Assembly: GCA_040390125.1 (NCBI GenBank)
Contig: JAZJYZ010000001.1
Location: forward strand, 6,428 to 70,427
Source: Patescibacteria group bacterium
GTDB taxonomy: Bacteria; Patescibacteriota; Minisyncoccia; Phycocordibacterales; Phycocordibacteraceae
Length of the DNA stretch: 64,000 nt
Reading direction: 5' to 3'
Part shown: in pieces, positions 1 to 64,000 of the stretch
Layout of the letters: every line of letters starts with the position of its first letter
Position numbering within the stretch: the first letter of the stretch is position 1
The notes under the pieces: generated by a model
What the model saw: only the letters and a program-made list of their open reading frames with translations
What the model was told of the DNA's origin: nothing
Databases searched by the model: none
Made by a program: the position numbers and the translations under genes

Positions 1-177
1 TTTTATACCAACGTAGGACTGAGTTACAGGACTCGTCGTCGCAATAACTACCCCTAGTGAAAGTGGACCGAGTTTTTGACGCTCGACTCTTACTTCTTCT
101 TTCCGCTCCGCTGCAAGTCTTCGTCCATCTACTATCATGTGTAGAACATATCATACCCACACACCGATTGCCCAATC

Positions 178-219
178 CAAAAAACATCCCAACATTCTTG
201 AGAATGTTGGGATGTTTTA
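178..219. terminator. Rho-independent terminator hairpin (AAAACATCCC-loop-GGGATGTTTT)
   Basis: Perfect GC-containing stem flanked by A-run and T-run, immediately 3' of the minus-strand epimerase gene. The same stem sequence recurs at 10776..10811. Confidence 0.6.
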
Positions 220-229
220 AGAAAGAATT

Positions 230-1141
230 TTATACACCAAAGATTTGTTTGAGTTCAGCAATGCCATCCTCAAGAGACACTTCGGGTTCCCAACCCAAAA
301 GTTCCTTAGCCCGAGTAATATCCGCTCTCGTGTGACGAGGCTCTAATCGAGGCTCAATATGTACAACAGAGCCACCAATTAATTCTGCTAGAGCGTTCAC
401 AGACACTTCCTGTCCTCGCCCTAAATTTATTACTTCTCCCTTCCCTACATGCTCGCTTTTTGCGGCAAGCAATACGCCACGGACAGTGTCACGCACGTGA
501 GTGAAATCACGTGTTTGTGTGCCATCTCCTGTAATTGTGAGTGGGGTTCCTTCTTTTTTTTGTTTCAAAAATTTACCTATCACAAGCGCATATGCACCTT
601 CAGGATCAAGACGAGGCCCGTACACATTGAAAAACCGCAGGGACACAGTCGACAGCCCGTAGACGGAAGTGAATATCCCACAGTAGAGTTCACTTACATA
701 TTTTTGAAGTGCGTACGGGCTCAACGGCTGAGGTGGGGCATCCTCGGAAAGTGGGAGCGTCTCTTGATTGCCATATGCAGAACTTGAAGCGGCATAGATG
801 ACACGCTTCACTCCAGCATCTTTTGAGGCTTTTAAAACTGCAAGCGTGCCACCAACATTCACAGAGTTGGTCTCCTCAGGATAGTCGATGGAATATTGAA
901 CTCGAGGCAGGGCGGCGAGATGAAACACAAATTCACTCCCTGCAATAATAGGGGCGATAGCGGAAGAATCCCGTACATCGACGACATGCAATGTTGCGTC
1001 CGCATGTACGTTTTCTCGCTTTCCCCCTGAAAGGTCATCTATAACAGAAACAGCAAAACCCTCTTTTATGAGAGCGTCCACGACGTGAGAGCCGACAAAC
1101 CCTGCCCCACCGGTCACCACCGCTTTTTTCATATTGCTCAT
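230..1141 (-). CDS. NAD-dependent epimerase/dehydratase (SDR family, UDP-sugar epimerase/decarboxylase-like)
   Basis: N-terminal Rossmann motif VVTGGAGFVGSH, catalytic YxxxK region (YALQK), 303 aa. Adjacent to sugar transferase genes. Confidence 0.8.
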   Translation of the reverse strand: MSNMKKAVVTGGAGFVGSHVVDALIKEGFAVSVIDDLSGGKRENVHADATLHVVDVRDSSAIAPIIAGSEFVFHLAALPRVQYSIDYPEETNSVNVGGTLAVLKASKDAGVKRVIYAASSSAYGNQETLPLSEDAPPQPLSPYALQKYVSELYCGIFTSVYGLSTVSLRFFNVYGPRLDPEGAYALVIGKFLKQKKEGTPLTITGDGTQTRDFTHVRDTVRGVLLAAKSEHVGKGEVINLGRGQEVSVNALAELIGGSVVHIEPRLEPRHTRADITRAKELLGWEPEVSLEDGIAELKQIFGV

Positions 1142-1193
1142 AGTGCTTCAGTGTACTGTACCTATATATCGAAAGAAAGGTTGCCATTCGCCC

Positions 1194-2591
1194 TTAACGA
1201 CTTGCACGTGCAAACAGGATTTTGATGGTACGTAATACTATCTCCATATCAAGCGCAAACGAGCGATGCTTGAAGTAATAGAGGTCATAGGACAGTTTTT
1301 GCTTTGTAGCCTCAATATCAAGCTTGAATTTCGGCGGAGACGCATGCTTTATTTGGGCCCATCCGGAAATGCCCGGCTGGATTAAGTGCCTGGTTTCGTA
1401 GTACGGAATGACTCTGGCATATTCAGTAACAAAGTGAGGTATTTCTGGCCTTGGGCCAATAAGGGCAATGTCTCCTCGAAGCACATTCCAGAATTGTGGG
1501 ATTTCATCAATCTGCGTCTTTCGTAAGAAAGAACCAAAATGCGTAATACGATTATTTTTTTTCTTTTCAGGATCTTCACCGTCGTCAAAAAGCATAGTAC
1601 GGAATTTTATGATCGAAATTTCACGATTATCCTTCCCGAGACGTTTCTGAAAAATAAAAGGGCTTCCCTTTTCTCCCACGATCAAGATAAGTACCACTAT
1701 GAGTATGAATGGCGACAAAATAACAAGTGCAAGTAGTGCAAGTACACTATCAATGAGACGCTTAAACACATCGTAGAGAACGGTTGGGGTGCGAGCACGT
1801 GCATCCAGAAACCAACGCTGATCGAGAAGTGGTAATGCAACACGGTCGAACAAATCTTCATATAAGTCACGTACATCTATGAAGGTAATATCAGAAAGCA
1901 TAAGCGCATCCCACGCACCCGAAAAACGCTGGTCCCTCAAGAAAGTAAACGGCACCACAACAACACTGGCACCTGTACGTTTAATGCACTCCAAAATGTA
2001 CTCTTGTATTTCCTCTGGGGAACGATTCGCTACATCGCAGATTTCGGCAAATCGAATCGCATAGCGGGTATTTCCATTAACTTCACGCATAATCTCATTG
2101 CATTCATCCCCTTCTCCAACTAACAGTGCGGGTGCTGGCGTCACCACAGACATCAGTGGGAACAGGTACAGTCTCCACGCCGAAACAAAGACAGTAGAAA
2201 GAAAGAGATAGATAAAAAGATTTGTTTTTGGTTGGATGCCAAAATACGGCACCAAGAAAAATAAGATAGCTGCGACTGAAATATTTGCAATCTGTGCATA
2301 AAAAACCATTTCAGGAAGTTTTGATTTTACGAGAAGCGTATGCTTTTCATAAAGCCCCGTAATGAGAAAAACGAGAGCTGAAAAGAGGAAAAGAAACAAA
2401 AACGGAACAAAGTGAGTATAGAGAGTGCGAGCATTGGGAAACGCCGAATAGCGAATGAGTAGTGTCGCCCATAGCGAAAAAGCGAGGAAACAAATATCCC
2501 CTATAAGAAGTACGAGCGCCTCGCGACGGAGTTTTAAAAGCATTTGATGAGAGAATAGTACATGAGAAACGGGGAGCCTCAAAACACGCAT
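1194..2591 (-). CDS. Polyprenyl-phosphate sugar phosphotransferase (bacterial sugar transferase, WbaP/EpsL-like)
   Basis: Several N-terminal TM helices. C-terminal conserved sugar-transferase domain (PFIFQKRLGKDNREISIIKFRTM...GPRPEIPHFV). Start chosen at the internal ATG (2591) that has an AAAGGA RBS; the ORF extends to 2660. Confidence 0.8.
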   Translation of the reverse strand: MRVLRLPVSHVLFSHQMLLKLRREALVLLIGDICFLAFSLWATLLIRYSAFPNARTLYTHFVPFLFLFLFSALVFLITGLYEKHTLLVKSKLPEMVFYAQIANISVAAILFFLVPYFGIQPKTNLFIYLFLSTVFVSAWRLYLFPLMSVVTPAPALLVGEGDECNEIMREVNGNTRYAIRFAEICDVANRSPEEIQEYILECIKRTGASVVVVPFTFLRDQRFSGAWDALMLSDITFIDVRDLYEDLFDRVALPLLDQRWFLDARARTPTVLYDVFKRLIDSVLALLALVILSPFILIVVLILIVGEKGSPFIFQKRLGKDNREISIIKFRTMLFDDGEDPEKKKNNRITHFGSFLRKTQIDEIPQFWNVLRGDIALIGPRPEIPHFVTEYARVIPYYETRHLIQPGISGWAQIKHASPPKFKLDIEATKQKLSYDLYYFKHRSFALDMEIVLRTIKILFARASR

Positions 2592-2634
2592 TCCTTTGAT
2601 ACCCTGTACTGAAGCCCTCGGTTTCCAAATACAT

Positions 2635-3648
2635 ATGAAAAAGAAAATCCTATACGTCATTACGAAATCAAATTGGGGCGGAGCTCAGCGGTACGTTTTT
2701 GATTTGGCAACAAACCTTCCGAAAGAAGACTTTGAGGTGAAGGTTTTCTTTGGAGGCACGGGAGAAGCGGACGCTTCTTATGGAATGCTTGCCACTAACT
2801 TAAGTATAAAAGGAATACATGGGGAACAGTTGCCAAGCTTCATGCGTGATATTTCTATTTCACGAGACTATAAAACTTTAATACGACTAATTGATCTGTT
2901 TAAAAAAGAAAAGCCTGATGTCGTCCACCTAAATTCGTCCAAAGCTGGAGGCATCGGGTCAGTAGCTGCTCGATGGGCAGGAGTGAAAAATATTATTTTT
3001 ACTGTGCACGGTTGGCCTTTTTTGGAAGACCGCTCAATCTTTGCAAAGACATTAATTTGGTTTGCCTCATGGCTTACAGTATTACTTTGCCATAAAGTCA
3101 TTTGCATTTCTGAATATGATCTGCAAATCGCAAGACACATGCCGTTTGTTGGTAAAAAAACAGTTCGTATTTATAACGGCATTGCTCCACTTGAATTAGG
3201 GTCCGGAGAAAAAATACGCACCACCTTCCCCTTTGGTGTACAGATCACTGGAACTATTGGCGAATTGAACAAAAATAAAAATCAACAAGCACTCATTGAA
3301 GAGGCGAAGAATACACCAGACATGTATGTTGCAATCGTGGGGATTGGAGAAAATTACACTACACTTCAAGAAAAAATAATACAATATAACCTACAAGAAC
3401 GGGTCAAGCTGTTTGGTTTTATGCCCGCAAGCGAGGCACTTAAAGGCTTTGATATCTTCACCTTACCATCCATAAAAGAAGGTCTGCCTTATGTGCTCTT
3501 AGAGGCGAGAGCGGCAGATCTTCCGATAGTTGCGAATCGCATCGGAGGCGTGGGTGAGATTTTGGATGCTAAGGACTTGAGTGAATTCTCACTTGAACAA
3601 ATGGTACAAAAAACAACAGCTTTGTATGCCCTGAACTCTGAACTCTGA
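2635..3648 (+). CDS. Glycosyltransferase family 4 (GT-B fold)
   Basis: C-terminal EGLPYVLLEARAADLPIVANRIGG motif typical of GT4. Divergent from the sugar transferase. C-terminus (..ALNSEL*) is encoded by the CTGAACT heptamer repeat. Confidence 0.8.
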   Translation: MKKKILYVITKSNWGGAQRYVFDLATNLPKEDFEVKVFFGGTGEADASYGMLATNLSIKGIHGEQLPSFMRDISISRDYKTLIRLIDLFKKEKPDVVHLNSSKAGGIGSVAARWAGVKNIIFTVHGWPFLEDRSIFAKTLIWFASWLTVLLCHKVICISEYDLQIARHMPFVGKKTVRIYNGIAPLELGSGEKIRTTFPFGVQITGTIGELNKNKNQQALIEEAKNTPDMYVAIVGIGENYTTLQEKIIQYNLQERVKLFGFMPASEALKGFDIFTLPSIKEGLPYVLLEARAADLPIVANRIGGVGEILDAKDLSEFSLEQMVQKTTALYALNSEL

Positions 3649-3653
3649 ACTTA

Positions 3654-4772
3654 TTATCCTATTCCAACCACCTCGTAGCGTTCGTCCTCATGTACGGCTC
3701 GGCCGTACTGTCGCATGGCGTTCACAATGCCTATAAGTGCATAGCTCGTAATAATGTGAGAACCCCCATAACTCATAAACGGGAGCGGAACACCAGTGAC
3801 AGGAAGTAGTCCCACATTCATACCGATGTGAATTATGGAATGTATGCCAAAAAGTGTCGCAACACCCAATGTGAAAAAAGCTTCAAAATTCGTTGCACCA
3901 TTTCGTGCATTTGCCACTAACCTATAAAACAGGAGCATAAACAGCCCGAGTAAGATTAATGTGCCAATCAAGCCCCACTCTTCTGCAAATGCGGCGAAGA
4001 TGAAATCTGTTTGATTTTCAGGAAGAAATTGAAGACGCGACTGGGTACCATACCCTATTCCCTTCCCTAAAATACCGCCAGAGCCAACCGCAACAGTTGA
4101 CTGAAATGCGTTGTACCCTGCACCAGAAATGTCGGCGAGAGGGTGAAGAAATGTGACAATGCGAGCTTTTTGATACGGTGCAAATGCAAAAATCCAAAGA
4201 AGCGAAACTACCGCAATAGCTCCCCCGGCTAGAAGAGCCAGGTGTCGCACCGGAATACCTGCAAGCAAGACCATACCCATCCAAAGACCGGCAACAATTA
4301 CCGCTGAGCCGAAGTCGGGCTGTAAAAATAGTAGTGCGAATATAAAAAACGCATACGCACCCGAAACGAGAATATGTCGCATACGAGCAATTTCAATATG
4401 TCGACGTGAAAAATACTTTGCCAAAACGAGAATAAGCGCAAACTTCGCAGGATCAACTGGTTGTACCGCAAACGCTCCAAGATTAAACCAGCTCTGTGCA
4501 CCCTTAAATACAGAACCTACTGCGAAAAGGAGCGTCAGAAAAAAGATTGCAACTGCATATATAAAAACCACAACACCGGTACGACGCAGAAATCTAAAAT
4601 CAATAGCACTCGCCAGAAAAAAAACAACAAGACCTATACCAAGCCAGATAATCTGATGCGACGCATACTGGTTATCTGCACCGAACCCGAACATGCTTGT
4701 AAGCCCCGCAAGCGAGATGAGTACTGCACTCCCGAGCAAAAGCCAATCAATGCGTCGAAGTATGGAGGTCAT
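3654..4772 (-). CDS. FtsW/RodA/SpoVE family peptidoglycan polymerase (SEDS)
   Basis: About 10 TM helices and SEDS family motifs (GAGYNAFQS, LPENQTDFIFA, PLPFMSYGGS). Start set at the internal ATG 4772, which gives an ATGA overlap with the upstream gene. Confidence 0.85.
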   Translation of the reverse strand: MTSILRRIDWLLLGSAVLISLAGLTSMFGFGADNQYASHQIIWLGIGLVVFFLASAIDFRFLRRTGVVVFIYAVAIFFLTLLFAVGSVFKGAQSWFNLGAFAVQPVDPAKFALILVLAKYFSRRHIEIARMRHILVSGAYAFFIFALLFLQPDFGSAVIVAGLWMGMVLLAGIPVRHLALLAGGAIAVVSLLWIFAFAPYQKARIVTFLHPLADISGAGYNAFQSTVAVGSGGILGKGIGYGTQSRLQFLPENQTDFIFAAFAEEWGLIGTLILLGLFMLLFYRLVANARNGATNFEAFFTLGVATLFGIHSIIHIGMNVGLLPVTGVPLPFMSYGGSHIITSYALIGIVNAMRQYGRAVHEDERYEVVGIG

Positions 4773-5506
4773 TGGGTTCGAGCAACGATATCGGTACGAA
4801 CAATTTCTCGAGCAAACGGCTGTTGCCACGTAAACACCGCATCCTGACTCCCTTTTGGAGGAACGGTACCGAGTTTCGTTTGGGACGCAGCAACGACTAT
4901 GTCATCGGCATCATACAGAAGTGCGGTAAGTACCGTCCCATTCACGGCAGTTGCTGTTCTGTTCTCAATATGAGCTGAGAGTGTAAGTGCGGTTGCATCA
5001 AGTTGTCGAGAAGTGATTTGAATAGGTTCCACAGGTCTTTCCATCCGTGTCCACTGCCCGCCCCCAAAGGTAACAAATGTTCTTCCAGGTATGCGTTCCC
5101 CTGTCAGGATATTAGGTTCAAAAAGAGGAACCACTTCTCCTGGGTAGAGAAACATAACGCCACGACGCTCTGCAATGAGAATATTTTTATCATCAAAAAT
5201 CTGAAACGTGTACGGGAGTGCATCCGTTCCTGCAGAGGATTCTGGATTACGCACAAGTGCAACGGCATGATAGACACCGGGGGCAACTAAAACCGCACGT
5301 GCCCAGAGAGCAGATACCCGAGGAGCTTGGCAAAGTGTTGCACATACCCCCCCACAATCAACACCTTCCTCTGTTTGATTCAAAATGCCATCACTGCACG
5401 TAGCCTTGTGATTAAAAAATAACAACCATCCTCCTCCAACCAGTAAAAGAAGCACGAGGATGATACCCCCCGCATACAGTGCCTGCCGCTTTACTGCCCA
5501 ACGCAT
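4769..5506 (-). CDS. Hypothetical membrane-anchored Cys-rich secreted protein
   Basis: N-terminal TM helix (GGIILVLLLLVGGGWLLFF) followed by a CxxxxxxxxxxCGGVCATLC cluster. No recognisable family. Translationally coupled to rodA. Confidence 0.5.
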   Translation of the reverse strand: MRWAVKRQALYAGGIILVLLLLVGGGWLLFFNHKATCSDGILNQTEEGVDCGGVCATLCQAPRVSALWARAVLVAPGVYHAVALVRNPESSAGTDALPYTFQIFDDKNILIAERRGVMFLYPGEVVPLFEPNILTGERIPGRTFVTFGGGQWTRMERPVEPIQITSRQLDATALTLSAHIENRTATAVNGTVLTALLYDADDIVVAASQTKLGTVPPKGSQDAVFTWQQPFAREIVRTDIVARTQ

Positions 5507-5551
5507 AATAGGTAGCTTACATCCTAGCGAGCCGAGGGAAAAGGGAAATCC

Positions 5552-6491
5552 TCATTTCTCTTTTCCGAGCGAGGGACGGATGAAAACGTCTCGTTTACAG
5601 GTTCTAGGTGCTAGTTTTTTAAACACAGAACTCACCTCCGGCGGGTAAGTACTGTTTTGAATATCTTCATGCACTACATTTTTGAGCACCTCCCATAGAG
5701 GAGTATCGTTGCGCATCAATTCAGGATGGTATTTTTTCAATCTTTCATAAATATCTTTTTCTGCTTCGTCAACGACTTTTATTTCAAGAGCAAAGTGACC
5801 TTCGGTACGAAGTGCCTCACCTGGTGCTGTCTGAACCGGAAATTGCTCGGCGTTGATTGTACGATATTGCTCAACAGCTGAACCCGTAAGCCGCTCTTTC
5901 CAGTCGTCAATGCTAATTTCCCATTCGCCAGTTTTTAAGTTCTTAGTGGGATTTACTGTCGTGTGGATATACAGAAGTAGTTTTTTAAGAAAGTATAATC
6001 GCTTTTCTTCCTCGGTCTGAGGTTGTATCCAACCACCACCTGCCTCGTGAGAAAAACGTGTATCGCTTGCTCCTGCCACTTCCACTATCAGCGGATCAAC
6101 ACCTCTCTCTAGAAGAACTTGAGAGCCTTCTTTATCTATCGCCTCACGCTCAGCAGTAGTGATTTCTTCAACCTTATGTCGCTTATACTGCACGCGTCGC
6201 ATTGGCATATTCAGAACTGCAGCACTGGATAAAATACGCTGATCATCTTTTGAGAGATTGAGAAGCTTTCCTAAGTTCACTGCGACAACGCCTTGGACAA
6301 GTGCGCGCATCTTAAGACCTTTCCATCCCTCTCTCTCACCCACCTCATCAAAGCCGTGCTCAAAACGATCGTCAGTGAGGTGTTCGAGTTCATTCGAAAA
6401 AACCTCACGACCAACATGCGCAAGATATGCATCTATCATTTCAGCACTTGGAGTCTGCTCTGTGACTTTCAATCCTTCTCTCTTTTTCATT
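5552..6491 (-). CDS. Hypothetical protein
   Basis: Long ORF (up to 6610) with no recognisable motif. Start uncertain. Lies immediately 3' of the 5S rRNA on the same strand. Confidence 0.4.
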
Positions 6492-6683
6492 TTTTGAGTG
6501 TGAGTCTTAGAAAAAATACATCCAGAAGCTGGTTTTATTAATCTAATTTTTTGTGACAATTTGCACACTCCGTAGCCCAAAACGCATTTGTGAAACCGCA
6601 ACCACCGCATGTTGGACGTCTTTCAAAATCTTCCATAGTGTTGCCGCAAATCTAAACTTTTAAACGTAAAAATCAAATTCTTA

Positions 6684-6792
6684 GTGCTGGCGTCTACTTA
6701 CTCTCCCCTTACGAGTACCATCAGCGCACGTGGGCTTAACTTCCGAGTTCGGAATGGGATCGGGTGTGACCCCACTGCAAAAACACCAGCAC
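6684..6792 (-). rRNA. rrf: 5S ribosomal RNA
   Basis: Reverse complement matches the 5S consensus (..CCGAACUCGGAAGUUAAGC..GGUACUCGUAAGGGGAGAGUAAGUAGACGCCAGCAC) with terminal helix I pairing. Confidence 0.85.
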
Positions 6793-6975
6793 TAAAAATT
6801 CGATTCACTCATCACAAAGAAAACACCGAGCACAATATATACGTTATGGATTTCCACGCTTCCCCGCAGAATCGGCGAATTAGTACTTCTTGGCTCAATG
6901 CATTACTGCATGTACACCTAAAGCCTATCAACGTGATCATCTCTCACGGGCCTTAACGATACCTAATCTTGGAGG

Positions 6976-7014
<39 letters not shown>

Positions 7015-7151
7015 CGACATAGCTACCCTGCAATGCCGCGGGCGCGACAACAGGCAGACCAGAGGTCAGTTCATCCCGGTCCTCTCGTACTAAGGACGAC
7101 TCTCCTCAAGTATCAACGCTCATAGTAGATAGGAGACCAACCTGTCTCACG

Positions 7152-7563
7152 CATGTTTTCACGAATTACCTTCGTGCATTGGACTGTAACTTCATCCGTT
7201 CTGGATGTTCAACATTCAGTCTCTAGAGGCAAAGTAGTTTTGAGTATTGAGTTCTGAGTTCAGAGTTAAAACTCTAGACTCGGAACTGGGAACCCTGAAC
7301 TAACTAATTCCCTCGGTATTACCCTTCGCATAAGCGAATTGGGCTTCACCGATATAAGTTGATTTCTTCTTGCATGTTCCCATGCAAGACCGCCGTGATT
7401 GGTTGATTTCTTTTTCTTTTTGTCTGACGAAAGACCTTTTATATATTTCGAACAACTTTCATTTCTCGATTGGGCTCAGACTGTCTAAGCGGGAAAGTAG
7501 AGAGTGGAATGTGGAGAGTAGTTTAACTACCTTCTACACTCTACCTACTACCTTCTAACCTAA
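7152..7563 (-). other. Intervening sequence in 23S rRNA at the E. coli L2593 (I-CreI homing) site; candidate ORF-less group I intron
   Basis: The conserved sequence GGGUU(C/U)AGAACGU|CGUGAGACAG is split by 412 nt. The 5' exon ends in U and the insert ends in G (omega-G-like). The insert has no ORF and contains heptamer repeats plus a GA-rich hairpin element. Confidence 0.55.
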
Positions 7564-7595
<32 letters not shown>

Positions 7596-9937
7596 TTGGC
7601 GAACAGCCAAACCCTTGGAACCTTCTCCAGCTCCGGGATGTGGTGAGCCGACATCGAGGTGCCGAACTCCGCCGTCGCTATGGACGCTTAGGCGGAACTA
7701 GCCTGTTATCCCCAGAGTAACTTTTATCCGTTGGGCTTCCCCTGCATCTAATGCATAAGGTCGGATCACTATGCTCCACTTTCGTGTCTGCTCGACATGT
7801 ACGTCTCGCAGTTAAGCCAGCTTTTGCCATTACACGACCGGCACGGTTTCCATTCGCGCCTAGCTGACCTTTGTAGGCTCCTCCGTTACTTTTTGGGAGG
7901 AGAGCGCCCCACTCAAACTGCCTGCCACGCACTGTCTCCCAGGTGTTTTGCCTGAGGTTAGAAATTGCAACACATAAGAACGGTATTTCACTGATGAGTC
8001 CACGCCAACCAAAATCAACGCTTCAACCTCTCCCGTCTATGCTACGCATATGCATCGCAATCCCAATACGAAGCTACAGTAAAGCTTCTGGGGTCTTTTC
8101 GTCTAACTATGAGTAACCGGCATCTTCACCGGTATTGTATTTTCACCGAGCAAGTCCTCGAGACAGTTTCCAACTCGTTACACCATTCGTGCACGTCTGA
8201 ACTTACCAGACAAGGAATTACGCTACCTTAGGACGATTATAGTTATCGCCGACATTGACCAGGGCTTATAAAGTCCAGCACACAGTATTGCTACCATGCA
8301 CCAACCTTAGTTGACCTTCTGGCATTGGTCAGGTGTCACCCCCTATACATCCTCTTGCGAGTTCGCAGGGAGCTGTGTTTTTGATAAACAGTCGATTGGA
8401 AATCTTTCGCTGCGGCCTCCTAACTTAATAGGAGGCGGGCCTTATCCCGAAGTTACGGCCGCTGTTTTGCCGAGTTCCTTGAGGACCTCTCACTCGTTCG
8501 CCTTGGTCTACTCGACCTGATCACCTGTGTTGGTTTGCGGTACGGTCTCTCGCCAATTAAGCTTAGAAGATTTTCTTGGAAGCGTGCTCCATGGTATTCC
8601 CCCTGACGAATCAGGAAGTTTATGCTTCGCTTGGGGTAATGTATCCCGGATTTTCCTGAAGATACGCCCTCACGCTACAAACACAAATCCAATTATGTGC
8701 ACCATGTACAACCCTCCGTCTCTCCATCACACTGGCGCGAGGCTAGGGAATATTAACCCTATGTCCATCGCGTTCGGCTTTCGCCATTTGCTTAGGCCCG
8801 GCTAACCCTTGGCTGATTATCAGTGCCAAGGAAACCTCGATCTTTCGGCGTACGGGGTTCTCACCCGTATTGTGGTTACTTGTGCCGGCATTCTCACTTC
8901 CAAACGCTCCAGAATGGGTCACCCCTTATCCTTCATTGCGGTTTGGAACGCTCTCCTACCGCTTGATGCAGACGGATCCGCATTCAAGCCCTCAGTTTCG
9001 GTACCGCGCTTAGCCCCGATTATCTTCGGCGCAGAAATTCTCGATGAGTGAGCTGTTACGCTTTCTTTAAATGGTGGCTGCTTCTAAGCCAACATCCTCA
9101 CTGTCTTAGAACTTCCACTTCCTTGTGATGCACTCAGCGCGGATTTAGGGACCTTAACTTGAGATCTAGGCTCTTCCCTTCTCGACATATGGAGCTTAGC
9201 CCCCATCGTCTAACTGCCTGACTTATACTCGCCGGTATTCGGAGTTTGATAGGATCAACGAGATTGCTCCCTGTTTGATCCTTCCAGTGCTCTACCCCCG
9301 GGAGAAACATCAGACGCCAGCCCAAAAGCTGTTTCGGAGAGAACCAGCTATTACCAGGTTCGATAAGCTTTTCACTCCTTGTCACAAGTCATCCCAAGAC
9401 GTTATACGATCAACGGGTTCGGGCCTCCATCTGTCTTTCGACAAACTTCACCCTGCTCATGACAAGCTCACCTGGCTTCGGGTCTTACGTACGCGACTTT
9501 TCGCGCTATTCACACTCGGTTTCCCTTCGGCTCCGGGCTAACGCCCTTAGCCATGCCGTGTACGTAAACTCGCCGGCTCATTCTTCAATAGGCACGCCGT
9601 CGAGGTGCAAGCACCTCTTCGACTCCTTGTAGATGTGTGGTTTCAGAACTATTTCACTGTCCTCATCGGACTACTTTTCACCTTTCCCTCACGGTACTGG
9701 TTCACTATCGATCTCTATAGATATTTAGCCTTGCCGGTTAGTCCCGGCAGATTCATCCAAGCTATTCATGTCTCGGATTACTCAAGAACGATAACAAGAA
9801 AGTGACTTTTGTTTCGCGTACGGGACCGTTACCCTCTAGGGTTCTGCTTCCCAGCAGATTCCGCTACAAAAATCATTGATGACTTCCCTTCCATAAATGG
9901 AACGCTATCGCCTTACAACCCCGCACACAGCACATTG

Positions 9938-10022
9938 CATGCGATGCACTTTAGAAAGTAGAAGATAGTGGGTAGAAAGTAGTTCAGAAAACTACTCTCG
10001 ACATTCCACTCTCTACTCTCTA
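9938..10022. repeat. About 80-nt hairpin repeat element inserted at a helix tip in 23S domain I
   Basis: About 85% identical to 7478..7556 inside the intervening sequence, in inverted orientation (AGTAGAGAGTGGAATGT[GC]GAGAGTAGTTT..ACTAC..TTCTAC). Flanked by complementary arms GUGCGCAGCACAGUGCAU / AUGCAAUGUGCUGUGUGCGG. Confidence 0.5.
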
Positions 10023-10653
10023 AGCATCCTATGCACTGTGCTGCGCACGGTTTGGGCTTCTCCCGTTTCGCTCGCCGCTACTCGGGGAATTCCAGAATCC
10101 CGGTCCCTTTGCAAAATAAATTTTGCAGAGAGACCGAGATATCCTGTTGGTCTCTTTTCCTCTAGGTACTGAGATGTTTCACTTCCCTAGGTGCGCTCCT
10201 TTGACACACGCCAAAGGTATCTTCCGTAAGAAGATGGGTTTCCCCATTCGGACATTTTCGGATCAATGCTTGCTCGTCAGCTCCCCGAAACTTTTCGCAG
10301 ACAGGCTACGTCCTTCATCGCTCTATAGAGTCTAGGCATCCACCACACACCCTTCAAACTTCCACGAGGAAGCTTGAAAACCACATAACGATTCTGTTCA
10401 ATTACGAACAGTGATTTTTTATTATGCTCGGTGTTCTCTTTGTGATGAGTTGTCAATGAACTGATGAATGAGAGAACAAAAAAGGCCGCTTTTGGCGACC
10501 TAGATACAGGAGCTTAAAAGCTACTGTCTAGCGTCGCATTTCGCCTCTAGTGTTAGTACTCATAAACCTTTGAGTAGAATACGCCCCGAGCTGGGTTATG
10601 TCAAGGAAATGCAGGCTCGTTTGGGAAAATTGACCCCTGAAAAGAGCCCCAAA

Positions 10654-10682
10654 TAAAAAACCCTTTATTTAAAGGGTTTTAC
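10654..10682. terminator. Hairpin terminator (AAAAAACCCTTT-loop-AAAGGGTTTT)
   Basis: Stem-loop with flanking A and T runs in the 23S upstream spacer. Confidence 0.5.
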
Positions 10683-10775
10683 AGGAGAGCCTTTTGGGGC
10701 CAATTACCCTATCCACAGGATTTCCACTCCTAATTAGGCGTCAGGTTTCAGCTGTCAGCTTCCAGCTTTTAGTAC

Positions 10776-10811
10776 AAAAACATCCCGAGGTTTCACCTCG
10801 GGATGTTTTTT
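10776..10811. terminator. Bidirectional hairpin terminator (AAAAACATCCCGAGG-loop-CCTCGGGATGTTTTTT)
   Basis: Perfect 10-bp stem with A-run and T-run, directly 3' of the small minus-strand ORF. The stem is shared with the terminator at 178..219. Confidence 0.65.
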
Positions 10812-10828
10812 ACAGATTCCTCTCTCTT

Positions 10829-11053
10829 TTATTGACACTCCGAAGCTGATAACCAAAATACTCCTCGACCAGCAGTCGGGTGATTATGTCTGAAAAGTAT
10901 TGAAGCCCTGACTGCAGCATAACGATCTTCACGTTTGGTACGTTCTGCAGGGGTCATTTGACCGCTTGCTACTTTATGACCGAGCAAGTCCTCACCACGG
11001 CGAATCCTACCTAAAGCTTCATTGGGCGATACACCATATTCTCTCTTTTCCAT
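10829..11053 (-). CDS. Hypothetical small basic protein (74 aa)
   Basis: ORF bracketed by clean terminators on both sides. Basic and Arg-rich. No family recognised. Confidence 0.35.
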   Translation of the reverse strand: MEKREYGVSPNEALGRIRRGEDLLGHKVASGQMTPAERTKREDRYAAVRASILFRHNHPTAGRGVFWLSASECQ

Positions 11054-11087
11054 AGAAATAGATTACCTAACATAAAAAATTTTGTCA

Positions 11088-11118
11088 AAAAACACCCACT
11101 CTTTCGAGCGGGTGTTTT
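11088..11118. terminator. Hairpin terminator (AAAAAACACCCACTC-loop-GAGCGGGTGTTTT)
   Basis: Located 3' of membrane protein gene 11169..11876 on the minus strand. Confidence 0.6.
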
Positions 11119-11168
11119 AAGCTGAAAGCTAGAAGCTGTAAGCTGACAGCTTTCGCACTTTGTGCGAA

Positions 11169-11876
11169 CTAATTTTTATGCCCAACTTCGGAGCGAACTT
11201 TTTCGATGTAGCGAGCAGCTGCATCCTGACCACCGAGGCCGAATGCGAGACCTACTGCCAAAGAAACCGCAATCACGATGCCGGTGAAAAGAGTTTGCAC
11301 GAATGGAGTTGCAACCTGAAGTTGCGACAACACTGCGAGAATGGTGAATACCCAAATCGCCCACTTAGCGATGTGTCCTGCAAGAGCTGCAGAACGAACG
11401 TTCGCTGCTTTTGCTGAACCGGTAACGACGTCCTTCGCAACCTGTGCAAGCATTGCGCCGACGAGCACCATGAGGGCTGCGACGATTACCTGTGGCAAGT
11501 ATGCCAAGACAACAGTCTGAAGGAATACGCTCACTTGGGTCAATCCCAAGACTTCAAGAGCTGCCATCAAGAACACGATGATGAAGAACCACTTCACAAG
11601 GCCTCCGAAGAATGCACCTGTGTCGAGCGTGAAGCCAGCACGTTCAACGATGTCGTTGAGGCCAGTCTTCTTCAAGGTCGCATCAACTTGCAAGGTCTTC
11701 AAGATTTGCGAAATGATGCTACCCAAGGCAGCACCGACAAGCCATCCGAAAACAAGAATAATAATGGCGACGAGAACGTTCGGAACGAATGCAACGAGAC
11801 CAATCCAGAGACTCTGGAATGAGTGGGTCAATACATCCGCCCATGTTTGAATAAGCATGTAGGTAGAGTTATACAA
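11169..11876 (-). CDS. Membrane protein with two conserved TM-helix repeats (MscS-family N-terminal-like)
   Basis: Two internal repeats of a hydrophobic helix followed by a Q/T/K-rich amphipathic segment (VLVAIIILVFGWLVGAALGSIISQILKTLQV.. / VIVAALMVLVGAMLAQVAKDVV..). No channel C-domain. Confidence 0.45.
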   Translation of the reverse strand: MYNSTYMLIQTWADVLTHSFQSLWIGLVAFVPNVLVAIIILVFGWLVGAALGSIISQILKTLQVDATLKKTGLNDIVERAGFTLDTGAFFGGLVKWFFIIVFLMAALEVLGLTQVSVFLQTVVLAYLPQVIVAALMVLVGAMLAQVAKDVVTGSAKAANVRSAALAGHIAKWAIWVFTILAVLSQLQVATPFVQTLFTGIVIAVSLAVGLAFGLGGQDAAARYIEKVRSEVGHKN

Positions 11877-11956
11877 TAAATAAAATTAATAAAGGGTTAA
11901 ATTCCCTCTCAAAATGGTAGCACTGTTGTGAGGGTTCAGCGGGGGTGATGTGGATA

Positions 11957-12056
11957 GCTACAGGCTAGCTTTCAGCTTTCAGCTTCTAGCTTATAGCTTT
12001 AAAAACAAGGGTTTCTTCCCCAGCTGGAAGCTGAAACCTGACAGCTGGAAGCTAAT
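11957..12056. repeat. AGCT-based degenerate heptamer tandem repeats (AGCTNNN)n
   Basis: GCTAGCTTTCAGCTTTCAGCTTCTAGCTTATAGCTTT...CAGCTGGAAGCTGAAACCTGACAGCTGGAAGCTAATG. 7-nt periodicity anchored on AGCT. Confidence 0.9.
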
Positions 12057-12057
12057 G

Positions 12058-12624
12058 TTAGCGGCGGTCGATGATGGTGCGGTGTTTGAACTCCAAGACA
12101 TCCCGGAGCATCCGGTCACGTGCCTCAAGACGCTCTGCGTAGTCCCCTTTCTCAAGAACGGCGTACCTAAGTGGAAGTGCAGAGAGGCGTTCAACAGCAC
12201 GCACCGCTACGGCGATCTTTTGATCGTTTGGTTTTTTCGTAACTATTAAAATATCAATGAGTCCTCGCTCTTCGCCCGTAAGCACTCCTGCCACAACAAG
12301 AAGCGTGATGCCAGAAACACCACGAAATGAGCTGGTGATGAGTGCATCATTTGGTTGTGTTGTTGCTTCAAGAAACACACTCATCGGAACAGTGAAAGGG
12401 TGTGCACTATTCACACTCCAAAATATTTTTTTACCTTGCTTGCGATAATTGAGAACTCCGTATTTGCCGAGCGCACGTAGCTCACGTGCCGTAACCTCTT
12501 TCGAGACACCTGTAGTGTTTGCAACTACAATAGCCGTGGCCCGTGACTCGGGCTGACAGAGGAAGAACTTCAAAATCTTGAGCCGAGGTATTGAGGAGCA
12601 CAGTTGAACGACATCTTTAAACAT
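12058..12624 (-). CDS. Winged-HTH (ArsR-like) protein fused to a minimal nucleotidyltransferase-like domain
   Basis: N-terminus RLKILKFFL..TAIVVANTTGVSKEVTARELRALGKYGVL is typical of ArsR-like wHTH proteins. The middle region GVSGITLLVVAGVLTGEERGLIDILIV resembles the G[S/G]x(9-13)DhDh motif of Pol-beta-type nucleotidyltransferases. Confidence 0.45.
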   Translation of the reverse strand: MFKDVVQLCSSIPRLKILKFFLCQPESRATAIVVANTTGVSKEVTARELRALGKYGVLNYRKQGKKIFWSVNSAHPFTVPMSVFLEATTQPNDALITSSFRGVSGITLLVVAGVLTGEERGLIDILIVTKKPNDQKIAVAVRAVERLSALPLRYAVLEKGDYAERLEARDRMLRDVLEFKHRTIIDRR

Positions 12625-12696
12625 TCGGCTATTGTACCTGTCTCTTTATAAAAACCCAAAAGTGGCAAAAACAACGAAAAACCCTGTATAGGATAA

Positions 12697-12742
12697 TATG
12701 ACGGTCGTCATATTATCCTATACAGGGTAAAAAGACAGAGAT
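12697..12742. promoter_or_regulatory. Perfect 21-bp-arm palindrome (candidate operator or bidirectional terminator)
   Basis: CCCTGTATAGGATAATATGACG/GTCGTCATATTATCCTATACAGGG, flanked by A-runs. Lies ~75 nt upstream of the wHTH gene start. Confidence 0.4.
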
Positions 12743-12798
12743 GAAAGAACGTACGAGAGTTAGTGATATAGGTCTGCGAAAACCATTCCTGCACTCAA

Positions 12799-12827
12799 GA
12801 AAAAACGCCCTGACGGGCGTTTTTTAT
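12799..12827. terminator. Hairpin terminator (AAAAAACGCCCTGACGGGCGTTTTTT)
   Basis: Clean intrinsic terminator at the distal end of the rplL 3' region. Confidence 0.65.
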
Positions 12828-12831
12828 TTTT

Positions 12832-13123
12832 ACTCTTTTCACCTTTGGTCCGCATGTTCTCATGACGGACACGGCTGGAAAAGTTGAGTACTCGCACTCC
12901 TACCAAACGAAACGAGGAAAATAAGCTTCAAACTTATTTTCGAGCAAGTGCAGGGAGCAAGCGTTTCGCTTACGCGAGTTCAACTCCTTATTCACCTTTG
13001 GTCGATGTGCTCTCACATCGACACAGCCGGAAAGGCGAAGTTTTCCACCTTTGGCCCGCATGTTCTCATGACGGACACGGCTGGAAAAGTTGAGTACTCG
13101 CACTATGCGAGTTCAACTTTTCC
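12832..13123. repeat. Structured repeat region forming the rplL 3' UTR; two 59-nt near-identical direct repeats plus a degenerate third copy
   Basis: 12840..12898 and 13038..13100 differ by 1 nt (CACCTTTGG[T/C]CCGCATGTTCTCATGACGGACACGGCTGGAAAAGTTGAGTACTCGCACT). A partial copy lies at 12988..13036. An 18-bp hairpin (GGAAAAGTTGAGTACTCGCA / TGCGAGTTCAACTTTTCC) spans the rplL stop codon. Confidence 0.55.
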
Positions 13124-13468
13124 ACCTGCCTCCTCAACTTTCTTTTTGAGAGCTTCGGCGTCTTCCTTCTTTACTCCTTCCTTCAAGACTGAAGGAGCGG
13201 CATCAATGAGATCCTTTGCTTCTTTGAGTCCGAGAGCAAGAGCTTCCTTAACTACTTTGATGACGGCAATCTTAGTTGCACCAGCATCTGTAAGTTTAAC
13301 CGTAAAGACTGACTTCTCTTCAGCGGCTTCACCACCGCCTGCCGCAGGGCCTGCTGCTGCAACTGCGGTTGCAGAAACACCCCACTTCTCTTCTATTGCC
13401 TTGACTAGTGTATTCAATTCAAGGACGGTCATTTTTTCTACTGCTTCAATAACTTGTTCTTGTGTCAT
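13103..13468 (-). CDS. rplL: 50S ribosomal protein L7/L12
   Basis: N-terminal dimerisation helix, Ala/Gly/Glu-rich hinge ([15 protein letters not shown]), C-terminal domain [22 protein letters not shown]. Confidence 0.92.
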
Positions 13469-13483
13469 AAATTAATTTATTAG

Positions 13484-13563
13484 GTTTCAGCTGCCAGCTG
13501 TCGGCTTTCAGCTTAAGCTTCTGAATTAAAAGCTAAAAGCTGGCACCTGGAAGCTGGAAGCTT
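13484..13563. repeat. AGCT-based heptamer tandem repeats between rplL start and rplJ end
   Basis: GGTTTCAGCTGCCAGCTGTCGGCTTTCAGCTTAAGCTTCTGAATTAAAAGCTAAAAGCTGGCACCTGGAAGCTGGAAGCTTT. Confidence 0.9.
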
Positions 13564-13565
13564 TA

Positions 13566-14075
13566 CTAGACTTTGGTTTTTCCTACTTCAGCGAGTGCTA
13601 TCGCAAAGCGCTGAATAGGTGAATTAATAACGTTCACAAACATGCCTCGCAATACCGAAACTGGAGGAATGGTAGCAACAGCAACAATTTCTGTTCCTGA
13701 GAGATACTTCCCTTCCAAGGCACCCCCGAGGAATACAAGCTTGCCCTTCAATTTCTTGACGAATGCTTGCAAACTTCTCGCTGGTGCTGTGATGTCGGAC
13801 TCCACACCGTCTACTTCAGAGAGGTAGGCAAAGGCGACTTCACCAGTTAATTCTGGCATCTCGCCAGTAAAGCCTTTTTCTGTGAGTGCCTTCTTCAACA
13901 GCGTTTTCTTCACGACAGTGTATTTCACACCTTCTTGCTTCAACGCATTTCGAAGTTCATTCACTTCATGCACTGTGACTCCCTTGAAAGAAACAAATAC
14001 GATAGACACTGCTTTCACAAGTGCATCGGCAGTCCCCTTCAAAAGTGATTCTTTTTTTGCTCGAGTAATGGCCAC
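13566..14075 (-). CDS. rplJ: 50S ribosomal protein L10
   Basis: 169 aa. Overall similarity to L10/P0 family. Immediately upstream of rplL. Confidence 0.88.
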   Translation of the reverse strand: MAITRAKKESLLKGTADALVKAVSIVFVSFKGVTVHEVNELRNALKQEGVKYTVVKKTLLKKALTEKGFTGEMPELTGEVAFAYLSEVDGVESDITAPARSLQAFVKKLKGKLVFLGGALEGKYLSGTEIVAVATIPPVSVLRGMFVNVINSPIQRFAIALAEVGKTKV

Positions 14076-14300
14076 GTTAGATTTTGTTACGAACGAAGTG
14101 AGTTAAAAAATCTTACGCCCTGTTAAATCCCTGGGACAGGGACACTTCGGAGACGAAGTGTATTTAACAGGGTTAATAAAATCTAATCGCTTCGCTCAAG
14201 ATTTTCTAAACACGCTTTCTATAGGAGTTTCGAGGCGGATCGACCGCACCCTCGACTTCGGTAGGTGGCTTTCGCCATTGACCCTTTCGGGACCCACTGT
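14076..14300 (-). promoter_or_regulatory. Putative L10 (rplJL) leader with long inverted repeat
   Basis: ~225-nt untranslated region upstream of rplJ. It contains the inverted repeat CCCTGTTAAATCCCTGGGACAGGGACACTTCGGAGACGAAGTGTATTTAACAGGG. L10-L12 autoregulatory leaders are common at this position, but no consensus match was checked. Confidence 0.3.
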
Positions 14301-14498
14301 CTCCAGTCGTGCTGTTCAATAGAGTATCACAGGCGTACCTGCACCTGCAACTCTCCTACCCCAAGTCCTCATTAGGTAATGATTACTGGACTACAGCTCC
14401 AAACACAATCAGAAAAATGAAACTCAAAAGAATAATGCCTGAAAAAGCAAGGAGGAATTTGAAAAAACTCGGAGTGAAAAAATTTTTCATACGCTCAC

Positions 14499-15377
14499 TT
14501 ATTGAGGAAGGTGATCTATCTCGTCTTGAATCGTCTTTACACGATTTGTGTCACCTGCGGCCTTCGCAAGATCCCTACCCTTTTCGAGGTAACTTCGTGC
14601 CTTAGCGACATCTTGTTGATCACGATAGTAGAGACCGAGCAACACAAACGGATCCGGATTAGTAGGGAACTTCTTTGATGCAGTAATGAGGATGTCGGCA
14701 GCGGCACTGGTATTGGCTTTATACGGCTCCCGGTAGAGTTCGAAGAGTTCAATGTACGGAGTTATAGAAGTTGAGTCGATTTGTATAGACTTCTTAAAAT
14801 ATTCTTCCGACTTGGCAAAATCCTTTATGTCGAATTTGTAGAGCTTTCCAAGGTTATCGTACACAACGGCGGATTCAGGAGCCGAAATGACTTGAACCAA
14901 AAAGAGCCAAATGTCTCGTGCCCCTTCAAAATCATTCGCACTATGGTAAATGACTCCCATATCGAGCCAATCATCAGCACGACTCAAATCCGTCTTGAGG
15001 CGTCCCGTTACCTCTGCATATTGCCGATTAAGAATAGTCTGCACATCTACGGGTATTGATGCATTGAAATGAATTCCCCTATCGAGAGATGGTGCGATGT
15101 CCTTCAGAGATACAGAAGGTTCAATTTCTATGGTGTACCCAGGCTTTTTGACAGCCGTACTTGGAGTGGTGGATGTTGTTGAGTCTAGAGGTGCGGTGAG
15201 TGATGAGTTGAGGCTTTCCGATGGCGATGTACGCATAGCAAAATATGCAATGCCTCCAAGCACAGCAAGTGTAAGCACGGTGCCAAGAATAAAGAGAGTA
15301 AGGTTTGATTTCATCTTGTTAGAAAGTGTTTTGGATTCTTCAGTCATATGATTAGTGTAGAAGTGTAATGTATCCAT
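14499..15377 (-). CDS. TPR-repeat protein with N-terminal membrane anchor
   Basis: Single N-terminal TM helix, Ser/Thr-rich linker, then several 34-aa TPR-like repeats (W..LG..Y.....A...F.KA). Confidence 0.6.
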   Translation of the reverse strand: MDTLHFYTNHMTEESKTLSNKMKSNLTLFILGTVLTLAVLGGIAYFAMRTSPSESLNSSLTAPLDSTTSTTPSTAVKKPGYTIEIEPSVSLKDIAPSLDRGIHFNASIPVDVQTILNRQYAEVTGRLKTDLSRADDWLDMGVIYHSANDFEGARDIWLFLVQVISAPESAVVYDNLGKLYKFDIKDFAKSEEYFKKSIQIDSTSITPYIELFELYREPYKANTSAAADILITASKKFPTNPDPFVLLGLYYRDQQDVAKARSYLEKGRDLAKAAGDTNRVKTIQDEIDHLPQ

Positions 15378-15416
15378 TCATTCTAAACTAGTAATCTAGA
15401 AAGCCAAAACCAGATA

Positions 15417-15450
15417 CGCAAAAACCCCCGCCGTAAGGCGGGGGTTTTTG
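15417..15450. terminator. Hairpin terminator (AAAAACCCCCGCC-GUAA-GGCGGGGGTTTTT)
   Basis: Perfect GC-rich stem. The identical stem with a different loop occurs at 60678..60708. Confidence 0.65.
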
Positions 15451-15493
15451 TTGCTAACCAGAATTTGTTAGCTAGACCAGGCTCCTGATGAGA

Positions 15494-18400
15494 CTAGTTA
15501 GAGCGGGTGTTTGTAAGCCCGTTCTGTGGAAGGCCTGAAACTCCGTAACCTCCTGTCCAGTCAGCGTCAGCGCGAACTGCGGTTGTTGTGGAATTTGGAG
15601 ACCAGATGAAGTCGTTGCCGAACGTTGCACTCGTAGATGTTGCGAGTGGGTTCGTTGCAGCATTCGACATAGAACCTTGGCCGTTTACGAAGGATGAAGC
15701 GCCCTGCAAGGTCGTCGTGATAGACGAACCTGAGACTACTCCTGAGACCGAGCCACGAACCGCAAAGTATACGGTTTGACCTGCTGGGATCTGGAGCGTT
15801 GTAGATGCTGTTCCGTTGTAAGCAGTGAACTCATAGTTCGATGACGAACTGACCCAGTTTGTACCGACACCATTCGTTGTCGAGAACATACCGCCTGACT
15901 GCAATCCAGATACTCCTGATGAGTAACCAGAATCAGAGTAAGCGTATACGTTTACGTTCGAAAGGGTGACAGAGGTCGTTGCGAAGAGGAAGTTCAACTC
16001 CGTAAGACCAACTGGACCTGCTGCATCAGCAGTTACCTTAAAGCGCATCAATTCACCATCGGCAAGGCCGGTTGAGCTGAGTGATGTGTCCTTAGCAACT
16101 GTTGGGAAGGACTTGAAGACACGGACACCCGAAACGGCTGTTGAGCCAGATGGGTAGACAGTGGTACCTGAAGAGGCACCAGTTGCTTCCGCATTCAAGA
16201 AGTCAACTTTCACGAGGTGACCAGAGAACGTAACTGCTTGGCTGGTGCCAACGTTTGCGAAATCAGCCTTGAGCGTGAGAAGTTTGTCGACATCGCGAGC
16301 GAGAACCAATGGTGTAGTCAATGTCGATGTAGCGACAGTTCCTGAACCAGTGAAGTACGCCTCGCCGACTTTCGTCGCACCATCGAAGATAGAGACTTTC
16401 ACAAAGTCGGAAGCTGTCGTCGAACCAGATGTGTTCGAAGTGAGCTGGAGTCCGAGTCTGATCAAGTTCAAGTCTTCATTGGTTGCACGGAGCTTGAATT
16501 CGCCTACTGTCACGCCAGTTGAACCAGCGGAAGCAAACTTGTATCCAGGGCTTCCAGCACCAATTGCAACCGTAGCAGAACCTGAACCTACAGTCATGGT
16601 GACAGTAGAGTCAGATGCATCTGTTGGGCTGCTGATAGTTGTACCGGATGTAGCGCCCGTGAAGCTGTATGCAGAAGCTGCACCAGCATCCCATGCGAAC
16701 GTACCATTGTTCGTTGCCGAACCTGAGACGTTACAACGGATACCGATAGTCTTAACTGTACCCTTCGTGACCGTAACAGGATTGTCCAGAGTGAACGTTT
16801 GAGTTGCACCCGTAGAACCTGATGGATTTACAACATTCGAACCAGTCGAAAGCTGTGTTGTACCGTCGTACGCTGCACATGATGTGAGGTCAGTGACCGC
16901 ACCTGTTGCAAACGTAAGAGTAGAAGGAATTGAAGAGAAGCGGATGTCTTCACCAGATTGCGTTGCATCGTACTGGAAGTTCACGAAGAGAACTTGTGAG
17001 CCACCAGGAGTGATTGCTTGCGAAGCTGGGGAATTTGCACGTCCGACAGCCACAGTACCTGCCTTCACGGTCATGGTGTTCATAGTGAACGAACCATTTG
17101 ATGAAAGAGAGATTGTGTTGCCAGTTGTTTCACCGCGAACTGTGGTCCATCCAGATGAAGGAACAGTAGTGACGATGTACGTACCTCCGTTTCCAATCGA
17201 GGAAGAAACCTTACCACGGATGGTGTAAACATGGCGACCAGTCTTGTAGGTGATTGAGTCAGTGAATGTAGCAGTCTGCGTTGTAGCAGATGCGTATACA
17301 CCGTCAACAGGACCTGCAACTACTGAACCGTTCTCATCAACAATCGTAAGATTGGTGAGGAGGCCAGTGCCTGAACCTGTGGTTGAAGCGATAGTGAAGA
17401 CAGATGACTGTACCGTTACAGACTCACCCTTCATATCAACTACGTAACCGCCGAGAGGCTGATTAGAGAGGTTGATTGCGATGTTCTGTGCAGGAACTTC
17501 GTTTGCCTTACCGATCGAAGTGACCGATGCGCCCGAAACAGTAATCTGTGCTGCGTAGATGTACGGAGTACCAGTAGTCTCAGTAGTGAGGCCGGTAGTC
17601 GTACGAGCAGCTGGAACTGCAGAACCGCCAGATGTCGTTGGTGAGATACCGTAGCCGTACGTCTCGCCTGTACCGAAGATATCCGTCGTCTTGTCAACGT
17701 CGAAGATTACGGTTCGGCCAGATGAGTTCGAGCCAAGGATATCAGCTTTGAGGTATACCTCAACCTGGTTGCCTTTTCCGACAACGATGCCACTGCCGAG
17801 GTTCGCTGTGTAGTAGCGACCATCAGAAGAAAGCACTGTTGGGTAGTCGGTGCCTGCAACATTGACCATCACGTTTGCGAGGTCAGATGCTGAGACAGAG
17901 CCAGCCTGGTTGAAAGTGATTGAACGAAGGCGAACATCTTCAGCAGATCCTGCCGTAAGGCGGAAGCCAGTGAACTTGTGCGCTGTCGTACCAATTTCCT
18001 TTGTTGAGTTCGAGTTCGAAGCGAATGCGTTCGAAGTATCGAGCGAGATAGTACCGACAGTCAAAGTTGAGTTGTTGGTGTTATGAGCACCGACGATAGG
18101 AAGTGAACCTGAAACAGTTGCTGAGGTGTTAACCGCAACAAGAGCAATTCCAGGAGCTTCACCAACGTACGAAGAAAGCGACGTATTCATGTTTCCTGCG
18201 AGCAAGAAAGTTTTAGTCGTTCCACGAGGAATGGTGAAAGTACCGCCGACAGTTGTCTGATGGTTTGAATTGAAGGTCTTTGCAATGCCGAGCTGTGCGC
18301 CGGTTGATTCGTCAACGAGGACGATACCTGCGAATGCTGCATCCTGTCCAAGACCATCTTTCTGTACCGTTACGCCGTTTACAACTACATCGCCGTCATT

Positions 18401-19066
18401 GCCGGCAGTGAGTGTAAAGCGAGTGAACGGAACGCGCGTCGCACCCTGAGGTGAGAGCGAATTCATAGGCTGTGAACCTGCAACAACCATAAGGCCTGTG
18501 CCAGTGGAAGGAGGTGTCACAACGACTGGACCACCTGAAGCACAAAGCTCATTTGCCTTTGCTCTCGAAGAAGCGCCAAAGAAAGCTGTTCCCTTGGTGA
18601 GTCCGAGCGGAGTGAGGATCTGAGCTGCGTACTTAAGCTGGAACTTCGTGACGGCTGCGCCTGTCGCAGGACCGAAGAACGAAGTTTCGTTTCCAGGAGA
18701 ACCTGAGCCTGTTACTGCGACTTGAGTCGAAGTATCAGAGTTCAAGAACTTCTGGAGTGCCAACACGTCAGCGCCAGTGGCACCAGTCGTGAGGCTTCGA
18801 GTCCAGGTAAACGGACAGACAGCTGCACTTGAAGTGCCGCCGCCAACCGGTGCTGTTCCGTGCAATGAAGCACTTACATTTGCGATCGTTGCTGAATCAG
18901 CACCGAACGACTGCAAGAGCGAGATGATGGACGAGATTTGATCATTCGTAAGCGTTGCAGCCTCTGCCTTAGACGCTGTGAATGTGAATGCAAATCCAGC
19001 CACCAACGAAACTGCAACGACGATCGCTGCGATTTTCGTGAGAGAACTGTTTACAATTGAAGTCAT
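15494..19066 (-). CDS. Giant (1190 aa) Thr/Ser/Gly-rich cell-surface protein with N-terminal signal/anchor and a peptidoglycan-binding-like domain
   Basis: Signal/TM segment IAAIVVAVSLVAGFAFTFTASKAEA. Residues ~90-170 (GADVLALQKFLN..FGPATGAAVTKFQLKYAA) resemble the PG_binding_1 fold. The remainder is low-complexity beta-rich (Ig-like) repeats, which generate many spurious antisense ORFs. Confidence 0.7.
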   Translation of the reverse strand: MTSIVNSSLTKIAAIVVAVSLVAGFAFTFTASKAEAATLTNDQISSIISLLQSFGADSATIANVSASLHGTAPVGGGTSSAAVCPFTWTRSLTTGATGADVLALQKFLNSDTSTQVAVTGSGSPGNETSFFGPATGAAVTKFQLKYAAQILTPLGLTKGTAFFGASSRAKANELCASGGPVVVTPPSTGTGLMVVAGSQPMNSLSPQGATRVPFTRFTLTAGNDGDVVVNGVTVQKDGLGQDAAFAGIVLVDESTGAQLGIAKTFNSNHQTTVGGTFTIPRGTTKTFLLAGNMNTSLSSYVGEAPGIALVAVNTSATVSGSLPIVGAHNTNNSTLTVGTISLDTSNAFASNSNSTKEIGTTAHKFTGFRLTAGSAEDVRLRSITFNQAGSVSASDLANVMVNVAGTDYPTVLSSDGRYYTANLGSGIVVGKGNQVEVYLKADILGSNSSGRTVIFDVDKTTDIFGTGETYGYGISPTTSGGSAVPAARTTTGLTTETTGTPYIYAAQITVSGASVTSIGKANEVPAQNIAINLSNQPLGGYVVDMKGESVTVQSSVFTIASTTGSGTGLLTNLTIVDENGSVVAGPVDGVYASATTQTATFTDSITYKTGRHVYTIRGKVSSSIGNGGTYIVTTVPSSGWTTVRGETTGNTISLSSNGSFTMNTMTVKAGTVAVGRANSPASQAITPGGSQVLFVNFQYDATQSGEDIRFSSIPSTLTFATGAVTDLTSCAAYDGTTQLSTGSNVVNPSGSTGATQTFTLDNPVTVTKGTVKTIGIRCNVSGSATNNGTFAWDAGAASAYSFTGATSGTTISSPTDASDSTVTMTVGSGSATVAIGAGSPGYKFASAGSTGVTVGEFKLRATNEDLNLIRLGLQLTSNTSGSTTASDFVKVSIFDGATKVGEAYFTGSGTVATSTLTTPLVLARDVDKLLTLKADFANVGTSQAVTFSGHLVKVDFLNAEATGASSGTTVYPSGSTAVSGVRVFKSFPTVAKDTSLSSTGLADGELMRFKVTADAAGPVGLTELNFLFATTSVTLSNVNVYAYSDSGYSSGVSGLQSGGMFSTTNGVGTNWVSSSSNYEFTAYNGTASTTLQIPAGQTVYFAVRGSVSGVVSGSSITTTLQGASSFVNGQGSMSNAATNPLATSTSATFGNDFIWSPNSTTTAVRADADWTGGYGVSGLPQNGLTNTRSN

Positions 19067-19802
19067 AGATACAAGAATGATTTTCTAATTTTTGACACCA
19101 CACTGTTTTACGTTTGAATTAAATAAACACGTAAATCAATGGGTGGGTGCGTGGACGATAGATTATTCGTTCGACCGAATAATCCACGACCCGCCGCATA
19201 CCTGTTAATAAGCAGACTCGGGAGTCGTCCTTTCTGTCATCGATTGCTTGTCAAAAGAAATAAAATTTCTTTTGACTTCGCTCGCTCGACAGTAAGCACA
19301 ACTAACTAACTTTCTGTCTTGTGCACCTCTCTAGAAAAATTTTCTAGATTTGGTTCAGAAGACAGCACAACTAACTTCCATCAACCCGTAACATCAATCG
19401 ATGTGTCCGGGAACAATGGCAAAAAAAGAATGGGGTGCAGGAGTACAGACGTGGTGGGAAGGTGCTTCCTTACAGGATGTGCACATGCTTCATCTTAATG
19501 AAGAAGCCAAGGCGCACGCTTGAGCATCTCTGCTTTGCGTTCCGGGATATTAAAGATGTCAAAGTTCTGGTTGGTCTGAAATCGGCTTCGTGCCACAACA
19601 ACACGCAACCGAACACCCAGTGCGGGAGTTCACCTATTATACGTCTCCACTCCGCTCTCTAATTAGAACAGAGGGTTCGTACATGTGGACAACATGAGAT
19701 TAGCAAAAAGCCCGTTTCCGGGTCTTCTACTATCTATGGGGTTACTCCGTCCACACCGGGCAATACTATATGAAATAAGGCTGAGAAGCAAGCGAAACAT
19801 CT

Positions 19803-19914
19803 AAAGCTTCCAGCTGTCAGGTTCCAGCTTTCAGCTTTTGGCGAGAAAGTGCTTCCGAGATGCACCCCCTCCTCCCTGTAAGCTAGAAGCTAGAAGCTAG
19901 AAGCTAGAAGCTTT
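19803..19914. repeat. AGCT-heptamer repeats including perfect (AGCTAGA)x4
   Basis: AGCTTCCAGCTGTCAGGTTCCAGCTTTCAGCTTTT ... GTAAGCTAGAAGCTAGAAGCTAGAAGCTAGAAGCTTTC. Confidence 0.9.
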
Positions 19915-19921
19915 CAAAGCA

Positions 19922-20662
19922 TTAGGCTTTTCGGTATGTGCTCCATCTACGCTCCCCTTCCTTAATAAGGATACCTGACTGGACTAATGCCAAAAGTTCC
20001 CTTTGGACAGTTTTTTCACTACAACCCTCAACTAAAGATGTAATGTCTTTTATTGAAAATTTTCCATTATTTTTAAAAGCAGATAATACTAAGCCTCTTC
20101 TATCGGACTGTCTTTTTTCAGGACTATGCGCGATTGAAATCTTCTTATTAATTTCAATAGGACGTAAAGGACTTTTCATTGAATGTCCTATAGAAGAAAT
20201 GGCCGGTTTCTCAATTTCGGACAGAGACCCTTCTACACCGCTTGCTCTTTCTGAAATTTTTTCCTGATGATCCCTTACAAAAGACGCAAGAGATGCATAC
20301 TCGTCACAGATAAGTTTTGCGTTCATTGAAGACACAAGCCCACCTGCTTTAGCGGCCTCCAGTATGGTTCCAATTTCCATGCAACGTGCGCCAAAAGATT
20401 CGATGCCAGCACCATGAAGTTTATTCTGATCGGTAGAACGATTAAGGAGGTCCAAAGCACACACACGCAAGCGTCCACGTACCGGTTCATCGGCGGGTAT
20501 AAAGCCAGTTATGACGTATAGAGCCGAAGCTAGTCTTTCAGACTTTCTTACAACAAAAGCATGATGTCCGTTGGACAATAAGTGTCCTAAATGAAAAGAA
20601 GCGCTTATAGAAAGAGGATTACCGTTTGCCTGATTGCCAGTGTCTTTTATGCTATCGGACAT
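19922..20662 (-). CDS. Hypothetical protein with C-terminal winged-HTH DNA-binding domain
   Basis: C-terminal ~55 aa (FSIKDITSLVEGCSEKTVQRELLALVQSGILIKEGERRWSTY) is a canonical wHTH. The N-terminal 180 aa has no recognisable family. Confidence 0.45.
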   Translation of the reverse strand: MSDSIKDTGNQANGNPLSISASFHLGHLLSNGHHAFVVRKSERLASALYVITGFIPADEPVRGRLRVCALDLLNRSTDQNKLHGAGIESFGARCMEIGTILEAAKAGGLVSSMNAKLICDEYASLASFVRDHQEKISERASGVEGSLSEIEKPAISSIGHSMKSPLRPIEINKKISIAHSPEKRQSDRRGLVLSAFKNNGKFSIKDITSLVEGCSEKTVQRELLALVQSGILIKEGERRWSTYRKA

Positions 20663-21063
20663 ATTTAGAAACCAATTCTGTCTTTAATTTCAAGGCCATT
20701 TTACCTCTAAGACGTTGTCCTTTGCAAGCTCCCTGTTTGCCCGAGAGCGAAGCGATTGGCTGCAAAAGCGTCCCTGCGGACGTGACGGGGCGTCAGCAGT
20801 CCAGCGAAGCCGCCTCGGGTGAGTCGGGCACGACGAGGCAAAGAACCAAACTCGCAGGCCAAGTACCAAGACCCAAATTCTAAGAACCAAAAATAGAACG
20901 GGGCCTTGAGTGACCAAACTCCGAGTACCAAATCAAGAATTTAATACTAATTGAGAATTATCTGTTTCTTGGTGCTTGCTTCTTGATTCTTTGCATCCAT
21001 TTTTGGTACTTGGCATTTGGAATTTGGCACTTCTCGTTTCGAGTGGCGTGCTAAAATCCACCA

Positions 21064-23238
21064 ATGGCTAAGAAAAAAAGAGGCAAAGAAAATAAGAAAA
21101 AAACTGGCCTCGCTGTCCCCCCTCTCTCTCTTCATCTCAAACCGGAAACCACGAAGAGTATCTACGCAATTCTCTCAATGATTGCGGCAGCACTCTTTCT
21201 TCTTGGCCCCTTGGGACAAGGCGGACCTGCAGGAAGCTTCCTTTATGAGTCGCTCACGGCACTTTTTGGTTTTGGGTATTTCCTCATTCCAATTTCACTA
21301 GTGTTTTTGGGTATTGGGCTTTTCCGACAACGCGAACAATCAGGTTTGGGAGGGACCCGAGTCTTTGGTGCATCAATCCTGTTTATGTCTGGTATCGCCA
21401 TACTTTCACTCATCGACAACCACGGGGGGCTCGTAGGTCAGTGGATTGCGATGCCATTCACCTCTCTTTTTGATATTGCCCTTGCTTCGATCGTACTTGG
21501 TGGTATCGCTATCGTCGGAACACTGCTGGCTCTTGATACACCGCTTGGCATCCCTGCGTTTGCACTATCAGCATTTCGGCTACCCTGGACAGGAAAGAAA
21601 GCAGAAAATATCGCCGGAGAAGTGTTAGAAGAAAAAGAGATAGAACACATAGCAGAAGCAACGAATGTAGAGACACATCAAGAAGAAAAACCTACTCGAA
21701 AAGAAAAAGTACCTGAGAAGAAAATAGAAGCTGAACCCGAAGCAAATTTCGCATTTGCTCCTATTGGACAGGCATACAACCCCCCTCCTCTTTCACTGTT
21801 GGACCGTGATAAAGGAAAGCCAGATAACGGCGACATAAAAGCGAACGCTAACCTCATTAAGCGGACGCTCCAGAACTTCGGTATCACTGTAGAAATGGAC
21901 GAAGTGTCTATTGGTCCTACCGTTACACGGTACGCACTGAAGCCTGCGGAAGGGGTTCGTTTGCAAAAGATACTCTCACTCCAAAACAACCTCGAGTTAG
22001 CACTTGCGGCACATCCGGTACGCATCGAAGCACCCATCCCAGGAAAGTCACTGGTGGGCATCGAAGTGCCGAACACGAAAAAATCAACAGTGGGCTTGGG
22101 GTCACTTTTGAGTGACACAAAATTCGAAGGTGATAAACGTCCGCTCATGGTCGCTCTTGGTCGTGACATTGCGGGTGCATCACATTTTGCAAACATTGGT
22201 AAGATGCCACACCTCCTCATTGCAGGTGCAACGGGGGCTGGTAAGTCAGTATCGATTCATGCGCTCATCACTTCCCTACTCTACAGAAATGGTCCGGCAG
22301 CACTTCGCTTTATCATGATTGATCCTAAGCGTGTTGAACTTACGCTCTATAACCCAATCCCTCATCTTCTCACCCCAGTCATCACCGATCCTAAGAAAGC
22401 AATTCTCTCTTTGAAGTGGGCAGCGAAAGAAATGGAACGCCGTTACACGATACTCGAGACGCATGCAGTTCGAGATGTGCAGTCCTACCATGAGAACATC
22501 GCAGCAACGTGGGATGGCACCGGCGACCAGCCAGACCAGATGCCCTACATCCTCATTATTCTGGATGAACTTGCCGACATCATGCAAACGTACCCACGAG
22601 AACTTGAAGCTGCCATCGTACGTTTAGCCCAAATGAGTCGTGCTGTGGGCATTCACTTAATACTTTCGACCCAACGACCCTCAGTGAACGTCATTACCGG
22701 TCTCATCAAAGCAAACGTACCTGCACGCATTGCGCTCCAAGTTGCCTCTCAAATTGACTCACGCACTATTCTCGACGCCGCAGGCGCTGAAAAACTCCTC
22801 GGAGCCGGAGACATGCTCTTCCAATCTGCAGACATGTCCAAACCGCACCGCATCCAGACTGCATTCATTTCTGAGAACGAGGTGAAAACAGTCGTTGAGT
22901 ACATCAGAAAGCACAACGAGCCGTCGCTGGATTCCATTACCCTTTCGAGCAACATGCCGGAATCACCAAACGCCATCTTTTCAGCCTCTCTTGAGGATGA
23001 TGACGTTGACGATGATCTCTTTACGGAAGCAAAGCAAATAGTCGAAGAGGCAGGCAAAGCCTCGACGTCATACTTGCAAAGAAAGCTTCGCATCGGCTAT
23101 GCACGTGCCGCTAGGCTCATGGATATACTCGAAGAGAAAGGTATCATTGGTGCCGCAGATGGTGCCAGACCCCGCGATGTTTTAACGACGTCTGAAGGGG
23201 AAACAACCATGACAGAAGAAAATAATGGAACCACGTAA
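21064..23238 (+). CDS. ftsK: DNA translocase FtsK/SpoIIIE
   Basis: N-terminal 4-5 TM helices, Walker A GATGAGKS, Walker B ILIILDELAD, C-terminal gamma domain (winged helix: YLQRKLRIGYARAARLMDILEEKGIIG). Confidence 0.92.
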   Translation: MAKKKRGKENKKKTGLAVPPLSLHLKPETTKSIYAILSMIAAALFLLGPLGQGGPAGSFLYESLTALFGFGYFLIPISLVFLGIGLFRQREQSGLGGTRVFGASILFMSGIAILSLIDNHGGLVGQWIAMPFTSLFDIALASIVLGGIAIVGTLLALDTPLGIPAFALSAFRLPWTGKKAENIAGEVLEEKEIEHIAEATNVETHQEEKPTRKEKVPEKKIEAEPEANFAFAPIGQAYNPPPLSLLDRDKGKPDNGDIKANANLIKRTLQNFGITVEMDEVSIGPTVTRYALKPAEGVRLQKILSLQNNLELALAAHPVRIEAPIPGKSLVGIEVPNTKKSTVGLGSLLSDTKFEGDKRPLMVALGRDIAGASHFANIGKMPHLLIAGATGAGKSVSIHALITSLLYRNGPAALRFIMIDPKRVELTLYNPIPHLLTPVITDPKKAILSLKWAAKEMERRYTILETHAVRDVQSYHENIAATWDGTGDQPDQMPYILIILDELADIMQTYPRELEAAIVRLAQMSRAVGIHLILSTQRPSVNVITGLIKANVPARIALQVASQIDSRTILDAAGAEKLLGAGDMLFQSADMSKPHRIQTAFISENEVKTVVEYIRKHNEPSLDSITLSSNMPESPNAIFSASLEDDDVDDDLFTEAKQIVEEAGKASTSYLQRKLRIGYARAARLMDILEEKGIIGAADGARPRDVLTTSEGETTMTEENNGTT

Positions 23239-23578
23239 CGTAATTTCATTCACTCCCGGGAGAACCGCCGTTTTCTTTGGGGCGCTCGCATTACTATTTA
23301 TCTTGGGCTACAGCATCTATGCGGCACTTCCCCTATTAGCAGGGCCTTCGCTTTCCGTAATCGCTACCCCACAAAATCGCATAACTGCGATCAGTGGAAT
23401 GACGAAGAGGGTGGCATTTTTGGAAATGAACGGCGCCCCAGTCTCGATACAAGAGGATGGAAGTTTTTTAATAGAACGTGCATTTCCTCCAGGGTATACT
23501 GCCATCACCGTCCGTGCCCGAGACCGTTTCGGAAAACGCATTACAAAAAATATATCTCTAGTGACCACCGCTCAGTAA
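23225..23578 (+). CDS. Small hypothetical membrane protein
   Basis: 117 aa, one N-terminal TM helix. Overlaps the ftsK stop. No family recognised. Confidence 0.35.
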   Translation: MEPRNVISFTPGRTAVFFGALALLFILGYSIYAALPLLAGPSLSVIATPQNRITAISGMTKRVAFLEMNGAPVSIQEDGSFLIERAFPPGYTAITVRARDRFGKRITKNISLVTTAQ

Positions 23579-23606
23579 TAGATAATTAAAAATTTAATTC
23601 GTTTAT

Positions 23607-24665
23607 ATGGCAATAAAAAAGAAAGCAGAAAAAATACCTAAAGCCCCGGTAACCTCAGCACAAACTGGGGGACAACCAGTGTCCGAAAGAAAAGCCGCAA
23701 TAAATGAAGCGATCGCAAGCATCAAGACAAAATTTGGCGATGAGTCTATTACTACACTCGGAGCAAGACCAAAAGTGGGCATTGACGCTATTCCAACCGG
23801 CTCCATAGGTCTTGATTGGGCACTCGGTATTGGCGGAGTCCCCCGAGGACGCATCATAGAAATTTTTGGACCTGAGTCGTCAGGCAAAACAACTCTCTCG
23901 TTGCATATTATTGCGGAAGCTCAAAAGAAAGGAGGTATCTGTGCATTTATTGATGCTGAACATGCCCTTGACCCTGATTACGCAAAAGTACTTGGTGTAA
24001 AAACAGATGACTTACTCGTATCGCAACCTGACACTGGAGAGCAATCACTTGAAATTACCGAGAGCTTGGTACGCTCAGGAAAAATTGATGTTGTAGTTGT
24101 CGATTCCGTCGCCGCATTAACTCCTAAAGACGAAATCGAAGGAGAAATGGGTCAACAACACATGGGCAAGCAGGCCAGACTCATGTCGCAGGCACTCCGC
24201 AAATTGACTGCAATCGTCGCAAAATCAAAAACGACCGTTATCTTTATAAACCAGATACGCATGCAAATTGGTGTTATGTTCGGTAACCCTGAAACCACAC
24301 CAGGAGGAAAAGCATTAAAATTTTATACGTCAGTACGTCTTGATATACGCCGTATTGCACAGATTAAAAAAGGAGAAGAGATTGTAGGGGGTCGTGTGCG
24401 TGTGAAAGTGGTGAAAAACAAAATTGCCGCACCATTCAAAGTCACAGAGTTTGACCTCATGTACAACGAAGGCATCTCCCGTGAAGGAGAACTTATCGCT
24501 TTGGGTGAGAAGTTTGGTTTGGTTACAAAATCAGGTGCATCGTACAAGTACGGCGAGGAGTCCTTGGGGCGTGGCTACGACGCAACACGCACGTTCCTAA
24601 AAGAAAACCCTAAAATAGCAGGAGAAATTCTCAAGGGTATTCGAGCGAAATTTCTAGAGGCGTAA
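23607..24665 (+). CDS. recA: Recombinase RecA
   Basis: Walker [20 protein letters not shown]2 loop region and overall RecA collinearity. 352 aa. Confidence 0.95.
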
Positions 24666-24903
24666 CATTACGCCTCTGGCTTACTTGCTTGAGAGACTAT
24701 CAAACCAGTTCCAATCCCAAGGTTCTTTTTTGAAAAGTTTGTGTTTGAGAGACCAGGCAAGCCCCCAATGAACCATGCACAAGTTTCTTCCTTCAATTAG
24801 CATAGTTGGGAAAGACCCACAATAAAAACAACCCTCCATCCCCTTTTCGTCCTCCGGGCTTAAGAAACAAAAAAACATCCATGGCACTCTGCCATGGAAT
24901 GCT

Positions 24904-25224
24904 CTACATTGAAAGCTGAGCGTGAGGACGTCCAAGGAGATCACGCACAGTCCAAAGTGCAAGCGCAAAGGCGATAATTACAAAAATCTGCACGGCAAGA
25001 GTGGTATTTGCTACAGCAACTACCCAAAAATTTAAAAAGCCCGGAACACTACTAATATTGAGTGCGTTTTCTACAACGTGAGGCAATGACACCGAGGAGG
25101 CAATTGCAAAAAATGCGGTTGCAAGTGCTACAAAGCGCACCATTGGACTCGTGAGCTGGCGCATAACGTAGACGCCATACACACGGCGCATAATTCTCTT
25201 TCTCAATTCTTGATCTCTATCCAT
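24904..25224 (-). CDS. Putative membrane anti-sigma factor (small, 2 TM)
   Basis: 106 aa with a basic N-terminus and two TM helices. Encoded immediately downstream of an ECF sigma factor on the same strand; function inferred from context only. Confidence 0.35.
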   Translation of the reverse strand: MDRDQELRKRIMRRVYGVYVMRQLTSPMVRFVALATAFFAIASSVSLPHVVENALNISSVPGFLNFWVVAVANTTLAVQIFVIIAFALALWTVRDLLGRPHAQLSM

Positions 25225-25241
25225 ATAAAAATAGTTATTAA

Positions 25242-25904
25242 TTATTCGGCCGAACCTATAATATCTCGTAATACTGCCTTTGCACGATGCACTCGGGTCT
25301 TTACCGCAGGAACGCTCGTGCCCAGCTTCTCCGCTATCTCTGCATACGGTAAACCATCAATAAAGGCGAGCTGGAGAATCTCAGCAACAGGCCCTGGAGC
25401 CTGCGCGAGTCCCTTTTCTATAACTTCACGTGCATAGGCTTGGTGACCTTCTTTGCTTTCAATTGATAGATCGGCGAGGGATTCATAATGCTCGGCCGTG
25501 AGCTCCGCAAAGCTCTCCCTACCACGCACACCCTTCCGGTAGTGGGTGCGTGCAACATTCATGAGGATGGTCAAAGACCATGCACGGAAACTTCCTGACT
25601 CTCCTTTGAAGCGAGGTGCGAAGCGGTACACTCGGATAAATGCCTCCTGAACCACATCCTCCGCAGCGTCCCGACTTCCAACAATTCCCTGAACCCGACT
25701 CAAAAATTGGGACTGGTACCTTGCAACGAGGACCTCAAAGGCACTTGGGTTAGACAAAGAGCGTGCCAGAAGCATCTCGTCGGACATACTCATGAGCTCA
25801 TCCATACTGCCTATACTAAACCCTACGAGAGCAGTTTGAGCAATAGCCGTGGCTTTTGGTATAGTACTCATGTGAGACGCTTCGGCGCCTTTATTAATAC
25901 CCAT
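25242..25904 (-). CDS. RNA polymerase sigma factor, ECF (sigma-70 family group 4)
   Basis: Region 2 (DVVQEAFIRVYRF) and region 4 HTH (LPYAEIAEKLGTSVPAVKTRVHRAKAVLR). Confidence 0.8.
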   Translation of the reverse strand: MGINKGAEASHMSTIPKATAIAQTALVGFSIGSMDELMSMSDEMLLARSLSNPSAFEVLVARYQSQFLSRVQGIVGSRDAAEDVVQEAFIRVYRFAPRFKGESGSFRAWSLTILMNVARTHYRKGVRGRESFAELTAEHYESLADLSIESKEGHQAYAREVIEKGLAQAPGPVAEILQLAFIDGLPYAEIAEKLGTSVPAVKTRVHRAKAVLRDIIGSAE

Positions 25905-25993
25905 TTAGCAGGTTTTAGGTAACAGGTGATAGGTTATAGAAACTTCAGCCTTTCCACTATCCCCTACAACCTATCCGCTATAACCTAACTCCA

Positions 25994-26569
25994 ATGTCCG
26001 TACTTTCATACAACGAAATAATTCCTAAGAAAATAATTGTCCATGAGGGACAGCCGTTCGAAGTGCTCTCTTCGCATGTATTTCGTAAACAACAAAGAAA
26101 GCCGGTGAATCAAACGAAGCTCCGGAACCTCAAGACTGGGAAGGTGCTCGAAATATCATTTCATCAGGCAGAAACCGTGCTGGAAGCGGACATGGAAAAA
26201 CGTTCGGCAAAATTCATCTATAAGAATCGGGGCGAAGCCTGGTTTACCGACCCAGAAAATCCAAAAGATCGCTTCGTGGTGAGTGAAGACATCCTCGGAG
26301 AAAACGGGCAGTATTTGAAGCCCGACCTCATTGTGGAACTCCTGGTATGGAATGAGGAAATAATTGGCGCACGACTGCCAATAAAAATGGAATTTAAGGT
26401 GACTGACGCTCCCCCATCAGTTAAAGGAAATACTGCACAAGGTGGTACAAAACTTGTCACACTCGAAGGCGGTGCAACAGTAAACGTACCGATGTTCATC
26501 AACGAAGGCGACATCGTGAGAATAAATACTGAGACTGGAGAATACAACGAAAGAGTGGAGAAGGCGTGA
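25994..26569 (+). CDS. efp: Elongation factor P
   Basis: 191 aa. Three-domain EF-P collinearity (N-terminal KOW-like region with the conserved K/R loop; OB domains). Confidence 0.85.
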   Translation: MSVLSYNEIIPKKIIVHEGQPFEVLSSHVFRKQQRKPVNQTKLRNLKTGKVLEISFHQAETVLEADMEKRSAKFIYKNRGEAWFTDPENPKDRFVVSEDILGENGQYLKPDLIVELLVWNEEIIGARLPIKMEFKVTDAPPSVKGNTAQGGTKLVTLEGGATVNVPMFINEGDIVRINTETGEYNERVEKA

Positions 26570-26611
26570 AGCTAGCTTTCAGGTGCCAGCTTCCAGCTTT
26601 TAAGATTGAAA

Positions 26612-26773
26612 TCAAAGATTTTCTGCTGCGGTGCGAGTTTGTACGAGCAGTTCAAGAAATTGAGAAGGAATAACCTTCACACCTTCTCTAATGCGTTCGG
26701 AAACAAATGTCCTCATCTGGGCATGAAGTTTTTGCTCTTTGGTTGGTTTAAAATTTTCAATAACTCTGGTCAT
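26612..26773 (-). CDS. Possible small ORF (53 aa) downstream of rpsR
   Basis: ATG at 26773 is preceded by AGGTG 7 nt upstream. Product is MTRVIENFKPTKEQKLHAQMRTFVSERIREGVKVIPSQFLELLVQTRTAAENL. Below the ORF-track length cut-off; unverified. Confidence 0.25.
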   Translation of the reverse strand: MTRVIENFKPTKEQKLHAQMRTFVSERIREGVKVIPSQFLELLVQTRTAAENL

Positions 26774-26956
26774 GAGGAACACCTAAAATTCTATTTAATA
26801 CATTTAATCTAAACCCGAGATCGGGAACATGCTGATCGCTCCCTGAATCGCCATTGGCTGTCTGTTGCACAAGAGCCTTCTCAGCAAGAAACATGTCACG
26901 AGCTACTTTTTCTGGTGTCTGACCATGAAATGCTTCAGCTACCATTTCGTGTTGGT

Positions 26957-27139
26957 TTATCTTGCGATATACGGCAAAAGCCCCATGAAGCGAGCGTGCT
27001 TGATAGCTTTTTGAATTTTGCGCTGATGACTTGCAGGCATGCTGGTTCGGCGAGCACCTTGAATGCGGGCATGCGGTGTCATAAACCCTTTAAGATACTG
27101 GGTATTTTTGTAATCAACGTATATTGGAAGTGAACTCAT
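26957..27139 (-). CDS. rpsR: 30S ribosomal protein S18
   Basis: S18 signature YKNTQYLKGFMT..RIQGARRTSM..QRKIQKAIKHARFMGLLPY. Confidence 0.88.
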   Translation of the reverse strand: MSSLPIYVDYKNTQYLKGFMTPHARIQGARRTSMPASHQRKIQKAIKHARFMGLLPYIAR

Positions 27140-27161
27140 ATTTTTTATTATTTTTTGTTTA

Positions 27162-27196
27162 AAGCTGGAAGCTGACAGCTGGCACCTGAAAGCTAG
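27162..27196. repeat. AGCT-heptamer repeats inside the ssb-rpsR intercistronic spacer
   Basis: AGCTGGAAGCTGACAGCTGGCACCTGAAAGCTAG. The core AGCTTTCAGGTGCCAGCT also occurs at 26571..26601 and 28330..28364 in either orientation. Confidence 0.9.
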
Positions 27197-27199
27197 TAA

Positions 27200-27652
27200 T
27201 TAAAAAGGTATATCATCCGGGCTTATTTCTTCGGCAGGATACTCGATATCAGAGCCTTTGTCACCTGTATCCTTCCCTGGGCGCATTGGAGCTCCATCTC
27301 CTTTAGCCTCGCTCGTACTACCCCCTCCAGTCTTTGAGCCGAACTGCACACGCTCTGCAACAATTTCAGTACGGTACTGCTTTGCACCATCCTTCTCCCA
27401 CGAACGGGTCTGAAGCCTGCCTTCAACTAAAACTTGCTGACCTTTTTTCAAGTACTGTGCGCAGGTTTCTGCCTGACGACCAAAAACGACAATGTTATGA
27501 AACTCTGTGGCTTCTTTCTTCTCACCATTCTGGTCCTTCCATGTGCGGTTTGTTGCAACACCAAAAGAAGAAACATTAGCTCCTGATGGAAGGGCTTTAA
27601 GTTCCGGATCACGAGTCAAATTTCCTGCGATGAATACTTTGTTTAGATACAT
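27200..27652 (-). CDS. ssb: Single-stranded DNA-binding protein
   Basis: OB-fold N-terminus (NKVFIAGNLTRDPEL..), Gly-rich linker, acidic C-terminal tail ending DDIPF. Confidence 0.92.
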   Translation of the reverse strand: MYLNKVFIAGNLTRDPELKALPSGANVSSFGVATNRTWKDQNGEKKEATEFHNIVVFGRQAETCAQYLKKGQQVLVEGRLQTRSWEKDGAKQYRTEIVAERVQFGSKTGGGSTSEAKGDGAPMRPGKDTGDKGSDIEYPAEEISPDDIPF

Positions 27653-27654
27653 GT

Positions 27655-27752
27655 GATTAGAAGGTTGAAGGTTGAGAGTGGAGGGTAGTAAACAACTGAA
27701 TGATTGATTGATTTTCCATTATCTACATTCTACCCTCTACTTTCTACTCACT
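27655..27752. repeat. GA-rich/CT-rich arm hairpin element (GAGAGTGGAGGGTAG family) in rpsF-ssb spacer
   Basis: GAAGGTTGAAGGTTGAGAGTGGAGGGTAGTAAAC...CCATTATCTACATTCTACCCTCTACTTTCTACTC. Family members at 7478..7556, 9938..10022, 35499..35600, 49292..49378 and 50895..50925. Confidence 0.7.
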
Positions 27753-28283
27753 AACTTTAGCGTCTTCAGTTGCAATGGTTTTTAGTGCTTCATCGAGGGC
27801 TACTTCGGACATTTCTCCACCTACCTCAACTTCTCGCTTCGGCTTATCAATTGAGCCAGTTGGGCCAACGACTGCGCCACTGAGTGCCGCCGCTACTGCA
27901 TCCCTTTCGGTGACTACAATGAGTGAACGAAGGACTGAGACGTTAGCATCAAGAGCAGTTTTCAAGCGAGCAATTGCATCCCGGGGAGCCTCAAACGCCA
28001 CCCATCCAAAATATGCACCATCAAAATTCGTTAATTTACCATTTACTCGCTTTGCGATGGTGTAAGCGAGGGCAATCTTTGAGGGAAACCTGTCCCCAAC
28101 AAAAGTGACATTTTCAGCCTTCAGAGTGTCCATTATTCCCTGTACTGCCACGGTGACTTCCTCTTCAGAGAGCGTCGGGAGTAAGTGATAGCCTATTTCG
28201 TAGACATTCGTACGAACGTCACTAGCGTCATCGACAAGAGTCGAGACACCTTCCAAATCCTCTTCCAATATCTTTGTTTCCAT
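27744..28283 (-). CDS. rpsF: 30S ribosomal protein S6 (with extended C-terminal tail)
   Basis: YEIGYHLLPTLSEEE..LAYTIAK..VLRSLIVV matches the S6 fold pattern. Gene order rpsF-ssb-rpsR is canonical. Confidence 0.78.
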   Translation of the reverse strand: METKILEEDLEGVSTLVDDASDVRTNVYEIGYHLLPTLSEEEVTVAVQGIMDTLKAENVTFVGDRFPSKIALAYTIAKRVNGKLTNFDGAYFGWVAFEAPRDAIARLKTALDANVSVLRSLIVVTERDAVAAALSGAVVGPTGSIDKPKREVEVGGEMSEVALDEALKTIATEDAKVSE

Positions 28284-28356
28284 TGTCCGAAGAGCGTACC
28301 ATGGCTCGCCCGTTGAGGCAACGGGCGACTAGCTTTCAGCTTTCAGGTGCCAGCTT

Positions 28357-29166
28357 TCAGCTTTTGAGACCAAACATCCGGAGGGCGTTTTGGACGGTAG
28401 CTTCTCGAGCGACCTCATCTGAAACGCTGCGAATTGAAGCGATAGCCCCGACTATGTACTTCACGTATGAGGGTTCGTTCCTCCTCCCCCTAAAAGGGTT
28501 TGGAGTAGCGTACGGAGCATCAGTTTCAGTCATTAACATCTCAAGTGGTGCAAATTTCACTACATCATCGTATTCACGGGCAAAAGTGAGCACGCCAGTG
28601 AATGATGTTGTGAAGCCAATGGTGTAAAACCGCCTTGCGATATCAACGGTTCCAACAAAAAAATGGATATTGCCTCGAAGCTTTTCACCCACTTCTCTTT
28701 TCTTTGATTCCAGCATTACAAGCATATCGAGGTATGTGTCGACAGTACCTCGAGAAGGCCTACCGTGAATCATTAATGGTTTGTCGTATTTAATTGCAAA
28801 ATCGACGTGTTTCTCAAACTCCCGCATCTGGCGTTTTTTCCCAGCCTCTCCGTCTTTGAGATGGAAATAATCTAGTCCGCACTCCCCTATTCCCACGACT
28901 TTCGGATTCAGAGTAAGTGATTTGTATTCGCTCTCTGAAAAAGTCTCGTTCTCTGTATCATTGGGATGCAAACCAACTGTCGCAAAAAAACCCTCCTTCC
29001 CTTCTCCAAAATTCACTGCCTCTTCTGAGGTTGCTTTATTTACCCCGACCGTGATAGTCCAAACACTGTCATCACGCATCCGTTGCAAAACTTCCTCAAG
29101 GTCTTGATCGTATTCCTTGAACGTAACGTGAGAATGAATATCGAAATAGCGTGGCACACCATGCAT
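28357..29166 (-). CDS. tatD: TatD family metal-dependent hydrolase (DNase)
   Basis: N-terminal FDIHSH motif, and GECGLDYF, IHGR, TDAPY motifs of the TatD/TIM-barrel family. Start taken at the internal ATG 29166. Confidence 0.85.
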   Translation of the reverse strand: MHGVPRYFDIHSHVTFKEYDQDLEEVLQRMRDDSVWTITVGVNKATSEEAVNFGEGKEGFFATVGLHPNDTENETFSESEYKSLTLNPKVVGIGECGLDYFHLKDGEAGKKRQMREFEKHVDFAIKYDKPLMIHGRPSRGTVDTYLDMLVMLESKKREVGEKLRGNIHFFVGTVDIARRFYTIGFTTSFTGVLTFAREYDDVVKFAPLEMLMTETDAPYATPNPFRGRRNEPSYVKYIVGAIASIRSVSDEVAREATVQNALRMFGLKS

Positions 29167-29204
29167 TATAGACACTCTCGAGATTTTTGATATAACAAAC
29201 CGAC

Positions 29205-29654
29205 ATGGCAGGAGAAAAAGCACCCATTACATGCGATAACTGCACGAGCGCTTGTTGCCGAGCCGGTACAAGGCTCGCTCTTACGGACAGTGACGCACGT
29301 TTCTTGAAAGCCGGCGGAACAGCTCTTGGTATTAAAATGCACCCTAAGCAGATCGGAAAAATGGTCGCACAAGGAGAACCTAGAAAACCCGCATCGGAGT
29401 TTACAAGAAAAGACGCAAAGAAAACACGTCGTTATCGTTTAGCACAATGGCTGAAGGATAGGGATCCGAGCTGGAGTACTGGTCAATTCACTCTTAAGAG
29501 CGATTGTGGTTATTTACAAACAGGAAAGGACGGGGTGACATTTTGCGGGGTATATGAAGACCCCCGGAGACCGGCTACCTGTAGAAAATTTAAAGCCGGA
29601 AGCCATCACTGCCGACAAATCAGGGTTGATGCAGGAGTGGATGAGGAGTACTAA
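29205..29654 (+). CDS. YkgJ-family (CxxCxxCC) zinc/iron-chelating domain protein
   Basis: N-terminal CDNCTSACC matches the UPF0153 CxxCxxCC signature, with additional Cys downstream. Confidence 0.6.
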   Translation: MAGEKAPITCDNCTSACCRAGTRLALTDSDARFLKAGGTALGIKMHPKQIGKMVAQGEPRKPASEFTRKDAKKTRRYRLAQWLKDRDPSWSTGQFTLKSDCGYLQTGKDGVTFCGVYEDPRRPATCRKFKAGSHHCRQIRVDAGVDEEY

Positions 29655-31114
29655 CTAAGACGTGGAAATAAATTTTCTGGTTTTTTGTTTTCCTTAATTG
29701 CGTCGAGAATTTTTTTACTTGTCTCGGGCATGAAGGGGGCGAGAAGATAGCCAATGTTCCATACTTCAGCAGCGAGACCAGCGAGCATAACTCTGCCGTG
29801 CACAGGGTCGGATTTGACTACTTTGAAAGGCTCATCGTGAGTAATGCGTTCATCAGCAGTAGCTATAAGAGAGAAAACTAACTCCAGTGCTTGGTTGAAA
29901 GAAAAATCTCCGAGCGCTTTCTTTATTTCTTCTTTTCCTTGTGGCGCTTCGGGTTCAGGAATAGGTGCGCTCAAATTATCCTCACAGAGTTTCATCACAC
30001 GTGCTACAAGATTTCCGATGCCGTTAGTAAGTCCTGCTGTGTACCACTCATCCAATTTCTCCCATGTAACATCAGAGTCCTCGGTTGAATGAACGTGGCG
30101 CAAAAGAAGATATCGAGTGGCATCAGGTCCGTATTTTTTAACCAAATCATACGGATTAATAACGTTGCCCAAAGACTTGGACATTTTTTGCCCACCTGAA
30201 TTAATGAAACCATGATAGAACACCTGATCGGTATTTTTTATTCCCATCGACATCAGCATTGCCTGCCACATCAAAGATTGAAAACGCACCTGATCTTTCC
30301 CTGCCATCTGGAGCGTGTGACCTTCTTCCCAGAATTTTTTGAAATTTCCTTCAGAATCTGGCCAGCCCAAGGTCGAAATATAGTTCAGCAACGCTTCGAA
30401 CCACACGTACATCACCTGAGTGTCATCACCAGGTACTGGAATACCCCATGTGAGTCTCTTTTTTTCACGAGAAATACTGAAATCCTCCAAGCCTTCCTTT
30501 ATGAAATTAATGGCTTCATCCCTACGCCATTTTGGAACAACGACATTGGGACGCTCTAAATATTCAAGTAACCGCTTCTCGTATTTAGAAAATCTGAAAA
30601 AATAGTTTCTCTCTTTTAAAAGTTCCGGTTTTGTTTTGTGGATGTGGCATACGTCTTCAATTATTTCTTTCTGGGTGAGAAATTTTTCACAACCTACGCA
30701 ATACAAACCTTCATATTCCTTGTCATAGATATCGCCTGCTACCGTACATCGTTTCCACATTTCGAGTGCAGCCATCTCGTGCTTTGTATCAGTGGTCCGA
30801 ATAAATTGTAGTTCATCCCACAAATTCAGACTTTCTTTAAGTTTCTTAAATTCATTGGCGTAATAGTCTACGTATTCTTGAACAGGTTTTCCTGCTTTTT
30901 CTGCTGCTTCAAATATTTTCTGCCCGTGCTCATCGGTGCCGGTATTAAAAAATACTTCGTGCCCTTGTGAGCGCCAAAAACGCACCAGTGCGTCAGCTTG
31001 TACAAGCTCTAACGCAAACCCAATGTGAGGATCTGCGTTCACATACGGTAGTGTCGTGGTGAGATAAAAACGACGTGCACCCTCTTCGCTCTCTTGATGG
31101 GAAACCTTTGTCAT
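29651..31114 (-). CDS. metG: Methionyl-tRNA synthetase
   Basis: Class I HIGH-like region (NADPHIGFALE), zinc-knuckle cysteines (CVGCEKF..C.IH), KMSKS motif (KMSKSLGN). Confidence 0.92.
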   Translation of the reverse strand: MTKVSHQESEEGARRFYLTTTLPYVNADPHIGFALELVQADALVRFWRSQGHEVFFNTGTDEHGQKIFEAAEKAGKPVQEYVDYYANEFKKLKESLNLWDELQFIRTTDTKHEMAALEMWKRCTVAGDIYDKEYEGLYCVGCEKFLTQKEIIEDVCHIHKTKPELLKERNYFFRFSKYEKRLLEYLERPNVVVPKWRRDEAINFIKEGLEDFSISREKKRLTWGIPVPGDDTQVMYVWFEALLNYISTLGWPDSEGNFKKFWEEGHTLQMAGKDQVRFQSLMWQAMLMSMGIKNTDQVFYHGFINSGGQKMSKSLGNVINPYDLVKKYGPDATRYLLLRHVHSTEDSDVTWEKLDEWYTAGLTNGIGNLVARVMKLCEDNLSAPIPEPEAPQGKEEIKKALGDFSFNQALELVFSLIATADERITHDEPFKVVKSDPVHGRVMLAGLAAEVWNIGYLLAPFMPETSKKILDAIKENKKPENLFPRLS

Positions 31115-31116
31115 CG

Positions 31117-32193
31117 CTACTCTGATTTCTTTTTTAATTCCGTAAGTTCACGAGCTTTTGATTTTTGCACATCATTCACAAATTCCTGAAGCGTGGCCGC
31201 AAAAGGCACGGCAAGCAAGATACCAAGAAATCCTGCGAGCTGACTGCCAGCGACCATCGCAAGAATAACCACAAGAGGCGCCACGCCAATAACTTTTTTT
31301 ACAACTAATGGGTAAATAAGATTAGACTGCAAAAGGTTAATGACCACAAAGCCACCTCCAACAAGTAATGCCATTTCAGGACCTCCCGCCGTAAATGCAA
31401 TTCCAACCGCAAGCGTTCCAGAAATGAGCGAACCAAACACAGGTATGATTTCAATACATGCAGCAAATATCGCTATCAGGAATGCATACGGCACCTGAAG
31501 AATCGCAAGCCACAAATAGCCCAAGATTCCTATAATGAGAGAGAGCATGAGTTGCCCCTGCATCCATAAACCAATCTTATGGCGAGATCTCTTCCAGAGA
31601 TTAAGTGCATACTCTTGGCGTTTGACCGGCAAAACCACTTTCAAGAAATCGTCTACGTCCGTCTCCTGCACCGCAAAATAGAAAGACAACACAAGAATAA
31701 GAAAGAAAGAGAGGACGCCTCCGAAAATCCCAGAAATTGCACGGAAGGCTCCTTCACCTGTCGCAGTAAAGACATTTTGAAGTTCAAATAACGCCTCAGC
31801 GAGTGATGGGGGCGGAACAGCAGGGTTGGAAGCGAGTCCAGCAAAACCTTGAGACAAGAGTTCATTGATATTGAACGAGTGCAGGTATTGTGGAAGTAGG
31901 GTCACAAATCCACGCATTTCTTGAAGAAGTGGAGGGAAAAAGAAGTACACAATGCTGAAGAGTCCTCCAATTGCAATTGCGTACACAGACGCAACCGCAA
32001 AGATACGCCGGAAGCCATATTTCATGAACCACGCAACACCTGGCTCAACTGCAGAAGCTAACACAATAGCGGTAAGAATAATGAGAACGAGTTCCTTAAG
32101 AAAGAATAGGAGCCATACTAAAAGCCCAATGCCGACAACGGAGAATACTGTGGCGGGAGTTATGTTGATGGTGATGGGGCCACGGTCTGTCAT
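31117..32193 (-). CDS. AI-2E family transporter (UPF0118/PerM-like)
   Basis: 358 aa, ~8 TM helices, with the typical AI-2E architecture and C-terminal charged tail. Confidence 0.72.
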   Translation of the reverse strand: MTDRGPITINITPATVFSVVGIGLLVWLLFFLKELVLIILTAIVLASAVEPGVAWFMKYGFRRIFAVASVYAIAIGGLFSIVYFFFPPLLQEMRGFVTLLPQYLHSFNINELLSQGFAGLASNPAVPPPSLAEALFELQNVFTATGEGAFRAISGIFGGVLSFFLILVLSFYFAVQETDVDDFLKVVLPVKRQEYALNLWKRSRHKIGLWMQGQLMLSLIIGILGYLWLAILQVPYAFLIAIFAACIEIIPVFGSLISGTLAVGIAFTAGGPEMALLVGGGFVVINLLQSNLIYPLVVKKVIGVAPLVVILAMVAGSQLAGFLGILLAVPFAATLQEFVNDVQKSKARELTELKKKSE

Positions 32194-32260
32194 GCGGGCA
32201 TCATAACACCCTAAGCTTTTAGCTTGTAGCTGAGAGCGTAGAGGGTAGGGGGAGGAGAAA

Positions 32261-33571
32261 TCAAACCTGAATGGAGGTGCGGACTTTTGAGACTGCGTCG
32301 GCTATCGACATGCGTGTCTGTGCCCCGGTGTCCCTGTCCCTGACGGTCACGGTTCCGATCAGTTCCTTGTTCTCGCCCAACGTATCGAAATCAATCGTAA
32401 TGCACCACGGGGTACCTATCTCATCTTGTCTGCGATAGCGTTTGCCAATATTCCCATTGTCGTCCCACATGATTTGAGGCACTTCTTTCTTAAGTGTCAT
32501 GTAAACCTCTCGTGCTTTTGCCACAAGCTCTGGTTTGTTTTTAAGGAGCGGAGACACCACCGCTTTAATAGGAGCCAGGTATGGCGGAAACTTCATCACG
32601 ATACGTGACTCGCCACCCATTTCGTCCTCAGTGAATGCCTTAGCCATTACCGCAAGCACATGCCTTCCTAAACCAAAAGTGGGTTCCAATACGTGCGGAA
32701 CAAATCGTTCACTCGAAACTGGATCGAGATACTGTAAGTCTTCACCAGATTTATCAATGTGATTCTTTAAGTCAAAGTCGGTACGGTATGCCAAGCCTCC
32801 TATCTCATCGAACTTATGCGGATATTTAAAATGAAAGTCGATGGTTCGTTTTGAGTAGTGTGCCCTGTCCCCCTCTTCTATCTCAACTTCTCGGATATCG
32901 TCTGTACCAAACCCAAGTGCCGTAAACCATTGAAGCATTTGCACTCGCCAATATTCAAACTGCTCTTGCCATGTCTTTTCTTCAATAAAATACTCAAGCT
33001 CCATAATCTCGAGTTCACGGACACGGAAAATGAAGTCGCGTGGTGCGATTTCGTTTCGAAAGTTGCGTCCAATCTGGGCGATACCAAAGGGAAGTTTTGG
33101 GTGGAATGAGTCAATGATATTTTTAAAATTCACAAACATACCCTGTGCTGTCTCGGGGCGTAGATACACCGTCGTATCAGAACCATCAACCGAGCCAACG
33201 CTAGTTTTAAACATCATATTAAATTGCCGTGACTCACCGAGTTTTCCACCGCAATCAGGACATTTTTTGGTGTCAGCCAGATGGTCAATACGGAAGCGGT
33301 GTTTACACTTCTCACATTCAACTAACGGGTCTGAAAATCCGCCCACGTGCCCTGACGCTTCCCACACCTTCGGGTTCATAAGAATCGCAGAGTCGATGCC
33401 ATACATATCGTCACGACCATCGACAAACATACGCCACCAAAGGGCTTCAATATTCTTTTTGAGAGCAAGACCTAAAGGTCCGTAGTCGTAAGTACCTGAA
33501 AGACCGCCATATATTTCGGAACCCGGGAAAATAAAACCCCGTCGCTTTGCGAGCGACGTAATCTTTTCCAT
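32261..33571 (-). CDS. glyQS: Glycyl-tRNA synthetase (class II, dimeric GlyQS type)
   Basis: N-terminus KRRGFIFPGSEIYGGLSGTYDYGPLG is the hallmark of alpha2 GlyRS. Class II motifs 2/3 and C-terminal anticodon-binding domain present. Confidence 0.92.
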   Translation of the reverse strand: MEKITSLAKRRGFIFPGSEIYGGLSGTYDYGPLGLALKKNIEALWWRMFVDGRDDMYGIDSAILMNPKVWEASGHVGGFSDPLVECEKCKHRFRIDHLADTKKCPDCGGKLGESRQFNMMFKTSVGSVDGSDTTVYLRPETAQGMFVNFKNIIDSFHPKLPFGIAQIGRNFRNEIAPRDFIFRVRELEIMELEYFIEEKTWQEQFEYWRVQMLQWFTALGFGTDDIREVEIEEGDRAHYSKRTIDFHFKYPHKFDEIGGLAYRTDFDLKNHIDKSGEDLQYLDPVSSERFVPHVLEPTFGLGRHVLAVMAKAFTEDEMGGESRIVMKFPPYLAPIKAVVSPLLKNKPELVAKAREVYMTLKKEVPQIMWDDNGNIGKRYRRQDEIGTPWCITIDFDTLGENKELIGTVTVRDRDTGAQTRMSIADAVSKVRTSIQV

Positions 33572-33642
33572 TATTCCTTCCTCTTTTTGCATTTGATGAT
33601 TGTATCCTCCCTAAAAGCCAAAAGCTATACGCTCATGCGAAC

Positions 33643-35496
33643 CTACGGTACTACGAGCCCGCCATTTGGTGCCCCCGCAACTGAATCAGTTGTCAAAGGC
33701 GGGGCTGTACTTTCTATTTGACCCCGTACGAAACGGTCATACGCAGATACCCGCTGACTACCAACAACGTTGGGTCTATTCCCTACTTGAGAAAGAGAAG
33801 GAGTTAGAGCCACTTGGAAAGAACCATTCTTCGACTGCCCTCCCGCAATGTCGCCGATAGTCCAGGTCACCACACGCCCCGAAGCACTGAAAGAAATGTT
33901 CGAGCCAGCAGTGCCTGCAATAAAACGAACATAGCTTGGCAACACAGCACTTACTGACGCATTCGCAAGTGCATTGGCGGAGCTCGAGACCACCCACACC
34001 ACGCTATACGTAGTTTCAGTATCAGCCTTCGGAGCAGAGGGTCCACCTGCATGCGCCATAGTTGCAGAAAGAGCAACGTCGGTTGCAACAACCGCATCAG
34101 TGACCGCAGATGACTTCACTATGACGGGCACATTAGATTCACTTTGGCGCTCGGCTTGTACATTCACCACCAGATGCACAGATGGATTTTTAAATGTACC
34201 GTTGCTCATCGGGAGAGTATTAAACGAAAAAGAGAGCGTCTCTGAATCGCCAGGTGCAACATCTGCAAGATTTGAGTCGGTTGCCTTACTCCAGAGAATC
34301 TGGGAATTGTTTGAACTGTAAAATCCGTTTTGTGCTTTGACTTCTGTGCGATCCAAAATAGACCCATCAAGACTCAGTGTAATGGCAACATTTTGTACCT
34401 TCACCGGGAGATTGTTTGTCCAACGCACTTCTCCTCTGACTTCTTTGCCTCGAGTAATCGTATGCGTATCGGCAGTTGAGCCTTCGAGTGAAAGCGCTAC
34501 TGATACGAAAGGCTTGGTGACGGTGATAGAAAGCTCTGATGCTGCGAGTGGAACCAGAATGGCATCGTTCTGATTTTCTTTTTTGGTGCCAGTGTTAAAG
34601 CGAAGTACCCTGCTCTCCCCATCTTCACCTGTGAAGGTGCCTTTGATTTCAATAACACGTCTACCTCCCGACTCGATGTCCCCCAGTACCCACGATGCAG
34701 TACCTACCGCAGGATCTGGTTTTGATGATTTAAAAGAAAACCCAGGAGGATAATTTGCCACCAAAAGCATGTCACTCAAAATACCTGGTGCGTTAGAAAC
34801 AACAGAGACGGTGAGTGTGACTTCTTGACCTGACACTGCCTCCTTCAAAGCGTCTACCGTAATTGATACGGGAGACTGATTAATTTTAGCGACATACGTT
34901 GTTCCACTTACAAAAATTGCGTTTGAAGAAGGGACACGATATTCCGCCGATGCCTTAATGCTCACATCTTGGCCAGACTCACCAAACACGACCGCACGAA
35001 TGGTGCGATTCACACTCTCTCCGGGCTTGATGGTCCCTAAGGATTCACGAACACGTGGGAGATCTCGAGAAATATCCGTGTCTGAGCGTGTTCCTGTAGG
35101 AAACTCAACAATCAAATCCGTAAGCTCCATAGGCACTGCATTTCTGTTGGTGATGACAACCTGGAGAGAAAGCGTACTGCCTGCACCGATTTCTGTAGGG
35201 CCCGTGACTTGCACGTCAACGTTTTTCGTCGAAATCGTATTATTTCCTGCAAACAAAATTATGCCTGCAACTGCAATCGCAACAAAAAAGAAAGCAACTG
35301 CCCCAGCGAAGAGCATCTCGGGCATTCTGCGTCGGCTACGCCGACGCACGGGAGTCGCACCACCTGTGCCTTCACTCTGCCAACCTTTTGGAGCACGAGG
35401 ACTTCGTGAGAAAAGAGCAGAGCGATGTATCTCGCCGTCTACTGTTCCGCTGTCTAGTTTTTTTGCAAGATTCTCGAGAGAGCTGTTGTCGGACAT
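33643..35496 (-). CDS. Large membrane-anchored surface protein (617 aa) with repeated beta-sandwich-like domains
   Basis: Basic cytoplasmic N-terminus (RRRSRRRMPE), single TM helix, then ~540 aa of Thr/Ser/Val-rich repeats (ITVDALKEAVSGQEVTLTVSV.. pattern) resembling CARDB/Ig-like folds. Confidence 0.55.
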   Translation of the reverse strand: MSDNSSLENLAKKLDSGTVDGEIHRSALFSRSPRAPKGWQSEGTGGATPVRRRSRRRMPEMLFAGAVAFFFVAIAVAGIILFAGNNTISTKNVDVQVTGPTEIGAGSTLSLQVVITNRNAVPMELTDLIVEFPTGTRSDTDISRDLPRVRESLGTIKPGESVNRTIRAVVFGESGQDVSIKASAEYRVPSSNAIFVSGTTYVAKINQSPVSITVDALKEAVSGQEVTLTVSVVSNAPGILSDMLLVANYPPGFSFKSSKPDPAVGTASWVLGDIESGGRRVIEIKGTFTGEDGESRVLRFNTGTKKENQNDAILVPLAASELSITVTKPFVSVALSLEGSTADTHTITRGKEVRGEVRWTNNLPVKVQNVAITLSLDGSILDRTEVKAQNGFYSSNNSQILWSKATDSNLADVAPGDSETLSFSFNTLPMSNGTFKNPSVHLVVNVQAERQSESNVPVIVKSSAVTDAVVATDVALSATMAHAGGPSAPKADTETTYSVVWVVSSSANALANASVSAVLPSYVRFIAGTAGSNISFSASGRVVTWTIGDIAGGQSKNGSFQVALTPSLSQVGNRPNVVGSQRVSAYDRFVRGQIESTAPPLTTDSVAGAPNGGLVVP

Positions 35497-35625
35497 TCAA
35501 TCAGTGTACAGCGTTCAGTGGACAGTGGACAGCGTGTGATTGGTAAAAACCCGTTCTTAAACTTTGCTCCCTGTACACTGTTCCCTATCCACTGACGTAA
35601 AGGCTTACTCTTCCCTAAACACTAG

Positions 35626-36210
35626 CTACAGTCCACTCTCCGAAATAGCTTCGTTGATGCGGCGTACCAAAGTCGGGCGAGATTCACGTACAGCTTTTAG
35701 AGTTCCTATATCATACGCAATATCCAAAAACGCCTGTGTGGCTAGCTCTTCTCGAACATACCCCAATGCTGAAAGCACCCGAAACACCGTCACACATTCT
35801 GCCTCCAAAACATATTCCTGATCCATCGGAGGTAGTGCGGTAAAAAAACCAAAAAGTGCACTAAAAAGATACGGGTCACTCCCCTCACCACGAATAAATT
35901 GCCGTACGACTGCGATTATTCTGGCGGAAGCTTCTTGGGCGTCACTCTTTCCTGAAAGGGAAAAGTAAGAATTTTCAGTATTGGTGGCACCAATGATGCG
36001 CCACACATCACGCCCTTTTACTAACGTAAAAACTCCAGTTGTCCCTACTTGGAGATGCGGGCGGAGTTTAGAGCGTTCTTCTCTAGCGCTCTTCGCAAGA
36101 GCGGAAACAAGACCTAAGGAGTCTGTATATAAAGAAATGCGAACACTTCCCTCACCGGCGGAGCGTCTCGCAACCACAATGCCACGAGCTGTAACCTCAC
36201 GAACGGACAT
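35626..36210 (-). CDS. recO: DNA repair protein RecO (probable)
   Basis: N-terminal OB-fold pattern (ARGIVVARRSAGEGSVRISLYTDSLGLV) and size are consistent with short RecO proteins. No zinc motif. Overlaps the ileS 3' end. Confidence 0.5.
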   Translation of the reverse strand: MSVREVTARGIVVARRSAGEGSVRISLYTDSLGLVSALAKSAREERSKLRPHLQVGTTGVFTLVKGRDVWRIIGATNTENSYFSLSGKSDAQEASARIIAVVRQFIRGEGSDPYLFSALFGFFTALPPMDQEYVLEAECVTVFRVLSALGYVREELATQAFLDIAYDIGTLKAVRESRPTLVRRINEAISESGL

Positions 36211-39200
36211 CGAGAGATTCTCCTGTTTCCTTACCACTAAGGTTTGTCATTTTCATAAGATCATTCCAGTTAGCCTCAACTAAATCTGACTTCTCTGAAG
36301 GGAAAATAAGAGTCGCTGACTCTTTTGGTTGAAGGTTTGCTTTCTTTCTCAAGTCCTGAATCTCACGAACGAGCTCTCGAAACTCCCCTTCTCTCTTTAG
36401 TGTCTCGGTAATGTTTGTATCAAGAACGACTTCGCCTTTGGGAACAACTTCATCAATAACTACATTTTTAACATTCAACTCATCCTTAACAAGCTCCAAT
36501 AGTTCCGTCCTCCCTCTAAGCTCTGGACTCTGAACTCTGAACTCATTCAGCGGTTGCCTCACCTTTACCCCCGCCTTCTGTCTCGCTTCAAGCCCTAAAG
36601 AAACTACTTTGCGTACTTCTTCCATCTCTCGAAGCAACACTTCATCTACCCTTAGAGCACGAGGCCATTCTGAGAGATGTACACTCTCTGGCGCACCATC
36701 TGCTTTCACTTTTTGGTAGGCATATTCAGCAGTGAACGGAACGAAGGGAGCAGAAACTTTTGCAAAAGTTTCTATAACATGACGCAATGTCGAAAGTGCG
36801 TGAGCCCCATCTTCTCCGGTTTCTTTAAAACGGTCACGAGAACGTCGAAGAAACCACGTTGAAAAATCGTCAACAAATAATGCGAGCGGGCGTGTTGCAC
36901 GATCAAGCTCGTACGCATCCATACCCTTTTCGACTTCACTAATTACTTCACTCATGCGAGAAAGAATCCATCTATCTAAGGGGTGCGTACTTGGAGCTGT
37001 AGCCAGAGTACTCTCATTTTTATACAATTCATAAAAAGAAATCACATTGAGAAATCTTCCGATAAGTTTTGAAGCAATTTCTCCCACTCCTTTTTCTGAA
37101 AAATTTAAATCTTCTGCACGCATCAATGGTGACGCCAACAAATAATAACGAATAGCATCTGCGCCGTATTTTTCCAACACTTCAACGGGATCAGGATAAT
37201 TTTTCAGACGTTTGGACATTTTTTGCCCATCTTCAGCGAGAACAATTCCGTTCACAATCACATTTTTATACGTCGCCTTGCCGAAAAGCCCAACCCCTAA
37301 AACTAAGAGCGAATAAAACCAGCCTCTTGTCTGGTCGAGACCTTCTGCAATAAAGTCTGCTGGGTAGCCAACGCCTCCAGTTTTCAATTTCCAGTTTTCA
37401 ATTTTCAATCCGGACTTTGGATCAAAAACATCTTTGTTTTCAAACGGGTAATGATTCTGCGCATACGACATTGAGCCAGACTCAAACCAGCAATCAAAGA
37501 CGTCGTGTACCCTCTCAAGCCTCGTGCCGTCAGAGGCAACAAGAACAACCTCGTCGATATAAGGACGATGATAATCAAGTTCAAAGTTTTCGTTGTGTGG
37601 AAGTGGAGTAAAAGGAAACTCTATTATTTCAGCATTTTTTAGAATCGGAAGTGGTCCATTTTTTTCAAGACTCCGAAATGTAAAACCTCCCGCAACAAAA
37701 CTAAGTCCACGTGCTGCCCCCGCATGAGTTATAAATACTATGTTTTTGTTAGCGTATTTTTTTTCAATTTCATACAGAAAATTCCCAGTTCTCTCTACTA
37801 ACTGTGCAAAATTTTCTCCACTGGAAAACTGTTTGTGCGGACTGTATATATAATCATGTTCATAATATTGCAACATGGTTGTAAGAGGTTTGCCTTCATA
37901 TTCAGTACTTTCCCGCCATTCAACAATACGCTCATCGTAAATTACTCTATCAATCGGGAAACCGCTTTGTTTACAAAATATTTCGACCGTTTCTTTAGTT
38001 CTGAGCAAAGGCGAAACAAAAATAAAATCAATCTTTTCTTTAAAAGCGGAGGCTGACTTTAACACCTGCTCTTTCCCTAGTTCCGTTAATGAAGCATTGA
38101 GTTCACCGGACTGTGTCCAAACTTGCATCGTGTTATTTTCAGCCTGACCATGTCGCATCACAAAATACTTGTTGCCTGATTTTTTTGTGTGCGACTTCAA
38201 CTCGTCGAGTGAACCTATGAAAGTATTTTCTTTTGTCTTTGGATTCCGCCATACGGGAATTGGCGCACCCCAATACCGAGCTCGTGAAATAGCCCAATCC
38301 CTAGCATTCTCAAGCCAATTGCCGAAGCGCTTCTCGCCGACCTCTTTCGGCACCCAGTGTATCTTTTTATTTTCGGAGACGAGCTTGTCTCTAAACTTCG
38401 TCACTTCTACAAACCACGATGACGATGCGTAATTCAAAAGAGGGGTATCGCAACGCCAACAATGCGGATAGGAATGTATTATTTTTTCCTTTGCAAAGAG
38501 TAACCCCTTCCCTGCAAGATATTTAATAACCGCAACATCGGTCGACTGTGAGTCATCTTTCGGCTTTGCTTGGAGTCCCTTGAAATCAGAAACAACATCG
38601 ACAAAAAAACCATCCTTGTCGACATGGTGCACTATCGGGATTCCTTCTTTTTGTGCGAGCTCCAAGTCCTCAGCACCGAATGCAGGAGCTAAGTGCACCA
38701 ATCCTGTTCCGCTATCATTAGTCACATAGGGAGCGTGATATACCTTCCACGCTCTCTCCTTCCCTTTGATGTTATGGTCTGCAAAATAAGAAAATGGCGG
38801 CTTGTATGATTTCCCAACAAGTGCGCTTCCAAGAAATTCTTTTTCTATTTTGTAACCAACTTTAATTACTTCCAACCTGTCTTTCGCAAGGATATATTTT
38901 TCATCCCCCACTGAAATCTTCACATAGGTAAAATCTTTATGTACCGCAGCCGCCATATTTCCAGGCAGAGTCCACGGAGTTGTTGTCCAAGCTAAAAGAA
39001 AAGTCCCCGGTTCATCAATCAGTTCCAACTTTACCGTGACAGAAATATCCGTGATGTCTTTGTATCCTTGTGCAACTTCAAAGTTAGAAAGCGTAGTGCC
39101 ACAGCGAGGGCACAGATGCATTGCTTTAAATCCTTCATACACCAAACCCTTCTTATGGAGATCATTAAATGCCCACCACACGCTCTCCGTGTATGTCGCA

Positions 39201-39670
39201 TCCATCGTCCGATAGTCATTCTCCATGTCTACCCACCTGCCGAACCTTGGAATAATTGCCTTCCAATCGTCTGAATACCGAAGTACTGCTTTACGAGCCG
39301 CTTCATTGAATGTCGCAACACCTAACGTTTCAATATCTCGCTTGGTGGCAAGACCAAGTTCTTTCTCTATTTGGTTTTCAAGTGGCAAGCCGTGGCAATC
39401 CCAACCCCAACGTCGAGGAACTCGGTAGCCCTGCATCGTCTTATAGCGGGGAATAGCATCCTTTATGGTGCCTGCAAGTATGTGCCCGTAGTGCGGGAGC
39501 CCTGTAGCAAACGGGGGGCCATCATAAAAAACAAACTCACCTTTTGGAGCCTCTTTTGAAAGAGTTTTTTCAAAAATCTCTTGTTCGTTCCAGAATTTTA
39601 AAATCTCCTCCTCCCGCTTGGCAGGCTCGCTTTTTTCTCTTTGCTCCCCTTCAGACATATAGTAAGACAA
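36197..39670 (-). CDS. ileS: Isoleucyl-tRNA synthetase (type 2) carrying an inserted histidine-phosphatase (PGAM-like) domain
   Basis: HIGH motif (PHYGHIL), CP1 editing motif TTPWTLPGN, RYWGAPIPVW, type-2 element DYHRPYIDEV, KMSKS (KMSKRLKN). About 185 extra residues lie between IPVW..SHTKKSGN and PLPHNENFELDYHRPYIDE. Confidence 0.9.
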   Translation of the reverse strand: MSYYMSEGEQREKSEPAKREEEILKFWNEQEIFEKTLSKEAPKGEFVFYDGPPFATGLPHYGHILAGTIKDAIPRYKTMQGYRVPRRWGWDCHGLPLENQIEKELGLATKRDIETLGVATFNEAARKAVLRYSDDWKAIIPRFGRWVDMENDYRTMDATYTESVWWAFNDLHKKGLVYEGFKAMHLCPRCGTTLSNFEVAQGYKDITDISVTVKLELIDEPGTFLLAWTTTPWTLPGNMAAAVHKDFTYVKISVGDEKYILAKDRLEVIKVGYKIEKEFLGSALVGKSYKPPFSYFADHNIKGKERAWKVYHAPYVTNDSGTGLVHLAPAFGAEDLELAQKEGIPIVHHVDKDGFFVDVVSDFKGLQAKPKDDSQSTDVAVIKYLAGKGLLFAKEKIIHSYPHCWRCDTPLLNYASSSWFVEVTKFRDKLVSENKKIHWVPKEVGEKRFGNWLENARDWAISRARYWGAPIPVWRNPKTKENTFIGSLDELKSHTKKSGNKYFVMRHGQAENNTMQVWTQSGELNASLTELGKEQVLKSASAFKEKIDFIFVSPLLRTKETVEIFCKQSGFPIDRVIYDERIVEWRESTEYEGKPLTTMLQYYEHDYIYSPHKQFSSGENFAQLVERTGNFLYEIEKKYANKNIVFITHAGAARGLSFVAGGFTFRSLEKNGPLPILKNAEIIEFPFTPLPHNENFELDYHRPYIDEVVLVASDGTRLERVHDVFDCWFESGSMSYAQNHYPFENKDVFDPKSGLKIENWKLKTGGVGYPADFIAEGLDQTRGWFYSLLVLGVGLFGKATYKNVIVNGIVLAEDGQKMSKRLKNYPDPVEVLEKYGADAIRYYLLASPLMRAEDLNFSEKGVGEIASKLIGRFLNVISFYELYKNESTLATAPSTHPLDRWILSRMSEVISEVEKGMDAYELDRATRPLALFVDDFSTWFLRRSRDRFKETGEDGAHALSTLRHVIETFAKVSAPFVPFTAEYAYQKVKADGAPESVHLSEWPRALRVDEVLLREMEEVRKVVSLGLEARQKAGVKVRQPLNEFRVQSPELRGRTELLELVKDELNVKNVVIDEVVPKGEVVLDTNITETLKREGEFRELVREIQDLRKKANLQPKESATLIFPSEKSDLVEANWNDLMKMTNLSGKETGESLDVRS
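37610..38170 (-). other. Histidine phosphatase / phosphoglycerate-mutase-family domain inserted in IleRS
   Basis: Contains the RHG catalytic motif (FVMRHGQAENN), LTELGKEQ, SPLLRTKET and the second His motif FITHAG, in the canonical order of branch-1 histidine phosphatases. Confidence 0.75.
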
Positions 39671-39903
39671 ATAGTACCATCTTCACAAAGAGGCGTATTT
39701 TAGTATGCTAACGAGGTTTGCGACCAAAGAAAAATTCAGTCCCACCACGGTCGTTTTCTACTACTTCCACTGGTATGCCCGGAATTACTGCTTCTGCTTG
39801 TTTTACATCACTCTCACTAGGTCTCTCACTAGGTCTCAAAGGACCTCTTGGCCACCATCTGTCTGGTCTTCCGTTTTTTTCTCCCATAAATTTTTAGTTA
39901 AAA

Positions 39904-39930
39904 GAAAACCCCTTCTTTCGAAGGGGTTTT
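39904..39930. terminator. Bidirectional hairpin terminator (AAAACCCCTTC-loop-GAAGGGGTTTTG)
   Basis: Perfect stem with A and T runs between the ileS start region and the convergent idi gene. Confidence 0.6.
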
Positions 39931-40057
39931 GTATGTTTTTGTAATGTTACTTATGCGTTTACTACAAAACCCCTTCGCTTGGAAAAGCGCTTTGTAATCT
40001 TAATGATTGTCGTAACTCGTACCATCACTTTCTATAGTATTGGAAAGTGTCTTTTTG

Positions 40058-40591
40058 TCAAGAAAGTCGAGGGGTCCCCGAGAGTTTTGACTTCAGGACA
40101 TCTTCGAGAGCAATTTTAAACCAGTACGTATATTGTTCTGGATGTTCTGCAATCTGTCTCCGTAACTCTTCTATATCCATCCACTGCCATTCATCTACTT
40201 CCTCACTATTAATGAGGGGCGTACCATCCCATACTCCGACAAACATGTGATCATACTCGTGCTCAATAAGCCCATTGGAAAATTCGGCCCGGTATGTAAG
40301 CGAATGAACTTCAGTAAGTGGGCAATCAAAACCCATTTCACTTTTAAGACGTCTATGTGCGGCGTCCACAACTAACTCTCCGGCACGAGGATGGCTACAA
40401 CACGTGTTCGTCCATAATCCACCAGAATGATATTTATTAGATGCTCTTTTTTGGAGCATGAGCCGACCACTAGAATCAAAAACAAATACCGAAAAAGCAC
40501 GGTGGAGTACGCCTCGTTGGTGGGCTTCCAATTTACCCATCGTGCCGATTTCTGTATCGTTCTCGTCAACTAAAATAACTCGTTCTTCCAT
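40058..40591 (-). CDS. idi: Isopentenyl-diphosphate delta-isomerase, type 1 (Nudix family)
   Basis: LHRAFSVFVFDSSGRLMLQKRASNKYHSGGLWTNTCCSHP..GE..AA.RRLKSEMG matches the IDI-1 active-site region (Cys and Glu in WTNxxCxHP). Confidence 0.8.
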   Translation of the reverse strand: MEERVILVDENDTEIGTMGKLEAHQRGVLHRAFSVFVFDSSGRLMLQKRASNKYHSGGLWTNTCCSHPRAGELVVDAAHRRLKSEMGFDCPLTEVHSLTYRAEFSNGLIEHEYDHMFVGVWDGTPLINSEEVDEWQWMDIEELRRQIAEHPEQYTYWFKIALEDVLKSKLSGTPRLS

Positions 40592-40644
40592 AAGGTATTC
40601 ACGGAATAATACAGTATGAGAGAAAAATTAGTTTCAAAGAGGCA

Positions 40645-41271
40645 TTAATCCTCCCAAACTTTCATTTCCGCCCTTAAAAGGCCCAAAACGGAAAGTGACA
40701 TTAAAGGTTTTGAGTGCCCTGGCTTGAGAATTGAAGGAGCATGTGAAGCTAATATAGTTTTTGTCGCATTCCGTAAAGGAAACCTTTGGTGCAATTCTTC
40801 CGGATTAAACCAACCTTCAATTTCAACTTCATTATCTACCGGATGAGTCATCAGATCAGCGGCGGTTCCCACAAAGTGAACTTCGAAAACACGGGAATAC
40901 CAATTTGAAATCATACCTTCACCACGATAACAAGTCTTAGGATCGATACGAAAAAGCTTTCCTACACGTTCGACTGGAATTCCCAACTCTTCAGAAAGTC
41001 CTCGCAACACTGCTTCTTCGAACATCTCGCCATTCTCTTCGTACTGAACCGTCTCGCAGGGAACACCGTATTCGTTTGGTTTTCTTTCGGTTATATCTTT
41101 CGTTTTATTTTCTTTAACTATAAGAATTTTCCCTTCTTTATTTAAAATAAAAACACCAACACCCAACCCCTTATGCCCCTTTTCAAAAGCAACCCCGGGG
41201 GGCGTAAGCAATTTACGAAATAGAGGAGCTTGTTCAATTCGGCGAGCTTCAGGTTGAAACAACATATACAT
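40645..41271 (-). CDS. NUDIX hydrolase
   Basis: Nudix box GVPCETVQYEENGEMFEEAVLRGLSEELGI (Gx5Ex7REUxEExGU). Confidence 0.75.
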   Translation of the reverse strand: MYMLFQPEARRIEQAPLFRKLLTPPGVAFEKGHKGLGVGVFILNKEGKILIVKENKTKDITERKPNEYGVPCETVQYEENGEMFEEAVLRGLSEELGIPVERVGKLFRIDPKTCYRGEGMISNWYSRVFEVHFVGTAADLMTHPVDNEVEIEGWFNPEELHQRFPLRNATKTILASHAPSILKPGHSKPLMSLSVLGLLRAEMKVWED

Positions 41272-41873
41272 TAATTAGTACGCAAAAGAAAATTAGAAAG
41301 TTCCACTGGAGTTTTCACAACCTTATTAGGTTTTCCTTTTTTAAGACGTGTACGGGAATGAAAACCGGAGGCAAAAGCAATAGTTTTAATACCCGTGCTA
41401 CTAACCTCCTCAAGATCACCACGTGTGTCTGTAACGAACCAGGAATTTTCTGCAGTTACCCCGGTCTCTTCTAACAACCCTTGTATTTTTTCAACCTTAC
41501 TTGCACTTTTTTGCACACCCCACACCTGGTTGAACAATGGCTTAATGCCATTACTTAAGAGGTACCCATTTATTCCATCCTCATCGCTTGAGGAAATGAT
41601 CGCCATTGAAAATACCTTATGTAAAGCGGGCAAAGTACTCTTCCATCCAGATGCCAATCTCACATTTTTCAATGCTTCTGCATATTTTGCATAAAACTTA
41701 GGCATACTGAGCTCTATCTTTTTTCTTTTCAGATAGGTATGAAGGTTTTCATCGAACCACCTTCGATACTCAGTTTTCGTCAGCGTAGGAACCTGTTCTT
41801 TAAAAATTCTATAACTCAACTCAAATGTGTCCGCTAAAACACCGTCAAAATCAAATATAAGAAGCCTTTCCAT
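41271..41873 (-). CDS. HAD-superfamily hydrolase (phosphatase)
   Basis: Motif I LIFDFDGVLADT at the N-terminus. HAD motif II/III-like residues downstream. 200 aa. Confidence 0.75.
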   Translation of the reverse strand: MERLLIFDFDGVLADTFELSYRIFKEQVPTLTKTEYRRWFDENLHTYLKRKKIELSMPKFYAKYAEALKNVRLASGWKSTLPALHKVFSMAIISSSDEDGINGYLLSNGIKPLFNQVWGVQKSASKVEKIQGLLEETGVTAENSWFVTDTRGDLEEVSSTGIKTIAFASGFHSRTRLKKGKPNKVVKTPVELSNFLLRTN

Positions 41874-41918
41874 GATATTTTATATAGTATATCATGATAT
41901 ATAGATAATGTCAATTAT

Positions 41919-43586
41919 TCACATCGCCTCAGGAGCCCGTATTCCAAGAACGTAGAGGCCGTTTTTCATTGTTAGTGCAAAAGCACTTGTAAGAGCGAGT
42001 TTGTAGGATTCGTACTCATCTCCGATGATGCGTCCTTGTGCGTACCAACCATTAAATGCACTCGCAAGCTCCGTAAGGTACGTGGTGACGTGGTGTGGCT
42101 CGTATTCCTTCCCTGCTCTTTCCACGACTTCAGGAAAGCGATACAGAAGTCGCTCGAGCGAGGAAACCGTTTCGGGAAGGCTTCCAGCTTTCAGCTTCCA
42201 GCTTCCAGCTTTCTTCAAGACCGATTGGGAGCGAGCATAAGAATATTGCAAATACGGGCCGGAGTCGCCTTCAAATGAAAGTGAGGCTTCTGGATCAAAG
42301 ATAATATTTTTTCCCGTTGACTGTTTCAACACCGAATACTTAATTGCAGAAACAGCCACTGCATCTGCGACATCACGTTTTATTTCTTCAGACTCAAACA
42401 CACGCCCCTCCATTTTTGCCAATGCTTTTGCTCGCATCTCTTCTATCAAGGATTCTCCGGTAATTATGTTTCCTTTTCTCGATGACATCTTGCCTGTTGT
42501 TAGTTGCATCATGCCAAATACCACGTGCGTGTAGCGCCCATGAAGAGCCGGCATTAATTCTGCAAGCGATGATTCAACAACCTTAAAATAAGCGTCCTGC
42601 TCCACAGCGACAGTGGTTATGTTCAAATCAAAAGGCGATGTGTGCAACTTTGCCTCTACCAACCCAAGCTCTTTTGCTTCATAGGTTGGTGTTCCTTTGG
42701 ATGTTAAAAACACTCGAGTGTGCAAACCTACTTTCTCGCCTTTGTATACAACGGCTCCGTCACTTTTCTCAAAAATCCCCTTCTCCAAACCTTCTCTCAC
42801 AAGTTCGACACCTCGCCTCCATACTTCACTCTCAAAGAAATAGCGATCAAACCGTGAACCTAGAATAGTGTAGAGATCATCAAAGTGTGCGATTGAAGTT
42901 TTACGGCCTTCTGTGTAGAGGTCATGAAGTGTAGGATCATTTTCATATAAACGAACATTGAGAGAGTCGATTTCTTTTTTCGCTTCCGGGTCGTCCTCAT
43001 ACGCACTGTTACCTGCAACGTACGCCGCACCAAGTGCTGAAATATCTTTCGGATCAAGATGCTCCTTCATGATGCCCCATATGCACTTAGCAACATGGGG
43101 GCCGATATCGCCCTGATAATTTGCTCGGAATATTTTAGCCCCTGAGGCTTCTACTAAACGGGACACCGTTTCACCTACAGCCGTCGACATCAAGTGCCCA
43201 ATATGGAATGGCTTGAAAGGATTTGGCTGTGAATACTCAACAATGATCTTCTTTCCTTTAAGAGTTGCATTACTGCCCCACAACTCTCCCCTCTCAAGAA
43301 TTCCCAAAACACTGTCAGAAAAGAAAGCACGTGTGAGATGGAAGTTAATGAATCCAGCACCTGCAACGTCTATTTTCTCTACGCCCTCTATTGTTCCTAG
43401 GGTTGCGACAATCTCTTCCGCAAGTGTACGAGGATTCTTGCCTGCTTTTTTTGCAACAGCGAGTGCAATGTTTGTGGAATAATCCCCGTGTGAGAGCTCA
43501 CTTGGGTGCTCAAGCACTACCTCGCCCTCAAGCCCGAGAGTCTTTAGCGAATGCTGTATTGCTTCAATAATTGCCTCAGAAATCAT
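41919..43586 (-). CDS. argS: Arginyl-tRNA synthetase
   Basis: Class I HIGH (PFHIGHLMST), catalytic core and C-terminal DALR anticodon-binding region. The ORF extends to 43751, but the conserved N-terminus begins at MISEAIIEAI (ATG 43586). Contains an in-frame heptamer-repeat insertion at 42181..42215. Confidence 0.9.
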   Translation of the reverse strand: MISEAIIEAIQHSLKTLGLEGEVVLEHPSELSHGDYSTNIALAVAKKAGKNPRTLAEEIVATLGTIEGVEKIDVAGAGFINFHLTRAFFSDSVLGILERGELWGSNATLKGKKIIVEYSQPNPFKPFHIGHLMSTAVGETVSRLVEASGAKIFRANYQGDIGPHVAKCIWGIMKEHLDPKDISALGAAYVAGNSAYEDDPEAKKEIDSLNVRLYENDPTLHDLYTEGRKTSIAHFDDLYTILGSRFDRYFFESEVWRRGVELVREGLEKGIFEKSDGAVVYKGEKVGLHTRVFLTSKGTPTYEAKELGLVEAKLHTSPFDLNITTVAVEQDAYFKVVESSLAELMPALHGRYTHVVFGMMQLTTGKMSSRKGNIITGESLIEEMRAKALAKMEGRVFESEEIKRDVADAVAVSAIKYSVLKQSTGKNIIFDPEASLSFEGDSGPYLQYSYARSQSVLKKAGSWKLKAGSLPETVSSLERLLYRFPEVVERAGKEYEPHHVTTYLTELASAFNGWYAQGRIIGDEYESYKLALTSAFALTMKNGLYVLGIRAPEAM

Positions 43587-43651
43587 ACTTTCGCCATCAT
43601 ACCTCGCTAGAGCATGTCTTAAAACGGGGGTGTCCAAGCCGAGACACCGAC

Positions 43652-43897
43652 TCACCTCTGGAACCAACCATGAACACATGAAGGCTTGTCGTGACTTACG
43701 ACTCCCGCTATGTTTATTGTTGGTTCGCCATGCCCTATTGATTCTCCACATCCCCTACATACGGGATAGTGCTCTTTAGGGGCAATCGTTGATTTTTCTT
43801 TTGTCGAGCCAATCATGCTTAGGAGCGTATTGAGGTTCGACTTAGTAAGTGGCCACCCTATAACGACTGGAAGTTGCCCATGATTTTTTTCTTTCAT
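43652..43897 (-). CDS. Possible small Cys-containing ORF (81 aa) upstream of argS
   Basis: ORF has a CRGCGESIGHGEP segment. Its stop is followed immediately by a GGTGTC/GACACC hairpin plus U-run. Could be spurious. Confidence 0.2.
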   Translation of the reverse strand: MKEKNHGQLPVVIGWPLTKSNLNTLLSMIGSTKEKSTIAPKEHYPVCRGCGESIGHGEPTINIAGVVSHDKPSCVHGWFQR

Positions 43898-44135
43898 ATT
43901 TTTTTTATTATTGTAGGTAATACGCTTGGAGCGTGTTTTATTTCATCTCGAAACTGTTCACGGTCTCCTCGACCATCTTCTGCAATTTTTTAATCACTCC
44001 TTCTTTGCCTATTTCCCTAATAAGCTTGGCTATTTCAACGGCGTAGAAGGTGATTCTAACTGGTGGTTCAGGTAGAGGATTTTCTTTGTTTGATGTTTCC
44101 ATGGTTTTAGATTGTTAGATTGAGTATCTGGATAA

Positions 44136-44164
44136 GAAAAAACAGCCTCGCTTGAGGCTGTTTG
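44136..44164. terminator. Hairpin terminator (AAAAAACAGCCTCGCTTGAGGCTGTTT)
   Basis: Located 3' of the GNAT gene on the minus strand. Confidence 0.6.
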
Positions 44165-44318
44165 GGAAATTTCGTCAGATACAAAAACTCGCAGACAGCC
44201 TCAAACAGAGTGTCTACGACGAGCCTGAATTGATACGACATGCCTATTCATAGGATTAATATTAACAACCAATGCAGTTAAGTCAATAGGCGGAGGTATA
44301 TGTGCGTGCGTGAAAAAA

Positions 44319-44708
44319 TTAAAGGATTTTCAGGAGAGCAAACTTTTCTTTATTGAACGTTCCAAAACCATGCTTATCAAACAGTGCCGGCACACCAGTA
44401 ACGCTCAAGAGTTCGTAAATATCTTTTTTCTTTGCGAATGCTATGCAAGTATCGATCAATGCTGTTGCAATACCTCTGCGTTGAAAATCTTTAGAAACCG
44501 CAAGGCTTCTAATTTCACCGAGGCGTTTTGAATAAATCACTAGTGCACAGCATCCTATGATTTTCCCATCCTCTATGGCTACAAAAAACTCGCTCGGTTT
44601 CGGTAAATGCTTTTGCAAAAGCGTATCAGGATATTCTTTGATGAGTTTCTTGATGCCAAGAAAATCCCTCAGTGATGCCCTTCTTATTTTCACGGCAGCA
44701 GTAGGCAC
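44319..44708 (-). CDS. GNAT family N-acetyltransferase
   Basis: Acetyl-CoA binding motif A (..QRRGIATALI..) and the motif V..A.NL.. 129 aa. Confidence 0.8.
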   Translation of the reverse strand: MPTAAVKIRRASLRDFLGIKKLIKEYPDTLLQKHLPKPSEFFVAIEDGKIIGCCALVIYSKRLGEIRSLAVSKDFQRRGIATALIDTCIAFAKKKDIYELLSVTGVPALFDKHGFGTFNKEKFALLKIL

Positions 44709-45968
44709 TTACACAAACGACTCAGGAATAGGAAACTGCTGAGCAAGCTCTTTTACTTCTTCATGCACCGCTCGCTTTGTATCCGCATTATCTTTATTTT
44801 TCAGCGTTTGAATCATAAGCTCTGCAACACGTGCACATTCCACTTCTTTAAATCCACGAGTGGTTATTGCGGGAGAGCCAAAGCGTATACCAGAAGGGTC
44901 GAGAGGTTTCCTCGTGTCTCCTGCAATTGAGTTCATGTTGAGTGTAATGCCAACCTCATCGAGCACCGTCTGTGATTCTTTGCCCGTCACCCCTAGGGAG
45001 CCAAATACATCCGCAAGAATCAAATGATTATCTGTACCTCCCCCAATCATGCGCACCCCCTCACGTCGAAGCACATGCTCCATCGCTTTGGCATTTTTCA
45101 AAATTTGCTGTGCATACTCTTGAAACGCTGGCGTTCCCGCCTCACCAAACGCAACGGCCTTCGCAGCGATAGTGTGCATGTGTGGCCCTCCTTGGATACC
45201 GGGGAAAATTGCTTTATCTATCTTGGTTGCGATTTCCTCGCTTTCACGGGTGAGGATAATGCCCCCACGAGGCCCCCTGAGTGTTTTGTGTGTCGTTGAA
45301 GTAATGATATCGAAACCATCGTCAAATGGGTTCCGGAGTGCCTTGCCCGCAATAAGGCCAGCAATGTGTGCCATGTCTGCCATCGTTATGGCTCCTACTT
45401 CATGCGCAATATCAACAAATTTTTTATAGTCGAGCGTGCGTGAATATGCACTGAAGCCTGCAAGAATAATTTTAGGTTTCGTTTCAATTGCAACACGGCG
45501 GAGCTCGTCATAATCTATCTCCCCTGTTTCAGGGTCTTTCATTTTGTAGGTAACAAACTTGTAGACCTTTGCGGGGAGTGTCATAGGATGCCCGTGCGTA
45601 AGGTGTCCGCCGTGTGACAAATCCATACCAAGAACGGTGTCGCCAGGATTCAAAAGTGCTGCGTAGACCGCTAAGTTTGCGGGAGCTCCTGAGTGAGGCT
45701 GTACATTCGCAAATTTACAATTAAAAAGTGCTTTCACCCGTTCAATCGCAAGACGCTCAACAATGTCAGTGAACTCCTGTCCGCCGTAGTAACGTTTTCC
45801 TGGGTATCCTTCAGAATATTTGTTTGTAAATACGGAACCATTGGCCTCTAGAACCGCTTTGGACACATAATTTTCAGACGGGATAAGCTCTAACCCTTCT
45901 TCCTCTCGTTTTTTCTCACCCGCTATTGCGTTAGCTACTTCTGTATCCTGTTTTTCGATGTATGCCAT
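44709..45968 (-). CDS. glyA: Serine hydroxymethyltransferase
   Basis: PLP-binding region TTTTHKTLRGPRGG and strong collinearity with SHMT. 419 aa. Confidence 0.95.
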   Translation of the reverse strand: MAYIEKQDTEVANAIAGEKKREEEGLELIPSENYVSKAVLEANGSVFTNKYSEGYPGKRYYGGQEFTDIVERLAIERVKALFNCKFANVQPHSGAPANLAVYAALLNPGDTVLGMDLSHGGHLTHGHPMTLPAKVYKFVTYKMKDPETGEIDYDELRRVAIETKPKIILAGFSAYSRTLDYKKFVDIAHEVGAITMADMAHIAGLIAGKALRNPFDDGFDIITSTTHKTLRGPRGGIILTRESEEIATKIDKAIFPGIQGGPHMHTIAAKAVAFGEAGTPAFQEYAQQILKNAKAMEHVLRREGVRMIGGGTDNHLILADVFGSLGVTGKESQTVLDEVGITLNMNSIAGDTRKPLDPSGIRFGSPAITTRGFKEVECARVAELMIQTLKNKDNADTKRAVHEEVKELAQQFPIPESFV

Positions 45969-45972
45969 TGTG

Positions 45973-46674
45973 TTATTTCTTACCCTTAATAACTTTTAAA
46001 ACAGTGCCATAAATTTGCTCATGTATTTCTTCTCTCGGAAGAATACCATTTCTGTTTCCGCACTCAATCTTCTTCCAATTTCCCTTTTGGCTGATGAGCT
46101 TCAAGGCACTTTTCTGTGCCGCCTCAAGATATTCTGCATCACCCTCTACAATATCCTTCCCTCGGTGGGCATAGCGTTTCTTATCGTCCCGATCCTTATT
46201 CTTTAGAAGCTTCAACACTTCCTTCATAGGAAGATGTAGGTAGACAATCAAATCAGGTCGTGGCAATCCAAAAACACCATGCTCCATGGTGTCGAGCCAC
46301 TTCAAAAACGCACGGCGCTTCGCAGCATTTTGTATCTTTCCTCCTTGGTGGAGTTGATTTGCAGACACATATCGATCAAGAACGACTGTTTTCCCCTCTT
46401 TTAGCCACTTCTCCAATCTTTCTTTGGACTCAAAGCGGTCAGCTGCATACATAACTGAGGCAATGTACGGGTCAATATGCAAAAAATCGCCATACTCACC
46501 CGTGAGCATTGCGCCTATAAAGTGGCCAAAGAAATTCTTGTAGTACTGAGGAAAATCCAACGTTTCAACCCTCACCCCCTCTCGCTTGAGGCGGGCGACC
46601 AGAAGCTTTGTTTGTGTGGCTTTACCTACCCCGTCGGTACCGTCTATTACTATGAGTTTTCCACGTTTTGCCAT
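45973..46674 (-). CDS. tmk: Thymidylate kinase
   Basis: P-loop GKLIVIDGTDGVGKAT, DRY-like motif (VVLDRYV) and lid region. Start set at ATG 46674 with an AGGT RBS; the ORF extends to 46794. Confidence 0.85.
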   Translation of the reverse strand: MAKRGKLIVIDGTDGVGKATQTKLLVARLKREGVRVETLDFPQYYKNFFGHFIGAMLTGEYGDFLHIDPYIASVMYAADRFESKERLEKWLKEGKTVVLDRYVSANQLHQGGKIQNAAKRRAFLKWLDTMEHGVFGLPRPDLIVYLHLPMKEVLKLLKNKDRDDKKRYAHRGKDIVEGDAEYLEAAQKSALKLISQKGNWKKIECGNRNGILPREEIHEQIYGTVLKVIKGKK

Positions 46675-46867
46675 TGAAGAAAGTATACCTTCTAAAAGCT
46701 TTGGTGCCATTTTTGAAGAATATGACATTTTAACTTCCAAGTTCTTCTGTGCATGATAATAGCAACCGCCCCGCCAACGGCGGGGCACATGCAAAACAGA
46801 AGGGCAAAATCAAAGTTCCAAAAGGCAATCAACAGCACAAAACAAAGCAAGAGGTCAAAAACAAAAC

Positions 46868-47206
46868 TCAATATTTCTCGACAACGCAGTCGTACCCATC
46901 CCATTTGCCGCCACGACGAAAGGAGTCACGCCAGAACTTGCCACCAAGCCAGCGCGTAAACGAAACCGGATCGTCATCACCTGCGTTGGGGAAAAAGTTC
47001 CAGGTTGACTTCCACCTACGTGCCATATCTGAAGTGCAATTCTTGTTGAGCCATGCAAGCATTTCCTGAAGCTCATCTTCTCCTGCGCCATTCTTGCGTG
47101 TTTTATCAACCGCTTCCCCTATGGTCTGTGCTGTGACACGTCTGAGCCTTAGTTTAGGAGGGAGCTCGAGCGTTCCTCCCATCCGTTCGAGTTTTGACGC
47201 ACTCAT
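46868..47206 (-). CDS. Hypothetical Trp-rich protein (112 aa)
   Basis: No recognisable family. Its conserved-looking aromatic spacing suggests a real gene. Confidence 0.4.
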   Translation of the reverse strand: MSASKLERMGGTLELPPKLRLRRVTAQTIGEAVDKTRKNGAGEDELQEMLAWLNKNCTSDMARRWKSTWNFFPNAGDDDPVSFTRWLGGKFWRDSFRRGGKWDGYDCVVEKY

Positions 47207-47231
47207 AAATATGCAGTTAGAGTATATTAAA

Positions 47232-47384
47232 AAGCTGAATAAAGCTGAATAAAGCTGAAATTAATATAACCTTGTATGAGAGAATTGTCAAGGTTTCGTA
47301 AAGTAAGTTCAAGAGTGAATCCTATTTGGATTTTAAAGCTATAAGCTATAAGCTATAAGCTATACGCTATAAGCTATAAGCTCT
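47232..47384. repeat. Tandem repeats (AAGCTGAATA)x3 and (AGCTATA)x7 abutting the thyA start codon
   Basis: AAGCTGAATAAAGCTGAATAAAGCTGAAATT ... AAGCTATAAGCTATAAGCTATAAGCTATACGCTATAAGCTATAAGCTCTTTCTATG(thyA). Confidence 0.95.
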
Positions 47385-47388
47385 TTCT

Positions 47389-48237
47389 ATGCGCCAATAC
47401 AACAATCTCCTCAAGAAAGTTTTAGAAGAAGGGGCAGACCGTGAGACCCGTAATGGGAAAACCCGTGCGCTCTTTGGTCTCCAAATGCGTTTCAACATGG
47501 CAGATGGATTTCCTGCGGTCACCACAAAAAAACTGGCATTCAAAGCAGTGCAGAGCGAACTTCTATGGTTCATCGAAGGCTCGAATGATGATAACCGTTT
47601 GAAAGAATTAAATAGCAGTGAGCGCACTATCTGGACTGACAATGCTGAAGCTCCCTACTGGGCACCAAAAGCAAAATTTCCTGGCGACTTAGGGCGCGTG
47701 TACGGAGTGCAGTGGAGAAAATGGCAGGGACCAAACGGTAAGGTTGTCGACCAACTTGCAGAAGTCATTGAGAAAATAAAAACAGATCCGACTAACCGCA
47801 GGCTCATCGTCTCTGCATGGAATCCGGGCGAGCTCGACCAAATGGCATTACCTCCATGCCATATGTTCTTCCAGTTTTTTGTAGCCCCTTCGAATACCTC
47901 AGGGCAAGCAGGAAAGCTATCACTTCTCATGCATCAACGCTCATGCGATATGTTTCTTGGCGTGCCATTCAACATCGCTTCCTATTCCCTTCTGCTTGCA
48001 ATGATTGCACAGGTTACAAATCTCGTGCCTCACGAATTTGTACACTCGCTCGGTGACGCACACATCTACCATGACCATTTGGATGCAGTGAAAGAACAAC
48101 TCTCCCGTGAACCCCTCGCTCTCCCCTCTCTAAAATTGAATCCAAATATAAAAAACATTAATGATTTCAAAATGGAAGATATAGAATTAGAAAATTACCA
48201 ATCTCACCCACCCATTAAAGCTAAAATGGCCGTTTAG
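47389..48237 (+). CDS. thyA: Thymidylate synthase (ThyA type)
   Basis: ThyA motifs RTGTG-like (RNGKTR), active-site region LPPCHMFFQF with catalytic Cys, and DAHIY. 282 aa. Confidence 0.95.
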   Translation: MRQYNNLLKKVLEEGADRETRNGKTRALFGLQMRFNMADGFPAVTTKKLAFKAVQSELLWFIEGSNDDNRLKELNSSERTIWTDNAEAPYWAPKAKFPGDLGRVYGVQWRKWQGPNGKVVDQLAEVIEKIKTDPTNRRLIVSAWNPGELDQMALPPCHMFFQFFVAPSNTSGQAGKLSLLMHQRSCDMFLGVPFNIASYSLLLAMIAQVTNLVPHEFVHSLGDAHIYHDHLDAVKEQLSREPLALPSLKLNPNIKNINDFKMEDIELENYQSHPPIKAKMAV

Positions 48238-48295
48238 AAAAATAACGAGCAGGGCGAGTATATTTTTGTTAACCCCGTTAAATCCTTGCAAGCGT

Positions 48296-48565
48296 ATGTT
48301 TCAGTACATATATGTACTCCTATCAGGAAAAGATGGAAAATTCTACACCGGATATACAGAAAACTTGCAAGGACGACTTGAGGCGCATAAGAAAGGCGAG
48401 GTGACTTCGACAAAGCTCCGCCGACCATTCAAACTTATATACTCAGAAGCGTGTTTAGACCGCAAAGATGCTATTCGATGCGAAAAGTATTTAAAAACAC
48501 ATCATGGTAAAATGTTTCTACATGCACGCCTCAAGTCGTATTTAACAGGGTGTAAGATTTTTTAA
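48296..48565 (+). CDS. GIY-YIG nuclease-domain protein (free-standing, UPF0213/YhbQ-like)
   Basis: YIYVLLSGKDGKFYTGYTENLQGRLEAHKKG contains the GIY-(10)-YIG, Arg and Glu elements of the GIY-YIG catalytic fold. No DNA-binding extension. Confidence 0.75.
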   Translation: MFQYIYVLLSGKDGKFYTGYTENLQGRLEAHKKGEVTSTKLRRPFKLIYSEACLDRKDAIRCEKYLKTHHGKMFLHARLKSYLTGCKIF

Positions 48566-48592
48566 CTCATCTGATTCGTAACAAAATCTAAC

Positions 48593-49291
48593 ATGGCACT
48601 CTCCGACAAAAAAATACTTGAACACATGAAAGTGGGTACGGTCGTCATCGAGCCGTTTGACCGTGCAAATCTTGCAACGTCGAGTTACGACGTAACTCTC
48701 GGCGAGTGGTATTTCCGTGAACAGCCACCGCAAGGGCACAAGAAGGTCTACAACGTGTACAGCAAATCCGACACTGAAATTGTCTGGGACACCAAACCTC
48801 GCCGCGCAAAAACTGCCAAGGAAGCTCTGAAAAACTTTAACTTCTCGTTCGATGGCATCAGACCAGACGATAAAGTTATTTTGATGGAGCCAGGTGAAAC
48901 AATCCTTGCGCACACACAAGAGTTCATTGGTGGCAGAGAGACGGTAACAACCATGATGAAAGCACGCTCTTCAATGGGACGGAATTTCATCAACGTCTGT
49001 AAATGTGCGGGCTGGGGAGACGTTGGCTATACCAACCGATGGGTAATGGAAATTTCGAATGCATCGCAACACTACATGATTCCAATTGTTGTAGGGCGCA
49101 GGATTGCACAGTTAGTATTCTTTGAAACAGGTCCTATTCTTGCTGGTGACTATACAAAAACAGGCAAGTACCAAACAACAAACAACATCAAAGAACTAAA
49201 GAGGTCGTGGAAACCGGAAACAATGCTCCCAAAACTCTGGGCTGACAGGGACATCAAGAAGCACCATCCATGGCACCAGAAAGGAAAGTAG
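48593..49291 (+). CDS. dcd: dCTP deaminase family protein (dUTPase superfamily)
   Basis: N-terminus ILSDKKILEH..G.V.IEPFD....SSYDVTLG and central beta-jelly-roll motifs typical of Dcd/Dut. A 232-aa length suggests a Dcd-type enzyme with C-terminal extension. Confidence 0.75.
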   Translation: MALSDKKILEHMKVGTVVIEPFDRANLATSSYDVTLGEWYFREQPPQGHKKVYNVYSKSDTEIVWDTKPRRAKTAKEALKNFNFSFDGIRPDDKVILMEPGETILAHTQEFIGGRETVTTMMKARSSMGRNFINVCKCAGWGDVGYTNRWVMEISNASQHYMIPIVVGRRIAQLVFFETGPILAGDYTKTGKYQTTNNIKELKRSWKPETMLPKLWADRDIKKHHPWHQKGK

Positions 49292-49375
49292 TAGGTAGAA
49301 TGTAGTGTGTAGTATGAAGAAAAGAAACCATGCAAAGTTGTTTGACGACCCTCTACGTTCCACTTTCTACTTACT

Positions 49376-49855
49376 ATGACGAAGATCATTGCTATTGCTG
49401 CCATCGGGAAAAACCGAGGCCTTGGTAAGGACAACAGCCTTATCTATAAGATTCCCGAAGACATGAAGCATTTCCGTGATGCGACACTCGGGCACCCAAT
49501 CATCAGTGGGCGGAAAAACTTCGAATCAATGGGCAGAGCACTCCCTGGTCGACCTACCATTGTAGTAACAAGAGACACGGACTACACGCATGAAGGTGTC
49601 ATCGTAGTCCACACAATTGAAGACGCCGTAGCAAAAGCCAGAGAGCTCGACCAAGAGAAAATTTTTATTATTGGGGGAGGAGAAATATATAAAGCGGCAC
49701 TCCCCTATACTGACCAACTCGACCTTACGCTCATAGACGACGACAAACCAGCCGATGTTTTTTTCCCAGACTATTCAGAATTCACAAAAGTTATTTCCGA
49801 AGAAAAAAAAGAGTACGAAGGAACTTCGTACTCGTTTGTCATTCTTGAGAAGTAA
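49376..49855 (+). CDS. folA: Dihydrofolate reductase
   Basis: IIAIAAIGKNRGLG..D..L.....PED...F...T.G, GRKTFES-like (GRKNFESMG) and IIGGGEIYK motifs. Confidence 0.9.
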   Translation: MTKIIAIAAIGKNRGLGKDNSLIYKIPEDMKHFRDATLGHPIISGRKNFESMGRALPGRPTIVVTRDTDYTHEGVIVVHTIEDAVAKARELDQEKIFIIGGGEIYKAALPYTDQLDLTLIDDDKPADVFFPDYSEFTKVISEEKKEYEGTSYSFVILEK

Positions 49856-50136
49856 TCCCAATAAGGTTTAATAGAAAAAATCTACTCCACTGCCGGCTTA
49901 CCATTATCCCGAAATTCCCGATATCGTGGAGTCAAATGTGAAACAGGTTGAGGTAGAGGCGGGAGAGGATCCATTCTAAAATAAAGTGGATGATTTGCGT
50001 GTGGAGACCCCCACGAATTTCTTCCCGAATGATCCACTGGAACTAAATCACCTCCACCTTCTATAGCCAGAGAATAATTATCGTCCTATAAAAATAATCC
50101 GTCAAGAAATAACACTGAATGGGTTTGGTGAAATTT

Positions 50137-50874
50137 TTATAAAACACGCCCACCTTTCTGCCACTTCACGTTTTTCAAAAACGGCTCAAAAAGGTCTTCC
50201 TCTATTTTGGACGCAAAAAAATCCGTGCTTATGTGTTCCTGATCGCCAATGAAAGGGGCGTTCCGAATACGCACAATAGGTGTCTGCTCGTTCGCCTCCC
50301 CCATCACAAATGAGGCTGCTGCCGCAAGAGAGTCGGGAATGTTGGTCTGGCTTCCGCCGGAAGGAGTGCCAAGAATATCAATGCGGTTTTTATTGCTAAA
50401 CAAAGGTTCAAACCCAGCCCATGCAAGAGCAATGCCAACGACCCCTTTGCGGAGAAACACGCTCCGAGAGTCCGTCATAATGAGATACAAGTTTTTGATG
50501 TTGTACGTCTCTTTGAACCATTGTAAAAGTTCCTCGGCAGACTTCTGCGGATTTTCTGGCCAGAGAACATAGTACTGACCCAACGGATCAATACCCGCTG
50601 ACGGAATCAGAATACCGTTGGTTATGGTGTGCACTACAGCGCCGTCTCGCATGTCTTCACGGGGGAGAAACCATTCAGCTTCCTGTTTTACTAATTCGTC
50701 TTTCTTATTGAAATCCCGCTCGACACATCTTCCCTCATGGATTGAAACAACCTTTGAGGAAATTGCTACGACATCGCCTTCCTCGAGAGTAAGTGAAGAT
50801 GCTTTTATTTTTGAAAACAAATCGTCTTTCGGCGGATGAAGAATATCAATAGAAAATGCGGTGATTTCCATCAC
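50137..50874 (-). CDS. F420-0:gamma-glutamyl ligase (CofE)-family protein
   Basis: EGDVVAISSKVVSIHEGR near the N-terminus, and overall length and pattern of the CofE/FbiB N-domain family (PF01996). Confidence 0.65.
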   Translation of the reverse strand: MMEITAFSIDILHPPKDDLFSKIKASSLTLEEGDVVAISSKVVSIHEGRCVERDFNKKDELVKQEAEWFLPREDMRDGAVVHTITNGILIPSAGIDPLGQYYVLWPENPQKSAEELLQWFKETYNIKNLYLIMTDSRSVFLRKGVVGIALAWAGFEPLFSNKNRIDILGTPSGGSQTNIPDSLAAAASFVMGEANEQTPIVRIRNAPFIGDQEHISTDFFASKIEEDLFEPFLKNVKWQKGGRVL

Positions 50875-50976
50875 CGCATTGTGCCCTAAAAGCTGAAAGT
50901 TGGAAGGTAGGGGGTAGAGAGTGGAAGCTGGAAGCTAAACCCTAAACGCTAACCCCTAGCCACTAACCACTAACCC

Positions 50977-51396
50977 CTATTTCACATCTATACCCATCGA
51001 GCGGGCAGTGCCTGCGATGATTTTCATTGCTTGCTCAGTATCTTTGGTATTCAAGTCAGGGATTTTCTTCTCAGCAATTTCCTTGAGTTGTGCTTTTGTT
51101 ATTGAACCTGCTTTTACCGTAGGAACCTTACCCGAACCTTTCTCGAGTCCTGCCCATTTCAAAAGAAGACGTGACGCTGGAGAAACTTTGACAATGAACG
51201 TGAACGAACGGTCGTCCATGACGGAAATCTCAACAGGAAGTATGTCCCCCATCTGGTCTTGGGTTGCAGCATTGAACTGCTGAACAAACTGACCAATGTT
51301 AACGCCAGCTGGACCCAATGCTGTTCCTACTGGAGGCGCAGGCGTTGCCTTACCACCCGGAACCTGAAGCTTAATTTTCTTTACTACTTTTGCCAT
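50977..51396 (-). CDS. rplK: 50S ribosomal protein L11
   Basis: [29 protein letters not shown] is the L11 N-terminal signature. Confidence 0.92.
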
Positions 51397-51411
51397 ATGC
51401 GTTGATGATAC

Positions 51412-51954
51412 TTATATTTTCTTAACTTGCAAAAAATCCAACTCGACCGGTGTTTCCCGTCCGAACATGGATACCAAGACCTTCACCTTACCCTTCTCCT
51501 CGTCAATCTCACCAATCCTGCCCTCCAAGTCTTTAAAGGGGCCATCTGCGACTACCACTGGCTCGCCAACCGCAAAGTCAATTTTGTGCTTGGCAACGTC
51601 CGTCGACATGCGCTTGAAGAGAATGTTCATTTCATCCTCTGTCAAAGGCACTGGCGTAACCCCAGAGCCCACGAAGCCGGTGACCCGAGGAGTATTGCGA
51701 ACGATGTACCAACTTTCATCATCGACGATCATGTCGACCAAAATGTAGCCTGGGTAAATTTTTTCTTCAATGGTTGTTCTCTTGCCTCCTACTACTTTTA
51801 TTTTTTTCTCAGTTGGAATAACCACGTTAAAAATCTTCTCCTGCATTCCCAAGGAATCAATGCGTTGTTTGAGGTTTCGGAGTACCGCATTTTCGTATCC
51901 TGAATATGTATGGACTGCATACCAGCCTCGTGTGCCTTCTGTTTGTTTTGCCAT
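51412..51954 (-). CDS. nusG: Transcription termination/antitermination factor NusG
   Basis: NGN domain ([14 protein letters not shown]) and C-terminal KOW ([22 protein letters not shown]). Confidence 0.9.
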
Positions 51955-51958
51955 ACGT

Positions 51959-52150
51959 TTATTTCTTAAGAAGAATCAACTTTTCGAGTCCCAATGTGAA
52001 AATAAAATCAAATGCCCCCAAGAGAACCGCTACACCAATCGAAATCGCAATGACGAGCAAGGTGTAAAGGATGGCTTGGTTGCGAGTTGGCCACGACACA
52101 TGCGTGAGCTCGCTTCTAACTGCTTTGATGTATTCAACAAGTCTTTTCAT
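51959..52150 (-). CDS. secE: Preprotein translocase subunit SecE
   Basis: 63 aa with a single TM helix. [12 protein letters not shown] motif; position upstream of nusG. Confidence 0.8.
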
Positions 52151-52207
52151 AAAAAAAGCCCTGCTGGGGCTTCTTTTAGACTATCATCAGTGACTTTTTG
52201 TGTCAAT

Positions 52208-52627
52208 TTATTCTATTCCTTCTATGGTTTTCGCAATAGGAAGACAGACGGCTACCGATCCTGCAACCCCCTTGCTACGTTCTTGGTCTACACATGCATC
52301 AAGCAACCTTTGGTATGCTTGTCGGGATCCATCACTTCTCCGTCTTGCAACCTCAATTGCCGCCTGTCTGCGTTCTTCGTCCGCTCGGATTTGTGCTCGC
52401 CTTGCATCTTCTGCCGCTTCACGCCGAGCTCTTGCCTCATTTTCTCGATCTTCTTGCTTGTTTCTTACGTATTCCTCAACTGCATTTCCTAAGACACCCC
52501 CCCAATCCGGCTCTGCATGTGCAGCTGGTGCACCCCCAAGAGAAAGTACTGAAGCAACAATAGCAAATCCCTTCCGGAAACCTTTACCTCGGGATATGAA
52601 AGTTGGAACAGGTGCAAATTCATTCAT
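52208..52627 (-). CDS. Hypothetical secreted protein with charged coiled-coil region
   Basis: Signal peptide KGFAIVASVLSLGGAPAAHA|E, then a highly charged Arg/Glu/Ala-rich helix (EDRENEARARREAAEDARRAQIRADEERRQAAIEVARRR). Start uncertain (ATG 52714 or 52627). Confidence 0.45.
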   Translation of the reverse strand: MNEFAPVPTFISRGKGFRKGFAIVASVLSLGGAPAAHAEPDWGGVLGNAVEEYVRNKQEDRENEARARREAAEDARRAQIRADEERRQAAIEVARRRSDGSRQAYQRLLDACVDQERSKGVAGSVAVCLPIAKTIEGIE

Positions 52628-52700
52628 GTCGAGTACGGTAACACTCCTTACCCATGATGTCAATAGCATCAAAACTATACGATGAATCGTATAGTTTTGA

Positions 52701-52729
52701 AAAAATTCCGGCATACGCCGGAATTTTCC
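52701..52729. terminator. Hairpin terminator (AAAAATTCCGGCATACGCCGGAATTTT)
   Basis: Perfect stem with A and T runs, 3' of the SIMPL gene, immediately followed by a (CTCTGAA)n tract. Confidence 0.55.
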
Positions 52730-52796
52730 TCTGAACTCTGAACTCTGAACTCTGAACTCTGAACTCTGAACTCTGAACTCTGAACTCTGAACTCTC
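52729..52796. repeat. Heptanucleotide tandem repeat (CTCTGAA) x ~9.5
   Basis: Read directly: CTCTGAACTCTGAACTCTGAA... perfect copies between the SIMPL gene and the promoter region of the secreted coiled-coil protein gene. Confidence 0.95.
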
Positions 52797-52797
52797 C

Positions 52798-53622
52798 TTA
52801 CCGTATCTCGTACGTCACCGAGACATTTACTACAATTTCGTTCTCTCCAGTTGGAACTGATATTTCAGGGCGTGGCGCAGTGGCACTGGCGCTCACTGCC
52901 ATGTCTTTTGCGTAGTAAATTGGAGATCCGCCGTTTTCAGAATAATTAACTACCCGCACCAAGCGGACACCAAGATCCCCTGCAAGACCTTTTGCTTGTG
53001 CCCGAGCTTTGTCTATTGCCTCTTTACGAGCCTCTGCTTTCAATGCATCTGGATCGTCAACGGAGAAGTTAGGGCCGTAGAGGTTTGTGACTCCAGCATC
53101 ACCCAACACTGAGAGGACTTTGCCGGTATCATCAATTTTTCGCACCGTTACTTCAACCGTCTCTGAAGCGGTGAAGCCAATTATCTTACTTTCTTGATTG
53201 TACGGACAAGGAACCCCTGTGTAGCAAGGCGCTGGTTGCGAGTAACGAGGTGAAATGTTGTATGAACTTGTCTGAATGTCTTTATCAGCAACCTTCAGAT
53301 CCTTTAAGAGAGCGAGCGCAACATTCACTTTTTTCGCCACACCATCTTGTGCATGTGAAGAGGTGTCTGCATCTTCAGAAATAGTAAAAGATATAGTGGC
53401 AATGTCTGGCACTGCCGACACCTTACCTTCTCCCATGACAGTGATGACGTTAGAAGGTGGCTCTGAAAGTGTATCGAAGTTGATAATTGCATTAACTGCC
53501 TTTGCACCAACAAAAATCGTTGCAACGATAAGAAACGCTGCAAATAATTTCATAACGAGTCGACTCTTGAGAAGGCCGTGATGATGCGGATGATCATGCA
53601 TGTCTTTATGTTCGTCCATCAT
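52798..53622 (-). CDS. SIMPL/DUF541 domain protein (BP26/OMP28-like)
   Basis: His-rich N-terminus, TM anchor, then the SIMPL pattern (VSAVPDIATISFTISEDADTS..AQDGVAKKVNVALALLKDLKV..DIQTS). Confidence 0.7.
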   Translation of the reverse strand: MMDEHKDMHDHPHHHGLLKSRLVMKLFAAFLIVATIFVGAKAVNAIINFDTLSEPPSNVITVMGEGKVSAVPDIATISFTISEDADTSSHAQDGVAKKVNVALALLKDLKVADKDIQTSSYNISPRYSQPAPCYTGVPCPYNQESKIIGFTASETVEVTVRKIDDTGKVLSVLGDAGVTNLYGPNFSVDDPDALKAEARKEAIDKARAQAKGLAGDLGVRLVRVVNYSENGGSPIYYAKDMAVSASATAPRPEISVPTGENEIVVNVSVTYEIR

Positions 53623-53848
53623 AGAAAATATATTAGTAGTATGAAATTAGTATAACACTGAGGTGTTTTGATAAAAAAGAGCGAATTTTAGTGAAAAACC
53701 GCCCCCTCCAATTAAGAAGACGTATGTCCACCTTCATTCTTACGGGCGCAAACGAGAAGGAAAGTGTCTGCGAAGTAGTGTTTTTGGGGCGGAGAGACGG
53801 AGGAAAGTTTTACTTTCATTCTGGCTCGACGAAGCAAAAACAAGAGTG

Positions 53849-54973
53849 CTAGCGAACTTTCTTCGAGTGACCCGCCCGAAAGGTTTCCTTACGCACCCTG
53901 GTAACGAGTACATAGGTTGCAATAGCTGTGGTTATAGGCACCGCAAGCACAATGCCAATACCGCCAATCATTGCCCGAACTATTTCGGTTGCAAAAATCT
54001 CTCTATTTAAAGTAGTTAAAAAAGATACATCGGGCGACAGCCTATAAAACAACAACAGAAGCGGGAGAGAGACACCAACATACGCAATAGCAAGCATATT
54101 AACGAGAGCTCCAATATGCTCACGGCCAATACGCAAAGCTCGTCTGTAAATTTCAAGTGGCGACGCATGAGGTGCCGCACGACTAAGCTCATCCACTGCG
54201 ACTGCCTGCCCTATAGATGCATCATAGAGAACACCGAGAAGACCAATTAAGACCGCACCTAACAAGAGTCCCGCAAAATCAATTGTGCCCGCAGTATCAA
54301 AATTCAAATACACTGCTTCGTCCGAGGCAAAGCCTGAAAGTCGGGTAAGACTAATGGCAAAAAACGCAAGCACCCCCGTGATCAGAATAGTTCCAACCAT
54401 ACCTACCACCGCACTCGTCGTTACTCTATTGAAGCCATGCGTGATATACGACCCAAGAATAATTATTAGAGACGAAACGCCCATGCTTACGAGAATTGGT
54501 GAGTAATTATGCAAAATTCCAGGAAGTAATAGATACGCAATAAAAAAGAAACTGAGTGCAAGTGCGAGGAGCCCCCGTATACCTTGTATGCCACCAAAAA
54601 TAATTACTACGAGAACAAAAAGACCTACAAGTAGAAGAAGCTGAGGAATACGATAGGGCTCGAACACAGCGTACGAATCAATACCTTCAGGTATATCGAC
54701 CGTGTGCAGTGCATAAAATTTCTCACCAACATTGAGGGCAAGATAGTCGTTTTGAACCGTTACCACTTCGCCCTTCCTGCTTCCCTCAAGTACCTCAGCA
54801 CGAAGAGTTTGGAACGTTCCCGCAACATCAGTACCAGGAACCGGACGCTCTTCTTGAAGTGTGATTGCAATCACTTTCGCAAGCTCAGTGGTTACATGAC
54901 TCTGCAACTCTTCTGCATATACGGGAATCGCACACGCTAGAAATAAAACGCTGACGAGAAACACCTTTCGCAT
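53849..54973 (-). CDS. YibE/F-family membrane protein
   Basis: Signal peptide, ~100-aa extracytoplasmic domain, then 7-8 TM helices with Gly-rich YibE/F-like helices. Confidence 0.55.
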   Translation of the reverse strand: MRKVFLVSVLFLACAIPVYAEELQSHVTTELAKVIAITLQEERPVPGTDVAGTFQTLRAEVLEGSRKGEVVTVQNDYLALNVGEKFYALHTVDIPEGIDSYAVFEPYRIPQLLLLVGLFVLVVIIFGGIQGIRGLLALALSFFFIAYLLLPGILHNYSPILVSMGVSSLIIILGSYITHGFNRVTTSAVVGMVGTILITGVLAFFAISLTRLSGFASDEAVYLNFDTAGTIDFAGLLLGAVLIGLLGVLYDASIGQAVAVDELSRAAPHASPLEIYRRALRIGREHIGALVNMLAIAYVGVSLPLLLLFYRLSPDVSFLTTLNREIFATEIVRAMIGGIGIVLAVPITTAIATYVLVTRVRKETFRAGHSKKVR

Positions 54974-54996
54974 ACATACAGTGTATCTCGAGAGAC

Positions 54997-55728
54997 TTAC
55001 ACACCGGCAAATTTAATTGCGACGTAGAGTACCCCCATTCCAAGAAGCGTCATTGCAGTCGTCAAAAACTTAGGATGGCCGTGATGACTTTCAGGAATGA
55101 GATCGCTCGCACCGATATACAAAAAGAAACCACAGAAAACCGAGAGAATAACGGCAAGTGCACTTTCAGGGAGTGTAAAAAATAATGTTGAAGTAGCCCC
55201 TAAGACTGGCGCAAGTGCGTCAACAATAAGCCATCGAAAAGCAAGCTTTTTTTCGCCTTTATTCTTAAGAATCATATTGACCGTATTGATGCCATCTGAA
55301 AAATCGTGGGCAAGCACTGCAATCGTCACTACGGCTCCTATCGCAACCGAAACCTGAAATGCGAGACCGATAGCAACACCATCAAGAAAACTATGCACAG
55401 CCAAACTCCCCGCACCGAGCAGGCCTCGACTTGACGAGCCATGCGAGTGCCCCGTGTGATCGTCGTCGCAGGAAAAAAATATCGAAATGGTACGATCGAG
55501 AACGAGGTACAGAACAAAACCTAATGCAACCCATGTGGCTATTGTTCCAGCATCGAAAAACTGAGAGCCAAGTTCCAAAGCTTCAGGAAGAAGATCAAAA
55601 AAAGCGACCCCAATAACAGCACCTGCACTAAATCCAAGAACGAGATGAAGTTTATCCTTAAAGCGGAGAGCAAAGAGTCCTCCTACCATTGTTGAAACAA
55701 ACGTAGCGAAAGCGATGAGTAAGATCAT
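54997..55728 (-). CDS. ZIP-family metal (zinc) transporter
   Basis: Eight predicted TM helices. A His-rich cytoplasmic loop (DDDHTGHSHGSSSRG) lies between TM3 and TM4. Conserved HDFSDG-type helix; ZupT-like topology. Confidence 0.7.
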   Translation of the reverse strand: MILLIAFATFVSTMVGGLFALRFKDKLHLVLGFSAGAVIGVAFFDLLPEALELGSQFFDAGTIATWVALGFVLYLVLDRTISIFFSCDDDHTGHSHGSSSRGLLGAGSLAVHSFLDGVAIGLAFQVSVAIGAVVTIAVLAHDFSDGINTVNMILKNKGEKKLAFRWLIVDALAPVLGATSTLFFTLPESALAVILSVFCGFFLYIGASDLIPESHHGHPKFLTTAMTLLGMGVLYVAIKFAGV

Positions 55729-55752
55729 GAAAAAATAAAATTAGTAGACCGC

Positions 55753-56181
55753 TTATACAGTTTGACATCTCCGACACATACCGAAGAACTCCATCGAATG
55801 AGAAATAATAGATCTGAAACTCTTTGATTTTTTAAGGACACCTTTTTCAAGACTGGTGGGTACACATGTTGTTATATCTTCAACCGTACCGCATCCTTGG
55901 CAAACGAGATGATGATGATGCTTTTTCCCTACAACAAGCTCGTAGTGAGCGTGACCGTGTTGCAAATCAACTTTCCGTACAATGCCGGATTTCACAAATA
56001 GTTCGAGACTTCTATACAGGGTCACCGTATCAGATACTCCTTGCAATTTGTTTTGTATTTCAGACACAGTTAAGGGCATCGAAGCCCCCCAGAGCACCTT
56101 GAGAAGGCTCATACGTGCAGGAGTTATGCGAGATCCTATCGTGTGTAACGTCACCCTGAAATCCGGCATGTTCATACTCAT
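55753..56181 (-). CDS. Fur-family transcriptional regulator (probable Zur)
   Basis: DNA-binding helix (RMSLLKVLW..TVSEIQNKL), HHHH metal site and C-terminal CxxC..CxxC (CQGCG..CRRC). Adjacent to the ZIP transporter. Confidence 0.8.
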   Translation of the reverse strand: MSMNMPDFRVTLHTIGSRITPARMSLLKVLWGASMPLTVSEIQNKLQGVSDTVTLYRSLELFVKSGIVRKVDLQHGHAHYELVVGKKHHHHLVCQGCGTVEDITTCVPTSLEKGVLKKSKSFRSIISHSMEFFGMCRRCQTV

Positions 56182-56276
56182 AGATGTCTATCGTAATGCA
56201 AACGCAAAAGTTTTGCAAGTAGTTGACGTGTAGTAAACAGATCGCATGGTAAGGCCGTGACTTCCATCAGTAAGAA

Positions 56277-56870
56277 TTAAGCGTGCACATACTGGAGGTC
56301 CGACAGAGAACCATTGACGTGGAAACTCTCGTCTGAAAAAGCAAGCGGGATTTGCGAATGGATTTCCCACGAGCGACCTTCTTTTTTTAGAATTGCAATC
56401 GTGTCGAATGTGGACTCGAAGCGAGGACTGAGTGTGCGGAGTTCACGCCAAATTCTCCTAAATTGCCTTCGGTCCAAAAATCGTGCGACAGATGCATGAA
56501 GCTTGTTCCCTTCAAGTGGATACGCTGGCATCCACGAGATATTTGTGTTTAGTGTATGAATGAGACGACGCACCAAGGACACTACCTCTCCACTCTTGTA
56601 GACGTCCAGATAAATAGTGCGAAAACCGAAACGCCCAAACCCATCAATAACAAGAGGTAGTGCAGGCTCACTTCGCACGAACGAGCGAAGTACCCGTTCG
56701 ACTTCCTTAATGCCTAACTCATCCGTTTCAAAGGGCGGTTTGATGGTGACGTGCGGGGGAATGCGCTCATGGAGAGGAGTAACTCGATACTTCAATGCGA
56801 GCCTGCGAGTCAAACCCGCATGATACTGCTTTGCGTCTCCTGAAAGGAGGTGGGCAATGAAGTACTTCAC
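56277..56870 (-). CDS. 2H phosphoesterase superfamily protein (LigT/ThpR-like 2'-5' RNA ligase)
   Basis: Two H-x-T/S-x motifs (PPHVTIKPPF and KLHASVARF) spaced ~80 aa apart. Confidence 0.65.
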   Translation of the reverse strand: MKYFIAHLLSGDAKQYHAGLTRRLALKYRVTPLHERIPPHVTIKPPFETDELGIKEVERVLRSFVRSEPALPLVIDGFGRFGFRTIYLDVYKSGEVVSLVRRLIHTLNTNISWMPAYPLEGNKLHASVARFLDRRQFRRIWRELRTLSPRFESTFDTIAILKKEGRSWEIHSQIPLAFSDESFHVNGSLSDLQYVHA

Positions 56871-56923
56871 TAACTACCAGTGTACCAATACCTAGTCACG
56901 CCAGCGAAACTCTGTGTGTATAT

Positions 56924-57925
56924 TTAAGTTTTTACTTTTTTATTCAAACGAAGAGACGAATAGTAAGCAGCGAGAACAAAGATTATTCCGATAGTACCCG
57001 TTACGATTTCCGGTACCTCTGTAAGTAGATTCACAAACATACTCATCGCAAGGCCAAAAATTGCCCAGTGTGCCCCATGTTCCAAAAACACGAGAGTGTC
57101 CAGAGTTCTTTGACGAACCATATAGATAGTAAGAGAACGTACAAAATACGCACCGATACCCAAGCCCACAGCAATCACCGGGAGTGCACTCGTCAACGCA
57201 AACGCACCAACCACGCCGTCCAGAGAAAAAGCCGAGTCCAACACCTCAAGATAAATGAATAGAGCGACACTTTGAGAAACCCCCGCAGAGGCCTCCATGG
57301 AAAATGCACTCGTTATTGCCTGCATGATAACGAAAAGAATGACACCAAAAACCCCGGAAACTAAAACAGTCGCCTGTGCCTCAGGAGGAACAAGAAATGA
57401 GAGTCCTGCAATAGCCGAGAGCGCAAGGATAATCTCAATCGCTTCAACACGTCCCCAGAGCGTTAAGTGTTTTTCAATGGCCTGTATCCAATGAGTTTTC
57501 TTAGTGCTGTCGAGAAAATATTTAAGTGCAACTAGAAGCAGAAACGCCGCACCAAATGAATGAATGGCATATGCGGATCCCTCCAAAAGCTCGCCATAAT
57601 GAGCTGGATTGAAGAGGGCCATTTCGGCAATGAAAAGAGGCGATGCCCACACGGCCAGAGAGACAATGATTATTGGAAGAAGGATGCGAGTGCCAAACAC
57701 CGCAATAAAAATACCCCACGTGAGAAAGCGCTTCTGCCACTTTTCATCCATTTTTGCGAGCACCCGTGCATTCACCACAGCGTTATCAAAAGATAACGTC
57801 ACTTCAAGAATAGTAAGCAATATCGCAGTGAAAAACGCTGCAAGACCGAGGTAGTACCACACGAACCCGAGAGCAACTACCGAGAAAAGTGCTGGGATTC
57901 CAAAAAATCGAGCTAACTGAAGCAT
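56924..57925 (-). CDS. TerC/DUF475-family integral membrane protein
   Basis: LEVTLSFDNAVVNA motif characteristic of the TerC family. ~8 TM helices. Confidence 0.55.
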   Translation of the reverse strand: MLQLARFFGIPALFSVVALGFVWYYLGLAAFFTAILLTILEVTLSFDNAVVNARVLAKMDEKWQKRFLTWGIFIAVFGTRILLPIIIVSLAVWASPLFIAEMALFNPAHYGELLEGSAYAIHSFGAAFLLLVALKYFLDSTKKTHWIQAIEKHLTLWGRVEAIEIILALSAIAGLSFLVPPEAQATVLVSGVFGVILFVIMQAITSAFSMEASAGVSQSVALFIYLEVLDSAFSLDGVVGAFALTSALPVIAVGLGIGAYFVRSLTIYMVRQRTLDTLVFLEHGAHWAIFGLAMSMFVNLLTEVPEIVTGTIGIIFVLAAYYSSLRLNKKVKT

Positions 57926-57957
57926 ATAATTTTCAAATAGTTTCTCTGCGTACGTTA

Positions 57958-58974
57958 TTAAATTGCTTCTCTATTTTCAGAAAAATAAATCTGCCGTGCA
58001 GGAATCCCAAACGCTTTCAGGCGTGTGACAAGAAAACGCTTCATTTCTTTTTCTCCTTTAAATTTCACAACTTTGCCCGCCATTAATACCGCCCAGTGCC
58101 CCACGTCACGCATTACATCAGTTTTATTGAAAACTAAATGCGTAACACCGTTCATGCGCACAGCTTGCTCTATTAAATCAACGTTCATCCAATTGCACTG
58201 ACGAGGTCTGCCGGTGGTAGAGCCATACTCTTCCCCTACTCGTCGTAGCTCTTCAAAGACAGGATTTTTTGGTTCAAATTTCTTCGTACCAACATACGTC
58301 TCGTACATTTTTGCAACACCCCATACATGACGAACAGACTGCGGTGGCAAACCATTTAACAGAGCGCCTGCAACGGTGCAGTGGCTTGAGGTGACGAATG
58401 GATAATCTCCCCAATCAATATCAAGACCAAAACCTTGCGCCCCCTCTCCTAAAATCACCACATTTTTCTTGCCATAAAATTCATCGTACAAATCTATGAG
58501 GTAGGGCTTCAATGCCTTTACATGTTCCGCACGCACGCCAGTGCGTGCGTACTTATCACGGTACGCTGGGCCATTCCCTCTTTTCGTTGTACCAATAGCA
58601 ACATCAACTGAATCTTCGTTCCTATGTGCTGAGGTAATAACGTGTGTGTTTTTCGCAACAAAGAGCTTTCCTTTAGTCTTGATGCCTCCCGCTTCAAGCA
58701 TTTTTATTTCTTTCAGAAACTGAATCGGATCAATGACACATCCCGGACCTATGATGGACTTAACGCCCCAGAAAACGCCCGCAGGAACATGATGGGTGAC
58801 AAACTTCTTACCTTTATGAAAAATGGTGTGTCCCGCATTACAACCTCCGTTGTAACGAAGTACATGCGTATATTTTTTCGTCTTACACAAAAAATGAGCT
58901 ACTTTGCCCTTTCCCGAATCTCCATATTGCAAGTCAACGATAATGTCAGTGTCCACGTTGCAAAATGATATCAC
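57958..58974 (-). CDS. purA: Adenylosuccinate synthetase (short, archaeal-like 338-aa form)
   Basis: GTP-binding P-loop QYGDSGKGK, GCNAGHT and GTTKRGNGPAY motifs. GTG start. About 90 aa shorter than the bacterial long form. Confidence 0.88.
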   Translation of the reverse strand: MISFCNVDTDIIVDLQYGDSGKGKVAHFLCKTKKYTHVLRYNGGCNAGHTIFHKGKKFVTHHVPAGVFWGVKSIIGPGCVIDPIQFLKEIKMLEAGGIKTKGKLFVAKNTHVITSAHRNEDSVDVAIGTTKRGNGPAYRDKYARTGVRAEHVKALKPYLIDLYDEFYGKKNVVILGEGAQGFGLDIDWGDYPFVTSSHCTVAGALLNGLPPQSVRHVWGVAKMYETYVGTKKFEPKNPVFEELRRVGEEYGSTTGRPRQCNWMNVDLIEQAVRMNGVTHLVFNKTDVMRDVGHWAVLMAGKVVKFKGEKEMKRFLVTRLKAFGIPARQIYFSENREAI

Positions 58975-59004
58975 CGTTTTATTGATAGTGCGAATTAAAG
59001 AGCC

Positions 59005-59161
59005 TGTCTAAAAACCGGGGTGTCCAAGCCGAGATGCATGTTTCCGCAGGCGAGACATCGAGTCGGAATCCGAAATGTACTGCAAGTACATAGAGGATGA
59101 GACGAGTGTGTCGTAGCCCGGAGGCATGCGTCGGAGGCAGGACGGGGTTTTTAGATAGGCT
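59005..59161 (-). ncRNA. Structured leader/intergenic element upstream of purA (unknown class)
   Basis: About 150 nt with several hairpins (GTACTTGCAGTAC, ACGACACACTCGT). Ends in TCTCGGCTTGGACACCCCGGTTTTT, an 18-nt block identical to one upstream of argS. No family assignment possible by eye. Confidence 0.3.
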
Positions 59162-60253
59162 CTACTCCAGTGTTTTTTGAATTACATCCACGGGAGTGGC
59201 AACCCGGACCACGAGCAATTCCACTCGTCCAATAACACCACCCTGAGGAGTTTCTACCGAAACACGCCAATGACCAGGCACCGGGTTCTCCATGAACGAG
59301 TAGCCTCGATATCCGTTAGGTCGTCCGCCAAGAATTGGGAAACGCACCGTGTTCTTCGAGATCCATTCCCCGCTGTCCTCGTCGAACATTTCCCACCTAT
59401 GCACAATGTTGGCACCGAAGCGTGCCGGAGCAAAAACAGACGTATACACATAAGCGGACTCACCTTCACCGAGATGAAGTGGCACGCCCCCAATATCGAG
59501 GAATCGCTCGTACCAGGTGCGCACTTCATCCAGAACAACATACGTGTCTCCTACCTTTTCAACTGAATGGTAGACATCGATATTTTTGGCCGAAAGCGGA
59601 ATGGGTGGTATGAGGTGAGTCATATACAGCGCCACAACCAGCACACACATGCCAAGCGCTCCGCCGATAATAGAGCGTCCATTATCTTTAAACGCAGTGG
59701 GTGCAAAAAATTTCCCAGCGAGAAAAAATAAAATAAAAACTAGAATTGAGACCCCGATGCTCGAAAGAAACGTGAGAAGCCCTAGAGAGCCAAAGGCAAT
59801 CGGGACTGCAAGTGCGAAGAAGAGCACGAGGTTGAAGAAAAAAAGTGTCGTCTGAAAAGAGGTACGGTACTTTTCAAAAAAGGATGTCTCGTTGCTGAGG
59901 GCTGCGAGCGCCACAATGATGAGGAACGGCCAACTTTGAGAAAAAGAACCGCTTGAGAAATACAATACAAGAAACGCTGACAGTAAATTTCCTGTCACGT
60001 ACTGATGAACAATTGGAAGCCACGTGCGCACGTGCTTAGTAATCCCCTTTGCATCAGTGCGTACTGGTCCAGAAAGAATGAGTATTGAACCTGCAACAAT
60101 GAGAAGATAGCCCGTGAGGATTATTTGACTGATAGTCAGGTTAATAGTTCGAAACGTGATGATGTCAACAAAAAATCCTGCAAAAAATGCCACCGTTGCA
60201 ACGTGACGACGATGTCGAAATAGAAAGTCCGTAACAGGCTTTATGGTTTGCAT
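59162..60253 (-). CDS. Hypothetical polytopic membrane protein with C-terminal soluble domain
   Basis: About 6 TM helices followed by ~150-aa hydrophilic domain rich in Gly/Arg/Trp. No family recognised. Confidence 0.5.
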   Translation of the reverse strand: MQTIKPVTDFLFRHRRHVATVAFFAGFFVDIITFRTINLTISQIILTGYLLIVAGSILILSGPVRTDAKGITKHVRTWLPIVHQYVTGNLLSAFLVLYFSSGSFSQSWPFLIIVALAALSNETSFFEKYRTSFQTTLFFFNLVLFFALAVPIAFGSLGLLTFLSSIGVSILVFILFFLAGKFFAPTAFKDNGRSIIGGALGMCVLVVALYMTHLIPPIPLSAKNIDVYHSVEKVGDTYVVLDEVRTWYERFLDIGGVPLHLGEGESAYVYTSVFAPARFGANIVHRWEMFDEDSGEWISKNTVRFPILGGRPNGYRGYSFMENPVPGHWRVSVETPQGGVIGRVELLVVRVATPVDVIQKTLE

Positions 60254-60460
60254 GCTCTTAAATGCAGGATATCAGATTACACAAATCAACACATGCAAGC
60301 ATTCCGTACTCGCTTCACACAAATCACATCACTGTAGAGCTACCCTGGAGAAGGATCGTAAGAATTCATCAGATTGTACGGCTTATATGAGTGGGCTCGA
60401 TGTCGCCTCGTCATCCCTACACGTACAAATCAATCTCTCTTAATTCTAAATACAAACACT

Positions 60461-60607
60461 ATGGCAAAAATATTAAATACACTTCAGCGCAATATAATTG
60501 TGGTTGCAACAGTATTCACACTTTCACTTATCGGCTTACTATTTGCACTTCCGCTTTCCGTTCACGCTACGTCTCTTACTGCACACATGAGTCCTGAAGT
60601 GCGTTAG
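60461..60607 (+). CDS. Possible small membrane/secreted peptide (48 aa)
   Basis: ATG 60461. One hydrophobic helix (IIVVATVFTLSLIGLLFALPLSVHA). Followed by a strong terminator at 60678..60708. Confidence 0.3.
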   Translation: MAKILNTLQRNIIVVATVFTLSLIGLLFALPLSVHATSLTAHMSPEVR

Positions 60608-60677
60608 TGTGGCCTGGCCTAACACATTCACTACAAAGCAATAAGTAACGTGAATTACTAAGTGGTGTAGTGAATAG

Positions 60678-60708
60678 AAAACCCCCGCCAACTTGGCGGG
60701 GGTTTTTA
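60678..60708. terminator. Hairpin terminator (AAAACCCCCGCC-AACTT-GGCGGGGGTTTTT)
   Basis: Perfect stem. Same stem sequence as the terminator at 15417..15450. Confidence 0.65.
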
Positions 60709-60798
60709 TTTGGGTGACTTAGTGGATGCTGTTGGAACTGCGGTTAGAGGTCAAAAGAAAATTTCTGAGTGGACACTACAAACTCGAAAGTAAAATAC

Positions 60799-61239
60799 TT
60801 ACGGTACCCAAAAACGCTTAGGTGGCTCTGGGGACGGTTTTGTGAATGAAATCTCGAGCATTCCCTTGAGCTTATATTTGTGCTCGCGATGGATATCCCC
60901 TCGTGAAACAAACCCGTTCCAAACGTGAAAACCTAAAGAACTAAAGTATGCATACACGGCTGACAACCTCTCTGCTCGTTGGGCCGCAGAGTACCAGTGT
61001 GTCTCCGCATCGCTAAACGGAAAGTCAGGGGCTAACGCAAATCGCACACTCTCTTCCCCGGCTTCAGCTGCTTTTTGTAATGCAGCTTCAATGTTTTGAA
61101 TTAAAGGTACACTAGCATCAATAGCTTTAATGAGTGGCTCAATCTTAATTTCTGAATTTCTTCTTTCGCTCTCCGTCGCATTTTCTAAATTCCTTTTATT
61201 AACCTCCGATGAAATTCTTCTTAAATCTTCTGGACCCAT
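60799..61239 (-). CDS. Hypothetical protein (146 aa)
   Basis: No recognisable family. Charged N-terminal half and aromatic-rich C-terminal half. Confidence 0.4.
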   Translation of the reverse strand: MGPEDLRRISSEVNKRNLENATESERRNSEIKIEPLIKAIDASVPLIQNIEAALQKAAEAGEESVRFALAPDFPFSDAETHWYSAAQRAERLSAVYAYFSSLGFHVWNGFVSRGDIHREHKYKLKGMLEISFTKPSPEPPKRFWVP

Positions 61240-61496
61240 ACAACAAGCACAATATGTCCAGGATACTCTTTATGTCAATGGGGCTTCAATTTTGAATTGG
61301 CTACAGGGAATCGGTCACGAGTCACTAAGCATTTTACTTCTTTTCTCGCTTACACTCGACAGTGCGACGAGGCGTCGAATACTAAGTGCTCTCGAATCCT
61401 CTCGACACGATTTGCTAATCGCCCGCCTCAGCGCTTTCTCCTGCCCCGCAGGCACGCTTCCGGCTTTCGATTCCCTGTAGAACACAATGTGTTAAA

Positions 61497-61527
61497 AATT
61501 ATCCCGTCTTTGAGACGGGATAATTTT
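61497..61527. terminator. Hairpin terminator (ATCCCGTCTTTGAGACGGGAT + T-run)
   Basis: Stem-loop followed by AATTTT, directly 3' of tRNA-His on the minus strand. Confidence 0.55.
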
Positions 61528-61533
61528 CACCAA

Positions 61534-61607
61534 GGGTGACTACAGGGAATCGAACCCTGATCGAGAGCTCCACAAGCTCCAGTGTTAACCGTTACACCAT
61601 AGCCACC
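61534..61607 (-). tRNA. tRNA-His (anticodon GUG)
   Basis: Reverse complement GGTGGCTATGGTGTAACGGTTAACACTGGAGCTTGTGGAGCTCTCGATCAGGGTTCGATTCCCTGTAGTCACCC folds as a cloverleaf. 7-bp acceptor, anticodon loop UUGUGGA, T-loop GGTTCGATTCC, discriminator C. CCA not encoded. Confidence 0.8.
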
Positions 61608-61664
61608 ATATACTCCACTTCCTTCGCCTTGTGTTTACAGTGAGCGAGTAAAACGAGTCGAAGT

Positions 61665-61748
61665 GTGCCCAGGAGAGGACTCGAACCTCCACGCCCTTGC
61701 GGGCTTCACCACCTCAAGGTGAAATGTCTACCAGTTTCAACACCTGGG
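61665..61748 (-). tRNA. tRNA-Leu (anticodon GAG), long variable arm
   Basis: Reverse complement GCCCAGGTGTTGAAACTGGTAGACATTTCACCTTGAGGTGGTGAAGCCCGCAAGGGCGTGGAGGTTCGAGTCCTCTCCTGGGCA. Anticodon loop UUGAGGU. Class II variable stem-loop GCCCGCAAGGGC. Confidence 0.8.
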
Positions 61749-61799
61749 CAGGTTTTTATATTCTAAGTACTTTTAAGTCTTTTGCAAAGGACGCAAGAC

Positions 61800-62396
61800 T
61801 TACGCCGCCTCTTTTGCAGCTTCTTTTTCTTCTGCTGTCACTGGCTCTCCGACTTCAATTGGTGCGTTGTCATTTGCTGCTTCTGTTTCGGCAACTGCTT
61901 GCTCTGCTTTAATTGCTTCTTCTGCGGCTGCATTTTCAGCGGCTTTCGCTTCGGCGAGAGAAGCTACTTCGGCTGCTTCTCGATCGCTTCCTGTAGTTAG
62001 TGAAACAATACTCATCTTGCGAAGCTGGCGACGCATTTCTCGAGAAACCTTGTCACGGATGTAGTAGAGTTTCGCACGACGCACTTTCGAACGACGTACA
62101 ATATCTATCTTATCGATCATTGGGGAATAGAGGGGGAAAATCTTCTCAACGCCCACGCCAGAGAGCGTGGCACGAACCGTAAACGTAGCACCAGCCTCAG
62201 TACCGTGCTTTCGTGCAAGTACGAGCCCTTCGTACATCTGAATGCGAGTTTTGCCTTTTTCCTGGATCTTCTGATGCACACGCACCACGTCGCCAGAGCG
62301 AATATCAAGCTTTTTACGCTCTTCCACGTTCACCGAAGAAATAGTTTTGAGGTCAATTGCTACTACCATAGTGACGAAAAATAACACGGTTTGCAT
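61800..62396 (-). CDS. rplS: 50S ribosomal protein L19 with Ala/Glu-rich C-terminal extension
   Basis: Core SGDVVRVHQKIQEKGKTRIQMYEGLVLARKHG..FTVR..SGVGVEKIFPLYSPMIDKIDIVRRSKVRRAKLYY matches L19. An ~80-aa low-complexity acidic tail follows. Confidence 0.85.
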   Translation of the reverse strand: MQTVLFFVTMVVAIDLKTISSVNVEERKKLDIRSGDVVRVHQKIQEKGKTRIQMYEGLVLARKHGTEAGATFTVRATLSGVGVEKIFPLYSPMIDKIDIVRRSKVRRAKLYYIRDKVSREMRRQLRKMSIVSLTTGSDREAAEVASLAEAKAAENAAAEEAIKAEQAVAETEAANDNAPIEVGEPVTAEEKEAAKEAA

Positions 62397-62457
62397 CCCT
62401 ACGCAAACCGAGCTGAGAGCTTTGAGCGTAGAGGGAGGAAATTAAAAGCTCTGCCCT

Positions 62458-63189
62458 CTACGCTCTGCCCTCTACGCTATTTAAAATCTTTTCCGCTCTA
62501 AGAAAATCTTCCGGCAGGGGTGCCTCAAATATGGACTTCTTCCCATTCGGTAATGCAAGAGAAAGCGAGAGGGCGTGGAGTGCAAGCCGTTCAAACCCAA
62601 GGGCACTCTCACGCCGTGGGGCATAGAGGGTGTCATTCACGATTGGATGTTGGAGTGCCTTGAAGTGCACACGAATCTGGTGCATGCGTCCGGTTTTCGG
62701 TTTCGCTTCCACGTATGAAAAACCTCCTGCTACCATGAGACGTGTCCATGCGGTAACTGCATCTCGAAGAGGCTCTTTAGCACCCGGCTCAGCAGAACGA
62801 CGTCTGAAGTCTGTTTTTGAACGCCCAATAGGCAGTGAGATAGTCCCTCCGCCTTCTTTCAGCTCTCCCCACAAAAATGCACGGTATGTTTTTTCAGCAT
62901 GACGCCCCTTGAACTGCTCTTTCAAGAAAAGAAACGCCTCTTGATTCTTTGCAAGAATAATCACTCCTGATGTTTGCTTATCAAGCCTGTGCACTATGCC
63001 CGGCCTATCAACAACAACACCGCTCGTAAGCACCAACGGCTCCCCTACTCCTACCGCCTCCGGCACACGGGAAACAAACCAATCAGCGAGCGTCTCTTCT
63101 TCTCGTTTACCATCTTTATGCACGGACATACCTGCAGGTTTGTTGACCACCAGCACATCGTCATCTTCAAAAATTATTTCGGGCATCAT
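62458..63189 (-). CDS. RluA-family pseudouridine synthase
   Basis: Catalytic motif HRLDKQTSGVIILAKN (the Asp in HRLD), and VVNKPAGM near the N-terminus. Confidence 0.85.
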   Translation of the reverse strand: MMPEIIFEDDDVLVVNKPAGMSVHKDGKREEETLADWFVSRVPEAVGVGEPLVLTSGVVVDRPGIVHRLDKQTSGVIILAKNQEAFLFLKEQFKGRHAEKTYRAFLWGELKEGGGTISLPIGRSKTDFRRRSAEPGAKEPLRDAVTAWTRLMVAGGFSYVEAKPKTGRMHQIRVHFKALQHPIVNDTLYAPRRESALGFERLALHALSLSLALPNGKKSIFEAPLPEDFLRAEKILNSVEGRA

Positions 63190-63195
63190 GAGTCC

Positions 63196-63879
63196 TCAAA
63201 CGCCACGTCGTTGTTCTCGGAGAGAATATTCTGCGAGGATTGAATCAAATTCAGCCTTCTCAAAAGCAGGCCATTTAGTGTCCGTAAAGAAAAGTTCGCT
63301 GTAGACAGATTGCCAGGTGAGGAAATTAGAAAGGCGTTTATCGCCTCCTGTTCGAATAATCAAATCTGGATCGCTAAATTCACCTCCCCAAAGTGCTTGC
63401 CGAAATGAGGCTTCATCTACCTGTTCAACTTTTTGAGCTAAAAGTGTATTCACTCCTCTAAGAATCTCTGCACGTCCTCCATAAGATAATGCAATGATGA
63501 GCGTACCTTTTGTGCCCTCTTTGGTTCGCACCTCAACTTCATCCATTTTTTTCTGCAAACTCACAGGTAAACGTTCACGTTGTCCTATGAATTTTACCCG
63601 GGCACCTTTCTTTACAATGTCATCTACATCTTTACCGAACGTCATCTCAAAAAGGTTCATCAGGTAATTAACCTCTTCTGGACTACGATTCCAATTTTCT
63701 GTAGAGAATGCGTATAAAATTAATTCTTTAATTCCTGCCTCCTGCACCCAAGAAACTAAATCTTTCACTTTATCTAAGCCCCGTCGATGCCCCTCAAGAC
63801 TTGGCAGTCCTTGCTCTTTCGCCCACCTGCGATTGCCATCCATGATGATGCCAATTGATTTAATAGAAATGGAATTCAT
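63196..63879 (-). CDS. uppS: Undecaprenyl pyrophosphate synthase (cis-prenyltransferase)
   Basis: N-terminal IMDGNRRWA motif. LILYAFSTENWNR and the C-terminal RTGGDKRLSNFLTWQ motifs. Confidence 0.9.
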   Translation of the reverse strand: MNSISIKSIGIIMDGNRRWAKEQGLPSLEGHRRGLDKVKDLVSWVQEAGIKELILYAFSTENWNRSPEEVNYLMNLFEMTFGKDVDDIVKKGARVKFIGQRERLPVSLQKKMDEVEVRTKEGTKGTLIIALSYGGRAEILRGVNTLLAQKVEQVDEASFRQALWGGEFSDPDLIIRTGGDKRLSNFLTWQSVYSELFFTDTKWPAFEKAEFDSILAEYSLREQRRGV

Positions 63880-64000
63880 GATTCAAGATTCAAGAGTACC
63901 AGAGATATCACCCAGAGAAACCTTCTCTGGGTGATATTGGTTTCCTACCCCTTAAGGATACGATACATCGATACTAATAGAAGCGTTGCAGAACCCCAAA

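Follow-up and report, generated by a model that had tools for sequence, protein, structure and literature searches.

The window, i.e. the whole analysed stretch of 64 kb, belongs to a Patescibacteria/Paceibacterota MAG and contains some 30 tandem arrays of heptanucleotides, of which all but a few are located in short intergenic gaps. An earlier note on this DNA had reported arrays inside argS, inside ileS and at the end of a glycosyltransferase gene, all of them retaining the reading frame; TRF and the sequence itself confirm the three arrays, and the frame is borne out by the codon view. The argS gene encodes an arginine--tRNA ligase of 555 aa and probably spans positions 41919..43586 of the minus strand (ORF 41919..43751); PDB homologues are among the evidence for its assignment. 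Its product is 100% identical to P0001 from a Patescibacteria contig of 748,944 bp, which encodes MES2134661.1, and the 90% cluster of P0001 comprises the same contig only, with an alternative start. The array is located at 42180..42211 on the minus strand (TRF: unit GCTTCCA x4.6, 92% matches). On the sense strand it reads AAA GCTGGAA GCTGGAA GCTGAAA GCTGGAA GCC, which is translated into KKAGSWKLKAGSL and corresponds to residues A460-S469 (AGSWKLKAGS) of ArgRS. In the AF2 model the array falls into a coil (461-475; pLDDT ~66) with helices 443-460 and 476-481 on either side, in agreement with a surface or linker position of the repeats.

The ileS gene (36197..39658, minus strand) encodes a protein of 1153 aa, in which the domain search located an embedded His_Phos_1 domain at aa 499-659; relatives exhibit the same architecture. 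Its site 1 array (36510..36544, minus strand; TRF: 36521-36544, CTCTGAA x3.4) has the Anticodon_1 region on one side and the DUF5915 region on the other and reads GAGTTCA GAGTTCA GAGTCCA GAGCTTA GAGGGAG on the sense strand, translated as EFRVQSPELRG. Both synthetase genes occur once within the 64-kb window, and the arrays are situated mid-gene, 260-330 nt before the stop codon. A second ileS array, site 2 (37376..37409, minus strand; TRF: TTGAAAA/CTGGAAA, period 14 x2.1), had been missed in the earlier note. This heptamer/14-mer array reads TTGAAAA TTGAAAA CTGGAAA TTGAAAA CTGGAGG on the sense strand and is translated into LKIENWKLKTGG, with LKIENWKLKTG as the array peptide.

The third gene codes for a GT4-type glycosyltransferase of 337 aa (2635..3648, plus strand) and terminates within a (CTGAACT)x3 array (3631..3651, plus strand; TRF x3.0) that occupies the junction with the convergent minus-strand gene 3654..4829. 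Its end reads GCC CTG AAC TCT GAA CTC TGA, and the last six codons (ALNSEL) as well as the TGA stop at 3646-3648 come from the 3' array. They form a tail of 6 aa beyond the conserved ...ALY, where 0-4 residues are usual among orthologs and a few reach larger numbers, 11 at most. The unit CTCTGAA contains TGA on the plus strand and no stop on the minus strand. The minus-strand ileS is the only gene in which this unit is coding, and in the plus-strand glycosyltransferase it ends the reading frame.

The distribution of the arrays over the window is strongly biased. Only about 5 of the 33 arrays with period 7 or 14 are located in CDS, although ORFs cover 87% of the window according to a greedy ORF-based gene call; about 28 fall within the 13% outside the called ORFs, and many of them adjoin stop codons. 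The window contains nine perfect runs of period 7 with a length of 17 nt or more, compared with none for periods 8, 9, 11 and 12. The units identified by TRF are GCTGGAA, CTCTGAA, AAGCTAT and others. Head-to-tail copies of 7 nt, an excess of period 7 and a mainly non-coding location near ORF ends are features that the arrays share with heptanucleotide microsatellites. The pattern GCTGGAAGCTGGAAGCTG of the GCTGGAA type (with up to 3 mismatches) matched 25 times at 12 loci, and the pattern CTCTGAACTCTGAACTCT of the CTCTGAA family 14 times at 4 loci, far in excess of the 0.03 and 0.08 matches expected from shuffles. The in-gene arrays thus share their unit families with the intergenic ones, as had been claimed.

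One example of the intergenic type is the largest CTCTGAA-family array with 9.6 perfect copies (52729..52795, plus strand; TRF and perfect-run scan), which occupies the gap between the minus-strand genes 52208..52714 and 52798..53622. Another example is found between convergent ORFs, where two arrays of the GCTGGAA family form an inverted pair (13485..13562, no strand assigned; TRF and pattern search) that folds into one long hairpin (z=-4.0 on the plus and -3.8 on the minus strand). A further inverted pair is located at 19805-19912, and hairpin-forming inverted pairs are frequent among the intergenic arrays. The 23S rRNA gene (6863..10366) harbors arrays as well. One (9992..10022, minus strand) is located in a hairpin of the 5' domain, within an insertion of 113 nt (about 9928-10040), another, of the CTCTGAA/CTCAGAA family (7236..7267, minus strand), in an extra unalignable stretch near the 3' end of the gene (about 7150-7556), and a further one (7526-7562) at the 5' edge of this stretch. 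Rfam at the gathering threshold returned no family besides rRNA and tRNA in the window, so that the arrays correspond to none of the known RNA families.

Our comparison of 108 ArgRS genes revealed five strong period-7 matches, all at one alignment position, and none for periods 4, 5, 8, 10, 11 and 13. The informative orthologs were obtained from a metagenome scan and two exact look-ups, and a scan of genome contigs with the ArgRS alignment retrieved mostly distant relatives, L001 being the only close one among the matches listed. Linker arrays with other units are present in four other orthologs of 52-72% identity: (GCTGGAA)4 of the window corresponds to (GCTTCAA)4 in L082, (CTCAGAA)4 in L081, (CTCACAC)3 plus two degenerate units in L087 and (AATTACG/T)4.9 in L009. 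The four closer orthologs have the start of the array in common; three contain 4 units, and the fourth contains 3 perfect and 2 degenerate ones. The arrays of the window and L082 agree in start, end, phase and copy number, and each unit differs at the same two positions, a pattern that requires homogenisation. One variant unit of the window (GCTGAAA) is an exception to this fixed difference. The encoded peptides are unrelated (AGSWKLKAGS, SQNSELRTQN and ASSFKLQASS), and with a period of 7 nt and no conserved peptide at this site the array is not a protein-level tandem repeat.

The length of the affected segments bears on the earlier proposal that the repeats are lineage-specific insertions. 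The ArgRS linker from GPYLQY to EPHH comprises 53 residues in the window, compared with an ortholog median of 55, and is shorter in just 5 of 78 orthologs; the IleRS segment from VRQPL to DELNVK comprises 26 residues, exactly as in the five closest relatives. Judging from these alignments, the arrays of argS and ileS site 1 replace linker sequence of ancestral length and do not lengthen the protein. Among the synthetase arrays the proposal holds for ileS site 2 only, where the window has 13 aa and L086, L001, L084, L102, L082 and L087 have 6 aa. Relative to these six close orthologs, the alignment identifies site 2 as a genuine gain of 21 nt (3 units, 7 aa); the extra units were apparently duplicated from TGG..AAG AAA in the local sequence. 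The preference for period 7 extends to the IleRS genes: 14 of 56 genes score at least 14/21 for period 7 at site 1, with 0-1 genes for other periods, and the relaxed search retrieved 28 matches for period 7 vs 2, 2, 2 and 5 for periods 5, 8, 10 and 11. These period-7 matches gather at four recurrent sites.

Within protein genes the arrays are confined to hypervariable, unstructured linkers and coincide with the few hypervariable segments. The probable explanation is that the in-gene repeats are the genome's own heptanucleotide microsatellites (GCTGGAA-type and CTCTGAA-type), which survive only in permissive linkers and are homogenised in place. A mutational process with steps of 7 nt would make the arrays and homogenise them in situ, with replication slippage and/or intra-array gene conversion as candidate processes. 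Selection would act as a threefold filter, retaining only net length changes divisible by 3 (3 units = 21 nt = 7 aa), units without a stop codon in any rotation of the sense strand, and sites that tolerate any peptide. The growth step may be exemplified by the additional 21 nt of ileS site 2. The tail of the glycosyltransferase may represent the other outcome, in which an ORF reads into a 3' array until the TGA of the unit falls in frame. The peptides would then be by-products, and it would be the periodicity of the DNA and not the amino-acid sequence that persists. Contraction to a single unit followed by re-expansion, considered as a route of homogenisation, is unsupported and was not observed, because the orthologs compared include none whose linker is 7 aa shorter. 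Between L001 and L084, with 88.8% identity of the flanks, the copy number of one intergenic array does not differ, and the arrays are thus not obviously hypermutable. A point counter to the microsatellite explanation is that a few unit families recur across loci, e.g. the GCTGGAA type at 12 loci in 64 kb. Unit families are also common to related genomes (AAGCTGA in L086; AATTACG in L009, L021, L015, L074 and L030). Such sharing is not predicted by purely local slippage and hints at inter-locus spread or sequence-specific drive or selection. A further counterpoint is the near-identity of the AATTACG segment in the IleRS genes of L021 and L074.

It is doubtful that the heptamer tracts, as a functional or selfish DNA or RNA element, are maintained in their nucleotide sequence at constant places within essential genes throughout the Paceibacterota, with ATATAT-centred perfect palindromes in the ArgRS linker as the equivalent in other lineages. 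It could be the target of a clade-specific factor, or owe its spread to biased gene conversion or uptake, and the linker would be only its tolerated host. The related proposition that the tract is maintained by lineage-specific protein or RNA recognition, or by biased recombination or uptake (molecular drive), and that the ATATAT palindromes at the ArgRS linker are its alternative form in other lineages, is unlikely as well. The conserved position of the array in orthologs at 50-70% identity and the clade-specific unit families agree with it, but the units at this position are wholly different among orthologs. Ten of the 19 perfect palindromes (16 nt or longer) in the 108 ArgRS genes are located in the same linker with different arms, yet neither an array nor a palindrome is found there in most orthologs. 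Hairpins arise from intergenic arrays at gene ends, whereas the solitary in-gene arrays fold no better than shuffles (z=+0.44 for argS, i.e. no RNA structure beyond chance, and +0.48). Almost identical DNA of the AATTACG segment in the IleRS genes of L021 and L074, whose proteins are 49% identical, speaks for maintenance of the nucleotide sequence; against it, the sites are simply the few hypervariable protein segments.

The view of the earlier note that dispersed short repeats invade genes as mobile elements and are tolerated as extra loops, in the manner of Rickettsia palindromic elements (RPEs), is improbable. RPEs prove that repeats can be inserted in frame into housekeeping genes (PMC10969869), and three observations point in this direction: the unit families are present at many genome loci, L009 has the AATTACG unit in argS and ileS alike, and L086 has an extra gene at a conserved junction with arrays on its flanks. 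However, distant orthologs hold arrays with different units at exactly the same place, which identifies the ArgRS and IleRS sites as old or recurrent repeat niches instead of recent invasions, and position and copy number hold while the units vary. Neither argS nor ileS site 1 has a net insertion, and the only true insertion, ileS site 2, resembles a duplication of local sequence. Reading the sequences of the four in-gene arrays by eye, we saw no terminal inverted repeats or target-site duplications, nor a fixed element length in the sequences examined. RPEs and intragenic MITEs resemble the window arrays as repeated DNA in frame at structurally permissive positions of housekeeping genes (PMC10969869). 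RPEs are discrete elements of ~150 bp that add residues and encode a conserved peptide, whereas the window arrays measure 20-35 nt, mostly add no residues, code for peptides unrelated to one another and lack element ends.

A role as contingency loci, in which slippage-prone switches would alter the expression or protein length of argS, ileS and the glycosyltransferase within populations, is very unlikely. Its precedent is neuO of the E. coli K1 phage CUS-3, whose coding repeat AAGACTC is translated only at copy numbers that are multiples of 3 (PMC13001214). Like the window arrays, neuO contains a coding heptanucleotide repeat whose frame is kept in steps of three, 3 units equalling 7 aa (PMC13001214), and the tail of the glycosyltransferase would likewise vary with copy number. 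But neuO is dispensable, switched on and off by phase variation and contains 3-53 copies at its 5' end, whereas the window arrays comprise 3-5 copies, with no copy-number variation observed, and are situated inside essential genes that are single in the 64-kb window, where a mid-gene change by one unit would be a lethal frameshift; the synthetase arrays thus represent no one-unit switch of a dispensable gene. The copy number of 4 in three ArgRS orthologs alike and the constant intergenic array of L001 and L084 also argue against variability. Chance, a codon-usage artefact or selection of the repeat as a peptide can practically be dismissed despite the loose pattern L-x-[IVF]-x-[NSQ]..E-L common to the IleRS site 1 peptides and the conservation of LRIKNYELGIEY within one clade, because a 7-nt period cannot arise from amino-acid selection when the reading frame rotates with each unit, the ArgRS-site peptides are unrelated, other periods lack a signal in ArgRS and IleRS genes, and 14-25 matches were observed where shuffles predict less than one.

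The closest equivalents of the microsatellites described here are found in other phyla. The cyanobacterial STRR have the units CCCCAGT, TTGGTCA and CAACAGT, and Vioque reportedly described in 1997 STRR arrays of heterocyst-forming cyanobacteria within the gene for the RNase P RNA. This position, in a variable segment of an RNA gene that is essential, is comparable to that of the window arrays in the 23S rRNA insertions. The DUS/USS of Neisseria and Haemophilus are short genome-specific motifs that form inverted-pair terminators between genes and favour poorly constrained protein segments when located in genes; they are single 9-12-mers, whereas the window contains tandem heptamers with nothing that ties them to DNA uptake. 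Heptameric SSRs are over-represented in many bacteria, and a hypothesis of slippage related to the polymerase footprint has been proposed (PMC4692102). The STRR, Xanthomonas and Nostoc repeats (GGGAATC, GGGGAYT) resemble the window arrays in their tandem 7-nt units and their excess over other long periods, in their mostly intergenic location near ORF ends with some copies over stop codons and some intragenic, in the occasional inverted pairs, in the preference for about 4 units, and in the conservation of position among relatives with varying length and sequence (PMC4692102). The window differs from them in its phylum, Patescibacteria, and in its units, which are not G-rich, so that an explanation by G-quadruplexes does not apply. 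With this host and these units the arrays are STRR-like in behaviour only and do not belong to the cyanobacterial STRR in the strict sense. A further difference is the presence of arrays in homologous aminoacyl-tRNA synthetase linkers over deep divergence, where units are exchanged while the length is preserved. Our literature search found no report on heptamer repeats in Patescibacteria and no description of such synthetase-linker arrays.

An excess of heptamers and coding heptamers are already known (Nostoc, Xanthomonas, neuO), and what appears to be new is that positions persist while the units turn over. Coding microsatellites that keep position and copy number while the unit changes represent concerted evolution under the constraint of the reading frame, and homologous coding arrays provide a natural test system for this process. 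With the current study, the unexplained heptamer excess of bacteria extends to a lineage of very small genomes (here a 0.75-Mb contig), in which its link to the content of replication or repair genes is testable across thousands of MAGs. If maintenance at the nucleotide level were true, the coding sequence of reduced genomes would hold a second, periodic code with a unit that co-evolves with the lineage. Repeats may give rise, as by-products, to linker peptides, C-terminal tails and expansion segments of the rRNA in these genomes, which calls for caution in annotation and phylogeny and for masking in alignments. The arrays at the 3' ends of genes were also considered as universal stops in every frame, an idea that was rejected: 6 of 15 units contain a stop on the sense strand, compared with 34% of random heptamers.

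The window has a GC content of 45.7% and belongs to a Paceibacterota-like Patescibacteria MAG; its ArgRS is 100% identical to the protein entry P0001 from a contig of 748,944 bp. The tandem repeat listing (TRF) comprises about 33 arrays with a period of 7 or 14, only about five of which are located in coding sequence, though 87% of the window is covered by ORFs. Period 7 accounts for nine perfect runs of 17 nt or longer, periods 8, 9, 11 and 12 for none, and two unit families exhibit 25 and 14 near-matches, compared with 0.03 and 0.08 expected from shuffles, thus ruling out chance as the source of the in-gene repeats. The GCTGGAA family occupies 12 loci, with argS as the sole one within a real gene, and the CTCTGAA family four, namely, the glycosyltransferase tail, ileS, an intergenic array of 9.6 copies (52729-52795) and a site in the 23S rRNA gene. 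The earlier note had reported one type of repeat in argS, ileS and the end of the glycosyltransferase gene; all three were found where it had placed them, and the claimed kinship is borne out by the recurrence of both families, whose near-matches lie far above the shuffles at in-gene and intergenic loci. TRF revealed a fourth in-gene array that it had missed (ileS, 37376-37409). The recurrence of the complex motif CAGGTGCCAGC (GCTGGCACCTG) within three separate GCTGGAA-family arrays (13539-13556, 26580-26597, 28337-28354) suggests that the arrays of this family are related by copying and not of independent local origin. Several arrays form inverted pairs with long, imperfect hairpin folds (z = -3.3 to -5.4; 11960-12060, 13478-13568, 19800-19915); these pairs lie between genes, belong to the GCTGGAA/AGCTTTC family and may represent register-independent terminators.

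Many related Paceibacterota contigs also harbor period-7 arrays with other units. Heptanucleotide microsatellites are a lineage-wide phenomenon, which resembles the excess of heptameric SSRs in Nostoc and Xanthomonas (PMC4692102). This excess, intragenic and stop-overlapping copies, and the conservation of position while the sequence varies between relatives are already known (PMC4692102), as are coding heptanucleotide repeats (PMC13001214). New as far as the literature was searched are heptamer arrays in Patescibacteria, their persistence at homologous aminoacyl-tRNA synthetase linkers across deeply divergent lineages, where units are replaced at constant length, and perfect palindromes centred on ATATAT in the ArgRS linker concerned. 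In the relatives L001 (6790-6920) and L084 (4830-4960), a divergent intergenic gap of 45 nt consists almost wholly of (AGCGTAT)x3.7, the copy number being equal in both, and the matching junction of L086 (about 2700-3120) contains an extra small gene between AGCTTTC-type and (AAGCTGA)x3 arrays, a unit family shared with the window.

The observation of the earlier note is confirmed, and its interpretation as in-frame insertions is partly supported. The argS array (42180-42211; CDS 41919..43586, minus strand) reads AAA GCTGGAA GCTGGAA GCTGAAA GCTGGAA GCC on the sense strand and encodes KK-AGSWKLKAGS-L. It is not an insertion: an alignment of 60 orthologs puts the ArgRS linker of the window in its shortest length class, the stretch from GPYLQY to EPHH comprises 53 residues versus a median of 55 and is shorter in only 5 of 78 orthologs, and the homologous linker of the solved P. 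horikoshii enzyme has 11 residues more. The AlphaFold model (mean pLDDT 89.7) locates the array-encoded residues A460-S469 at the beginning of a coil (461-475, pLDDT about 66) that joins two helices of the anticodon-binding domain, 443-460 and 476-481. The first array of ileS (36510-36544; CDS 36197..39658, minus strand), with the sense sequence GAGTTCA GAGTTCA GAGTCCA GAGCTTA GAGGGAG (EFRVQSPELRG), lies between the Anticodon_1 and DUF5915 regions and is no insertion either, since the segment from VRQPL to DELNVK, at 26 residues, has precisely the length found in the five closest relatives. The second ileS array (37376-37409) is a true insertion of 21 nt, or three units, with 13 residues (LKIENWKLKTGGV) versus 6 (WLKKSR or similar) in six relatives; judged from the sequence, its units (TTGAAAA/CTGGAAA) resemble duplicated copies of the nearby TGG...AAG AAA. 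A mobile invasion of genes resembling that of the Rickettsia palindromic elements (RPE) fails on net length, and element ends were absent by eye in the sequences examined, which makes it an unlikely explanation. IleRS residues 499-659 form a histidine-phosphatase domain (His_Phos_1, RHG motif; E=2e-25) embedded in the catalytic domain, and the same architecture in the relatives L081 and L082 indicates a lineage-wide fusion.

Ortholog DNA from independent assemblies showed arrays with other units in the same ArgRS linker, which start directly after the conserved ..VLKK codons: (GCTTCAA)x4 in L082, (CTCAGAA)x4 in L081, (CTCACAC)x3 plus two degenerate units in L087 and (AATTACG/T)x4.9 in L009, with 60%, 72%, 67% and 52% ArgRS identity to the window, respectively. 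Among 108 ArgRS genes (188 kb), five strong period-7 tracts are all located at one alignment position, the linker, and strong tracts of periods 4, 5, 8, 10, 11 and 13 are absent. The arrays of the window and L082 begin and end at the same points, in the same codon phase and with equal copy number, and each unit differs at the same two positions (GG vs TC), except for the GCTGAAA unit of the window; the sole possible source of this pattern is homogenisation within the array. The linker of L102 (71% identity) resembles a window-type array that has decayed. In a distance tree, every array-bearing lineage adjoins relatives without an array; the arrays are either old and often decaying, or repeatedly arising. 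In a number of orthologs without a heptamer array (L001, about 11503-11522; L084, L083, L088, L090/L094, L092, L095, L002, L005), the linker contains 16-30 nt that form a perfect palindrome at the DNA level, for example TGATTTGATATATCAAATCA, ACACTATCATATATGATAGTGT and GGATATACCTCCATATATGGAGGTATATCC. The palindromes are centred on (C/G)ATATAT(G/C), encode ..IY.. and have arms that vary by lineage; the 108 genes contain 19 perfect palindromes with a length of 16 nt or more, of which 10 fall in the linker, and a second cluster is found near reference residue 150.

At the first IleRS site, 14 of 56 orthologs have a period-7 score of at least 14/21, compared with 0-1 for periods 5, 8 and 10. The units include GAGTTCA in the window, CTTTCAG in L084, TTGAAGC in L087, ACAGTGA in L081, GAATCAA in L068, AAAATCA in L007 and AATTACG in L009 and relatives. 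A relaxed threshold yields 28 period-7 tracts versus 2-5 for other periods, which cluster at four recurrent positions, around reference residues 260, 891, 1050 and 763, the last with a tract in the window only. Most recurrent array sites are hypervariable protein segments (internal ones: three in ArgRS, eleven in IleRS). L021, L074, L015 and L009 harbor an AATTACG-derived tract (TTACGAATTAAAAATTACGAATTAGGAATTGA.., peptide LRIKNYELGIEY) at the site matching 36510-36544, whose DNA is almost identical between genes of 49% protein identity, with freely varying flanking codons. The IleRS of L081 (12356-15871) is only 46% identical to that of the window, versus 72% for ArgRS, and other relatives show 62-75% for both enzymes alike; the clade seems to contain two lineages of IleRS, which may have been exchanged.

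We infer that a process with 7-nt steps, with replication slippage and/or intra-array conversion as candidates, would generate and homogenise arrays wherever the sequence is unconstrained; a polymerase-footprint idea for heptamers was proposed in work cited by PMC4692102. Survival in coding sequence would depend on a net gain or loss of units in threes, an arithmetic known from the coding repeat of neuO in phage CUS-3 (PMC13001214), and on a sense strand without stop codon in any unit rotation. CTCTGAA contains TGA on the plus strand only and is therefore coding in ileS, which lies on the minus strand, and terminating in the glycosyltransferase gene, which lies on the plus strand. The 7-nt-step model does not fit well with the few unit families that dominate the genome and are common to related genomes, nor with the near-identity of the AATTACG tracts, which leaves some weight to two rival readings: spread between loci, and function or drive at the nucleotide level. 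A functional nucleic-acid element at the array sites is improbable: orthologs have different units or, in most cases, no array at all, and the fold test showed no structure for the arrays within genes. A contingency switch, with slippage-prone arrays varying expression or length, is very improbable given its implausibility at mid-gene positions of essential genes and the constant copy number in the orthologs compared. A repeat at the protein level is incompatible with a period of 7 nt and with peptides that are unrelated to one another.

The glycosyltransferase array (3631-3651) is a C-terminal tail and not an internal insertion. The CDS (2635..3648, plus strand) ends with GCC CTG AAC TCT GAA CTC TGA within (CTGAACT)x3, and six codons of the 3' array are read until the TGA of the unit enters the frame; in 60 orthologs, ...ALY is mostly followed by 0-4 residues, with few longer tails of up to 11. 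Many arrays adjoin or overlap stop codons, and stop-containing units show no statistical enrichment in arrays at gene ends. In several further genes, a neighbouring array provides the stop codon and as many as five of the final codons (28357-28364, 62458-62478, 50977-50979, 27744-27748, 49289-49325), exemplified by ..AAA AGC TGA in (AAAGCTG)n and the 14-nt unit AGCGTAGAGGGCAG x2.2; in (TAGGGGT)n and (GTAGnnn)n tracts, TAG recurs each 7 nt at gene ends.

The 23S rRNA gene (6863-10366, minus strand) comprises 3504 nt, which exceeds the 2925 positions of the bacterial model by about 580 nt; three of the period-7 or period-14 arrays listed by TRF lie within its insertions, which match no intron families. 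STRR arrays, the heptanucleotide repeats of cyanobacteria, were reportedly described by Vioque in 1997 inside the RNase P RNA gene. An insertion of 113 nt (9928-10040) takes the place of a 5-nt hairpin loop of the 23S rRNA and holds the array 9992-10022. A stretch of about 400 nt (7150-7556), past model position about 2632, does not align and carries arrays at 7236-7267, 7407-7421, 7492-7519 and 7526-7562.

Follow-up and report, generated by a model that had tools for sequence, protein, structure and literature searches.

Within the window, by which we mean the whole 64,000-nucleotide stretch of Patescibacteria DNA analyzed here, the 3' end of a tRNA-His(GTG) gene is present three times, and the question raised by this locus is what the two extra copies are. 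A preliminary description of the DNA had reported that a string from the 3' part of this tRNA recurs twice near the gene and that such recurrence is unlikely to be due to chance. Both points hold: the string CTACAGGGAATCG has exactly three exact sites in the window, at 61301-61313 (+), 61468-61480 (reverse complement) and 61540-61552 (+, within the gene), and none of 100 dinucleotide-preserving shuffles contained any exact match to it. The tRNA-His gene itself is intact and lacks an encoded CCA, as judged by ARAGORN, Rfam and the sequence, and tRNA-Leu(GAG) is found immediately upstream at 61665-61749. The copy within the gene, termed A1, spans the 3' half of the T-loop, the 3' strand of the T-stem and the start of the 3' strand of the acceptor. 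The inverted copy is complementary to 61540-61554 at 15 of 15 positions, while the direct copy reaches 16 nt with one mismatch (61298-61313 compared with 61537-52), and the two direct copies are 239 bp apart from start to start. What had gone unnoticed is that the two extra copies, the inverted one at 61468-61480 and the distal direct one at 61301-61313, complement each other exactly and are separated by 154 nt.

These mutually complementary fragments are the two arms of an element of approximately 180 bases, for which the tRNA-His gene is the target or host gene. The antisense copy, X', and the distal sense duplicate, A2, pair over 13 bp as helix P1 and close a three-way-junction fold at 61304-61477, the parts of which are given in Table 1. 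The segment closed by X' and A2 folds at -74.7 kcal/mol on the minus strand (z = -4.3), compared with -63.7 kcal/mol for the plus strand. Beyond X', up to about 61487, the sequence is still complementary to the acceptor end and trailer, though less strongly and in decayed form. The hairpin that lies between the gene and the element is terminator-like in both directions, and a flank comparison of about 50 members found a hairpin at the same position in every member of the family that follows a tRNA gene.

Table 1. Features of the tRNA-His locus and of the element that follows it, in window coordinates.
Feature	Position	Strand	Basis or details
tRNA-His(GTG)	61534-61606, encoded G-1 at 61607	minus	ARAGORN; Rfam tRNA model, 59.2 bits; sequence
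Copy A1 within the gene, TTCGATTCCCTGTAG	61540-61554	minus	sequence, repeat search, shuffles
Terminator-like hairpin between tRNA-His and element	61490-61532	minus	arms 61490-61509 and 61513-61532, 90% complementary; A/T tracts on both sides
X', antisense copy of the tRNA 3' end and 5' strand of closing helix P1, CUACAGGGAAUCG	61468-61480	minus	repeats, fold, model alignment
Conserved core, three-way junction	61314-61467	minus	fold; R1 match; family covariation
Junction AAA	61465-61467	minus	core part
P2: GCC/GGC base, GGA/GA internal loop, hairpin	61425-61464	minus	core part
Junction GGG	61422-61424	minus	core part
Extra hairpin, CGAUUAGCAAAUCG	61408-61421	minus	core part
P3, ending in conserved GUGAC (61314-61318)	61314-61407	minus	core part
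A2, sense duplicate of the tRNA-His 3' end and 3' strand of P1, CGAUUCCCUGUAGCCA	61298-61313	minus	sequence comparison

An ORF check gave no credible ORF between the direct copies. A 56-aa ORF on the minus strand covers the element, and a coding role for it was considered and rejected: in the related locus L023 the reading frame across the conserved block GGGAAUCGAAAG is another one, and the helices covary, and from these two observations we infer that the element is non-coding. The absence of an integrase from the flanking genes, as described previously, was borne out, as none was seen next to the window copy, and a neighboring protein of 146 aa has no homologue in the databases beyond itself. 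Exact-protein look-ups recovered a 2.5-kb contig of the same organism, the only extra contig on record, which is identical to the window over this region. Also nearby, at 60374-60714, a 77-aa ORF with a hydrophobic segment is found on the plus strand, followed by a strong terminator-like hairpin (AAAACCCCCGCC..GGCGGGGGUUUUU) with sub-threshold hits to the rnk and Leu leader models; this hairpin is most likely just a terminator.

Relatives were fetched via ribosomal protein L19 and are metagenome-assembled genomes of Parcubacteria/Paceibacteria, in which the gene order L19, tRNA-Leu, tRNA-His is kept. The L19 protein (rplS) of the window, at 61800-62396, numbers 198 aa, of which about 70 form a C-terminal extension rich in Ala, Glu and Lys, and the relatives align mainly up to residue ~130-190. 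Synteny around tRNA-His had been proposed earlier as a way to compare occupied and empty sites; the triple arrangement of tRNA-His tail copies is also present at two of the related loci, L003 and L008, occurrence among relatives is patchy, and no empty site was seen. In L003 and L008 the unit reads, in order, tRNA-His, hairpin, antisense arm, AAAG, two hairpin domains split by GGGG, GUGAC, and the tail copy. The antisense arm runs from an acceptor-5'-like through a T-stem-5'-like segment to AAUCG, and the tail copy is exact from C56 through the discriminator plus a few trailer bases. In the window, the acceptor part of A2 (TAGCCAA) is nearer to the TAGCCAC of tRNA-His in L003 and L008 than to the TAGTCAC of the window's own gene, and the acceptor-like part of X' is now unpaired, with the 13-bp P1 and the core intact. 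Because A2 resembles the tRNA of the relatives and X' has lost this pairing, the window copy looks old, with A2 and the distal part of X' partly decayed.

A covariance model, R1, was built from an alignment of 15 relatives (A3) from which the window was excluded. R1 matched the window at 61304-61477(-) with 36.9 bits (E=6e-7), the sole match in 64 kb. Across 848 kb its hits numbered 72 at E<=1; 63 of these, from 80 related genome loci, had E<0.01. A metagenome scan with the core motif yielded at least 120 stretches, and R1 applied to 80 metagenome loci recognized 98 members among the matches listed. Altogether, R1 found at least about 160 other family members in genomes and metagenomes of Paceibacteria, with a unit size of 130-250 nt among the ~160 instances listed. 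With the filters off, the model splits the window element into two partial hits, 61412-61477 and 61304-61402. The CGAUU/AAUCG ends of the closing helix recur in the extra hairpin CGAUUAGCAAAUCG, an insert that the window has in common with L002 and L007; it is possibly a vestigial joint of tail, loop and antisense arm, a relic of two fused units.

The structure is supported by compensatory change. When A3 is laid on the three-way junction, 93% of cells are paired and 21 of 29 pairs have changes on both sides, values attained by none of 500 shuffles, whereas sliding the partners as a control left only 33-47% paired. The metagenome alignment, A5, has 93.6% of cells paired and 26 of 29 pairs compensatory among the matches listed, though it was fitted to the model and its pair counts lean towards the structure. 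Internal loops of the element measure 2-3 nt, and closing-helix pairing across the family is imperfect and strand-specific, with G.U pairs. Of 96 sequences among the matches listed, 88 keep a G.U pair at the base of P3, and in 15 of 16 cases the sense strand gave the better fold. The G.U pairs and this folding preference assign the structure to the same strand as the host gene, so that the core helices fold on the gene-sense strand. That the family exists is plain from these data, and family and structure together are firmly supported.

Several smaller motifs recur within this structure. In many members a hairpin with a conserved CUGC tetraloop (GCAAACUGCUUUGC-like; L003:2150-2176, L064, L075, L028 and others) interrupts X' at the point where the body of a tRNA would branch off, and CGAGCGACGGCGAG, a mini-hairpin set between tandem G-A, is frequent at the tips of P2 and P3. 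Both the CUGC hairpin and the CGAGCGACGGCGAG tips may be sites of protein or tertiary contact. In one subgroup (L003:6845-6885, L009:4100-4145, L034:10615-10660, L023:6765-6815, L016 and L056), the sequences that border the hairpin between tRNA and antisense arm are conserved, with an AAGGAG-like string to its left and GACTAT(A/T)T to its right. Elements at different tRNAs have these borders in common, which could represent a processing site or the -10 part of a promoter.

The family did not correspond to anything in the collections searched. Rfam 15 scans by E-value of the window and five loci with clear members returned the flanking tRNAs only, ARAGORN and the Rfam tRNA, tmRNA and other models gave no match to the element at E<=1-5, and no match was obtained when the element was compared by BLAST with phage and plasmid collections. 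Matches from a scan of viral contigs were set aside as chance hits within coding DNA. A tandem pair of family members is present at 2800-3190 of L204 (IMG/VR UViG 3300033463_005745), a contig filed as viral; the label is doubtful since the neighbors look cellular (serine acetyltransferase, UDP-glucose 4-epimerase and cytidine deaminase). No description of the element was found in the searchable literature, and the family is large and apparently undescribed.

The genes that host the element are numerous and varied. Among the 63 R1 hits from the 80 related genome loci, 55 are 19-250 nt downstream of, and on the same strand as, a tRNA-His, Leu, Val, Arg or Ser gene. In the metagenomes a tRNA was upstream in 64 of 87 informative cases, with nearly all specificities represented, and the other hosts there were several tmRNA genes and, twice, the 3' end of topA, in both counts among the matches listed. 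In two genomes the upstream gene is the 3' end of rplK. The family is shared across genera and some 20 tRNA specificities, and occupancy is patchy, at roughly 20-25% of tRNA genes; 29 of 222 tRNAs in the loci have a near-exact copy of their 16-nt tail within 500 nt downstream. In L007 and L008 elements are found between the tRNAs of one operon.

With few exceptions, members are found at 20-250 nt from a tRNA gene, on its downstream side and on its strand. What unites them is a common layout, comprising the tail of the host gene (X), a hairpin, the antisense of X (X'), the core, and X again, although in some members X is only the last tRNA bases and the trailer. In each member the closing helix is formed by antisense and sense copies of the 3' end of the local gene, and the duplications range from 13 to about 70 nt. 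The direct copy follows the local tRNA tail genome by genome (TAGCCAC, TAGCCGC, TAGGCAC), and in L007, which has a quite different tRNA-His, the direct copy AAGTCCCATCGATCACCCCA matches that tRNA at 19 of 19 positions. The antisense arm tracks the local tRNA less perfectly than the direct copy does. Units with arms matched to the local gene also follow tRNA-Arg, Val, Leu and Ser.

Protein genes are treated in the same way. At L133:5590-5870 and L163:3500-3790 members directly follow the stop codon of topA, and the last 23-24 codons of the gene are present twice, flanking the element, with each copy ending in a stop. Members that follow rplK, at L009:7762-8330 and L005:12000-12340, have the gene-end hairpin duplicated on both sides. 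The repeat in L005 is 47 nt long and comprises the gene end, the hairpin and the bases after it, and a second, different partial core lies between the duplicated hairpins. The rplK copies prompted the idea that the element mimics the L1 leader or L1 stalk, which was rejected because rplA does not follow rplK in L009. Part of the Parcubacteria is reported to be without L1, and L009 fits with this. The topology of the element, which we take to be unlike that of the L1 stalk, was also counted against the idea.

Several features of the family suggest movement. L072 contains a tandem array of at least three units of 132 bp, and in L017 two different cores follow one tRNA-His, split by an identical tail, hairpin and X'; a second unit is also present in L023, in truncated form. 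The close relatives L057 and L071 have A1, hairpin and X' in common and cores that are unrelated. At L002 the tRNA-His gene is of a second type, yet the arms of the downstream element match the first type, that of the relatives, which suggests that the gene was replaced after the element arrived. Two unrelated types of tRNA-His gene occupy the same locus in this clade (L002:7482-7830 compared with L003, L008 and the window).

In the two related topA loci, L133 and L163, the duplicated tails have only 62-65% DNA identity, and the differences fall in 12-13 synonymous and 5-6 non-synonymous codons. Such mostly synonymous differences imply that both tails evolved as coding sequence and hence that one came from another lineage, as a displaced, non-functional copy would lose the synonymous pattern. 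The simplest reading of these sequences would be that two orthologous tails from different lineages were brought together, as fits an integrating element that brings its own replacement of the 3' end of its target. A diversity-generating retroelement, with template and variable repeats, was considered for the topA copies and rejected, since the differences involve all four bases, are mostly synonymous and are not adenine-specific. Taken together, the arrays, the core swapping and the topA tails look like the work of an integrative element that is miniature and non-autonomous and supplies its target with a replacement 3' end. Neither an empty site nor an excised circle nor a polymorphism in presence between strains was seen, the record for this organism holding one extra contig of 2.5 kb. 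There is no internal ORF family in the element, and an integrase, cargo or integrase fragment occurs in none of the ~160 instances listed. When ORFs within 3 kb of 76 metagenome hits were clustered in search of a cis-encoded mobility protein, no recombinase or reverse transcriptase family recurred, and only housekeeping families did.

We consider it probable, then, that the window copies represent one inserted unit of a non-autonomous integrative family that occupies the 3' ends of genes in Paceibacteria (Patescibacteria). How the unit moves, and how its fold might act as RNA, we infer to be as follows. The unit would act as an integrative element without a gene of its own, arriving with a replacement 3' end and a terminator for the target gene (A1 and the hairpin), and this proximal tail and hairpin would keep the gene functional and terminated. 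Recombination would occur at the 5' edge of the repeated segment, which in the window is in the T-loop at C56, and the native 3' end would be displaced downstream and left as A2. In a transcript or in single-stranded DNA, X' may pair with the target tail and help to select or hold the site; it would be able to pair with the tail on either side, and after integration would close P1 with the distal copy. In the free or transcribed form, X' would present a duplex or minihelix copy of the target, which might serve target choice, processing by tRNA enzymes, or both, and the transcript would resemble a tRNA minihelix, which the enzymes of tRNA processing could set free.

The most serious alternative to this integrative element is a vertically inherited, non-mobile gene for a non-coding RNA useful to the host, the closing helix of which would mimic the acceptor/T-stem stack of the neighboring tRNA. 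Such an RNA would be made either as part of the tRNA transcript or from a promoter of its own, would then be excised by RNase P and 3' processing enzymes, and would stay identical to its neighbor through gene conversion or function. It would be expected to show strong covariation and conserved junction nucleotides, as the family does, and the element is always on the tRNA strand, lies between tRNAs in operons (L008 and L007), and in some loci has a -10-like GACTATAT motif upstream of X'. With X' split, in many members, by the CUGC-loop hairpin where a D or anticodon domain would leave, the arms and hairpin look like a mini-tRNA. The identity of A2 to the neighboring tRNA could come from gene conversion or from constraint on a functional RNA, and the conserved junction nucleotides, the G.U pair and the operon positions fit a host-useful RNA equally well. 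We nevertheless think it unlikely, because it leaves unexplained the 47-70-nt duplications of protein-gene tails with their coding signature and does not account for tandem arrays of different cores or for core swapping between close relatives. Also against it, the arms in L002 match the older tRNA-His type and not the current gene, the occurrence at some 20-25% of tRNA genes is patchy, and the acceptor-like part of the helix is often poorly paired, including in the window.

An extension of the integrative reading, which we regard as rather doubtful, is that the family is a programmable mobile element free of protein genes, in which X' selects a tRNA, tmRNA or mRNA gene by pairing to its 3' end and the core catalyzes the reaction or recruits a host enzyme. 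The folded transcript or single-stranded DNA would carry the guiding X', and the core, with an invariant G.U pair beside the junction, would either catalyze strand transfer or recruit the host enzyme. The spare gene tail would be carried so that the host survives the hit.

The preliminary description had itself favored att-site-like remnants, and in one respect this was correct. The distal direct copy is an att-like duplicate that would be left by insertion, and its signature is found at many tRNA genes, at tmRNA genes and at two protein genes; the inverted copy, which had been left without explanation, is instead an integral part of the element as the 5' strand of its closing helix. It is very unlikely that the repeats are attL/attR of a conventional tRNA-targeting island or prophage that has lost its integrase and cargo and persists as a neutral scar. 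The direct repeat does run from the T-loop past the discriminator, the classical extent of identity blocks in tRNA att sites, and an integrase is absent nearby, as a scar would have it. A neutral scar is not expected to hold a conserved three-way junction with compensatory changes, however, nor to recur across genera and some 20 tRNA specificities, and the repeats enclose a complete, conserved unit of 130-250 nt with covarying helices. None of the ~160 listed instances holds a fragment of cargo or integrase, and the inverted copy is a constant feature and no accident. These results largely refute an island scar, and a generic recombination hotspot, the other earlier proposal, is at odds with the same architecture in ~160 listed places that are free of integrase and cargo.

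A further candidate is an intron-like or other RNA-level device, in which the unit would be removed from a read-through precursor and the tRNA body joined to A2, as a T-loop intron or replacement of the 3' half, or in which pairing with A1 or A2 would act as a switch. This too is highly improbable. It draws on the ability of X' to pair with either copy, on the conserved G.U pair beside the junction of core and A2, and on the tRNA-Arg(TCT) of L002, which passes from the T-loop straight into X', core and A2; but the window and most loci have a tRNA that is complete without splicing, the topA and rplK copies reach their stop codons before the element, and no intron or ribozyme model was matched. 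Bulge-helix-bulge splicing of tRNA, a pathway not known in bacteria, was also counted against it. At L002:1300-1475 the tRNA-Arg(TCT) gene seems to be interrupted: it extends as far as GGTTCGAT in the T-loop, where X' takes over directly, followed by the core and by a 3' end that matches (CGATTCCTCGCGGGGCTA). The gene is without an intact proximal 3' end and was not called by ARAGORN; either it is dead or the arrangement is akin to an intron. Ordinary promoter and terminator palindromes, or repeats arising by chance, for which one might cite the bidirectional terminator-like hairpin in the region, are already refuted by the shuffles, by the independent covariance-model match in the window and by the same arrangement in L003, L008 and many other loci.

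Among known systems, the family as we read it is most like the integrative elements that target tRNA and tmRNA genes, and in a few respects it also recalls folded att sites and guide-bearing mobile RNAs. Like those integrative elements, it is inserted at the 3' part of tRNA, tmRNA or protein genes and leaves the gene intact, duplicates the 3' end as a direct repeat from the T-loop, and forms tandem arrays by accretion; the duplicated protein-gene tail here also bears the signature of a foreign copy. Unlike islands with a tyrosine integrase or their CIME-type derivatives, the unit measures only 130-250 nt and has no integrase or cargo in any listed copy. Unlike tRNA-targeting elements generally, it always includes an antisense copy of the att segment and contains a conserved, covarying three-way-junction core, and one core family serves many targets with arms matched to each.

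The resemblance to integron attC sites and to the attP(+) of CTX phage, both used by folding of one strand (the latter with XerCD), is in the imperfect inverted repeat that pairs into a duplex attachment site, in the order of site, apex, inverted arm, rest and site, and in cassette-like tandem arrays. Neither the RYYYAAC/GTTRRRY motifs nor dif-like XerC/XerD boxes are present in the unit, however, since the arms are target-specific and share only what the T-loops of tRNAs share, and the conserved part here is the structured core, that is, the cargo itself. With tRNA-like RNAs such as the tmRNA domain, viral 3' TLS, YrlA and mascRNA, the element has in common that its 5' and 3' ends form an acceptor and T-stem stack up to the discriminator, and by analogy the predicted ends of the element could plausibly be recognized by RNase P and the CCA-adding enzyme. 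Unlike these RNAs it has no T-loop, as the T-stem is extended by pairing with the 3' half of the T-loop, and it matches no tRNA or tmRNA model; moreover, the mimic copies whichever gene is upstream, tails of protein genes included.

Guide-bearing mobile RNAs, namely group I and II introns with their IGS and EBS sequences and the bridge RNA of IS110, likewise have an internal segment complementary to the flank of the insertion site. The element differs from the introns in that it has no catalytic core with an Rfam match and its host gene works without splicing, as with the intact tRNA-His of the window, and from group II introns and IS110 in that it has neither a gene for a reverse transcriptase or DEDD recombinase nor large guide loops. 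It is also unlike MITE- and REP-type repeats, as there are no common terminal repeats and the arms, in duplications of 13 to about 70 nt, copy the local target, and unlike diversity-generating retroelements, as no reverse transcriptase family recurs among the neighbors. Given that it has no Rfam family, that no description was found in the searchable literature, and that it fails the defining tests of these known systems, we rate the family as a new kind of element.

Should the integrative reading prove true, about one fifth of the sampled tRNA genes in these ultra-small, uncultured bacteria would carry a parasite or partner of ~200 bases that encodes no gene, adopts a conserved RNA-like fold, and has arms made to fit each host gene. 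This raises the questions of how such an element moves and is re-targeted without an enzyme of its own, whether a tRNA-mimicking transcript is handled by RNase P and the CCA-adding enzyme, and how tRNA expression and genome stability are affected. The family accounts for many signals of tRNA fragments and pseudo-att sites that island-finding software may misread, and R1 provides a new covariance model for the annotation of Patescibacteria genomes. If the element is indeed programmable, it would represent a new class of RNA-guided and possibly ribozyme-like integration, abundant in the reduced genomes of the Patescibacteria.
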